DNA from: Candidatus Bathyarchaeota archaeon
GTDB taxonomy: Archaea; Thermoproteota; Bathyarchaeia; 40CM-2-53-6
Direction: 5' to 3'
DNA: 32,848 nt
NCBI GenBank assembly: GCA_963706285.1
Contig: CAVPLU010000020.1
Coordinates: 1 to 32,848, forward strand
Shown: positions 1-32,848 of the stretch, in pieces
How the letters are laid out: every line of letters starts with the position of its first letter
Numbering within the stretch: position 1 is the stretch's first letter
The notes under the pieces: generated by a model
The model's database searches: none
Seen by the model: the letters and a program-made list of their open reading frames with translations, nothing else
Told to the model about the DNA's origin: nothing
Program-made: the position numbers and the translations under genes

Positions 1-130
1 TGGAGCAGACATAGTGGTGCACATATGCGTCGGGAGTGAATGTTCTTGATTGAGAACTCTGATTGCGATGCCAGTCGGGTGCTCTCGCGTCATCCCTAGA
101 GCGTCAACCGAGCGTGCGCCATATGTCGTG

Positions 131-1366
131 CTATTCGGATTTCTGCCTGCGAGCGGCCTCAACGAGCGCCCTGACACCCGGTAGCTCCTCTCCTGCAAGG
201 AATGTCAGCATCGCTCCTCCAGCCGTGCTCACGTGAGAAATACGCTTTTCCAGCCCGAGCACATTCGCGTAGCTTCCCATGTGTCCGCCACCAACAACTG
301 AGTAGGCACCTTGCGCTGCCATCGCTTCAAGCGCAGTCTTGCTTCCAAGTTCGAAACCCTTTTCCTCAAAGACTCCTAAGGGGCCGCTTGAGACGACTGT
401 CTTCGATCCTTTGATGATCTCCGCGTACTGACGGGATGTCTCTATTCCGATGTCACGAACCGCATCACCCTTTGTTCCCTGACCAACCGGAACGTCAACA
501 CGTTTGCCATCTCGTGAGAGAGCGAGGTCTTTCGGCAGAACGACTTTGTCCTTGTAGTCACTCAGAATTGCTCGTGCTTTGTCAAGCAGCGCTGGGGACT
601 TCTCCAGTCCGCGATTTCCAGCGCCTCCGAAATCGATCCCTGTTGCTCTGAGGAAGACGTTCGCTACTAATCCACCAACTAAGACCTTGTCAGCTTTTCC
701 GGTCTTGAGGATATTCTCAATTATCGGAAGTTTGTCTTCGACCTTTGCGCCCCCAATAACGTAGACACTCGGTCTCTGCGGACTATGATAGGCCTGTTTG
801 AGAGCCTCCAATTCCTTGGCCATGAGCCTACCCGCTACTGCCTGAACCACCCGCGGGAGCCCAACGATCGATGCTTGAGTCCGGTGTGCGGTGGCGAAAG
901 CGTCGTTCACATACACGTCAAGCAACGGCGCCAGCCGGCGGACCATAATGGTATCAGCAAGCTTGTCTGGTGCGGCCGAGATGTTCTCTTCGGAGCAGAG
1001 ACGTAGGTTGTCGAGTACTAGTATCTCTCCGATCTTCAGATTCCTGATTTGCTGTCTCGCCTCCGGGCCTATTGTGTCCTCTACGAACCTGACGTGTTGT
1101 CCTACGTGTTTCTGCAGGAGTCTGGAGTGAGCTTCAAGTGAGGTGAAGTCCTCGTCCCCAGGTCGGCCTTGGTGAGATCCCATGACAACTCTTGCGTTCT
1201 TCAAGAACTCGAGCGTGTGACACGCCATCCTGATGCGTGTGTCGTCAATGATCTGCTTGGTTGTAGGATCGAGTGGGGAGTTGATGTCTGCCCTAACAAA
1301 TACGGTCTTTCCTTTGGTTACAACATCGTCGAGTGTGAGAAAGCGAAAGTCGGAATCAGTGCTCAA
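131..1366 (-). CDS. pgk: phosphoglycerate kinase (archaeal type)
   Basis: RADINSP, SHQGRPG, NDAFATAHR, GGAKVED, GPLGVFE and STAGGA motifs; 411 aa. Confidence 0.97.
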   Translation of the reverse strand: MSTDSDFRFLTLDDVVTKGKTVFVRADINSPLDPTTKQIIDDTRIRMACHTLEFLKNARVVMGSHQGRPGDEDFTSLEAHSRLLQKHVGQHVRFVEDTIGPEARQQIRNLKIGEILVLDNLRLCSEENISAAPDKLADTIMVRRLAPLLDVYVNDAFATAHRTQASIVGLPRVVQAVAGRLMAKELEALKQAYHSPQRPSVYVIGGAKVEDKLPIIENILKTGKADKVLVGGLVANVFLRATGIDFGGAGNRGLEKSPALLDKARAILSDYKDKVVLPKDLALSRDGKRVDVPVGQGTKGDAVRDIGIETSRQYAEIIKGSKTVVSSGPLGVFEEKGFELGSKTALEAMAAQGAYSVVGGGHMGSYANVLGLEKRISHVSTAGGAMLTFLAGEELPGVRALVEAARRQKSE

Positions 1367-1467
1367 TTTCTGATCCCACTACTCATTGCCTGAACGCTCC
1401 TAACGTTGCCTTAAGTCTGTCGCACGACCGATCGTTCTGTGAGCACCCATTTGCCCCATCGGGCAAG

Positions 1468-1477
1468 GCTTAATGTA
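1468..1477 (+). promoter_or_regulatory. putative TATA-like promoter element of tRNA-Met
   Basis: cttaatgta about 26-34 nt upstream of the tRNA 5' end. Confidence 0.35.
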
Positions 1478-1502
1478 CGGAATGGCTCACCGTATCAGCG
1501 CC

Positions 1503-1613
1503 GCCGGGGTGGCTCAGCTGGTAGAGCGCCAGCAAGGGCCGGATTGGCGAGACTCATAATCTGGAGAGCATAGGGCCCAGAAGTCGGGGGTTCGATACCC
1601 CCTCCCGGCACCA
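1503..1613 (+). tRNA. elongator tRNA-Met(CAT) with two non-canonical BHB introns (1533-1551 at 30/31; 1567-1582 at 45/46) and encoded CCA
   Basis: Acceptor GCCGGGG/TCCCGGC-A-CCA; D-arm GCTC..GAGC; T-arm GGGGG-TTCGATA-CCCCC. Removing both inserts gives CCAGA-CT-CAT-AA-TCTGG-AGGTC. Each insert folds as bulge-4bp helix-bulge (cgcc/ggcg; ctgg/ccag). Confidence 0.93.
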
Positions 1614-1666
1614 TCTGCACTAACCGGATAAAACGTAGGCACCTCCGGGTAGATCAGGCACAGAGG

Positions 1667-2365
1667 CTATTTGGATTCGAGTACCTTGACTCCTCCATCA
1701 ATCAGGCCGATGTACACACGATCTGTCAAGTCCAAAAAGAGACCTGTCTCTACAAGGCCTGGAATCGATTTCAGCTGACCATCTAGCAGGTAGGCATCCT
1801 TCATCGGGCCAAAATCCACATCAATCACAAAGTTGCCGTTGTCTGTTGTAATCGGGTTGGATCCTTTGCTACACCTTAGCTCCGGCTTGCCGCCCAGTTC
1901 AGCGAGCCTTTTCGTGACGAGCCTATGTGCGAAGGGTATCACTTCTACCGGGAGCACCTGGCCGCTACCCAACGTGTGAGTCAGTTTCCTCTCGTCAACA
2001 ATCACTATCAGCCTCTTTGCGGCCGAGTCTACGATCTTCTCTCTCGTCAACGCGGCGCCTCTGCCTTTGATGAGATTCAACGTTTGTGATTCCACTTGGT
2101 CAGCTCCGTCCAGTGCAAGATCGATCTGGCTGACATCGTTGGGACATACAAACGTGAGGCCAGCCTTGGTGATTGCTTCTTCGATCTGACGAGATGTTGG
2201 TACAAGTGTCAGTTCAAGTCCTGTATTCTTGATCAACTTCGCAAGTTCGGGAACGAGGAGTTCGAGAGTGGTGCCGCTTCCTATTCCAAGGACGCGTACG
2301 TCTTGGATTTCCCCAAGCGCCTTTTCAACCGCTGCTCTTTTCGCCGCCTCGATCCAGCTCAACAA
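1667..2365 (-). CDS. rpiA: ribose-5-phosphate isomerase A
   Basis: GIGSGTT, DGADQV, IKGRGAALTREK, PVEVIP, TDNGNF and VETGLF motifs. Confidence 0.96.
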   Translation of the reverse strand: MLSWIEAAKRAAVEKALGEIQDVRVLGIGSGTTLELLVPELAKLIKNTGLELTLVPTSRQIEEAITKAGLTFVCPNDVSQIDLALDGADQVESQTLNLIKGRGAALTREKIVDSAAKRLIVIVDERKLTHTLGSGQVLPVEVIPFAHRLVTKRLAELGGKPELRCSKGSNPITTDNGNFVIDVDFGPMKDAYLLDGQLKSIPGLVETGLFLDLTDRVYIGLIDGGVKVLESK

Positions 2366-3001
2366 CTAGCCCTCTGATTCGATCTGTTCAAGGCGTTCCA
2401 TGGCTTTGAGGACTTCTTCCCTAATTGCTTCGATCTTCTTCTCAGTCCTGATCTTGGCATCCCGAAGTCCGCTTCCCGTTGTCTTCAGATCCAGCTGAGG
2501 CGTTGTCTGAGCTGTTTCGATAGGGGCTACCACTTCATGACTGCTCTTGATCTCAGGATTGAGAGATTGCGTAGGCATGGGACCGGAGCGTAGATCTGCG
2601 AGCTTCTTGTCTATCTCGGTTAGCTTCTCGCGGAAACTGAGCAAGAGTTCTTTTCTTGCCGATTCCAAGTCAAATGTGTCCACAATCCGCTGATTATCTG
2701 CAATTCTTGACTCGAGCGCTTTCAAATCCGAGGAATATTTGTCTAGAAGGCGATCGCGCTCGTCGCGGGTTATGATCTCTTGTATCTCTGATTCATAGAT
2801 AGTCGTGAGTGCGGTTCCAATGATCTCACGTTCCAGCTTGAGCACCTTCAGGATCTCACGAGAACGTGACGCGTCAGGCTCGTTGATTGTGTGTTCAATC
2901 TCAGGGTTGGACTCTGCCGTCGTCGCCTCTGTAGTATTTTGCCTTGGCTTCTTCCTCCAAAAGAGCAGGGACGCGAGGAAGGGAAGAAGCCGCGACGGCA
3001 T
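2366..3001 (-). CDS. uncharacterised coiled-coil protein abutting rpiA (probable start ATG 3001; ORF open to 3127)
   Basis: Long E/K/R/L-rich heptad helices; short amphipathic N-terminus LLPFLASLLFWRKK; stop directly adjoins the rpiA TTG; TTTATAAT box near 3054-3061 on the minus strand. Confidence 0.75.
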   Translation of the reverse strand: MPSRLLPFLASLLFWRKKPRQNTTEATTAESNPEIEHTINEPDASRSREILKVLKLEREIIGTALTTIYESEIQEIITRDERDRLLDKYSSDLKALESRIADNQRIVDTFDLESARKELLLSFREKLTEIDKKLADLRSGPMPTQSLNPEIKSSHEVVAPIETAQTTPQLDLKTTGSGLRDAKIRTEKKIEAIREEVLKAMERLEQIESEG

Positions 3002-3256
3002 CAAGCTGGTCACGGATCGCCCTCTTCTGAGACGCCTATGACAATGGAGTGCTATTATAAATCCGCTTGCCGTATGTATGGTCATCTTCGGCGTTTCCGT
3101 CTGCAAATCTCTACGGATTGTCAACATTCGCTTGGAATATCTTGTGGTAATGAATCACTCACTCTTTATTCTCGGTCGCAACTGTGCGGATGCTGATCGG
3201 ATTGATGAAAGAGCCCGAGAACCGAGACCAACCTGCCTAGGAGGGCTGACCACGAG

Positions 3257-5347
3257 ATGAAAGATCCTATATGCGGAATGTATGTCGACGAGAATACGGC
3301 ACGAATAAAGAAGACCATCAGGGGAACGACATACTATTTCTGCAGCGAAAGCTGTCTCAGGCAATTTGAGAAGCCTGAGGTTGAACTGCGCAGACTTAAG
3401 ACGCTTTTCTCGATCGGCGCAATTCTGACCGTCCCTACAATGATACTGACCTATGTCCTAGTCTTGCCGCAGGTTCTGAACAACTACTTGCTGCTTCTGC
3501 TAAGCGCGCCGGTTCAGTTTGGCGTGGGCTTGAGATTCTACAAAGGCACGTATGATGCATTGAGGAACCGCATGGGGAACATGGATACGCTCATTGCAAT
3601 AGGCACAAGCGCGGCTTGGGCCTACAGTTTCATCGTGACTGTCTATCCTTCAGTGTTCCCTTCTAACACAGTATATTTTGACACGGCTGCTTTGATCATA
3701 ACACTCGTCCTGCTTGGGAATACACTCGAATACATGAGCAAAGCTAAGGCTTCTGAGTCAATCAGGAAGCTCTTGGATCTTCAATCCCGAACTGCACGCA
3801 TCGTGCGCGACGGCAGGGAGGCAGACATCCCTGTAGAAGAAGTGCAAGTTGGCGACCTGTTCCTTGTTCGGCCAGGTGAAAGAGTGCCTGTTGATGGGGT
3901 GGTCCTCGAAGGCCACACAGCGATCGACCAGTCAATGATCACTGGAGAAAGCATACCCGTCGAAAAGGAAACAGGCGACCAGGTGATCGGAGGCACTATC
4001 AACAAAACCGGTTTTGTACGAGCCAGAGCAGAGAAGGTCGGAGCAGACACTGTCCTCTCCAAAATTATCCAACTCGTGGAGGAGGCACAGATGGCAAGAG
4101 CACCAATACAGAGACTGGCAGACAGAATAGCCGGCTATTTCGTGCCCGCAGTTCTGGCAATTGCCAGCATCTCGGCGTTGATTTGGTATTTCATCGGCCA
4201 GATTGGACTGAACTTTGCCTTGCTGGCCTTCGTCTCAGTGGTCATAATAGCTTGCCCCTGCGCCCTCGGAATTGCGACGCCGGCAGCAGTCATGGTTGGC
4301 ACAGCCAAAGGAGCACAACAAGGAATTCTGATCAAGGGCGGCGAACACCTCGAAGCAGCAGAAAAAGTGGACACTGTAGTATTCGATAAGACCGGAACAT
4401 TGACTATGGGCGAACCCACCGTCACTGACATCATTACCTACCGCGGCCTCGCAAAAGAAGACGTGCTACGGTATGCAGCGATTGCCGAGAAGAGGTCGGA
4501 GCATTCTCTTGGCGAGGCAATTCAACGCGAAGCCCGCCGATTGCAGATACAGATTCCTGATCCTGAGTCGTTCGAAGCAATCCCAGGAATGGGAGTAAGG
4601 TGCCATTATGATGGGCACGAGATCAAGTTCGGAAATCTCCTGTTGATGTCGACCTCAGCTTTCACTGTCCCTAGCGAGGTCGAGAACCAAATCTTGACTC
4701 TAGAGAACGAAGGCAAGACAGCAATGATCCTCTCAATCGACAACAACATTGCCGGCTTGATAGCAGTCGCGGACACCCTCAAAGAGCATTCTGCAGAAGC
4801 GATCCGGCAGCTTGCTCTGATGGGCATTGAAGTCGTCATGCTGACTGGGGACAACGAAAGAACGGCACGCACAATTGCGAAGAAGCTCGGGATTGAACGA
4901 GTACTATCACAAGTGCTCCCCGATCAGAAGGAACGGATCATCAGAGAAATCCAACACGAGGGTAGGCACGTCGCTATGGTCGGCGATGGAGTGAACGACG
5001 CCCCTGCCCTGGCTGCGGCTGATGTTGGGATCGCCATTGGAAGTGGAACGGATGTCGCAGTCGAAACTGGTGGGATAGTCCTCATTCGAGATGATCCGAT
5101 AGACGTCGTTACTGCGATCCAGCTGAGCAAGCGCACGTTGCAGAAAATCAAACAAAACCTCTTCTGGGCTTTCGCCTACAACACGATATTGATACCTGTC
5201 GCAGCGGGAGCGCTTGTTCCATTTCTGGGCGCTGGAGTGTACGATTACTTACCATTCCTTGCAGCCGGGGCGATGGCGTTCAGCTCTGTAACGGTTGTTG
5301 GCAACTCTCTTCTGCTTTCCAGATTTACTCCCACGGCGATTCCGTGA
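3257..5347 (+). CDS. copA: copper-translocating P1B-type ATPase with N-terminal YHS metal-binding domain
   Basis: DPICGM...YYFCSESC (YHS), TGES, CPC, DKTGT, SEH, GDGVNDAP, YN and MAFSS motifs; AGGAGG RBS upstream. Confidence 0.95.
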   Translation: MKDPICGMYVDENTARIKKTIRGTTYYFCSESCLRQFEKPEVELRRLKTLFSIGAILTVPTMILTYVLVLPQVLNNYLLLLLSAPVQFGVGLRFYKGTYDALRNRMGNMDTLIAIGTSAAWAYSFIVTVYPSVFPSNTVYFDTAALIITLVLLGNTLEYMSKAKASESIRKLLDLQSRTARIVRDGREADIPVEEVQVGDLFLVRPGERVPVDGVVLEGHTAIDQSMITGESIPVEKETGDQVIGGTINKTGFVRARAEKVGADTVLSKIIQLVEEAQMARAPIQRLADRIAGYFVPAVLAIASISALIWYFIGQIGLNFALLAFVSVVIIACPCALGIATPAAVMVGTAKGAQQGILIKGGEHLEAAEKVDTVVFDKTGTLTMGEPTVTDIITYRGLAKEDVLRYAAIAEKRSEHSLGEAIQREARRLQIQIPDPESFEAIPGMGVRCHYDGHEIKFGNLLLMSTSAFTVPSEVENQILTLENEGKTAMILSIDNNIAGLIAVADTLKEHSAEAIRQLALMGIEVVMLTGDNERTARTIAKKLGIERVLSQVLPDQKERIIREIQHEGRHVAMVGDGVNDAPALAAADVGIAIGSGTDVAVETGGIVLIRDDPIDVVTAIQLSKRTLQKIKQNLFWAFAYNTILIPVAAGALVPFLGAGVYDYLPFLAAGAMAFSSVTVVGNSLLLSRFTPTAIP

Positions 5348-5383
5348 AAGCTCCAGCACTGACGGCGGACGGGTACTAGCATT

Positions 5384-6016
5384 CTAGTCTTTTCGTTCGA
5401 GCATGAGCTTGGTGATCTTTGTTCCGTATCTTTCCTTATATTCAGTGAGACACGGTTTGCAGCAGAAGTAGCGGTTTCTATCTCCAATCAGAAGTGTGAC
5501 GGGGTCGCCATGTATTTCTTGTCCACATAGGTCACAGGTGAGTCTAACAAATTGGCCCGGGCGGATTGCAACGTTCGGTTCATCCTTGACGACCCGCGCT
5601 ACCACATTATAAGTTAGAGATGCCACGTTCGGTATCGACGAGATCGTCGATGACAGAAGTGTCTGAAGTTCATCCAGGCTAGCTGTGAACACGGTAAAGA
5701 GCACGTTGTGTTCGCCTGTCATTCCGTAGACGTTCCGTATCTCCGGCACCTTTGCCAGAGCGTTCAGGACATCATCAGCCTTACCGGGTTCTACCCTTGC
5801 CGTCGCAACGGCAAATAGCCCACTCGTTATCTTGGAAGCATCAATTATGGGCGCAATCTTCTTGATCAAACCCATATCCAGCATTTTCCGCAGATGACTT
5901 TCGACTGTGGGCGTACTCACCCCTGCGGTGCGGGCGATATCCCTCAGGGAACGTCTGCCATCCTCCGTAAGTGCGGTGAGAATGTGATAGTCTGTATCAT
6001 CAATTCGATTTGGCAA
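5384..6016 (-). CDS. Lrp/AsnC-family regulator with C-terminal TRASH domain (CopT/CopR-like metal sensor); probable start TTG 6016, ORF open to 6052
   Basis: IDDTDYHIL..DGRRSLRDIA HTH, AsnC/RAM domain, CDLCG...YFCCKPC TRASH motif; convergent with copA. Confidence 0.88.
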   Translation of the reverse strand: MPNRIDDTDYHILTALTEDGRRSLRDIARTAGVSTPTVESHLRKMLDMGLIKKIAPIIDASKITSGLFAVATARVEPGKADDVLNALAKVPEIRNVYGMTGEHNVLFTVFTASLDELQTLLSSTISSIPNVASLTYNVVARVVKDEPNVAIRPGQFVRLTCDLCGQEIHGDPVTLLIGDRNRYFCCKPCLTEYKERYGTKITKLMLERKD

Positions 6017-6358
6017 GACACACGCCAGTAGTACTTTGAGTACTGGCCACATTAAAATAGTTATCAGGAGAACGCCAGTTCAGTGCCATTATGCGGGAGA
6101 CCGCAAATGGGTCTTCTCTGTACTTGTCAGACAAGGATGATGTTGCTCTGGATCATGCCTCTTTGGATACTGAACCAGTCGGAATCAAAACAGTGTCGGC
6201 AGTATCGCGAGCAGATTCCTATCCCTGTAGGTCTGTAAACCCTTACACCTTCCATTCCGTGACCGCCTTCGTGCAGGCGCGCGACCGCTTAAATACTCAA
6301 GTGGTTCGATTCTGGCCTAAAGCGATTCAGATGATGTTCTCACTGAGGGAATCCTGAA

Positions 6359-7693
6359 TTGAGCAAAGATGTCATTGAAATCCTTGAGAAAGCTCCGCTA
6401 ACGCGTTTTCACTATGGGCTGCTATTGCTTGGCAGTCTGATCTACGGATTCACCGCGATGAACGTCCTGCTTATAGCGGCGGTATTGACTCCGATAATAG
6501 CCGAGTTTGGACTGAAACAGCAACCTCTCGTTTCCGGTCTTCTTCTGAGTGCAGGTTACCTTGGCATGTTCGTGGGTGCGCTTTCATGTGGTGTCCTGGC
6601 GGATCACATCGGGAGAAAGAAGACGCTGCTTCTGACGATTCTGACGATGACAGTTTTCACTGCACTAAATTCGCTTGCCCCCGATCCCCTGACCATGGCG
6701 GTCCTGCGTTTTCTGGCCGGCATAGGGCTAGGTGGCGCTCTGCCACAACCAGGAGTCTACGTCTCAGAATACGTTCCAGCGAAGTATAGGGGGCGATTCT
6801 TGGGGTTAGTTGAAACGTCTTGGGTCTACGGTGCGCTGCTTTCGCTTGTTTTCCCGCGTTTTCTCTTTCCGAGCCTTGGATGGCGTCCTACCTTCCTAGT
6901 GGCCTTGGTGCCACTTTTCTTGATTCCCATTGTCGCCTTTTCTGCGCCGGAATCACTTCGATATCTGCAGCTGAAGGGCAGAACCGAAGAGGTAACAATC
7001 CTCCTCAAGAAATACAAGCTAGTTCCCGCAGACTTCGGGCAAGTGATGAAAGTCGCTGCTTCGAAATTCGGTTCCAGAGCCGCCTTGAAGGAACTGTGGT
7101 CTCCGACTTTTCGAAAAAGAACTGCTATGTTATGGATTGCATGGGCAGTGTTGGTCTACACATACCATGGAATCTTCACTTGGTTGCCCACTTTCTACGC
7201 GAGTTCCCCGATGAACCTCACGGTCGTAAAATCTATTGAATGGGTACTTATCGTCACCTTGGCACAGGTCCCAGGTTACTATACCGCGGCGCTTCTGCTG
7301 GATCGCGTCGGAAGGAAGCCGATTGCAATCACGTATCTTGCCTTGGCTGGCGTAGGAAGCGTCCTGCTAAGCCTAGCCGCAGCTCCATCATCCATACTAC
7401 TATGGAGCATCGTCATTTCTTTCTTCAACCTCGGTGCTTGGTCAGCCTTGTACGCGTACACCCCTGAACTGTACCCCACCCGTATGAGAGGGACTGGTAC
7501 GGGAGCTGCAGCGAGCATTGGACGTGCCGCAGGAGTCATCGCACCGACGGCCACCCCACTCCTCTACGCATACGGAGGCCTTCCGGCTGCATTCGCGATT
7601 TTTGCTTTGGCTCACATATTGGGAGCCATTGCGGTCGCTGTCCTAGGTACTGAAACGAAGGGAAAAACCCTAGAGGAAATCTCCAGGCAATAG
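6359..7693 (+). CDS. MFS transporter (sugar porter/aromatic acid:H+ symporter-like)
   Basis: About 12 TM segments; GVLADHIGRK motif A; VSEYVPAKYRG; PESLRYL; ELYPTRMRG; ETKGKTLEEI. Confidence 0.93.
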   Translation: MSKDVIEILEKAPLTRFHYGLLLLGSLIYGFTAMNVLLIAAVLTPIIAEFGLKQQPLVSGLLLSAGYLGMFVGALSCGVLADHIGRKKTLLLTILTMTVFTALNSLAPDPLTMAVLRFLAGIGLGGALPQPGVYVSEYVPAKYRGRFLGLVETSWVYGALLSLVFPRFLFPSLGWRPTFLVALVPLFLIPIVAFSAPESLRYLQLKGRTEEVTILLKKYKLVPADFGQVMKVAASKFGSRAALKELWSPTFRKRTAMLWIAWAVLVYTYHGIFTWLPTFYASSPMNLTVVKSIEWVLIVTLAQVPGYYTAALLLDRVGRKPIAITYLALAGVGSVLLSLAAAPSSILLWSIVISFFNLGAWSALYAYTPELYPTRMRGTGTGAAASIGRAAGVIAPTATPLLYAYGGLPAAFAIFALAHILGAIAVAVLGTETKGKTLEEISRQ

Positions 7694-7929
7694 TGAGCTA
7701 GACCCTGATGTTACAGTGACCTTATGAGACATGACTTCAGACAATCTAAGAATCGCAGCCACTCGCCCGATGACAAAGCCAGCAAGCGCAAAGAATCGGA
7801 AAGCCCTGTGTTGAAGCTTCGAAGGTTCTCAGCCAGTGAGACGTGGACACGTAGGCTAAAGGCAAGGTAAGTTCTTTCCATCACCGGGGGACATGGCGTG
7901 CATCTATCTTGACGCGTGTCCTCGCCAGC

Positions 7930-8955
7930 CTAGAATGCTGAATGGAAAATCGAATGCGCATATTCTCTGATCGCGTTTGCCTTATTCTCGAAATCTCGGA
8001 ACGACCAACCCGGGTAGGGGCGATGCGTCGTCGTCAAGACCAAGCGATCAGACCCTACATTTTTGATCACGCATTTGACGACATCAACCAGCTCCTCCTC
8101 AGAGACCCTGGGGTTACAGAGGAGGTCTATCGGGATACCGGTGAAGAAGATGGCGTCTGGGAGGGATCCCCTCACAGCGGCCAGCGCAGTTGCCCACTCA
8201 CGCGCGGCCGCAATGGTTGATTTTGGCCTAGTGTCGAGAGGGTGAAAGCCCGAGTAACCTTGAGCTAGTGCCGCGAGGTATTTCGTGACATCTCCGTCAC
8301 TGTGGAGAACAGAGTACTTTCCCCCTTTGATGATTGCTCGTCCCAGCTCGACCTGTCTACGAACAATAGTGAAGGCGAACTCTGGTTTGTAGATTGATCC
8401 CATGTAACCACAAGAATCGTCGGCGATTCTGATCGAATCGATCGCGTCGTATTCGACTGCTCGTTTGACTACGTGACGAAGAAGATCTGAAAATTTCGCA
8501 TGGATCACATCTGCTTTGTTAGGACTCAGGACCGTCAAGATGGAAAAATCAAACCGATGCGAGATCTGGCCTAGTCTTCTTGCCTGAGGAGTCTTCCCTG
8601 AACTACACGAGCACTCAGAGTACTCTGTCGGTCCCAGAAGCTCAAGTTGAAACGACTTTGTTCGATCCACTGTGATAGTCTCGGCCACAATCTCGTCCAT
8701 CTCAGCTACGAGATCGTCAACGGCAGGCCAGTCGTAGGCGTCTGGATCAAGCCTATCACACCATTCCCGACGCGACTCTAGATCTCGCTTGAAAGGCCCA
8801 CCTTCCTCGTAGAAATCAAAGGACTTGAACCAGCATCGAACACCTACAATGTCGCCTATCCTCGCCTCAAGCTTCGGATCGGCAAGCCAGAAGTACAGCG
8901 GGAGCCTAGTTGCTCTTCCCTGCATGGCTTCCGAGATCAAAGTCCGAGAGGTCAA
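7930..8955 (-). CDS. uroporphyrinogen decarboxylase/MtaA-CmuA-like TIM-barrel protein (divergent)
   Basis: IRIADD-G, VLHSDGDV, GFHPLD, GIPIDLL, C-terminal LVLTTTH...FEN pattern typical of the URO-D/CIMS superfamily. Confidence 0.65.
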   Translation of the reverse strand: MTSRTLISEAMQGRATRLPLYFWLADPKLEARIGDIVGVRCWFKSFDFYEEGGPFKRDLESRREWCDRLDPDAYDWPAVDDLVAEMDEIVAETITVDRTKSFQLELLGPTEYSECSCSSGKTPQARRLGQISHRFDFSILTVLSPNKADVIHAKFSDLLRHVVKRAVEYDAIDSIRIADDSCGYMGSIYKPEFAFTIVRRQVELGRAIIKGGKYSVLHSDGDVTKYLAALAQGYSGFHPLDTRPKSTIAAAREWATALAAVRGSLPDAIFFTGIPIDLLCNPRVSEEELVDVVKCVIKNVGSDRLVLTTTHRPYPGWSFRDFENKANAIREYAHSIFHSAF

Positions 8956-9021
8956 TCAACACAACTCTCAAATGTACAGTGCGGGATCGCCATCAGATCA
9001 CGATGATTGTTAGAGAAATTA

Positions 9022-9127
9022 TGGAGCCCCGGCCGAGGTTTGAACTCGGGACCCTTGCCTCTTCAGGCGTCGTTACCAAGGCAATGCTCTCGGCTGCAAA
9101 GCATCTACCAGGCTGAGCCACCGGGGC
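9022..9127 (-). tRNA. tRNA-Thr(GGT) with two BHB introns (9089-9104 at 22/23; 9061-9073 at canonical 37/38) and encoded CCA
   Basis: Reverse complement: GCCCCGG TG GCTC AGCCTGGTAG[16 nt]AGC A TTGCC TT GGT A[13 nt]A GGCAA GGGTC CCGAG TTCAAAC CTCGG CCGGGGC T CCA. Confidence 0.93.
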
Positions 9128-9152
9128 TGCGGTTCAGGTCAGGATGATCTTC

Positions 9153-9164
9153 TAATAAAGTTTC
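9153..9164 (-). promoter_or_regulatory. TATA box/BRE of tRNA-Thr
   Basis: gaaac-tttatta on the minus strand, about 26-37 nt upstream of the tRNA 5' end. Confidence 0.55.
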
Positions 9165-9376
9165 GATTAGGAAAGGGCACGTCATTTTCGCTGACACATC
9201 GGTGCTATCTCGCTGCTCTGAAATGACAGAAACGTGAGCATGTCGGTCACCTTCCTCTCCCGATTGGTCAAGCAGAGGTTTGTGTATTCGCCGCTCGTCA
9301 AACGCTTTTACCAAATGTTTAAGACTACTCCGCCATTCAAGTCTGCTCAACGAATCATAAGGAGGAAGAATGAATA

Positions 9377-10252
9377 TTGGTTAAGCGATGTCCAACATGC
9401 GGATACAACAACAGAGATGACGCCGTCTTCTGCTCGAGCTGCGGCGGTTCACTTGCTGCCGCTGGAGCACCAATGATGAAACCAGTGCCGTCAGTTCGTG
9501 TCGTAACTCCGGTCACGTCAGGGGCGCCAATGAGGGTTCCTGCACCAGGAATGTGTTTCTACCACCCGAGCCTTCCAGCTGTGTACATATGCAACCGTTG
9601 TGGCAGAGCAATCTGCCGTGACGACTCAAAGTCCTACATGGACCTAATCCTCTGCCCACAATGCTACCAAGGAATTGTGCCACCGATGGCAATGGCTCCG
9701 CAAGCACCACAATACGCGCCAGCACCACAGTATGGGCCACAATTTGCACCTGCACCACAATTTGCACCTGCGCCACAATTTGCACCTGCGCCACAATTTG
9801 CACCTGCGCCACAATTTGCCGGACCTATGATGGGTCCTATGGGACCTCCCATGATGGGAGCCGGACCTGCAAGGTCGCTATGGGCTTTCATACTTGCTTT
9901 GGTTTCAGGAATCCTTGTGCTGCTCAACGCGGGACTGCTGCTAGCGTGGCAATTCTACGGCGGAACATTCCTTTGGGCGAACATATTCTTCTGGATCTGC
10001 AACATTGACCGTTCTACAGGATGTCCACTGCCTTCAGGATCTACTGCGACTGGCACGATCACATTCGTGATCGGAGCGATCATAGGCCTAATCATAATCG
10101 TCGGATCGATTATGATGATCCTAGGATACGGCACAATCGGCAGCCTCATCATTTTCCCGCTAGCCGTCTTCAGCCTGATCATAGGCGGCGGCTTCATCGC
10201 AGGCTTCATACTAGGAATCATCGCCGGTATCATGGGCATGTTAGGGCGATAG
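9377..10252 (+). CDS. membrane protein: N-terminal zinc ribbon, B-box-like zinc finger, Pro/Gln/Phe repeat linker, C-terminal multi-TM domain
   Basis: CPTC-x10-CSSC; C-x2-H-x8-C-x2-C-x4-C-x2-D-x9-C-x2-C; (APQFAP)n; three to four hydrophobic helices ending in a Gly-rich GGGFIAGFILGIIAG segment. Confidence 0.85.
   Translation: MVKRCPTCGYNNRDDAVFCSSCGGSLAAAGAPMMKPVPSVRVVTPVTSGAPMRVPAPGMCFYHPSLPAVYICNRCGRAICRDDSKSYMDLILCPQCYQGIVPPMAMAPQAPQYAPAPQYGPQFAPAPQFAPAPQFAPAPQFAPAPQFAGPMMGPMGPPMMGAGPARSLWAFILALVSGILVLLNAGLLLAWQFYGGTFLWANIFFWICNIDRSTGCPLPSGSTATGTITFVIGAIIGLIIIVGSIMMILGYGTIGSLIIFPLAVFSLIIGGGFIAGFILGIIAGIMGMLGR
9737..9819 (+). repeat. 18-bp in-frame tandem repeat (CCACAATTTGCACCTGCR), about 4.6 copies, encoding PQFAPA
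   Basis: Directly visible; more degenerate PQY copies precede it from about 9700. Confidence 0.95.
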
Positions 10253-10269
10253 TCCTTATATCCCCCCAG

Positions 10270-10281
10270 TTTTTTTTCTTT
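10270..10281 (+). terminator. oligo-T archaeal terminator candidate
   Basis: ttttttttcttt starting 18 nt after the stop at 10252. Confidence 0.55.
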
Positions 10282-10295
10282 AACTTAGTATCTGT

Positions 10296-11954
10296 TTGGT
10301 CGTGTGTTCCGTGTCGTATGTGGCGATCTCCGGCCAAGTAACCGAGAAGTTGGTTAGGGAGGCGAGAGATCATCCAGAAGAGCAGGTCGTCGGTGTATTG
10401 CTCGGCGGACAGTTTGGCAGCACGATTGCCATTGAAGACGCCGCGACAGGACCTGCGGATGCCGACGCCACAAGGGCGACACTAACCGGGGATTCGATCG
10501 CAAGAATAGCGGATGACATAATCAATAAGAGAATAAGAGGAAGTATTGTGGGTTGGTATCATTCTCATGTTCGCGGTGGCGTCTTCATGTCCGAGACAGA
10601 CGTGGAGACTCAGCTCAAGCTCCAACAGTTCTCTCCTCTGGTGACGGCAATGGTGATTGATACGCAAACCGGAACATCAGGATTCTTCAGGGCTGACCCG
10701 AAGACGCGAGAAGCGGTGTCTGTGCCTTCACAGAACGCAAGGACCGAAGTCTCATCGCCCGTTTCCACGTCTAACTATGCGCCTGAGCGGGCTACGTACC
10801 CGCAGTATCCCGTACAGGTGACGCAGGGTCCATCAACTCGTACATTGTTGCTTGCGCTTTTGATTATCACATTGGCCGTAACAGGAGGCATCTTGGCCCT
10901 GGTATACTACCGCAACCCAACTGTCTCGGGGAGCAGCGGCAATCTCGCGATAACTCATGCTCAACCTGCGGGACCGTTCACGATCGGGAACCCCATAACG
11001 ATCGATGCAAACGTCACCGGCTCTAATCTACTGAATGTCACGTTGGCCTACAAGATAATCGAAGCAGCTCCCAACTCCCAGGGCGGATTGATCATCGGAG
11101 ACTTGGTTCAAGTGCCCATGCTTCCAAGATCGGCAGAGTGCACGAGTAACGAACCCTGCACGTATTCCTACACATTGCCGTCTTCTGAAATATCTGGACG
11201 CTTTGTTCAGTACTACGTCTCCGCCTTTGACACGGCCTCCCCACCAAACACTGTTCGCACCGACATCTTCACTCTCAATGTGGGCGACTTCAGTTGGGGT
11301 GCGGACAAGACCGAGGTGGTTGCTATTCGACAAGCCCAGGCCGGCGTATCAATTCCCTTAAATTCGATTAATGGATTCAATGATCTCGTCACCCTCAGAA
11401 TCCTCACTCAACCGCCGCTAGGAGTTCGAATAGTTCCTATCAGCACGCAAGTTCGTCCTCCAAACGCCGCCAACCTAATAATAACCAGCACTGATAACGC
11501 TCAGATCACTAACAAGTACCCAATTCAAGTCGACGCCGTCTACACTATACGCAACGTGCAGGTGATACGCTCCACGACACTAGAGCTCACATTGACTGAC
11601 TTCGGCATCGCTGTATCGCCAACCTACGCGAAGACTACGCAATGTTATGCCTCCGATAGCTGTACTGACTCGAATGAGTTCGCACAGTACACCGTGACGC
11701 TTACGATCTACGACGGCTTCACCGCGCCGAACGGTATCCTACTCGTCCCAAGTGGACTTCCGGATCATACTCGCTACGAGATTCTGTTGGTTAGTCAGAA
11801 GATTGGCACGGACGAAACACAGACATTAACCTACTCTCTCATAGTACGCGCTGATACCGATTCCACCGTGAACAGGTACCTCTTTTCAATGGTAGCGACG
11901 GCCGGGAGCATCACACATAGTGTGGACAATATCCAGTTTGAGATCGTGGACTGA
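10296..11954 (+). CDS. membrane-anchored JAB/MPN (JAMM, Rpn11-like) domain protein with large C-terminal extracytoplasmic beta-rich region (start may be GTG 10311)
   Basis: VVGVLLG then GWYHSH-x7-S-x2-D-x2-TQ (H89, H91, S99, D102); TM at aa 184-204; about 345 aa Thr/Val-rich Ig-like region with two close Cys pairs. Confidence 0.9.
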   Translation: MVVCSVSYVAISGQVTEKLVREARDHPEEQVVGVLLGGQFGSTIAIEDAATGPADADATRATLTGDSIARIADDIINKRIRGSIVGWYHSHVRGGVFMSETDVETQLKLQQFSPLVTAMVIDTQTGTSGFFRADPKTREAVSVPSQNARTEVSSPVSTSNYAPERATYPQYPVQVTQGPSTRTLLLALLIITLAVTGGILALVYYRNPTVSGSSGNLAITHAQPAGPFTIGNPITIDANVTGSNLLNVTLAYKIIEAAPNSQGGLIIGDLVQVPMLPRSAECTSNEPCTYSYTLPSSEISGRFVQYYVSAFDTASPPNTVRTDIFTLNVGDFSWGADKTEVVAIRQAQAGVSIPLNSINGFNDLVTLRILTQPPLGVRIVPISTQVRPPNAANLIITSTDNAQITNKYPIQVDAVYTIRNVQVIRSTTLELTLTDFGIAVSPTYAKTTQCYASDSCTDSNEFAQYTVTLTIYDGFTAPNGILLVPSGLPDHTRYEILLVSQKIGTDETQTLTYSLIVRADTDSTVNRYLFSMVATAGSITHSVDNIQFEIVD

Positions 11955-11979
11955 TTGAAGGCAGACTTGATTGCTTGCT

Positions 11980-11987
11980 GGAGGTGA
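11980..11987 (+). promoter_or_regulatory. Shine-Dalgarno site for the ubiquitin gene
   Basis: GGAGGTGA ending 9 nt before TTG 11997. Confidence 0.7.
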
Positions 11988-11996
11988 AAGAAGCAC

Positions 11997-12248
11997 TTGA
12001 AACTCTTCGTTCAGGCACCTATTGGGCCGCAGACAGGGCTGGCTGAGATCGATGTCATACCGGATCATACAGTCGGAGAGATCAAGCAGCAGGTATGCAC
12101 CTCGTTCGGAGTTGATCCTGCTACGGTCGCCTTGATGTACGGTGGCATCATACTTGACGAGTCCAGCACAGTCAGCAGAGCCGGGATCCCTGAGAATGCC
12201 CAACTTGCACTGATGCCCTACAATATCATCGGTGGCAACGGAAGGTGA
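11997..12248 (+). CDS. eukaryote-like ubiquitin homolog, precursor with GG followed by NGR
   Basis: Colinear with ubiquitin: MKLFV..IDV.PDHTVGEIK...GV....LMYGG.IL....TV...GI......L......GG; strong RBS; stop overlaps the E2 start (GTGA). Confidence 0.9.
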   Translation: MKLFVQAPIGPQTGLAEIDVIPDHTVGEIKQQVCTSFGVDPATVALMYGGIILDESSTVSRAGIPENAQLALMPYNIIGGNGR

Positions 12249-12838
12249 ACCTTCCGCTTCTCTACAAGGAGAAGAATTTCACAAACCACCAATTCCCAAC
12301 GGTAATGGCTCTCAATGATCCGCCTACGGCATACGAGGGTATGCTCAGGTGCGAGAAAGGAGATGTGAAGACTCTCGCTGAGAAGAAGATCTGGCCCTTC
12401 ACCGAGTACGCTGACTGGAACAGATTCAGGCTAGAACTTCCCGACGAGTATCCGGTGAAGCCTCCCAAAGCGATGTGGCTCTCCGACATCTCCCACCCAA
12501 ACATCGTGCCTAAAGTCATGAACGCTGTCTGCGTCTCGATCATTGGTGAGAACTGGCGCCCCGACCTGAAACTTGTCTCTGTAGTGAACGCTCTTTACTA
12601 CCTACTGTCTGATCCAAACCCTGACAATGTATTCGACCACCCCGATTGCCTCAAGGCTGCAAACGTCTGCAGATCATACGGATTTCCAAAAATGACAAAG
12701 CGAAAGACTGCGACACAGCAGGGCGATCTTGTTCGATTCAACATCGTCCCAGTACCTCAAGCGCGACCAAGAGAGCCTGCACCGACGGGAGATGTGATAC
12801 GATTTCGAATCCTTGACAGGGAGCGAAAGGAACATTAG
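12245..12838 (+). CDS. ubiquitin-conjugating enzyme E2 (UBC fold) with C-terminal tail
   Basis: FRLELPDEYPVKPPK, HPNI (84-87), catalytic Cys96 in VCVSII, WRP, LLSDPNPD. Confidence 0.94.
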   Translation: MNLPLLYKEKNFTNHQFPTVMALNDPPTAYEGMLRCEKGDVKTLAEKKIWPFTEYADWNRFRLELPDEYPVKPPKAMWLSDISHPNIVPKVMNAVCVSIIGENWRPDLKLVSVVNALYYLLSDPNPDNVFDHPDCLKAANVCRSYGFPKMTKRKTATQQGDLVRFNIVPVPQARPREPAPTGDVIRFRILDRERKEH

Positions 12839-14095
12839 TTGAAAGTAAAGCTCTCGATGCCGTCTGTTCGAGACATAGAACTTGACGTTCCTTCAACAGC
12901 AACGATCAGTTACCTTAAGGAAAAGGCATGCAAGAAGCTAGGAATCGAGTCTGACCTGACAAGCATCCTATGTGATGGTACTCGGATCGATGGAAAACGA
13001 AGCGTCGGCAGCCTCCATCTCAAGCAGAAGATCCTGACAGTCGACTATCTCTGGGCTCGTCATCTAATACTTTGGGGGCCGGATGGGCAGAAACGACTCA
13101 GAGGAGCAACTGTACTTGTCGCTGGTGCGGGGGCGATCGGTAATGAGGTTGCGAAGAATCTTGCAATGCTCGGCGTCAAGCGCCTACTGATTATTGACAA
13201 CGATACCGTCGAACTTTCGAACACGAGTCGAATGATCTTCTTCGATCGCAAGAGCCTGGGCTTGAACAAGGCGGAAATGCTCGCTAGAGGAATCACCCAG
13301 AAGTTCCCCTATGTTGAAGCAATTGCATGGACCGGAGCGCTCGAAGATCTTCCACTCGAACACATTCTAAGTGCCGACGTGATCGTGTGCGGTCTGGACA
13401 ATGTACTCTCCAGGATATACCTAGCACAAGTTTCCAGAAGGTACTCCATACCAATGATAGACGGAGGCATCGTTGGGTATCGCGGACGTGTCCAAGTCTA
13501 CGTTCCCCCAGACACGCCATGCCCGCTGTGCACATACCCATCCTCCGAATACGGCCGCATTGCAGGGCTCAGGAACCCCTGCGATGGGCCAGCTGAAGAA
13601 ACGAAGGTCCCATCTCTTCCGACGACGATCTCGTTGGTTTCTTCGATCCAATGCCAGGAGGCGACCAAACTGATCGTCGGTTACCAAAGCTACTTGAGAA
13701 ATGCAATTTGGCCGAAAGAGACCGGAGAACCGCTCAGGGGCGTGCTGATGATCGACTTGCAGTACAATCGTTACAGTCTAATGGAGATCAAACGAAATAA
13801 GAGCTGCATTGTGTGCGGGGAAAACGGCCTGGCCGAGAAGCCTGTGCCAGTGCTGACGATCCCAATAGGAGAAATTCGCGACTCAACCTCCAGACTGCAT
13901 CAGATGGTTGCTAGCAGAATGAAATTGACAGCACAACAAGTCATGTTGTTCTTGCAGCGTCATAACAAAACGGTGCGAGTCAAGAGAGGGCAGTCTCTTC
14001 GGCGGGCACGCATCGGTGTGGGGAGCGTCATCACCGCGGTCGCACAAGATGGCCCCAACTACAGTGAAGCTGTGATTAGGCTCACAGGACCCTAG
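12839..14095 (+). CDS. ubiquitin-activating enzyme E1 (ThiF/MoeB adenylation domain) with N-terminal Ubl domain and C-terminal UFD-like domain
   Basis: RHLILWG..GQ..L, GAGAIG, D.DTVELSN..R, GLDN, CPLC and CIVC zinc pairs, probable catalytic Cys248 (NPCDG); starts immediately after the E2 stop. Confidence 0.93.
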   Translation: MKVKLSMPSVRDIELDVPSTATISYLKEKACKKLGIESDLTSILCDGTRIDGKRSVGSLHLKQKILTVDYLWARHLILWGPDGQKRLRGATVLVAGAGAIGNEVAKNLAMLGVKRLLIIDNDTVELSNTSRMIFFDRKSLGLNKAEMLARGITQKFPYVEAIAWTGALEDLPLEHILSADVIVCGLDNVLSRIYLAQVSRRYSIPMIDGGIVGYRGRVQVYVPPDTPCPLCTYPSSEYGRIAGLRNPCDGPAEETKVPSLPTTISLVSSIQCQEATKLIVGYQSYLRNAIWPKETGEPLRGVLMIDLQYNRYSLMEIKRNKSCIVCGENGLAEKPVPVLTIPIGEIRDSTSRLHQMVASRMKLTAQQVMLFLQRHNKTVRVKRGQSLRRARIGVGSVITAVAQDGPNYSEAVIRLTGP

Positions 14096-14211
14096 ACCCA
14101 GGGCGAATGCATGAATGCATGGTAGCAGCGTTAGAGCTCCGATGGACAATGGGTATCAAACGTAGCAATGGTTATTACATGTCTGAGTCGGTATCTGATT
14201 AGGTCTGGACC

Positions 14212-14595
14212 ATGCGACAGTGTTCATCCTGTGGAAGTAGAAACTCCGATGATGCAGCTTTCTGTAGCATGTGTGGTTTCTCCTTTGCTGGAATCCAACC
14301 GCAGCAGTACATGCAACCGGTCGGAGCGGCGATGAAGCCTGTTCCAGTTGTGAAAACGATCACCCCATTAGCGCAGGCAGGCCCGCAGCAGCAGTGGCCG
14401 GTTCCAATGGCTCGGTCGCAGATGACGGTCGGATCCTGCTCTTTTCACCCTGAGCTTCCGGCTTCATACATATGCATTCGATGCGGCAAGCAGATATGCT
14501 TCTCCTGCACGAAAACCTACGGTCAGCTCGCGATATGTCCCGAGTGCTACTGGGCGATGGCACCGCGCACAGGCACAGCGCAGCCAGGGCGCTGA
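14212..14595 (+). CDS. soluble zinc ribbon + B-box-like zinc finger protein, paralog of the N-terminal half of 9377..10252
   Basis: CSSC-x10-CSMC; C-x2-H-x8-C-x2-C-x4-C-x2-C-x9-C-x2-C; shared MKPVP.V..[VI]TP linker motif. Confidence 0.85.
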   Translation: MRQCSSCGSRNSDDAAFCSMCGFSFAGIQPQQYMQPVGAAMKPVPVVKTITPLAQAGPQQQWPVPMARSQMTVGSCSFHPELPASYICIRCGKQICFSCTKTYGQLAICPECYWAMAPRTGTAQPGR

Positions 14596-14606
14596 AACGA
14601 GCTTCC

Positions 14607-16223
14607 CTACGCGAGGAGCCCTTTCCTCTTCAGTCGCTCTGTGGATAGCTTGACCTCATTCACGGACAACCCAAGATCCTTCGAAGCTTGGCTGAGTGAT
14701 ATCTCACCATTTCGTTTCGCGATATATTGGTAGACTCGGTTATCCAGCTCCTCCGAGCCAGCAGCTGCTGAGGCCTGGCCTCGCTTCCGGGCAGCTCCAG
14801 CAACTGCCGTCTTGCGTCGCCTGACACCAGAGCTAAGTGACGAGCCTAGCCTTGCAAAAGATCTCGGGCGCTTCGCAACTATGAATATGAAGGCAGTGAC
14901 GATTGTTGCTGCGGCGCCCAAAGAGACAATGAAGATCCACAAGGATGCGTAGTCTGTGACCCACTGTGCTTCTACCATGTAGGGTCGATCCATCGTGACC
15001 TCATTTTCACCCGGTGGGACAGCGCTAATCACATTAGAGGAATTGAGGCGCCAGCCAGCGAGCGTATGTTTCACTAACAATTCTGACCCGCTGTAAGTCA
15101 CACCAAACTTTGCTTTTTCCCCATCAAGATACCAGCCAGTACCTGTCGGTTCCCCAAATGAGGACGTTACGAGAAGGTAGTACTGTGTTTGATAGATCAA
15201 CCGTACGTTGTGCGGTTTGTTCATCACAAGCTCCGCCGATATTCCTGGCTGAGTCATGCCATCGATATTCCATGAAAGCCAGACAAATCGTTGAACCGAG
15301 CTTCCCGGGATTGAGATTGTTTGAGGAACAGGACCAAGAGAAGCAGTCTGGCCAGCATCGTACCAGGTGCTGTTAGGGGTCGAGATTCTCTGAGCGATAT
15401 CTGGTGGATCGTAGGTGACTTCCAATTTGTATTGTGTCTTGTATCTTGCAGTCACTGACTTGGGTCCATCCATGCGAGCAGACCCGTGGGAATCGGTACC
15501 TGTATAGTCTCCTACCCATTGAACAAAAACTTGCCGAGTATCGGTTCCATTTGTTCCTTTGGGTGCAAGGAAATCTGCCGTAGATCCAGCGTCGAGCCAG
15601 AGAGTTGAGGGCGAGAAAAGTCCGACCGGATCATACGATATTCGGAGGATATACTGTGTCTTCCAGGTGGCAACTGCTTTCTTCGGACCATTCATGATTA
15701 TGGAGTCGGAGATTATCCCCTGCCCTGAGGCATCTTGTCCCCACTTGACAAACAGATATCTTACTCCTTCGGATCCGCTTGTCATGTTCGTGTCCAACTT
15801 GGCTTGGGCAGTTGTTCCCCCGTCGTACCAATCACTTCTAGACGGCGTTCCGTACTGTGAGACGACTTCGAGGTAGTATTGTGCCTTGTAGGTGAATGCG
15901 TGAGTGCCAGTGCCAGTTCCCGTGAAGGACCACAGATTGTCTTTGCATTGATACCTGGTTCCGTTGGTCCCGCCCACGTTTAGGTCGACGCTGAGCGTGT
16001 GCGCACCGCCAGGAGAGATGCTTAGGGTCTTCGTGTCGCCTGTTGCAATCGTTCCGTTCAGCATGCCGTCGAGGTAATATTGAGTTCTTGCTCCGCTCGG
16101 AAGCCCTGTCACTGTGAAGGAGACGGAGTACGCTTGAGCCTTCACGAGTGTCGGTGCGGTGACGAGAGAAATGAGGATCAGTACGTCGAGTGCCAAGATG
16201 GCCAATCTAGTCCTCGACAACAT
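14607..16223 (-). CDS. type I membrane/surface protein: signal peptide, about four QY-x-L...WY repeats, TM, basic linker, C-terminal winged-helix domain (probable start ATG 16223; ORF open to 16325)
   Basis: Signal ending VKA-QA; repeats QYYLEV/QYILRI/QYKLEV/QYYLLV with W[YL]DxG; TM LWIFIVSLG..FIFIV; tail RVYQYIAKRNGEISLSQASKDLGLSVNEVKLSTERLKRKGLLA. Confidence 0.85.
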   Translation of the reverse strand: MLSRTRLAILALDVLILISLVTAPTLVKAQAYSVSFTVTGLPSGARTQYYLDGMLNGTIATGDTKTLSISPGGAHTLSVDLNVGGTNGTRYQCKDNLWSFTGTGTGTHAFTYKAQYYLEVVSQYGTPSRSDWYDGGTTAQAKLDTNMTSGSEGVRYLFVKWGQDASGQGIISDSIIMNGPKKAVATWKTQYILRISYDPVGLFSPSTLWLDAGSTADFLAPKGTNGTDTRQVFVQWVGDYTGTDSHGSARMDGPKSVTARYKTQYKLEVTYDPPDIAQRISTPNSTWYDAGQTASLGPVPQTISIPGSSVQRFVWLSWNIDGMTQPGISAELVMNKPHNVRLIYQTQYYLLVTSSFGEPTGTGWYLDGEKAKFGVTYSGSELLVKHTLAGWRLNSSNVISAVPPGENEVTMDRPYMVEAQWVTDYASLWIFIVSLGAAATIVTAFIFIVAKRPRSFARLGSSLSSGVRRRKTAVAGAARKRGQASAAAGSEELDNRVYQYIAKRNGEISLSQASKDLGLSVNEVKLSTERLKRKGLLA

Positions 16224-16436
16224 GAAGGGGGGCCTCCGCCACCCGTTTAGCATGTGTCTAGGCCTAAAATGTGTTACACTCTCGGATCTGCCTTCATCGT
16301 GCCAAAACAGCAAGCCGGTAGTCAATCTCTGTTGTTAGATTGACTGCGCCGATATGGAGGATGCGAAGCTTGACGATACGATTTGCCAAGCCCATGAGCG
16401 CAATCGTCATAACTAATTCGGCCCCCTCACTGAGTT

Positions 16437-16805
16437 ATGGCTTCCACTCCGTACACGCGAGGCAGAAGTAGAGAATACCAAGTGCTGAAGAAACTGAGAC
16501 GCGAAGGGTGGTACTGTAGCAGGAGCGCAGCATCTCACGGCCCCGTGGACGTCTTCGCTGGGAAGAACGGACTCGTCCGCATGATTCAAGTGAAGAGCGG
16601 GCAAGCCAGACTGAGGCCTGGAGACAGGGAGACCCTCAAGCTTTGGGCACAAGCTTACGCCGGAGTAGCTGAGGTCTGGTATTTTGGCAAGCGCACAGGC
16701 ACAAAAATAGAAGTGATTCTCGACGCAAGAACACGACTTCTAACAACTTCACTCACATGTGCACGTCCAAGCAGACCTGGTAGCGACAAGGGCCAACACT
16801 TCTGA
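16437..16805 (+). CDS. Holliday junction resolvase-like PD-(D/E)XK nuclease (Hjc/Hje family)
   Basis: RG...EY.V...L...GW...RSAAS.GPVDVFA.K......IQVKS; 3' end overlaps the convergent gene by 53 nt. Confidence 0.8.
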   Translation: MASTPYTRGRSREYQVLKKLRREGWYCSRSAASHGPVDVFAGKNGLVRMIQVKSGQARLRPGDRETLKLWAQAYAGVAEVWYFGKRTGTKIEVILDARTRLLTTSLTCARPSRPGSDKGQHF

Positions 16806-17598
16806 CCACATGTGATTCTATGTTACCTTCCCCTGCGCCTATCTGTCTGAAACACGAGGACTCAAACTTCGACAAAGCCTGCATGCTTGCCGATGATCTA
16901 CGATTTGAGTCGATGAACACATAGCAGTGGACTACCCCGCAACCATTCTTCAATGCACTTTTCGCTGTCGGAAGAGACTGCAATGCCAATTCAGGCAACG
17001 GCAGCAAGACTCGATCAGCGCATCCGTTGAGAAAAGAGGACACTAGTTGGTTCGCGTCTCCGCAGATCACATCTATTCTATCTCGTACTCGGTTGAGTAC
17101 GTTGTTCATGGCATGATAGCGAACGGCCACTGGGTTGATGTCGAGGGAATAGACTCTTGAGGGGTGTGAGTGCTTCGCGATCATTATTGAGAAAGATCCC
17201 ACTCCAGCGAAAAAATTTACAACACATTCTCCCTGAGAAACCAAATCAGCAATTCGCTTTCGTTCATGACTGAGTCTCGGTGAGAAATACATCGTCTCTA
17301 GGTCGACTCGGTATTGGCAGCCATGCTCGCGGTGCAGAGTCTCGGTCCGTTGCTCACCCGCCAACCATTCAAACTTCCGGGTTCGAAACTGCGAACTAAC
17401 CGGACTAGTCTGTTCCAAGACGACTTTGAGGTTAGGTGCTAGATCAAGTAGGCTCTCCGCAATTTGGTGCTTTTCATGCTGAAATTCGTCGGGAAGCTTC
17501 AGGATCGCTATGTCTCCAACTATGTCAACACCTTTTTTGAGACGAGAAAGCTGTCCCGTGTCTAGGCATTTCTTTGCAGATTTCGCGAGTAGCCTCAA
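16753..17598 (-). CDS. Trm5/Taw2-family (Met-10+) SAM-dependent tRNA modification enzyme, lacking the D1 domain; Taw21-like
   Basis: DIVGDIAILK, FRTR, HREHG, YFSPRL..ERKR, FAGVGSFSI, DINP, DRVLLPLP; directly downstream of taw1. Confidence 0.85.
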   Translation of the reverse strand: MRLLAKSAKKCLDTGQLSRLKKGVDIVGDIAILKLPDEFQHEKHQIAESLLDLAPNLKVVLEQTSPVSSQFRTRKFEWLAGEQRTETLHREHGCQYRVDLETMYFSPRLSHERKRIADLVSQGECVVNFFAGVGSFSIMIAKHSHPSRVYSLDINPVAVRYHAMNNVLNRVRDRIDVICGDANQLVSSFLNGCADRVLLPLPELALQSLPTAKSALKNGCGVVHCYVFIDSNRRSSASMQALSKFESSCFRQIGAGEGNIESHVVRSVGPCRYQVCLDVHM

Positions 17599-17634
17599 CG
17601 TCGAACGCCACCGATCACCATTGAGGCTTCAGTC

Positions 17635-18570
17635 TCACAATTTGTCAAGTGAGAGATCTAGCGTAGATGAATCTCGTGCGAGAAGAACGACCCTGCTTAC
17701 CGTGTCCTCGGCGACATACTCGTATCCCGTGATTCTCGCAATTCGGTTTGCGAATTCTCTGATCTCGGAGTGATATGGCATTGCAGTGATCGGTAGTCGT
17801 TGCTTCGATTCTCCTAGCCAACTGTATCCCTTGAGCTCGACGATATCCACTGCTCCCTCTGCTACAAGTCTCGAGTACTTCTCTGGGCCGTTCATGTTCT
17901 CTCCCTTCACGAGTGTGAGCCTCAAGATTGTTCGGGATCGTTCGAAGCGACGCATCAATCGAAGGCTCGTCAGAACTCTCTGCCACGCGTCGGAAATCAT
18001 TGGGTGAGTCACATTTTCGTACGTTTGACTATCTGGTCCACACAAGCTCAAGTACAGGTTCGTAGGCTCCGTCTTGCGTTCTGCAATCTCTTCGAGTCTT
18101 TCAGGCATGGTGCCGTTGGTTACCAGGAAAGATGTCATTCCCTTTCGATCGATCTCGCGGATGAGCGTCCCGATGTGTGGGTAGAGAGTTGGTTCCCCAT
18201 CGAGAGAGATTGCGACGTGCTTAGGGTTCATCGATTCTTCGAACAGTTTCCCCGTTACATGTGGATTTGCTTTGAAGCCAGAGAGGAGTTTCCGCTGTGC
18301 CATAATCGCTTCATCCAGAATCAAATCGGGAGGATCCCAAGCTTGTTCCGAGTTGAATCGTTCACCTGTGTGGAAGCGCCAACAGAAGATGCAACGTAGG
18401 TTACAGAACTGCAGTGAAGGAGTAAGCTGCAGGCACATGTGACTCTGGACACCATACCATCTCTTGTAGCATAGTCTGCGTCCCATGAGTGCAGAACGTG
18501 CCCATCTGCAGATCTGAATGCCTGAGTGTCTTCCCACAAGCCTGTAACCTGCTCTGAGGTATCTTCGTAG
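17635..18570 (-). CDS. taw1: 4-demethylwyosine synthase (Tyw1/Taw1 radical SAM); true start uncertain, called ORF starts at 18537
   Basis: GY.LVGRHS...ICRW, CYK..WYG..SH.C, CNLRCIFCWR, HVAISLDGEPTLYP, FLVTNG, VELKGY. Confidence 0.93.
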   Translation of the reverse strand, partial: LRRYLRAGYRLVGRHSGIQICRWARSALMGRRLCYKRWYGVQSHMCLQLTPSLQFCNLRCIFCWRFHTGERFNSEQAWDPPDLILDEAIMAQRKLLSGFKANPHVTGKLFEESMNPKHVAISLDGEPTLYPHIGTLIREIDRKGMTSFLVTNGTMPERLEEIAERKTEPTNLYLSLCGPDSQTYENVTHPMISDAWQRVLTSLRLMRRFERSRTILRLTLVKGENMNGPEKYSRLVAEGAVDIVELKGYSWLGESKQRLPITAMPYHSEIREFANRIARITGYEYVAEDTVSRVVLLARDSSTLDLSLDKL

Positions 18571-18705
18571 CGTGACCGGCCCGAAGCTCGACGGCGATCT
18601 GGCTGAGCGGAGATCTTGGCATCATTCTGGTTTGGGCCTCCGCATCGAGCAAGAATCTGCCGACCGCTTGACTGTTTTGAGTATGGTGAATTTGCCTCTT
18701 GATCT

Positions 18706-19848
18706 CTAACGATATGGGATGAATTCTCTGCCCAAGAGTTCTCTTGCGACGATCATCTTCATAATGTCTGATGTGCCGTCGCCGATCATGGCTCCTCTGA
18801 TTTCTCTCAAACGGTATTCGTCTAGAGTCTCTGTTGTGAAGCCTACTGCTCCGCGGTTCTGTATGCAGTCATTTACGACATTGAAGGCAACCTGAGGAAC
18901 CCAGAACTTTATCATGGCTGACTCTCTTGTGAATGGTTGCTTCTTGTCCTTCAGCCAGAATGTTTTGTAGCAGAGGAGTCTAGCTGCCTGGAGGGTCGTG
19001 TAGTCCTCGGCGATTCGAAATTGAACCGATTCGAACTTGCCAATAGGGCTTCCAAAGGCTTTCCTTTGCTTCACATATTCCATGGACTCCTCAAGCGCTG
19101 CCTCAGCCATCCCGACTGTCCAGAGGGCTATGTATGCCCGCATGAGGTCGAAGGTTTCCATGACGTAGTAGAAGCCCTTGTTTTCCTCTCCGATCAGGTT
19201 GCTCGCGGGGACGACCACGTCCTTGAGTACGAATCCTCCGAATGAGAACAACCTCCATCCAAGGGCGTCAAACAGATACTTCTCAAGGCCCGGGCGATCA
19301 GTCTCGACGAGAAACATGCTGACTCCCTTTGCGTCGTTCCTCTGTCCTGTTCTAGCCATGAGACAATATGCGGCGCATTCGTTGATGCCTGTGATGCACT
19401 GCTTCTCGCCGTTGATCACATATTCATCGCTTTTCTTCACGGCGCGGGTTGAGATTGATCCCGCGTCCGAGCCTACACCGGGCTCTGTTGAGGCGACACC
19501 AAGCATCTTCTCACCGCTCGCGAGCGAGCGCAGCCACTTGTCCTTCAGCTGCTGGGATCCATGCAAGTAGAGTATCTCCGCCATGATGTCGCCGAGGGGG
19601 ATCTGCCACCCGGCTCGGGCAAGCTCTTCAACGGCGATCGCCATGGTCGTCGCATCGGATTCTTGACCACCATATTCCTTCGGCAGTCTCAGCCCAAGCA
19701 AGCCAGCCTTGCCCATCTTCCGGTAGATTTCCCACGGAAACTGGCCTTTTCGCTCATACTCGCGGATCTTCGGAGCGACCTCTTTCTGCGCGAACTCACG
19801 GACGGTGCGTCTGAAGAGTTCCTGCTCATTAGTGAAATTGAAATCCAA
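18706..19848 (-). CDS. acyl-CoA dehydrogenase, cyclohexanecarboxyl-CoA dehydrogenase-like (probable start TTG 19848; ORF open to 19890)
   Basis: TEPGVGSD, INGEKQCIT, R.AFG.PI..F..VQF, and C-terminal IGDGT..IMK in place of the usual IYEGT. Confidence 0.9.
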   Translation of the reverse strand: MDFNFTNEQELFRRTVREFAQKEVAPKIREYERKGQFPWEIYRKMGKAGLLGLRLPKEYGGQESDATTMAIAVEELARAGWQIPLGDIMAEILYLHGSQQLKDKWLRSLASGEKMLGVASTEPGVGSDAGSISTRAVKKSDEYVINGEKQCITGINECAAYCLMARTGQRNDAKGVSMFLVETDRPGLEKYLFDALGWRLFSFGGFVLKDVVVPASNLIGEENKGFYYVMETFDLMRAYIALWTVGMAEAALEESMEYVKQRKAFGSPIGKFESVQFRIAEDYTTLQAARLLCYKTFWLKDKKQPFTRESAMIKFWVPQVAFNVVNDCIQNRGAVGFTTETLDEYRLREIRGAMIGDGTSDIMKMIVARELLGREFIPYR

Positions 19849-19936
19849 TGCTCCCTGCTCCACCACAAAGGCAATTGTCCTATTCTTCACACCGCTGATA
19901 AGCTTGCCCTTGACTGATCGATGCGCTGCAAGGTGT

Positions 19937-20542
19937 TCAGCTCACAGGATCAAACTTAACGACTTTCCGTGGGATCGTCTTCAATGAAGTGCGGCTTGAA
20001 ACTTGTCACGCATCAGTCAGAAAGTCAGCCAAGAATCAAATGGAAGCCCGCCCTTGAAGCAGCACTCGCTCAGAAGATCCTTTGCGTCGTAGTTGCTTTC
20101 CATCGAGACCTGAGGAAGGATCAAGCCGCTGGCCAAACCATATTGAATAATTAGGCCGTCTCTCCTAGCACGATTCTCTTCGGATACTCATTGCCATTCG
20201 CACGCTCAGTAATTCGGGTTTAGTGAGCACGACTTACCTCAAACAGCAAATTGCAACCGATTAATTTTGAAGGTGTGCGATGTGGTGATGCGGACGGCGC
20301 GGCCGATCGGCAATCGACAAGGCAGCAGTTTGAAGGGAAAGGGGTATCGAGCAACCTAGTATCTCTATGCCTTTCGTCCAGGAAATGTCTGGGGATCTCG
20401 CGACCCTCACGAACACCCCGTGCCTTTCCCACAAGTCTGCAGGAACATCAGGTGGTAGCGGGGTGCGCTCAGCCTCAGTCAGCGTCATGACGAAGGCATT
20501 CCTAGATAGCCTGACCAAGTACTCAAATTCCTGATGAAGCAT
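19937..20542 (-). pseudogene. AMMECR1/PH0010-family gene broken by several frameshifts (pseudogene or sequencing error)
   Basis: Stitched frames give EYLVRLSR..PPDVPADLWERHGVFV..ILGC..FEVS/VLTKPELL..YPKRIVLG/DGLII..SGLILPQV..LSECCFK/G...DSWL, colinear with the archaeal AMMECR1 family. Confidence 0.8.
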
Positions 20543-20659
20543 GGTCAAAGCATCGTCTAACGTACAGGGATTGCTGGACTCAGCTTCAGACGATAAGTAC
20601 TCTATCAAGGCAGCTATTATATTCCCGTCAAAATGCTTTCGATGTGAGCTCCAACTGCA

Positions 20660-21656
20660 ATGCAGTACGATGTTTTGCTAATACATCCCCCAGCAATCTA
20701 CGACTTCCGGAAGAGAATAACATTTCCGGGACCGATAGCTCATACATTGGCTGAGAGCACAGACCAATTCATAACGATTCCGTTCGGAATGCTGACAAGC
20801 ATTGCGGATTATCTCGACAGAAACGGGTACAAAACTTTTGTTGACAACGTGGGCTTCGAATGGTGGGCAGTGACGAGTTCGACGCTGAGAGCCACCTGCA
20901 ATGAACACGCCCGCGAGCGTCTACGCCATCGACCTACATTGGATAGTCCACTGTCAAGGGGCAATGGAACTAGCAAGATTATGCAAAAGGCTCCCGCCCG
21001 GACTCTCTCGTGGTTCTTGGCGGACTCACTGCCACTTGCTTCCACGCTGAGATTCTTCAGAAATTCGAATTCGTGGACGCGGTCATCCGAGGCGAAGCAG
21101 AGAGGCCTCTCTTGCAGCTCGTTAGGAATATGGAGGGCAAGAAACCGCTGAGTTTGACTCCAACGTGTAACATGCCGAAGCAACAAACGCAGGGTCTCTG
21201 TGGCTCCGCTCATGAAACCAAGCGTGAACCTGGACGATTTCGAGTTCACGAGATTGGACCTCTCGGACCCAAGAGTTCCATACCTATTTGGCTTTCCCAA
21301 TTAGCGCGATCCTGGAATGCATAGAGAAGCCCATATGCGAGAGAGAGAAATTTGGAATATACGGGAAGACTGAGGCCACTGCACACCGCTTCAAAGTAGT
21401 TGCGGAAGGGATCGTGATTCAAGAGATAGATCGCATGCTCTCGCTCGACGAGACCGAGCAGCAGACAAGGCTAAGGTCGTTGAGAAGCGCTTTTGATGAA
21501 TACGTCTCACGTAAGACGCCTCTATCAAAGGACGACCCATATGGTTATCGACGACGAATGAAAGACGCATCTCGTTTGTCCATTGGCCTGATGGAAGGCG
21601 GAGACATCGACCATTTCGCAGCAGATATATTCCAACTCAGGAGTGCTCGAAGGTAA
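20660..21656 (+). pseudogene. B12-binding radical SAM paralog (Ta0216-like), frameshifted and missing the central radical SAM domain
   Basis: N-term DVLLIHPP..YDFR..FPGPI, IDLHW..H, VLGGLTATCF..EI..VIRGEAE, NLDDFEFT in shifting frames; then jumps to the family C-terminal helix (EKFGIY..IQEIDRML); no CxxxCxxC. Confidence 0.8.
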
Positions 21657-21695
21657 CAGGCCCCCAGATCGACAGATGAAGTCATCCTGCCTCAA

Positions 21696-21722
21696 CAATC
21701 CCCCATCAGCAATCCCCCATCA
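21696..21722. repeat. short direct repeat CAATCCCCCATCA x2 (14-bp period)
   Basis: Directly visible, intergenic. Confidence 0.8.
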
Positions 21723-21916
21723 ACATCTCTCATCCCGGAACCTAAGAGTCCTTCAACTGACTTAGGTCTGGTATCTAGACAGGTTCCTTACGTCCCTTTC
21801 TTGAGCTCTGTAAGGCGTATCAGACAAACCTGCGTTCATTAAGGTTCTATCTGTCAGCAGAAGTTTCATATCGCCCCCTGCTATCTCCTGACGCGCTTCA
21901 GAATCCGTGAATTCAA

Positions 21917-23524
21917 ATGCGAACCGGAGTAATACTTCTCGCATCTTCTGCTTCCAAAGAAGCTGATCGCTTGTACGCAGGCTTGGAAGCGAACGGCATC
22001 CCGGCTTTTCAATGCACGTTGGATGATGTGGAAGAAGCCCACGAGACAATCACGTATTTCGTTGTTGACAATCGCCTCGAAAGCATCGTCGTAGCGAGCA
22101 ACTTAGGAGTCTCTCCACCGGAGTTTTTGGAGCGCATCATTGAAGAAGCCGGGATAGGGCGCCTTGCCGTCAGCTGGGTTGACCTCACTTCTCTTCTTGG
22201 GGAACAGCCTTCTGAGGGTGCTTACGATTCTGCGAACATGCTAATCATGGTCAACCTTGCAAGGCTGCAGCACGCCGATCTTACAAGAGATGCAGTATTC
22301 AGGAGCTTGCCTAGAAATTCCAAAGTCTCTCGGAGGGAGCTGTTCAGATTCCTTCCAAGAGTTCTGAAAGTGGAATCAAACATACCGATAGTTCTTCATG
22401 AGAAATGTGGAGCTCGTTCACAGACGTGTGATTACTGCAGGCTAGCCTGTCCTGTGAAAGCCGTATCCGTGACGGGAAGCACACTCGCGATCAGTAACGG
22501 ACTGTGCACCGAGTGCGGGGCATGCGCACGAGAATGCCCAATCGGGGCTATACAGTGTCCGTCATTTTCTGACGTTCAGATGATCGCAATGCTGAACGCA
22601 CTTTCAAGTAATAAACTCGCAACAGACAAACGAGCTCTAACGCTTACATGCCATAAGGGCTTTGAAAAGTTGTTGAACGAAAGCAAAGGAGGCAAACACC
22701 TAGGATCGGGTATTGTTCCGGTTCAGATTCCATGCGTTGCATCCGTCGGAAGCGTTCACTACCTGTGGTCAGCATCGGTTGGAGTCACATTGGTGACTGT
22801 CTGCCCTGACACCTCGTGCAACAAGGCCATGGCAATGCTCCCGAGGCATCAACACGCCGCTTATTCAGAGGACTTGCTGAAGAACACAGTAAGAGACAGA
22901 TCTGCGAGCGTCTACCATATTGCCCTAAATGCGAATGATTCATTGGTCGATTCTATCTCACGAACGGTCACACTGATCCATCCTGTTGACACGTCCGTGG
23001 AGCTGAGATTCTCTCGACGGGAAGCCGTCTTGGATGGCATTAGAGCACTTGGTGCCGGCGAAGACACATTCGTCGACCTGTCCGGGGATGACGTACTTCC
23101 GCTTTTCGACTTGAAAGTTGACGATGAACGATGCAGCTTCTGCGAGTTCTGCAAGAGAGATTGTCCTGATCACGCGATCGAGTTCACGAAGAACGAGGCC
23201 TCGACGAGCCTCATGTTCGACCCTGCCCTATGCGGAGGCTGCATGATCTGTGAGAAGAACTGCCCTGAACATGCCATTGGTCTGTCGAGACTACGAGAAT
23301 TCTCCGCGATCCTAGTGAGAAAGAACGTGGAAAAGGCGCGTGATGAGAACGCCAAATGCGAAAACTGCGGCACCACTTTGGGTTCAAAGCGAAGCCTAAC
23401 TCTTCTTAGGAAGCGACTCTCGGAACAAGGAATCGCAGACTCAGCGCTTAGAACGGTGGGTCTGTGTATTCAATGCAAGAAGGAAGCGATTCTCAGACCA
23501 CTCGGGCAATATATGTCGAACTGA
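21917..23524 (+). CDS. polyferredoxin with several 4Fe-4S motifs and a central MvhD/FlpD-like domain; probable Mo-enzyme accessory protein
   Basis: CxxCxxxCP and CxxCxxCxxxCP motifs (four), central LTC...IPC..VC...C region, C-terminal CENC/CIQC, internal SRRELFRFL. Confidence 0.85.
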   Translation: MRTGVILLASSASKEADRLYAGLEANGIPAFQCTLDDVEEAHETITYFVVDNRLESIVVASNLGVSPPEFLERIIEEAGIGRLAVSWVDLTSLLGEQPSEGAYDSANMLIMVNLARLQHADLTRDAVFRSLPRNSKVSRRELFRFLPRVLKVESNIPIVLHEKCGARSQTCDYCRLACPVKAVSVTGSTLAISNGLCTECGACARECPIGAIQCPSFSDVQMIAMLNALSSNKLATDKRALTLTCHKGFEKLLNESKGGKHLGSGIVPVQIPCVASVGSVHYLWSASVGVTLVTVCPDTSCNKAMAMLPRHQHAAYSEDLLKNTVRDRSASVYHIALNANDSLVDSISRTVTLIHPVDTSVELRFSRREAVLDGIRALGAGEDTFVDLSGDDVLPLFDLKVDDERCSFCEFCKRDCPDHAIEFTKNEASTSLMFDPALCGGCMICEKNCPEHAIGLSRLREFSAILVRKNVEKARDENAKCENCGTTLGSKRSLTLLRKRLSEQGIADSALRTVGLCIQCKKEAILRPLGQYMSN

Positions 23525-23737
23525 CCGGACGAAAAAGACATCTTGGGCTGGACTCGTGTTGCATAATGAGCTGGCAGACTTTCGAATATGGGAAGAATTC
23601 ACGCGCGTTCACGACGCGACCAAGATCGAGAAACAATGATAAGCAATTCTTCGGAAACAACTTGACTTGAGAGTCCTCCAGATAGAGGAAACCGATAAAT
23701 CAACCATAACATCTTCCTCGAGGCCACGGCGATAGAT

Positions 23738-24577
23738 ATGGTCCGGTTGCCATTCAGGCGAAAGAAGTTGTCCGCAAAGCGTGTGGCCAAGCCGAGACCC
23801 AGACCTCCTGAGAAACCGACAGAGATTGCAATCTTCAAGGAGAAATCAAGTACCCCTGGGGAACCGTGGCCAATGCGACTGTTAGGGCGGGGTCCAGATC
23901 CGCGGTCACGGACCGTGCAGGCAAGTTCGAAATCCGAGCCATAGACGCAGGCACATACACCGTCAGCTGTGGAACCGCCGTTCCCAGGTTATGATGCAAC
24001 GCCTCAGAAAGTGATAGTCGATGCTGGCCAAACAAAGATCGTTTACTTCTTCTTGGACTACGCCCAGACCACTGTGCACGGCTACGTGTACGGCAAGGAT
24101 GGAAAACCAATTGCAGGAGCTATTCTATCAGGAGTGATGTGCGGCAAAGACATGAAAGACACGGCAACTGACGGGACGGGCTACTTCAAGTTTGATGATG
24201 CAAGACCTGGAAACCTGTTCATCCGGGTCAATGCGCCAGGGTACCTGGGCGAGACGCGAGATTTCGCTGCCGAGAAGGGCGAGAAGACGAAGCTTGAGTT
24301 CCATTTGACTCCCGGTACCTGCAAGATCTCTGGGATTGTGTCAGATGAGAAAGGCGTCCCGCTAAGTGGTGAGGTTCTTCTTTCTTCAGAGTCCGGGATC
24401 ATACTCCAGAAGGCCCCGTCGAACGCCGAAACTGGATACTACGAGTTTTCTGCTGTGCCAGGGACCTATAACATTCTGGCTAACGCACGGAGTTATTCAT
24501 CGGGAGGGTGGCGAGGGCCGGTTTCAGCAGACACCAAAGTGGATGTCAAGCTTAAGCCGATACCGGAGATTGGGTAA
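23738..24577 (+). CDS. protein with three carboxypeptidase-regulatory-like (Cna-B/prealbumin-like) domains; two compensating frameshifts near 23839 and 23968
   Basis: Intermediate frame reads GEIKYPWGTVANATV..AVTDRAGKFEI..GTYTVS and links ORF 23738 to ORF 23969, which share a frame; repeats G.V....G.P..GA / TD..G.F / PG.Y. Confidence 0.75.
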
Positions 24578-25068
24578 GACTATACTCAAGGTGCCTTGGT
24601 TTCCGTCCCCGGTGCGAGGCTTCAATTCCACAGGGAGTCACGATCCTTGTTGCGTACTCTCTTGTCGCTTTGAGCACTCAACGCACGTAGGCCGCAACTC
24701 CTCAATGGAATCTCGTTAACACGAGCCTTGGCAGTCATACAGGCTGTTGCATTTGTCCCCCTTCGAAACGGAATCGCTTCGCCGAAGGGATTTGGTCCAG
24801 TGTGGCTGTTGCTTGAAAGAGTATTTGTTGGGAACCTAAGGCGATCACCCTTCGTGGGTGGACTTCGAGATGTGACGCGCCCCCTGGCACATCCGCAACA
24901 GAAGCGATCACCATCGGAGACAACAGCGCGAGCATAGCAAACGCCGTTGGAATTCCGTTCTCTCTAAGATTCCACTCCTTAGGAGGTCTGCAAGGCGGGT
25001 GAAGCTTTGGTTGTTCAAAGCAGTGGGAAGCGGAAAACATATCTGACCTCCATACGAGTTGGGCGCCT

Positions 25069-25548
25069 ATGTCCGAGTCTCCAGAAGTCTTGGCAGCGAT
25101 AGGCAAGAAACTGAGAGGAAAGAGACTGCTCGTAGGCAGGAAGATAGGACAGAGCAGACTCGACGTACTCGGCGCGAGCCTGAGGGTAGAAGCGAAACCG
25201 CACAAGTATCCGACCGGCGGAAGCGTGTTGGCATGGGAAAGAGGCCTGCTGAGTAGGTTTCGCGAAGGTGAATTCGACTCAATAATCCTTCACAGGTTCC
25301 TCTACAAGCCTGTGAAAGACTACATTGAGGATCCAGAACAGATCCTGAGCGAGGTGAGAAGAATTCTTCCCAAGGGCGGAGTACTTGTAGTCAATTCCTA
25401 CCTGTTGAATGATGTGACAAAAGGTTTTCGATCCGCCGAGACTTTCTACACCGAACAAGAAATGACGGACATCATGAAAGGGCAACGTTTCAAGAAAGTC
25501 TCACAGCTTCGAGTCGCCGATGCTTTATTCTTCGTGTGTGAAAACTAG
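25069..25548 (+). CDS. class I SAM-dependent methyltransferase-like protein (degenerate motif I)
   Basis: F.EGEFDSII..., EDPEQILSEVRRILPKGGVLVV. Confidence 0.7.
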   Translation: MSESPEVLAAIGKKLRGKRLLVGRKIGQSRLDVLGASLRVEAKPHKYPTGGSVLAWERGLLSRFREGEFDSIILHRFLYKPVKDYIEDPEQILSEVRRILPKGGVLVVNSYLLNDVTKGFRSAETFYTEQEMTDIMKGQRFKKVSQLRVADALFFVCEN

Positions 25549-25913
25549 GTGAACTCCACTAGATATGCGAGCTGTTGCACTGCTGGTACATATGACTGAC
25601 CATACGAGCTCGAGTGATCCGGATTGTCATGGTCTTGCGATGAGTTCGTGCGAAAAGGGAGTCTCTCGGACATCCTCTGAATCAGGCTTCTGCTGGATGC
25701 CTTCACGCTGGCATACTTCAGCTGTCAGCTCGACACTTGCCACGTGCTGTGCGACAATACAGTGACTACCTCAAGAGAGAAAGTCATATATTCATTCCGG
25801 GCGCTGACTCGAATTCATGCTCTGCTCTAGAGCAAGAACGAATGAGAAGGGTTTTGTCGTCTTTGACGCTGAGCTAGGCAGCGCAACAAACTGAAGAGGA
25901 AAGTTAGGGAAAA

Positions 25914-28720
25914 TTGTCTGAAGAGAAGAAGAAAACAGAAGCAGCAACAAGCGAGACGAAGCTTACTAGACGTTCAATGCTCAAGAGGACAGGAGCTGTC
26001 GCGGCGGCGGCGGCAGTCGTAGGCGCGGGCATAGGATACGGTACAAGCGAGCTGCTAAAGCCTACAGTACCCCCAGGCCCCGCAGTAACTACGACCGAGA
26101 CCTCGACTCTAACTGCTACCACCTCTGCTGCCGCGGAAACCCAGGTATACCTTAGCCAGTGGAAGGAGTACGGAACCCTACAAGTGGAAGTGAAGGACGG
26201 AAGGGTAGTAAGAACGTATCCCTTCAGGGGCCTCCACGGTTTCGCTCACAACTTGGGTGAGCGTTATCGTACCTACAGCACGGACAGACTACAATATCCT
26301 ATGAAGAGGGTGGGTTGGGCGCCTGGCGGCAAGAGCAGCATAGCCAACCGTGGAAAGGGTGAGTTCGTTAGAATCACGTGGCAGGAAGCCTACGATTCAA
26401 TCGTGAGTGAACTCAAGAGGATACTGCAGACTTACGGCCCATCAGCATTTATGATGGCTCCTGGAGAGCACTCCAACAGCTGGATGTATCACAATCGGTA
26501 CACTTGGACCCATGAATTTCTCAGCCTTCTCGGCGGCTACACAGCGCTGGGATGTGACGGTCTGAGCTGGGGTTCAGAGAGAGGCGCCGGCGCCTCTATC
26601 TGCGGTGCCATCACGTCCTCCCTTGGCTCTGAGACGATCAGCACGATCTTGGATCAACTCAAAGAACGGTGGCATGATTGTGTCGTTCGACAGGGATCCA
26701 CTTGTTACTAGTCACAACTACGGGACTTACGACGACTTGGGCGTTCAGATACCTAACGCAGGGATCCAGAGAGTGTTTGTATGCGGTGGTATGGACGAGA
26801 CATGCAAGAACTTCAAGGATACGTGGATACCATGTCATCCATACGGGACCACAGCGCTGTTTCAAGCCATCGCCTACGTTTGGATCACTGAGGGCACATA
26901 CGACAAAGACGGCATTAACACACACGCCATCGGGTTTGATGAGGAGCACCTCCCCGCTTGTGCTCCGAAGGGGAGTTCCTACAAGGAATACGTCCTCGGC
27001 AATAGCGACGGTGTACCGAAGACGCCCGAATGGGCGGAACCCATACTGCGGAGTGAAGCCGCGAATCATCAGAGCTTTGGCGAGGAAGTGGGCGAAAGGA
27101 CCAACGTCGAGTTGGAGGGTTTTGGAGAGGGGCCCAGATCACGGGTGGTCAGTATCTTCGGGCGGCGATGACTCTGCAGCAAATGCAAGGCCACGGTAGG
27201 CGAGGAATGATTGGCGGTATAGGCGGCAGCCAGGAATCTGACTGAGACATGGAGGGACAACATCAAGGGATACCCAGCTGTGGTGCCCAGTGGTGAGCAC
27301 CGCATGTCAGTTCTAAGCCACGACACACAAGCCATAGCGACTAGGCTTGGCCTTGGTACGAAGAGCTACTTCTTTTACCATGTGATCCCGGTTGAACTGG
27401 CTGAGTTGGGATGGAACGCTCTTGCTGAGGCGCGTTATCCGGACCCGGTGACTCAGGTGATACGTGACGTGCTCTGGGATGTCTCCATGAACAACGCCAG
27501 CCCTGACAAGCCTATCTACCATCGCTACACCATCGGAAAGGACAGCGTGCTCTACCGGTATCCGATGCCCGGACACTCAGAGGTTCATGCGTACATTACA
27601 GCCGGAGGAAACTACCAGGCCAGGTGTCCTAATAGCAATGGGGTGATCAGAGCGCTGTTGAGTCCGAAGCTTGAGTTCTTGCTGTTCCTGGATCCATGGA
27701 TGGAGCCGGACTGCAAGTTCGGCGACATTCTGCTTCCAACCACGACGAACCTCGAGCACGACGACATCTCGTATTGGAGGGAGTTCGATAGCTATTCTCA
27801 GAAATGCATACCGGACCTTTACGAGTCCAAGAGTGACAGGGATATCTGGACTGATCTCGCCAATATGATGGGAATCAACGAGAAGTTCAGCCAAGGCATG
27901 AATAGCGTGGATGAATGGCTCAAGCTCTGCTACAGTGTCACTTCGCTATCTAAGTACGAAGGCACTTGGGAGCAGTTCAAGAGAGAAGGTGTACCACGAG
28001 TGGCCAACACCCGATACATGGCATCCTACACCGCCTTCGGCTTGGAATTCAGCTTCAAAGAGATTCTACGACAACCCCCAGGCAAACAAGAAGAATACCC
28101 CATCGGGGCTGATCGAGATATACTCTGAATCCACCGCGAAAGTCGTCGCTTTGGGCCAACATGGGTATTACATACATGACGATCCCACAATGTCTGATCC
28201 CACGACGAAGAAGTATGAGAGCCCCAACGCAGGACCAGATCCACTCTGTCCACCCATACCGGCATACGTACCCAACCCAGAAGGGAAAGGAACCCCGATA
28301 GGTGACAAGTACCCTATCGCCGTGATGACATGCCACCCCAAGTACTTCTACCACACCTCGTACCAGAACGTGAAATGGCTTCAGGATGAGGAGAGGAAAG
28401 AAATCGGCGGGTATAGCTACTGCCCGATATGGATGAGCAAGAAGGACGCCGATGCCAGAGGCATCAAGTACGGGGACCTCGTCAGGGTCTTCAACGATAG
28501 AGGACAGATCCTCTGCTGGGCTGAGGTCAGCGAAATGATCATGCCCGGCGTGGCCCGCGCGCACTACGGCCAATGGAACGACTATGTGGAGCCTGGCAAG
28601 CCAGGGTCGCTGGACAAGTCTGGAAACATCGAGAACCTCTGCAAGGGCGGGTTCATCTCACCCTACGACACTCAAACTGATGTGCAGGCCGTGGCGCAGG
28701 TGGAGAAGTGGAAGGGATAA
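25914..28720 (+). CDS. Tat-exported Mo/W-bis-PGD oxidoreductase catalytic subunit (DMSO reductase type III/pyrogallol transhydroxylase-like), split by at least four to five frameshifts
   Basis: TRRSMLK Tat motif; RLQYPMKR..RGKGEFVRITW.EA; LSWG Ser ligand region; PKTPEWAE.ICGV; FGDILLP.TT.LE; TPSGLIEIYS; HPKYFYHT; DADARGIKYGDLVRVFNDRG. Shifts near 26662, 27046, 27110-27185 and 27982. Confidence 0.9.
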
Positions 28721-28723
28721 GAC

Positions 28724-29546
28724 TTGGCACAGTACATGGCTGTTGTGGATTCTACCAGATGCATTGACTGCAGATCCTGCGTGATACAGTGCAAGGATGA
28801 ATTCGCCATCAATGATTATCCTCCGTACTCCGCTGGTATGCCATTTGACGGACAGAAATGGATACACGTCGAAACCCTTGAGAGAGGAACCTACCCGAAG
28901 GTGCGTTTCGAGAGCATGCCGGTTCTCTGTATGATGTGCGATAACGCGCCGTGTATGGCAGCGGCAAAGGACGGCGCGATCTACAAGCGCCCCGATGGCA
29001 TAGTCATCATCGACCCAATCAAGAGCAAAGGCCAGAAACAGATCGTTGCCGCATGCCCATATGGCGTCATATATTGGAACGATGAGAAACAGATACCTCA
29101 GAAATGCACATTCTGCATCCACAGACTCCTGAACGGCGAAGTGCCAAGATGCATGATGGCATGCCCCACCGGAGCGATCAAGATCGGCGATTATCCACAG
29201 ATTGAGGCCGCGATTGACACTATTTCTAGGGGCTTCCCTCAAGCGTTGCACCCTGAGTACGGCACGGCACCAAGGGTCAAGTACATCGGTCTGCCTGCGA
29301 CTTTCATCGCAGGCGCATTAGTGGACAGCAAAGGCGAGTGCCTGGAAGGCGCAGACGTCGTAGCCAAAGACACCGCTGCCGGCGGGGCTTACCGTGAGCA
29401 CAAAGTCCGACGCTTTCGGAGACTTCTGGCTGGACGGGCTCGAGGCAAAGAAGACCTACCAAGTCACTTTCAGCAAAGAAGGCAGGACCAAGACGCAGAC
29501 GGTGTCACTCACCACGAACACAGACCTCGGAGACATACAACTCTAA
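28724..29546 (+). CDS. 4Fe-4S electron-transfer subunit (DmsB/transhydroxylase beta-like) with C-terminal beta-sandwich domain; one frameshift near 29390
   Basis: CIDCRSC...CK, CMMCDNAPC, ACPYG, KCTFC..C...CPT; shifted frame continues TVSTKSDAFGDFWLDGL...TDLGDIQL-stop at 29546, followed by a terminator. Confidence 0.9.
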
Positions 29547-29550
29547 GAAC

Positions 29551-29595
29551 AGAGAAAGAAGCATACGCAAACGCTTCTTTCTCTCCTTTTTCTCA
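29551..29595 (+). terminator. hairpin + oligo-T terminator
   Basis: 12-bp stem AGAGAAAGAAGC / GCTTCTTTCTCT, 10-nt loop, then CCTTTTTTCTC. Confidence 0.8.
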
Positions 29596-29957
29596 TATCG
29601 TTTCCAGTGAAGTTGCTGGAAAAGACGAATAAGGACTTCTCTTGCGTTCAGTCGATCGCACTGGGAGCGCGATTGATTGCCAGCGGAAGACATGGATGGT
29701 TTTCGCGTGATTGCCGTGGTATTCACCACGATGCAAGATCGATCGAGCTGACTGCAAGACGCCCTAGCCCAAGCTTCGTCGATGGCAATCCCACGTACCC
29801 TGTCGAATACGACAACGCTCTTCAAACGATTGTCAGCCAAGAATTCTGCGACTGTCTCTGGCGCGTCAGCCATGTCGTCTTGGTTGCATTGAAGGAACTA
29901 GAATGTTTTCCGCTTGGAGGTTCGCGTGGATTCGGTCTGCGTCGCTCTAGGTTGACA

Positions 29958-30788
29958 ATGATGGAGCTGTCCACTTCGGTTTACATTCGTGATTCCGACT
30001 CAGCGGGGCGCTGGTCTCAGGAGATAGTTAATATCTTGCTTCTGCACGCTGGCGCCGTGCGGGGTTGGAAGTTCACGCAATCCGAGATTGTTCAGGAACT
30101 GATCTCTGCAAACGACAACAGGAGAGTAGTCTACGGGTTCCTTGCAAGAACATACGCTACAGAGACAACGATAGACTATCTACGAGAATTGTCCGAAAAG
30201 AGGGATCTCTTCCTGGCTTCGGCTCAGGATCCAGAAGTTCGTGGAACTGTATTGGCCGACGGATTCAAGCAGATTGCTGACTATGCCTCAAGCCTGAAGG
30301 GAACGGACCTCGAGACTGTTCGGGTGCAGCTTGCGGTTGAGTACGCAGGGTTGTTTTGTGGCGTGTGGCGCGTGCCGGCCCATCCGTCCGAGTCCTCGTA
30401 CTTCACCGGAGGACAGCTAGTAATGCAGCAACCTAGGGATGAAGTACTCAAGATATACAGGAGTATGGGCTTGGACAAAGTCGACCAGTTCCGAGAGCCC
30501 GAAGATCATATTGCGTTGGAACTGCAGTTCATGACGCACCTTTGTGAGAAGACAAGCGTAGCTCTAAAGGATGGAAATCTTTCCGACGCCAAGAAATACC
30601 TTGAGGTTCAAATGGACTTCTTGAATGAGCATCTGGGCAAATGGGTTCCCAAGCTAGCTGCCGACATACTCAAGTCAGCAAGACGAGAATTCTACAAAGC
30701 CGTCGCGAAGATCACAGACGGATACGTGGAATTAGATAAGAAAGTAGTTGCCGAACTCATAGAAACCTTAGCTCTGACTCCACGCTGA
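29958..30788 (+). CDS. TorD/DmsD-family redox enzyme maturation chaperone (start uncertain; homology begins near 30070)
   Basis: EYAGLF...AHPSESSY, EPEDHIALELQFM, FLNEHLGKWVP, FYKAVA. Confidence 0.9.
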   Translation: MMELSTSVYIRDSDSAGRWSQEIVNILLLHAGAVRGWKFTQSEIVQELISANDNRRVVYGFLARTYATETTIDYLRELSEKRDLFLASAQDPEVRGTVLADGFKQIADYASSLKGTDLETVRVQLAVEYAGLFCGVWRVPAHPSESSYFTGGQLVMQQPRDEVLKIYRSMGLDKVDQFREPEDHIALELQFMTHLCEKTSVALKDGNLSDAKKYLEVQMDFLNEHLGKWVPKLAADILKSARREFYKAVAKITDGYVELDKKVVAELIETLALTPR

Positions 30789-30958
30789 CTCTCCGCATCC
30801 GACCAATCTGTATCTTGAAGCGCTCAAGACTAATGAATGAAATGACCGAAGTCAGGGCCACTCGTGATCCGTCTTGTCGCGACATTTCCCAAGTGCGCCT
30901 ACTCTGGGCGAAGTCTACGGAAGAAGTAGCTCGGGGTTAAGAGGGATGCGGGCTTCAT

Positions 30959-32605
30959 CTAGTCTTCCGACGTGATTACGTAGGAGTATGATAGAAGCGG
31001 GTCTCGATATATCTCATTAAGTTCCTTCAATTTTTGCCACTTCATCTCCTGATCCGGAATCTCGAGTGTATCTTGGACTTCCTTAGTAATCCTTCTCTCG
31101 AGCTGAAGTCTTATCCTTTCAATACCTGCTCGTTTTGGATCACATATCCCGTACTTCTCGTTCAGATCTATGAGTCTTGATGTACTTTGAAAGATGGATT
31201 CGACAAGATCGCTCTTGGTCATGTACTTGGTTTCATAGTTCATCCAGTCAACCCAGATTGGGCCGGACAGCTTCCTATACATTTCAGTGAAGTTCGTGGC
31301 CAGCATCTTGTAGCCATATTTCTGCGGCTGTTCGTATGCGATTGACCCTGGGTCCAACAGCAGCATCGGAGCGAAGTCGACAGACGTAGAGAACCCGGGG
31401 TCTTGTTTCGGGCTAGGATCTTCTCCCAAAGGGCCCATGTTTCCTTTAGCGAATCCGGAGATTCCAGTCCCAAGCCAATCATGAAATGGAAGTCAATCGG
31501 CAATGATTTTGCCTCGCACTTAGACAATGTGTGAAAAACGGATTCGTTTGTGTACCTTCGACCTTGGAGATACCTTACCGACTCCGACCCTGATTCCGGA
31601 GACATCTTCAACAATATCCTATCGGCCGGTTTATTGGAAGTCAAGCAGTGCATGAATTCGTCGTCAAGGGGATCAAATAGCTCCATGCACACGCTTTCGA
31701 TCTTGGACCACTTCTCTCTGTGCAGCCTCCTCAACAAGTCTTCATAGTAGGTTTTGCTTCCCATGCGGCAGTCCTGAAATAGGAATATGAAGTTGATACC
31801 TTGATCGTCAAGCTCCTTGAAGTCCTCGACGATTCGTTGAGGGCTTCTGAAGGCAGGTTTTTCCCTGCCGAATATGTTTCGGTACGCGTATTCGGACCCC
31901 CCGCATGTGACGCAGTCTAGAGTGCATCCTCTGCAAACAGGGAGATTCCAGAACTTCAACCCCTTTGCTGCCAGTGGTGCATTCAGCAGCACGTACCTCG
32001 GCTCAATCAACCTCAGATTCGTGAAATGATACTCGTCGATACTCAGTTTGGGTCTGGCCTTCAGGTTAACCTTAACACTACCATCGGGTTCACGATAGCT
32101 TAGGTTCGGAACATCCTCCAAGCTCGCGCCTTTCGCGACCTTTTCGGCCAAAATGATGCACGGCCTCCTCAGCCTCACCCCGAATCACACCATTCACAAA
32201 TTCAAAAGATGACATGATCTCTTGGGCAAAATATGAGGCCGTCAATCCGCCTAGGAGAACAAATGAGTTGGGATGCTGTTCCTTGCAGATTCTGGCCGTA
32301 TCTATTGCTCCACACGAGTGTACGTCCCAGTGAAGATCTATCGCGAAGATCTTGGAATCGAGGCTTCTAATCGTTTCATCCAGTTTAGACGTCGGCGACT
32401 GCAATATTTGCTCGCCCAAGTTCACGATCTTCGTCTTGAAACCTTTAGTGAGGAGATGTTCAGCCATACTCAAGACCCCCACCGGAATCATTATGAAAAG
32501 CGGGGACATCGCGCCGACCGTCCTCGCAATCGGACCAGGAAACCACGGCCTTTTCCTATGATCTACGACCGATGGTGGATGCAGAAAGACGACATCGTAG
32601 GACAT
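30959..32605 (-). CDS. B12-binding domain/radical SAM protein (Ta0216-like family); one gene split by two frameshifts near 32160 and 31400
   Basis: DVVFLHPPSV..FPGPI, IDLHW..H, GGLTASYF, RGEAE; RGCTLDCVTCGGS; SPESGSE.VR; FMIGL; LLDPGS.AYE.PQKYGY. Confidence 0.88.
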
Positions 32606-32848
32606 AGATGATACCTTCCACCATCCGCTTTTCCGCGTCAGGCTTATTATCCGTCCCAGCGCGAGGCACTAGGGCACTTGTTCGACAGCACTCGATCCTA
32701 CTCCAAGTCATATTTCCCTTGCCATTAGTTCTCAGGTCTCTTGTAAAGCTTGAAGCGGTGGATTGCATGTCTTCATGATCTGAAATTCAGTTTCGTCTAC
32801 CCCAGATGAGAACTGAGCTACCTATGCGCCGCTGACACGCCCGTTCTT

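Follow-up and report, generated by a model that had tools for sequence, protein, structure and literature searches.

The window, a stretch of 32,848 nucleotides from an uncultured member of the Bathyarchaeia, carries seven intact genes (9377-16325, from the open reading frame list) that may encode a eukaryote-like system for conjugating ubiquitin along the inner side of the cell membrane, a candidate with predicted binding and activity to which we give nearly an even chance. Within it, a membrane-tethered cascade of E1, E2 and a B-box-type E3 could mark the cytoplasmic tail of a surface protein, Surf, for removal, a role that we likewise put a little short of even.

Organization of the gene cluster

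On the forward strand lie ZnTM (9377..10252, 291 aa), a membrane zinc protein and candidate membrane E3; JABTM (10296..11954, 552 aa), which joins a JAB/MPN domain to a TM (transmembrane) helix and an outside domain; ubiquitin (Ub; 11997..12248, 83 aa); E2 (12245..12838, 197 aa); E1 (12839..14095, 418 aa); and ZnS (14212..14595, 127 aa), a soluble paralogue of the ZnTM head. They are faced on the reverse strand by Surf (14607..16325, 572 aa), a convergent type-I surface protein. Much of this had been proposed in a first-pass annotation made from the letters, and it is borne out here: JAB, Ub, E2 and E1 are co-oriented, with domains backed by Pfam; Ub and E2 overlap by GTGA (...AGGTGAACC), the GTG start of E2 overlapping the TGA stop of Ub, and the TTG start of E1 lies directly 3′ of the TAG stop of E2; the two bracketing zinc-ribbon/B-box-like genes are indeed paralogues (approximately 40% identity over approximately 100 residues); Surf has a signal/anchor and one TM helix; and the lineage, Bathyarchaeia, fits the TACK-type archaeon that had been suggested. 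Three of the seven products (ZnTM, JABTM and Surf) are predicted membrane proteins, all TM calls coming from a Kyte–Doolittle hydropathy window and not from a dedicated predictor. The cluster has housekeeping genes as neighbours, and RNA-library contigs (four runs from four studies) fall on ZnTM, JABTM, Ub, E2, ZnS and Surf, which is not proof of transcription. The cluster's open reading frames are all intact and, as had also been noted, the right half of the window holds broken genes, with a molybdopterin oxidoreductase split over at least three open reading frames (25914-28720).

The Ub, E2 and E1 core

Ub (Pfam ubiquitin, 8.5e-10) ends in IIGG-NGR and is 79-96% identical to the 14 Bathyarchaeia orthologues aligned, in which the GG is followed by 0-6 residues. 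No other gene of the cluster is as well conserved as Ub, whose median identity outside the genus is 86% versus 31% for JABTM. E2 (Pfam UQ_con, 6.1e-16) consists of a UBC core with H84-P85-N86 and C96, both invariant in 18/18 sequences, and a tail of approximately 50 aa with two strand-like motifs; its nearest solved structures are eukaryotic E2s (E 8e-15). E1 (Pfam ThiF, 6e-48) comprises an N-terminal UBL (residues 1-70; Pfam ubiquitin, 2.3e-5), an adenylation domain (74-294), two CxxC pairs and C248, together with a C-terminal part of approximately 85 aa that is possibly a ubiquitin-fold domain. The N-terminal UBL is present in 15/15 Bathyarchaeia E1s versus 0/4 RING-type E1s, and C248 is kept in all 15 of the former. 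Among solved structures, eukaryotic UBA1 (7e-26) comes ahead of MoeB/ThiF (2e-17).

B-box-type zinc proteins at the positions of RING fingers

From its N terminus, ZnTM runs through a zinc ribbon, a conserved linear motif, a B-box-like domain and a linker rich in P, Q and A to approximately four TM helices. The ribbon (9389..9442, + strand; C5-C22, C-x2-C-x3-N-x6-C-x2-C) has C5, C8, N12, C19 and C22 invariant across the 17 orthologues of alignment A3, and Pfam Zn_Ribbon_1 matches both zinc proteins (ZnTM, 1.1e-6). The linear motif KPVPSVRVVTP (9479..9511, +), a candidate docking peptide, is likewise invariant in 17/17 at K35, P36, V37, P38, V40, V42, V43 and P45. The B-box-like cross-brace domain (9554..9664, +) has the conserved ligands C60-x2-H63-x8-C72-x2-C75-x4-C80-x2-D83-x9-C93-x2-C96, of which the first six fit the B-box2 spacing, C-x2-H-x8-C-x2-C-x4-C-x2-C/D. 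The membrane domain (9863..10249, +; residues 163-291, approximately four TM helices from three merged hydropathy runs) also matches other, longer proteins in relatives. ZnS, which is soluble, has a ribbon (C4-C21), the motif counterpart KPVPVVKTITP (K42-P52) and a B-box-like domain (C76-C112) with eight Cys/His ligands.

The window's own zf-B_box matches are weak (E 0.0061 for ZnTM and 0.0015 for ZnS), and with scores of 19.1 and 17.1 bits the pair stays under the Pfam cut-off of 24.1. The family is found in 15/17 ZnTM members at E<=0.01 (best 1.8e-4) and in 14/16 ZnS members of alignment A2 (best 1.1e-5). An AF2 model of ZnS has an overall pLDDT of 72.6, with 83-92 at residues 71-100 in the B-box part and low values in the linker that holds the motif. 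Its best fold matches are cross-brace fingers, weakly so (Z<=4.6), and its ribbon superposes on RanBP2/NZF fingers with an rmsd of 0.7-1.5 Å over 26-27 residues, at a Z of only 2.4-2.7.

The cluster had been described as RING-less, which holds in that none of the seven proteins matches a RING family above the Pfam cut-off (a Prok-RING_1 match to ZnTM, E 0.0096, reaches 16.3 bits against 29.1), and profile comparison found nothing homologous to small RINGs in the B-box part (probability 15%). It does not hold as a statement that the system is E3-less: RING-type clusters elsewhere in the phylum have, at places equivalent to ZnS and ZnTM, one soluble RING and one membrane RING, so that the two B-box-like proteins are candidate E3s by analogy. 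In the RING-type clusters the gene after E1 encodes a small RING (Pfam 1.9e-10 and 1.6e-9), and one close by encodes a 4-TM RING-H2 protein (recognized by Pfam at 1.1e-9 in locus L129 and by sequence pattern only in two more). The E3 role is argued from position and fold class, because the B-box matches are below cut-off, the fold matches are weak and RING homology is lacking. A membrane-centred layout had been thought to set this system apart; although three of its seven proteins are membrane proteins, this is not unique, as a membrane RING occurs in 3/3 RING-type clusters examined.

A JAB protein joined to an outside domain

JABTM has a cytoplasmic JAB/MPN domain (residues 6-114; Pfam JAB, 2.7e-12), one TM helix (approximately 183-205; hydropathy run 180-206) and an outside domain of approximately 345 aa, and its relatives fall into 98 database clusters with 'proteasome lid subunit RPN8/RPN11' as the best name. 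The earlier description of this JAB as receptor-like agrees with the fusion and needs one correction: although H89-x-H91-x7-S99-x2-D102 is kept in 14/14, the canonical catalytic Glu (general-base) position is Q30 in this genus and Gln, Arg or Lys in other families. The JAB of the cluster may thus be a poor protease or none, and perhaps does not cleave. A second, soluble JAB with the Glu intact is encoded elsewhere in the genome.

Conservation of the cluster and co-inheritance of its membrane proteins

The order ZnTM-JABTM-Ub-E2-E1-ZnS with convergent Surf recurs at 20 loci in 20 genomes from about ten families of one order of the Bathyarchaeia, an arrangement conserved far beyond chance. ZnTM is found in 19 of these loci (the exception, L032, is truncated by a contig end), a JAB carrying both the TM helix and the outside domain in 17, ZnS in 18 (it is absent from L040 and L128) and Surf in 19; in one family the JAB and the TM/outside part are separate. 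Synteny extends to a neighbouring Hjc-like gene, which makes adjacency by itself weak evidence. Among 41 relatives' genomes, E2 is found in 29, and full-length ZnTM is present in 26/29 E2-positive versus 0/12 E2-negative genomes, the three E2-positive exceptions having contigs cut short at the cluster, and a Surf-type tail (E<=1e-20) is present in 29/29 versus 0/12. The linkage of membrane and B-box genes to Ub, E1 and E2, which the first-pass annotation had put forward for checking, is thus upheld both by gene order and by inheritance.

These data bear on a reading that we consider rather unlikely, in which the cascade performs general cytosolic tagging, as in Caldiarchaeum, with an E2 that needs little or no E3 and with the membrane proteins as neighbours or minor accessories. 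The Ub-E2-E1 core is homologous to that of RING-type clusters, soluble ZnS could serve soluble targets, the genome has its soluble JAB with intact Glu, and the C. subterraneum cascade modifies soluble substrates in vitro (excerpts of PMC5654768). Against this, ZnTM and the Surf-type tail occur only alongside E2, the gene order is kept over those ten or so families, and a second order also has its JAB anchored in the membrane, there without an outside domain.

The Surf tail and the winged helix of CdvB

Surf has a signal/anchor, a repeated outside domain, a TM helix (approximately 461-484) and a cytoplasmic tail, by hydropathy, and the listed TTG probably lies upstream of its true start. The outside domains of its orthologues are swapped between two types, InlB-B-repeat (Flg_new_2) and Big_3_5/Big_1, and the tail is kept in 17/17 aligned orthologues; to judge from the alignment, the conserved part of Surf is the tail and not the outside domain. 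At its end lies a CdvB-type winged helix (14610..14750, − strand; residues approximately 526-572), which hhalign matches to the genome's own CdvB with a probability of 97.1% (E 5.8e-11). The Sulfolobus CdvB winged helix, 2xvc_A, is the second-ranked Foldseek match (rmsd 1.2 Å, 33% identity) with a VIA Z of 6.7. The domain also stops after the first wing strand, and profile and fold comparison identify the end of the tail as a homologue of the 'broken' winged helix found in CdvB (ESCRT-III).

A transmembrane signalling function would make Surf a membrane-tethered winged-helix transcription factor and JABTM its co-receptor, an outside cue shifting ubiquitylation of the Surf tail so that the tail is released or silenced and transcription changes; yeast, in which membrane-bound transcription factors undergo ubiquitin-dependent processing, provides a model. 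The top fold matches of the domain by Z are indeed DNA-binding winged helices of the Lrp/AsnC, DeoR, ROK and Z-alpha kinds (Z 7.5-8.0, the best, Lrp/AsnC-type, at 8.0 versus 6.7 for CdvB), Pfam HTH_24 matches weakly (0.012), the outside domains of Surf and JABTM are large, fast-changing and sensor-like, and the JABs of several families are without the catalytic Glu, which would suit a reader or regulator. However, the closest domain by sequence, with the highest identity, is the protein-binding winged helix of CdvB, the tail profile matches CdvB and misses the genome's Lrp-type regulators at E<=1e-5, the domain is truncated in the manner of 'broken' CdvB, and the cluster encodes no protease for release. 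We regard both the receptor arrangement and the cue-driven release as improbable.

Proposed mechanism

Under the preferred membrane-tethered tagging of Surf, a JAB, possibly the soluble one encoded elsewhere, would trim Ub-GG-NGR to expose the GG. E1 would then adenylate Ub, hold it on Cys248 and hand it over to Cys96 of E2, and the B-box proteins, filling the role of the small RING and TM-RING, would deliver charged E2 to membrane targets. Surf, by its cytoplasmic tail, would be the prime target, perhaps along with further proteins that carry this same winged helix, such as CdvB. Recruitment might run through the strand-like motifs KPVPxVxVxTP (ZnTM and ZnS) and the two in the E2 tail. These motifs are similar to the peptide at the C-terminus of CdvA by which the winged helix of CdvB is completed. 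The genome's CdvA does have a short strand-like peptide at its C-terminus, the likeness being judged by eye only, and the same genome encodes CdvB, Vps4 and two further ESCRT-III genes. In Sulfolobus, the E3B motif of CdvA is bound by the CdvB winged helix, a domain that also controls how CdvB is turned over by the proteasome (PMC12909875). Ubiquitylated Surf would be taken from the membrane by an unfoldase/proteasome or by Cdv (ESCRT-III/Vps4), and JABTM, kept close by its TM helix and outside domain, would reverse or read the mark.

An antiviral or conflict system of the Bil/CBASS-Cap2 kind, placing the tag on viral proteins or down-regulating a virus-receptor surface protein on infection, is very improbable: the outside domains of Surf and JABTM are fast-changing and swapped between families, as in receptors under viral pressure, the distribution is patchy within the class and E1 gives a generic match to the PADLOC 'E1-E2' (Cap2) models (1.1e-16), but the PADLOC search found nothing in the cluster beyond generic E1/JAB matches, with none for E2, Ub, ZnTM, ZnS or Surf, the cluster has stable chromosomal synteny with housekeeping genes and is without nucleases, cyclases or mobile-element genes, and Ub is very strongly conserved.

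Comparison with known systems

The Caldiarchaeum subterraneum-type operon, as given in excerpts of PMC5654768, contains Ub, E2, E1, a small RING finger protein and a divergent Rpn11/JAMM, and its cascade was reconstituted in vitro (Hennell James et al. 2017), where it modified itself as well as soluble test substrates. The present cluster shares with it a Ub with GG and short tail, a UBC-fold E2, a single-chain E1, the Ub-E2-E1 order and a JAB alongside. The window's E2 also matches clusters of the Caldiarchaeum type in further families of the phylum (E 1e-9 to 1e-15); these likewise have a membrane E3 adjoining the soluble one, with a TM-anchored JAB in one. In contrast, the RING of the Caldiarchaeum-type operon is replaced here by two zinc-ribbon/B-box proteins, E1 has the N-terminal UBL and is without an insert of approximately 50 residues, E2 carries its approximately 50-residue tail, the JAB is co-oriented, with TM helix and outside domain but no canonical Glu in the genus, and there is an extra partner, the surface protein with the CdvB-type winged helix. 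Like Bil and CBASS Cap2/Cap3, whose operons each combine E1, E2 and JAB with a beta-grasp modifier (excerpts of PMC10557695), the cluster holds all four, but E1 and E2 are separate, E2 and Ub have no PADLOC match, and the housekeeping context, membrane partners and archaeal lineage-wide synteny differ.

Winged-helix domains are described as the linking module of ESCRT systems, with an ESCRT-ubiquitin connection in Asgard and an ESCRT simplified for cell division in TACK (Makarova et al. 2024, parts of PMC10936438). As in Asgard (PMC10936438; the ubiquitin-ESCRT link of Asgard is also the subject of PMC9192718), a ubiquitin cascade and ESCRT-III/Vps4 share one genome here, but the possible link would be the CdvB-type winged helix on a cluster-encoded surface protein. 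Compared with the CdvA E3B/CdvB 'broken' winged helix of Sulfolobus (Samson et al. 2011, as reported in part of PMC12909875; solved as 2xvc), the Surf domain is homologous and ends at the same place, but sits on a type-I membrane protein and not on ESCRT-III. In 15/17 aligned orthologues a cytoplasmic zinc ribbon stands before it, an element missing from the window's Surf.

The B-box domains of eukaryotic TRIM/RBCC proteins (Pfam PF00643) are RING-like cross-brace fingers. The zinc proteins share their eight-ligand cross-brace, and zf-B_box is their best non-ribbon match; they differ in a last pair of C-x2-C after 9 residues instead of H-x2-H, in having no adjoining RING or coiled coil and a B-box-like domain joined to an NZF-spaced zinc ribbon, and in that the window's own members fall under the PF00643 cut-off. 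The first-pass annotation had not recognized the architecture as described, and the literature searched, with one potentially relevant supplementary figure outside its scope, likewise holds no description of it. New here are the CdvB-type winged helix on the Surf tail and a JAB that, in this genus, is without the canonical catalytic Glu.

Organization and predicted topology of the cluster

The segment at 9377-16325 of the window holds seven ORFs, all of them intact. On the forward strand lie, in order, ZnTM, a membrane zinc-ribbon/B-box protein (9377-10252, 291 aa; Pfam Zn_Ribbon_1 1.1e-6, with zf-B_box at 0.0061, below the cut-off), JABTM, a JAB domain joined to a TM (transmembrane) helix and an outside domain (10296-11954, 552 aa; JAB 2.7e-12), Ub (11997-12248, 83 aa; ubiquitin 8.5e-10), E2 (12245-12838, 197 aa; UQ_con 6.1e-16), E1 (12839-14095, 418 aa; ThiF 6e-48, and an N-terminal ubiquitin-family match of 2.3e-5) and ZnS, a soluble paralogue of the ZnTM head (14212-14595, 127 aa; Zn_Ribbon_1 2.5e-7, with zf-B_box at 0.0015, below the cut-off). 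The seventh, Surf, a predicted type-I surface protein, is convergent and encoded on the reverse strand (14607-16325, 572 aa; HTH_24 0.012). The first-pass annotation had described this region as a RING-less, membrane-centred ubiquitin system and its description was borne out: Ub and E2 overlap by GTGA, the E2 stop abuts the E1 start, no RING family was found at the Pfam cut-off in any of the seven proteins, and ZnTM, JABTM and Surf, i.e. three of the seven, are membrane proteins by the hydrophobic stretches of a Kyte-Doolittle scan. We read these stretches as approximately four TM helices within residues 163-291 of ZnTM, a single one at 180-206 of JABTM and, in Surf, a signal/anchor and a TM helix (458-485). 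On this hydropathy pattern alone, the JAB domain, both zinc heads and the Surf tail would therefore lie on the cytoplasmic side, and some 345 residues of JABTM and 400 of Surf would face outside.

Contigs from four RNA libraries, belonging to four studies, map to ZnTM, JABTM, Ub, E2, ZnS and Surf with 88-99% identity, and some of them span gene borders, such contigs being no proof of transcription. Positions 12960-14015, within E1, had no contig coverage in the four runs, a gap from which we draw no inference.

Conservation of the cluster in the lineage

A pattern scan with an 18-sequence E2 alignment gave 60 loci, 54 of which come, by record label, from Candidatus Bathyarchaeia/Bathyarchaeota MAGs; two of the 60 are archaea without a finer label and four carry bacterial names, on short contigs. 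E2 was present in 29 of 41 related genomes, covering the genus and family of the window as well as nine other families in the order; these 41 are kin, and the presence counts are not independent events. In the phylum, E2 was matched in 67 of 401 genomes, and in the class outside the order in 1 of 51 among the families listed. The earlier proposal that the membrane and B-box genes belong with Ub, E2 and E1 is supported by their linkage in relatives, as the order ZnTM-JABTM-Ub-E2-E1-ZnS, with Surf convergent, recurs in 20 loci cut from 20 genomes. ZnTM was found in 19 of the 20 (the one miss is a contig end), a JAB with TM helix and outside domain in 17, ZnS in 18 and Surf in 19. In addition, full-length ZnTM occurs in 26/29 E2-positive genomes, the three misses being contigs cut at the cluster, and the Surf-type tail (E ≤ 1e-20, ORFs of 520-735 aa) in 29/29, compared with 0/12 E2-negative genomes in both cases. 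Among the 41 kin genomes, the block is thus retained or lost as one unit. Ub is its most conserved gene, with a median identity outside the genus of 86%, followed by E2 (64%), ZnTM (52%), E1 (47%), ZnS (39%), Surf (37%) and JABTM (31%).

The genes around the cluster are housekeeping genes, encoding PGK, ribose-5-phosphate isomerase, a P-type ATPase, an Lrp/TRASH regulator, an MFS transporter, a Hjc-like protein, two wybutosine proteins and an acyl-CoA dehydrogenase. The Hjc-like gene (16437-16805; Pfam Hjc 8.2e-6) adjoins Surf in 17 of the 20 loci and was considered as an eighth member. This was rejected, strong orthologues being found in 24/29 E2-positive genomes and also in 2/12 E2-negative ones; we read it as a housekeeping neighbour because of its presence in E2-negative genomes and because it is the sole Hjc-like gene found in the genome. 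In E2-negative genera of the same family, Hjc-like matches are weak or absent.

The genome bin and the remainder of the window

The window is one contig of a 2.13-Mb, 21-contig bin with 89% completeness and 7.5% contamination. Its positions 1-19913 correspond to a second copy of part of another contig of the bin, C4 (G000:C4:220728-241413), with 94-95% identity; the match covers 1-6027 and 8945-19913, and there is none at 6028-8944 or 19914-32848. Given the 7.5% contamination, the presence of two copies looks like the result of a co-binned close relative and not of a duplication. In the C4 copy, JABTM, Surf, the Hjc-like gene and a TYW2-like gene are broken by frameshifts or stops. The right half of the window does contain broken ORFs, as had been remarked earlier: at 25914-28720, Molybdopterin and Molydop_binding matches identify a molybdopterin oxidoreductase whose sequence is distributed over three or more overlapping ORFs, reflecting either a pseudogene or assembly indels. 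Next come a Fer4_11 subunit, which is intact, and a nitrate-reductase-delta-like chaperone. A 108-base Rfam tRNA match (42 bits) at 1503-1610, which ARAGORN did not report, is probably an intron-bearing archaeal tRNA.

The Ub, E2 and E1 core

The IIGG of Ub has zero to six more residues after it; of the two glycines, G79 is invariant and G80 occurs in each of the 15 Bathyarchaeia sequences. The window's Ub (11997-12248) has only two lysines, K2 and K30, and its last arginine lies 19 residues before the Gly-Gly end, so a tryptic digest would leave a remnant of 19 residues in place of diGly. In E2, residues H84, P85, N86 and C96 are invariant in 18/18 sequences, and a tail of approximately 50 residues carries two conserved strand-like motifs. 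Solved E2 sequences matching the window's E2 at E ≤ 1e-3 number 269, and the best of them are eukaryotic E2s (8e-15). Likewise, the best match of E1 among solved structures is eukaryotic UBA1 (7e-26), ahead of MoeB/ThiF (2e-17). The glycine-rich nucleotide loop, R131, D187 and the pairs C228/C231 and C323/C326 are invariant in 19/19 E1s, and C248, the putative catalytic cysteine in the crossover region, is present in 15/15 Bathyarchaeia E1s. An N-terminal UBL (ubiquitin-like domain) is found in 15/15 Bathyarchaeia E1s compared with 0/4 E1s of the RING-type clusters, the Caldiarchaeum-like ubiquitin clusters of other families of the phylum. We consider it highly probable that this core constitutes a working Ub-E1-E2 cascade, in which ATP-dependent thioester transfer would run from E1 to E2 to substrate.

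The membrane-anchored JAB protein

The zinc ligands of the JAB domain are kept in JABTM, where H89, H91, S99 and D102 (H-x-H-x7-S-x2-D) are conserved in 14/14 sequences. The position of the canonical JAMM glutamate is occupied by Q30 in the window (10383-10385), with E29 one residue earlier. The genus has Gln at this general-base position, several families have Gln, Arg or Lys, and Glu is found there in three aligned orthologues (L030, L035 and L041) and in the JAB of a locus from another order (L128). Another contig of the same genome encodes a soluble JAB of 147 aa in which the Glu is present. One family has, between ZnTM and Ub, a gene for the TM helix and outside domain without a JAB, and a 144-aa JAB is encoded elsewhere in that genome. 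A search of the ESM Atlas with the outside domain of JABTM returned scores of only 0.76-0.81, which are leads at most.

The zinc proteins and their RING counterparts

ZnTM and ZnS have in common a zinc ribbon (C-x2-C-x3-N-x6-C-x2-C), an invariant linear motif (KPVPxVxVxTP) and an eight-ligand domain (C-x2-H-x8-C-x2-C-x4-C-x2-(C/D)-x9-C-x2-C). With zf-B_box (PF00643) the window's ZnS scores 19.1 bits and its ZnTM 17.1 bits, the Pfam gathering cut-off of 24.1 not being reached; at E ≤ 0.01 the family matches 14/16 ZnS and 15/17 ZnTM members, 1.1e-5 being the best value. The structural model of ZnS (pLDDT 72.6 overall) has two folded zinc parts and a floppy linker. Its residues 67-120 best matched FYVE, PHD, RING and B-box cross-brace fingers with Z values of only 2.4-4.6, and its ribbon matched the RanBP2/NZF fingers of Nup153, TAB2 and Npl4 (rmsd 0.7-1.5 Å) with Z of only 2.4-2.7, scores too low for family assignment. 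Foldseek returned no match for the ZnS model at E ≤ 1e-3, and Pfam Zn_ribbon_RanBP gave only 0.035 for the ribbon. The Cys spacing of the ribbon and its Asn agree with those of RanBP2/NZF fingers. Such fingers bind ubiquitin via a Thr-Phe pair; the present ribbon has no Trp ahead of its first Cys and no Thr-Phe after its second. Homology of the B-box part of ZnS to the small RINGs of related clusters was rejected at an hhalign probability of 15%. A ZnS profile search of 1.84 billion proteins gave 12,008 matches, a list dominated by multi-ribbon proteins and without names, which is thus no guide to how widely the full module occurs.

Several variants of ZnTM were also seen. Its B-box is joined to the first TM helix by a linker (9700-9860) of consecutive AP(Q)F/APQY repeats. 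The linker differs strongly in length among orthologues, one of which has a collagen-like GPP/GMQ insert. The membrane domain of ZnTM (profile positions ~110-258) also ends proteins of 725-850 aa, e.g. in related genomes on G002:C41, G016:C1 and G019:C24. Paralogues with B-box and TM domain and no ribbon occur in some E2-positive genomes, and one E2-negative genome (G040) has ribbon and TM domain without B-box.

The E2 matches in other families of the phylum belong to the RING-type clusters, in which a divergent JAB and Ub-E2-E1 are followed by a RING protein of 76-80 aa that does score in Pfam (zf-RING_2 1.9e-10). In all three such clusters that were read through, a protein with approximately four TM helices and a C-terminal RING-H2 is encoded nearby (L129:13107-13802, L130:5759-6523 and L132:12295-13020), the RING-H2 being Pfam-confirmed in one cluster and assigned by sequence pattern in the other two; in one of the three the JAB has a C-terminal TM anchor (L132:7845-8645). 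The available part of PMC5654768 makes no mention of a TM RING-H2 or a TM-anchored JAB in such clusters. As the RING-type clusters have both a soluble and a membrane RING, a soluble-plus-membrane ligase is a shared plan, and by analogy both ligase roles would be filled by B-box proteins in the Bathyarchaeia version. It is mainly because of this positional analogy that we call ZnTM and ZnS candidate E3s, and the chances that they act as ligases or adaptors seem to us evenly balanced.

The surface protein and the Cdv genes

The outside domain of Surf is of two kinds, InlB-B-repeat (proteins of ~555-570 aa) or Big_3_5/Big_1 (~650-680 aa), and the tail of TM helix, zinc ribbon and C-terminal winged helix is conserved in 17/17 sequences, the ribbon between the two helical elements being found in 15/17 of those aligned, one of them from the same genus. 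The ribbon is absent from the window copy (tail 14610-14870), from the C4 copy and from L029, a related locus. Comparison of the Surf tail profile with the C-terminal domain of the genome's own CdvB gave an hhalign probability of 97.1% (E 5.8e-11, 51 columns). The same profile picks CdvB-sized ORFs in E2-negative relatives (E 1e-6 to 1e-12), identity as CdvB being confirmed for the window's genome only. In the fold search, the Sulfolobus CdvB winged helix (2xvc_A) was at Foldseek rank 2 with an rmsd of 1.2 Å, the highest identity (33%) and a VIA Z of 6.7, nothing being found by Foldseek at E ≤ 1e-3 and DNA-binding Lrp-type domains having slightly higher Z values. By both sequence and modelled-fold homology to the CdvB C-terminal domain, the Surf tail ends in a CdvB-type 'broken' winged helix. 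It may be a target or docking site, a putative role that we regard as possible, on the doubtful side.

The Cdv locus of the genome encodes CdvA (PF18822, 8.8e-16), CdvB, Vps4 and two more ESCRT-III proteins. In Sulfolobus, the CdvA E3B motif is a ligand of the 'broken' winged helix of CdvB, a domain that also controls CdvB degradation by the proteasome (PMC12909875). In these Bathyarchaeia, CdvA has a short strand-like peptide at its C-terminus, which the ZnTM/ZnS motif and the E2 tail motifs resemble, by eye alone. As a separate observation, the genome also encodes a soluble protein of 125 aa that combines two zinc ribbons with a winged helix of the Surf-tail kind (L145:1245-1622, on G000:C16), and similar ribbon/winged-helix proteins of 148-191 aa occur in E2-positive relatives.

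A working model and its alternatives

We tentatively favour, at slightly less than an even chance, a composite model in which a membrane-tethered cascade would mark the Surf tail for removal, JABTM reading or reversing the mark. General cytosolic tagging is the best of the alternatives; set beside it are the soluble ZnS on the one hand and, on the other, the three membrane proteins that accompany the core in relatives, and we consider it unlikely. Signalling through a membrane-tethered winged-helix factor, on which both the Lrp-type fold matches and the CdvB homology of the Surf tail bear, is rather less likely still. A defence system is very improbable, as PADLOC gave only generic E1 (1.1e-16) and weak JAB (5.8e-4) matches and none for E2 or Ub, and the neighbouring genes are housekeeping genes. 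E2-independent SAMP/UbaA sampylation was rejected, the NCBIfam SAMP-activating E1 scoring 95.9 bits against a cut-off of 450 and a UBC-fold E2 being present.

The composite model could be extended by a coupling of ubiquitylation to Cdv/ESCRT-III in these TACK archaea, a speculative step that we hold to be improbable at present. The strand motifs of the B-box ligases and the E2 tail would dock on CdvB-type winged helices in the manner of the CdvA E3B peptide, these helices occurring in ESCRT-III (CdvB) as well as in a dedicated surface protein, and ubiquitin would mark membrane proteins for ESCRT- or proteasome-dependent removal. The ubiquitin-ESCRT link is currently placed in Asgard archaea (PMC10936438). 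If the coupling were true, membrane-protein sorting would have a ubiquitin-ESCRT link beyond eukaryotes and the Asgard archaea, one that relies on B-box ligases instead of RING ligases. Should the inferred contacts prove real, the use of ubiquitin to guide membrane-protein handling would be older and more widespread than thought.

Comparison with known ubiquitin systems

We found no described Bathyarchaeia ubiquitin cluster of this architecture in the literature, although the supplement of Hennell James et al. may list the core genes; that survey covered all NCBI archaeal assemblies of February 2017 and gives Clusters I-III in Supplementary Fig. 1 (PMC5654768). The literature found speaks of ubiquitin-system proteins of Bathyarchaeota MAGs in general terms only (bioRxiv 10.1101/763623). 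In the literature searched, there appears to be no description of the replacement of RING by B-box proteins, of a JAB joined to both a TM helix and an outside domain, of an E1 fused to a UBL, of the E2 tail or of a CdvB-type winged helix on a partner protein. Burroughs et al. reportedly worked on prokaryotic RING/B-box domains in 2011, and prokaryotic B-box proteins beside ubiquitin genes may have been described before, for example there.

Unlike bacterial Bil and CBASS Cap2-Cap3, the cluster has an E2 and Ub without a PADLOC match and no defence-island context. It resembles the Caldiarchaeum-type cascade in its GG-ended modifier of ubiquitin fold, its E2 with HPN and Cys, and its E1 with adenylation domain and CxxC pairs, and differs from that operon in having no small RING-H2 E3. 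With seven genes and soluble heads of ~100 residues, the system is small and could be rebuilt in vitro as a way to learn the minimal requirements of a membrane ubiquitin ligase. Studies of how the ubiquitin system arose rest on the Caldiarchaeum operon and the Asgard archaea. The present cluster adds a second archaeal design, shared across a lineage that is widespread in soils and wetlands, with RING-like B-box proteins, a membrane-anchored candidate ligase and JAB, an E1 with its own UBL, and a partner surface protein whose winged helix is of the kind by which ESCRT-III is recruited, and proteasomal decay timed, in Sulfolobus.

Follow-up and report, generated by a model that had tools for sequence, protein, structure and literature searches.

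An Rpn11-like JAMM domain joined to a predicted transmembrane helix and an Ig-like ectodomain in a ubiquitin operon of Bathyarchaeia

Why would an archaeal ubiquitin operon carry its deubiquitinase-like domain on a protein that appears to be built into the membrane? Archaeal operons encoding E1, E2, E3, and Rpn11 are the best models for the origin of eukaryotic ubiquitin signalling, and the sole characterised operon of this kind that we are aware of, from Caldiarchaeum, is wholly soluble and has, to our knowledge, no known targets. The locus considered here lies on contig CAVPLU010000020.1 of a Candidatus Bathyarchaeota archaeon, in a stretch of 32,848 nucleotides that was analysed as a whole and is called the window below. 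It holds an operon with the gene order ZnF-TM, JAB-TM-ectodomain, ubiquitin, E2, E1, and ZnF, followed by a conserved convergent gene:

9377..10252, + strand: ZnF-TM, first operon gene, 291 aa; Zn_Ribbon_1 E 1.1e-6; syntenic in related loci
10296-11954, + strand: JAB-TM-ectodomain gene P0001, intact single ORF, 552 aa
11997..12248, + strand: ubiquitin, 83 aa, with the C-terminus ...IIGG-NGR (precursor with a 3-residue tail); Pfam ubiquitin E 8.5e-10
12245..12838, + strand: E2 (UQ_con), overlapping the ubiquitin stop codon; Pfam E 6.1e-16
12839..14095, + strand: E1 (ThiF) with an N-terminal ubiquitin-like domain; Pfam ThiF E 6e-48
14212..14595, + strand: soluble zinc ribbon and B-box-like protein (ZnF), 127 aa; Zn_Ribbon_1 E 2.5e-7
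14607..16325, - strand: conserved convergent neighbour, 572 aa, with hydrophobic segments; beside the operon in 12 loci

As in operons of the Caldiarchaeum type, a GG-bearing ubiquitin, an E2 (UQ_con), an E1 (ThiF), and a JAB protein are encoded together; the JAB protein, however, is a 552-aa product with a transmembrane (TM) helix and an ectodomain, where a soluble Rpn11 homologue some 200 aa long would be typical. The operon is syntenic among Bathyarchaeia MAGs, with an identical gene order in 7 of 8 loci from named MAGs. In several MAGs it occupies the same chromosomal neighbourhood, between genes for a 341-aa and the 572-aa protein, and almost every sampled member of several families has it. 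The ubiquitin-like domain of the E1 (residues 5-64) matches Pfam ubiquitin just below the cutoff (E 2.3e-5). ZnF-TM starts with a zinc ribbon, continues with another Cys/His finger, which is B-box-like, and a linker of AP(A)PQF repeats, and ends in a hydrophobic block (segments 163-194, 221-260, and 244-291; about 3-4 TM segments), which makes it a candidate membrane-embedded, E3-like partner. The 127-aa protein is paralogous to its N-terminus, as judged by cross-matches. For the two zinc-finger proteins, the Pfam matches to zf-B_box (E 0.0015-0.006, the latter for ZnF-TM) and Prok-RING_1 (E 0.0096, for ZnF-TM) all remain below cutoff, and the PDB search returned a single, weak match to p44 (E 0.77). 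The 572-aa neighbour, whose C-terminal tail adjoins the operon in loci L001, L003-L007, L053, and L055-L059, has a hydrophobic segment at its N-terminus and an ectodomain rich in beta structure; a TM segment (458-485) then leads into a cytoplasmic tail rich in Lys and Arg, the end of which has a weak, below-cutoff match to a wHTH-like domain (HTH_24, E 0.0011). A scan for sigma-70 promoters and terminators, a method not suited to archaea, gave results at chance level.

E1 and JAB genes are also found in bacterial anti-virus modules of the CBASS Cap2/Cap3-like or Bil-like type, and the operon might be such a module instead of a housekeeping ubiquitin system. PADLOC models for E1-E2 do recognise the E1 (best E 1.1e-16), and there is a weak PADLOC match on the JAB domain (E 5.8e-4). 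However, the matches on E1 are confined to the adenylation core, PADLOC returned nothing for the E2, the ubiquitin, or either zinc-finger protein, and the nearest relatives of the JAB domain are CsRpn11, CSN5, and Rpn11. The fixed neighbourhood and near-universal presence in several families are likewise unlike patchy defence islands, and we consider a defence role very improbable.

The 552-aa ORF starts with TTG (alternative GTG codons at 10302, 10311, and 10320) and is divided as follows:

10311..10736, + strand: JAB/MPN domain, Rpn11-like, residues 6-147, probably cytoplasmic; Pfam, PDB sequence search, Foldseek
10377..10385, + strand: E-loop E28-E29-Q30, with Q30 at the canonical ExxG spacing and E29 one residue upstream
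10560..10601, + strand: JAMM zinc motif HSHVRGGVFMSETD (H89, H91, S99, D102), invariant in 78/78 homologues
10737..10835, + strand: low-complexity Ser/Pro/Thr/Tyr/Gln linker, residues 148-180; AF2 pLDDT <50 at about 149-179
10836..10910, + strand: single transmembrane helix, residues 181-205; Kyte-Doolittle, AF2, position in homologues

This layout bears out the description given in the earlier note, which had proposed an N-terminal Rpn11-like MPN domain, a Ser/Pro/Tyr linker, one TM helix, and a beta-rich C-terminal part of about 345 aa. The stretch quoted there, GWYHSHVRGGVFMSETDVETQ, is found in the ORF and contains the HxHx7Sx2D motif; the helix is the sole hydrophobic segment by Kyte-Doolittle analysis (19-mer peak of 2.72 at residues 185-203); and residues 207-552 are all-beta in the AF2 model. 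The same JAB-TM-ectodomain order is shared by 78 full-length homologues with 29-89% identity, so that the search for further MPN-TM-ectodomain fusions suggested in that note was amply answered.

A trivial explanation would be that an assembly error or frameshift has joined a JAB gene to a separate gene for a membrane protein. Such errors do have precedents: contig C4 of this MAG carries another copy of the gene with at least three frameshifts, one homologue (G063) is frameshifted at the TM helix, and the window includes a fragmented gene for a molybdopterin oxidoreductase, indicating that indel errors or pseudogenes occur in this assembly. Read support across the junction, which the earlier note wished to see confirmed, was not obtained either, as the Logan contigs in run X5 cover 10603-10840 and 10878-11476 but none bridges 10840-10878; these contigs are short, and the best run contains a fraction of 0.36 of the sampled words. 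Pieces in the JAB domain, the ectodomain, and ubiquitin were recovered from an RNA-library run (X15), which indicates presence only and not transcription. Against an artefact stand the 78 fused homologues, which stem from JGI, ENA, NCBI, and Logan assemblies made independently, and the finding that the fused gene adjoins the E2 gene as a single match at 36 of 69 E2 places among the 401 genomes sampled; the homologues are thus not consistently split. Linker and helix are also colinear and conserved in position, with the strongest hydrophobic 19-mer beginning at residue 168-192 in all 78. Judged from these comparisons, the artefact reading appears effectively refuted, and we give it next to no weight.

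Relatives show the parts in other combinations. One locus (L055) encodes a JAB domain with a C-terminal tail anchor and no ectodomain, another (L057) a JAB domain joined to a domain with 6-7 TM segments, and in two loci of one family (L058 and L059) a JAB-less TM-ectodomain gene fills the same operon slot. The ectodomain is simply absent from some relatives, and others carry in its place a domain with several TM passes, a stalk rich in Thr, or a helical domain. The modules are separable, and what these proteins have in common is a position at the membrane, not a fixed sensor-enzyme unit.

The assignment of the N-terminal domain to the Rpn11-like JAMM proteins is well founded. Residues 6-114 match Pfam JAB (PF01398) with an E value of 2.7e-12 (47 bits versus a cutoff of 22.5), the top PDB sequence match is CsRpn11 of Caldiarchaeum subterraneum (6fjv, E 2.8e-12), followed by matches to CSN5 (E 9.1e-12) and Rpn11 (E 6.7e-7), and Foldseek superimposes the domain on the CsRpn11:Ub complex (6fnn_A) with a TMt of 0.84 and an rmsd of 2.1 over 148 columns at 28% identity. 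Archaeal JAMM1 desampylases of the HvJAMM1 type, which act on SAMPs without an E2, share the JAB fold, yet the NCBIfam model desamp_Halo matches only weakly (E 3.7e-7; 30 bits, far below the equivalog cutoff of 130), and separate JAMM1-like genes are present in the genome on contigs C8 and C16. Deubiquitination at a membrane surface is in itself familiar from AMSH/AMSH-LP, USP19, and USP30. Of these, AMSH is a JAMM enzyme acting on endosomal cargo that is recruited through ESCRT binding and has no TM helix, whereas USP19 and USP30 belong to the cysteine proteases. An extracytoplasmic Ig-like domain is not known from any of them. Eukaryotic Rpn11 (PSMD14) and CSN5, both among the Foldseek matches, share the MPN+ fold and the zinc site, and we know of no eukaryotic enzyme of their type with a TM helix. 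Excerpts of PMC6043591 describe them as soluble subunits of large complexes with an MPN- partner, whereas here a second, soluble MPN+ paralogue co-occurs, at most as a candidate partner.

CsRpn11 (6fjv, 6fju, 6fnn) is thus the best match in both sequence and structure, and the likeness extends to the adjacent genes for ubiquitin, E1, E2, and zinc-finger proteins, to a ubiquitin precursor with a short tail past GG, and to the identical zinc motif. Experimentally, it processes the ubiquitin precursor and deconjugates ubiquitin, according to excerpts of PMC6043591 and PMC5654768. The differences are equally clear: CsRpn11, from an aigarchaeote, is a soluble protein of 202 aa with C-terminal helices (excerpts of PMC6043591), whereas the window protein, from a member of the Bathyarchaeia, continues into a linker, a TM helix, and a 346-aa Ig-like ectodomain.

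Is the domain likely to be active? In known MPN- pseudo-enzymes of the Rpn8/CSN6 type the zinc-binding residues are lost, whereas here all zinc ligands and the Ser are kept in 78 of 78 homologues. The E-loop is less straightforward. CsRpn11 has Glu24 at the ExxG position, whereas the window protein has Gln there and Glu one residue upstream. HMMER aligns CsRpn11 Glu24 (numbering as in excerpts of PMC6043591) and the CSN5 Glu with Q30; BLASTP and hhalign instead pair E29 with the catalytic Glu and render Q30 as a one-residue loop insertion. Gln occupies the canonical position (-3, ExxG) in 66 of 78 homologues, 56 of which carry Glu at -4 and 10 of which do not. Other lineages have Q (L030 and L031) or R (L042) at this position, and a quick ML tree indicates at least two independent changes of the residue. 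The Gln had been overlooked by the earlier reader of this DNA. The resulting series of natural E-loop variants (E, EQ, QQ, KQ, and KR) offers material for probing the role of the catalytic Glu in JAMM proteins.

Gln at the canonical position, Glu one residue upstream, and invariant zinc ligands leave room for an active as well as an inactive enzyme. The JAMM domain might be dead or strongly attenuated, with the zinc and the groove for the ubiquitin tail kept but no general base, and hold ubiquitin or its conjugates at the membrane in the role of a receptor or scaffold, a 'substrate trap', leaving hydrolysis, including that of GG-NGR, to the soluble MPN+ paralogue. The repeated exchange of the residue speaks for this, as do published data, at least as excerpted: JAMM catalysis requires the Glu for water polarisation (PMC6043591), and in BRCC36 loss of activity is accompanied by a 4-5 Å displacement of the Glu (PMC4579573). 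The soluble paralogue (143-148 aa) fits the same scheme, since it has the canonical Glu in 22 of 22 sequences and is spread over those families that also have the E2 gene (in 70 and 67 of the 401 genomes, respectively; none in families f8, f14, f17, f20, and f22). With a Glu that is never lost, it could be the real protease. In this genome, it is a 147-aa protein encoded on contig C10, away from the operon; a predicted complex with JAB residues 1-148 (score 0.01, mark 0.32) carries no weight either way on the pairing of the two MPN domains. Against a dead JAMM domain stand the upstream Glu in 56 of the 66 Gln-bearing homologues, paired with the catalytic Glu by two of the alignment methods, the invariance of the zinc ligands and Ser, and the ubiquitin tail in all eight genomes of this genus, for which the operon JAB protein is the nearest candidate remover. 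We regard a dead or strongly attenuated domain as possible but doubtful. The best reading of the sequences is that the window protein is a membrane-tethered ubiquitin isopeptidase, possibly an attenuated one; with EQxxG in place of ExxG, activity may have shifted to E29 or may be reduced.

The ubiquitin genes bear on what such an isopeptidase would do. In genus g4, which keeps the JAB-TM gene with the canonical Glu, no residue follows the GG of ubiquitin in 12 of the 13 loci that have a ubiquitin match (L029 ends in GGSC). Maturation can therefore not be the conserved role, and the retention of the gene argues for deconjugation rather than maturation alone. The Gln-bearing genus of the window (g1) and the canonical-Glu genus g10 both have ubiquitins with tails, and no simple link between E-loop state and ubiquitin tail was seen among g1, g4, and g10.

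On which side of the membrane would the JAMM domain work? An N-in/C-out (type II) topology, as proposed in the earlier note, is most likely. In the window protein a single TM helix is present and a cleavable signal peptide is absent, the N-terminus being part of the MPN fold itself (strand 1 and helix 1) in the AF2 model. Lys/Arg flanks of the helix are uninformative in the fused family (higher on the N side in 18, equal in 42, and lower in 18); the JAB-less relatives have Arg/Lys-rich N-tails preceding the helix and are richer in Lys/Arg on the N side in 7 of 8 cases, with one tie. Per 100 aa, the C-part has 1.02 sequons and the N-part 0.24. Of the ectodomains, 47 lack Cys, 20 contain four, 5 contain two, 3 contain five, and 3 contain one. 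It is the missing signal peptide, an N-x-T sequon kept in 71 of 78 sequences, the mostly even Cys counts, and the Lys/Arg bias of the JAB-less relatives that together point to the JAB domain being inside. The C-terminal part comprises:

10917..11285, + strand: D1, Ig-like/E-set beta sandwich, residues 208-330; AF2, VIA
11034-11042, + strand: N247-V-T249 sequon in D1; N-x-T in 71/78
11139-11159, + strand: loop CTSNEPC (C282-C288) in D1
11286..11597, + strand: D2, PapD/ASH/MSP-like beta sandwich, residues 331-434; VIA matches 5ghu_A (Z 10.3) and 2e6j (Z 9.6)
11598..11951, + strand: D3, Ig-like beta sandwich, residues 435-552; VIA match to a FixG-C-like domain, 2r39_A (Z 9.2)
11643-11663, + strand: loop CYASDSC (C450-C456) in D3; Cys pair in 23/78

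AF2 models this part with a pLDDT of 93.5 and a pTM of 0.81 as one compact unit of three Ig-like beta-sandwich domains; the VIA match of D1 is the Ig-like domain of PPAD (5ak7_A, Z 11.4, rmsd 2.2 over 95 aa). The two Cys pairs to which attention had been drawn are both present in the window protein, but they are not features of the family: the four columns contain Cys in 8, 25, 23, and 23 of 78 sequences, and the last three are gaps in 51-53 of them. Because the pairs lie in loops of only about one third of the members, disulfides do not define the ectodomain. Sequence and structure searches place it in no particular functional class. Pfam gave no family for the window protein's ectodomain and only weak Ig-like matches for those of relatives, a protein atlas search gave scores of at most 0.81, and Foldseek and VIA returned generic Ig-like/E-set matches, with no ligand-binding family or pocket. 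All 38 phmmer matches among 1.84 billion representatives belong to the same family, its fragments, or the JAB-less TM-ectodomain forms. Mean identity to homologues is 76% for the JAB domain, 48% for the ectodomain, and 38% for the linker.

The earlier note had regarded the protein as a transmembrane receptor that could couple an external cue or S-layer contact to ubiquitin maturation or deconjugation. On such a model, binding of a ligand or touching of the S-layer by the Ig-like domains would control the JAMM domain inside by allostery. The architecture does resemble that of single-pass receptors, the three-domain ectodomain model is compact, and the JAB-less TM-ectodomain gene in the operon slot of L058 and L059 links the function of the ectodomain to the ubiquitin system. 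However, the joint between JAB domain and helix is a poorly conserved stretch of roughly 30 residues that is predicted to be disordered and would be a poor allosteric conduit, relatives have other modules or nothing in place of the ectodomain, and the generic structural matches offer no candidate ligand site. None of the results speaks for the coupling of an external cue to ubiquitin maturation. We consider allosteric signalling across the membrane improbable.

As a whole, the data are best explained by a tethered JAMM protein that deubiquitinates at the membrane and carries a non-catalytic Ig-like ectodomain outside, a reading to which we assign a probability of about 0.5. The cytoplasmic Rpn11-like domain would be held at the inner face of the membrane by its flexible linker of roughly 30 residues, with the three Ig-like domains outside the cell, and the protein would form the operon's own ubiquitin-specific module. 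E1, E2, and the membrane-embedded zinc-finger protein would place ubiquitin on targets at the membrane; the JAMM zinc site would then hold the C-terminal tail of ubiquitin as it is removed from membrane conjugates, and in this genus the tethered JAMM domain may additionally trim the GG-NGR precursor. The ectodomain, which appears to be a constant component of the operon even without a fused JAB domain, would be a fast-evolving and probably N-glycosylated surface module that anchors or partners the protein in the envelope.

A broader, unlikely possibility takes this deubiquitinating protein together with its neighbours: one order of the Bathyarchaeia may have a membrane-built ubiquitin system composed of the multi-pass zinc-finger E3-like protein, the tethered Rpn11-like module, and the always adjoining 572-aa neighbour with its wHTH-like tail end, with a role at the envelope or in transcription factor release and a division of labour between JAMM proteins. 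In eukaryotes, the membrane-tethered transcription factors Spt23/Mga2 and Nrf1 are freed by ubiquitin-dependent processing. If the joint reading were true, the system could serve the extraction and turnover of envelope proteins, in an ERAD-like manner predating eukaryotes, or the ubiquitin-dependent release of a membrane-tethered transcription factor. Likewise, a membrane JAMM protein with a drifting Glu next to a strictly canonical soluble MPN+ paralogue could represent an early form of the specialisation seen between Rpn8 and Rpn11.

In the open-access literature that was searched, no archaeal Rpn11-like protein anchored in a membrane was found described. That an Rpn11-like enzyme is built as a single membrane protein suggests the cell membrane as the site where this early ubiquitin system operates. 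A whole lineage would keep both its deubiquitinase and a partner with zinc fingers membrane-bound, together with an extracellular Ig-like protein that comes with or without the enzyme. The system would thereby gain a concrete place of action, and with it candidate targets among the envelope and membrane proteins of these archaea.

The protein encoded at 10296-11954 has the parts that the earlier note had read from the sequence, namely a JAB domain, a linker, a single transmembrane (TM) helix and a beta-rich region with two cysteine pairs, and all of them were found where it had placed them:

Window 10296-11954, forward strand: JAB-TM-ectodomain gene, a single open frame of 552 codons
Residues 6-114: JAB/MPN domain (Pfam, E = 2.7e-12, 47 bits, cutoff 22.5)
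H89-S-H91-x7-S99-x2-D102: complete JAMM zinc motif
Residues 148-180: linker rich in Ser, Pro, Thr, Tyr and Gln
Residues 184-205: sole strongly hydrophobic segment (Kyte-Doolittle 19-mer maximum 2.72)
Last 346 residues: beta-rich C-terminal part holding CTSNEPC (282-288) and CYASDSC (450-456)

The frame starts with TTG, and alternative GTG codons lie a few codons 3'. A homologue search in 5.8 billion proteins returned 98 matches, some of which are named merely 'proteasome lid subunit RPN8/RPN11' in the source databases. The 77 near-full-length matches (480-561 aa) were aligned with the query (78 rows, 29-89% identity), omitting shorter fragments and three metagenomic proteins whose C-terminal parts are unrelated (P0097-P0099). 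The zinc ligands are invariant, the motif being present in 78/78 sequences, and the strongest hydrophobic 19-mer begins at residue 168-192 in every row. On average, the JAB domain is 76% identical to that of the window protein, the helix 58%, the ectodomain 48% and the linker 38%. The AF2 model built from this alignment (mean pLDDT 83.6) contains a folded MPN domain, a stretch below pLDDT 50 (149-179), a helix (181-205) and a confident beta ectodomain. No read-level bridge over the JAB/TM junction was seen among short public contigs. Given that the search for other MPN-TM-ectodomain fusions, as suggested in the earlier note, yielded 77 near-full-length relatives from many independent assemblies, the fusion is genuine and an assembly artefact is very unlikely to be its origin.

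A scan of named genomes gave eight loci, seven of which, in MAGs of Bathyarchaeia/Bathyarchaeota, encode full-length relatives at 30-66% identity. The remaining locus, in a Methanomassiliicoccales MAG, matches the JAB-TM protein in the JAB domain only, and its matches are limited to E1, E2 and JAB. The order zinc-finger-TM protein, JAB-TM-ectodomain, ubiquitin (Ub), E2, E1 and small zinc-finger protein is kept at all seven Bathyarchaeia loci, save L002, where the contig edge follows E1. Across the six closest loci, the JAB-TM protein (50-66% identity) is far less conserved than Ub (90-96%), E2 (84-90%) and E1 (70-79%). Of 401 sampled Bathyarchaeia genomes, 67 yielded E2, all from a single order with one exception, and the JAB-TM protein has matches in 74, in the same families as E2. 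The 69 E2 places have the fused gene alongside as one match (36) or as two adjoining matches owing to a frameshift or masked bases (3), a JAB with a C-terminal part unlike the query (8), an ectodomain-like match alone (6), or no match within 3 kb (16). E1 (12839-14095, forward strand) carries its own N-terminal ubiquitin-like domain (residues 5-64, Pfam ubiquitin E = 2.3e-5, just below cutoff). In the zinc-finger-TM protein (9377-10252, forward strand), the linker is built of AP(A)PQF repeats (PQYAPAPQYGPQFAPAPQF...), and its counterpart in family f4 (L059) is a GPPMGMGAPMGPM repeat; these are low-complexity spacers from the cytoplasmic fingers to the membrane block.

The earlier note had proposed a type II topology with the JAB domain inside the cell. 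Within the fused family, neither flank of the helix is richer in Lys/Arg overall, whereas among eight JAB-less relatives read by eye the count is higher on the N side in seven and tied in one. In the AF2 model the N-terminus belongs to the MPN fold rather than to a signal peptide, and Ub, E1 and E2 are cytoplasmic proteins. Together, these observations make an N-in/C-out orientation most likely. An N-x-T sequon at 247-249 occurs in 71/78 sequences, and sequon density in the C-terminal part is four times that of the N-terminal part.

Folded alone from a 40-sequence alignment (pLDDT 93.5, pTM 0.81), the ectodomain consists of three beta sandwiches (protein residues about 208-330, 331-434 and 435-552), in keeping with the Ig-like character proposed for it. 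Foldseek and VIA-align returned generic Ig-like/E-set matches only, overall to tandem-Ig proteins: D1 matches the PPAD Ig-like domain (Z 11.4, rmsd 2.2, 95 aa, 24% identity), D2 PapD/ASH/MSP-like domains and D3 a FixG-C-like domain. Pfam recognises no family in the window protein's ectodomain and no more than weak Ig-like families in its relatives, and the modelled fold reveals no function. The cysteine pairs, in contrast, did not hold up as a general trait, with three of four pair columns being loop gaps in 51-53 of 78 sequences. Ectodomain cysteine counts (0 in 47, 4 in 20, 2 in 5, 5 in 3, 1 in 3) would fit optional, loop-closing disulfides outside the cell.

The modules also come apart. In family f16 (L055) the JAB is tail-anchored and the frame stops right after the helix; in one genome of genus g4 (L057) it is joined to a domain of 6-7 TM segments, and another g4 genome (L056) encodes the complete JAB-TM-ectodomain. 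In two inspected f4 genomes (L058, L059), the slot between the zinc-finger-TM gene and Ub holds a JAB-less protein of 361-388 aa, in which a short N-tail rich in Pro and Arg precedes a helix and a homologous ectodomain. P0097-P0099 again have this kind of JAB attached to a helix, but what follows the helix is Thr-rich or helical. With the ectodomain by itself as phmmer query, 1.84 billion representatives gave no more than 38 proteins; each of them shares the architecture, is a fragment or is a TM-ectodomain form lacking the JAB. From these loci and this search, the constants of the operon are membrane placement of the JAB, where present, and a TM-ectodomain protein, and the window gene is a fusion of both. 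The receptor proposed in the earlier note, whose ectodomain would control JAMM activity allosterically, is weakened by these interchangeable ectodomains as well as by the disordered linker, and we regard it as improbable.

The closest characterised protein is CsRpn11, the Rpn11-like JAMM enzyme of Caldiarchaeum subterraneum, which PMC6043591 and PMC5654768 describe as soluble and 202 aa long, whereas the window protein is membrane-anchored. Its active residues are Glu24, His83, His85, Ser93 and Asp96 (PMC6043591). In the HMMER alignments, Glu24 and its CSN5 equivalent fall on Q30 of the window protein, a residue with canonical ExxG spacing; BLASTP against a soluble paralogue and a profile comparison of the two families by hhalign place E29 opposite the catalytic Glu instead, leaving Q30 as a single inserted residue. 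The canonical position is Gln in 66 and Glu in 12 of 78 sequences. Among the 66, Glu stands one residue upstream in 56 and Asp or Glu two residues upstream in 60; two lack an acid at either place. Other lineages have EKQ (L030, L031) or DKR (L042), and on a quick ML tree this position must have changed independently at least twice. Judged from these alignments, the active site of the window protein appears non-canonical, and its function would hinge chiefly on whether E29 reaches the zinc-bound water.

The window's own MAG (G000) carries five JAB-family genes, including:

G000 contig C10:127519-127962 (L012:1381-1824), reverse strand: soluble, Rpn11-like MPN+ paralogue, 147 aa

This paralogue is 36% identical to the window JAB domain, has a canonical ERIG motif and sits in a neighbourhood unrelated to the Ub operon. 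Its orthologues measure 143-148 aa, and the canonical Glu is present in 22/22 (21 retrieved plus the G000 copy). In the 401-genome scan it matched 70 genomes and was not found in f8, f14, f17, f20 and f22. Since it occurs in E2-bearing families, it probably belongs to the same Ub system, and it could be a general processing enzyme. As the alternative to an active membrane-tethered isopeptidase, the JAB-TM protein might have turned into a Ub-binding scaffold, with the soluble paralogue performing the cleavage. Family f4 genomes encode a further JAB protein (L049, G022:C1, 336-aa frame) with a long coiled-coil-like N-terminal region and the canonical Glu, not adjoining the Ub operon.

Two neighbours flank the operon:

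Window 14607-16325, reverse strand: 572-aa membrane protein, beta-rich ectodomain, TM segment 458-485
Window 7930-8955, reverse strand: 341-aa protein upstream of the operon

The former has a Lys/Arg-rich cytoplasmic tail whose end weakly resembles a wHTH (HTH_24, below cutoff at E = 0.0011); at 12 inspected loci (f1, f4, f6, f7, f16) this C-terminal tail lies convergent to the operon while the ectodomain varies, and the protein may serve the Ub system as a target or a regulator. The latter has no Pfam or NCBIfam family and shares 64-68% identity with its counterparts at four related loci (L001, L003-L005). On G000 contig C4:220728-241413, ~17 kb of the window (1-6027 and 8945-19913) occur a second time at 94-95% identity, probably from a co-binned strain given the MAG contamination of 7.5%. 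At least three frameshifts break the JAB-TM gene of this copy into one frame with the JAB (178 aa) and one with the TM-ectodomain (417 aa); the E2 of the copy is intact (98% identity). A molybdopterin oxidoreductase (25914-28720, forward strand) appears split among three or more ORFs that overlap and lie in different frames (25914-26711, 27280-28128, 27911-28720), reflecting either a pseudogene or contig indel errors. A copper-type P-type ATPase carrying a YHS domain adjoins an Lrp/AsnC-TRASH regulator (3257-6052), an ordinary metal-resistance pair unrelated to the Ub operon.

An open-access literature search found neither an Rpn11-like protein anchored in an archaeal membrane nor the Bathyarchaeia operon described. 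Both the operon type and the family of the enzyme are already known, while, against that literature, the form with a membrane anchor and an ectodomain, the zinc-finger partner embedded in the membrane and the variation of the E-loop around the catalytic Glu appear new. Given that genus g4 retains the membrane JAB, with canonical Glu, although Ub terminates exactly at GG in 12 of its 13 loci with a Ub match, precursor trimming cannot be the conserved role. In the window's genus, Ub has a tail of 1-3 residues in 8/8 genomes. The most economical reading of the sequences is a predicted membrane-tethered Ub isopeptidase, which would act on conjugates formed at the membrane, with the zinc-finger-TM protein as its likely, candidate E3-like partner; in the window's genus, this enzyme may be attenuated or may employ the shifted Glu.
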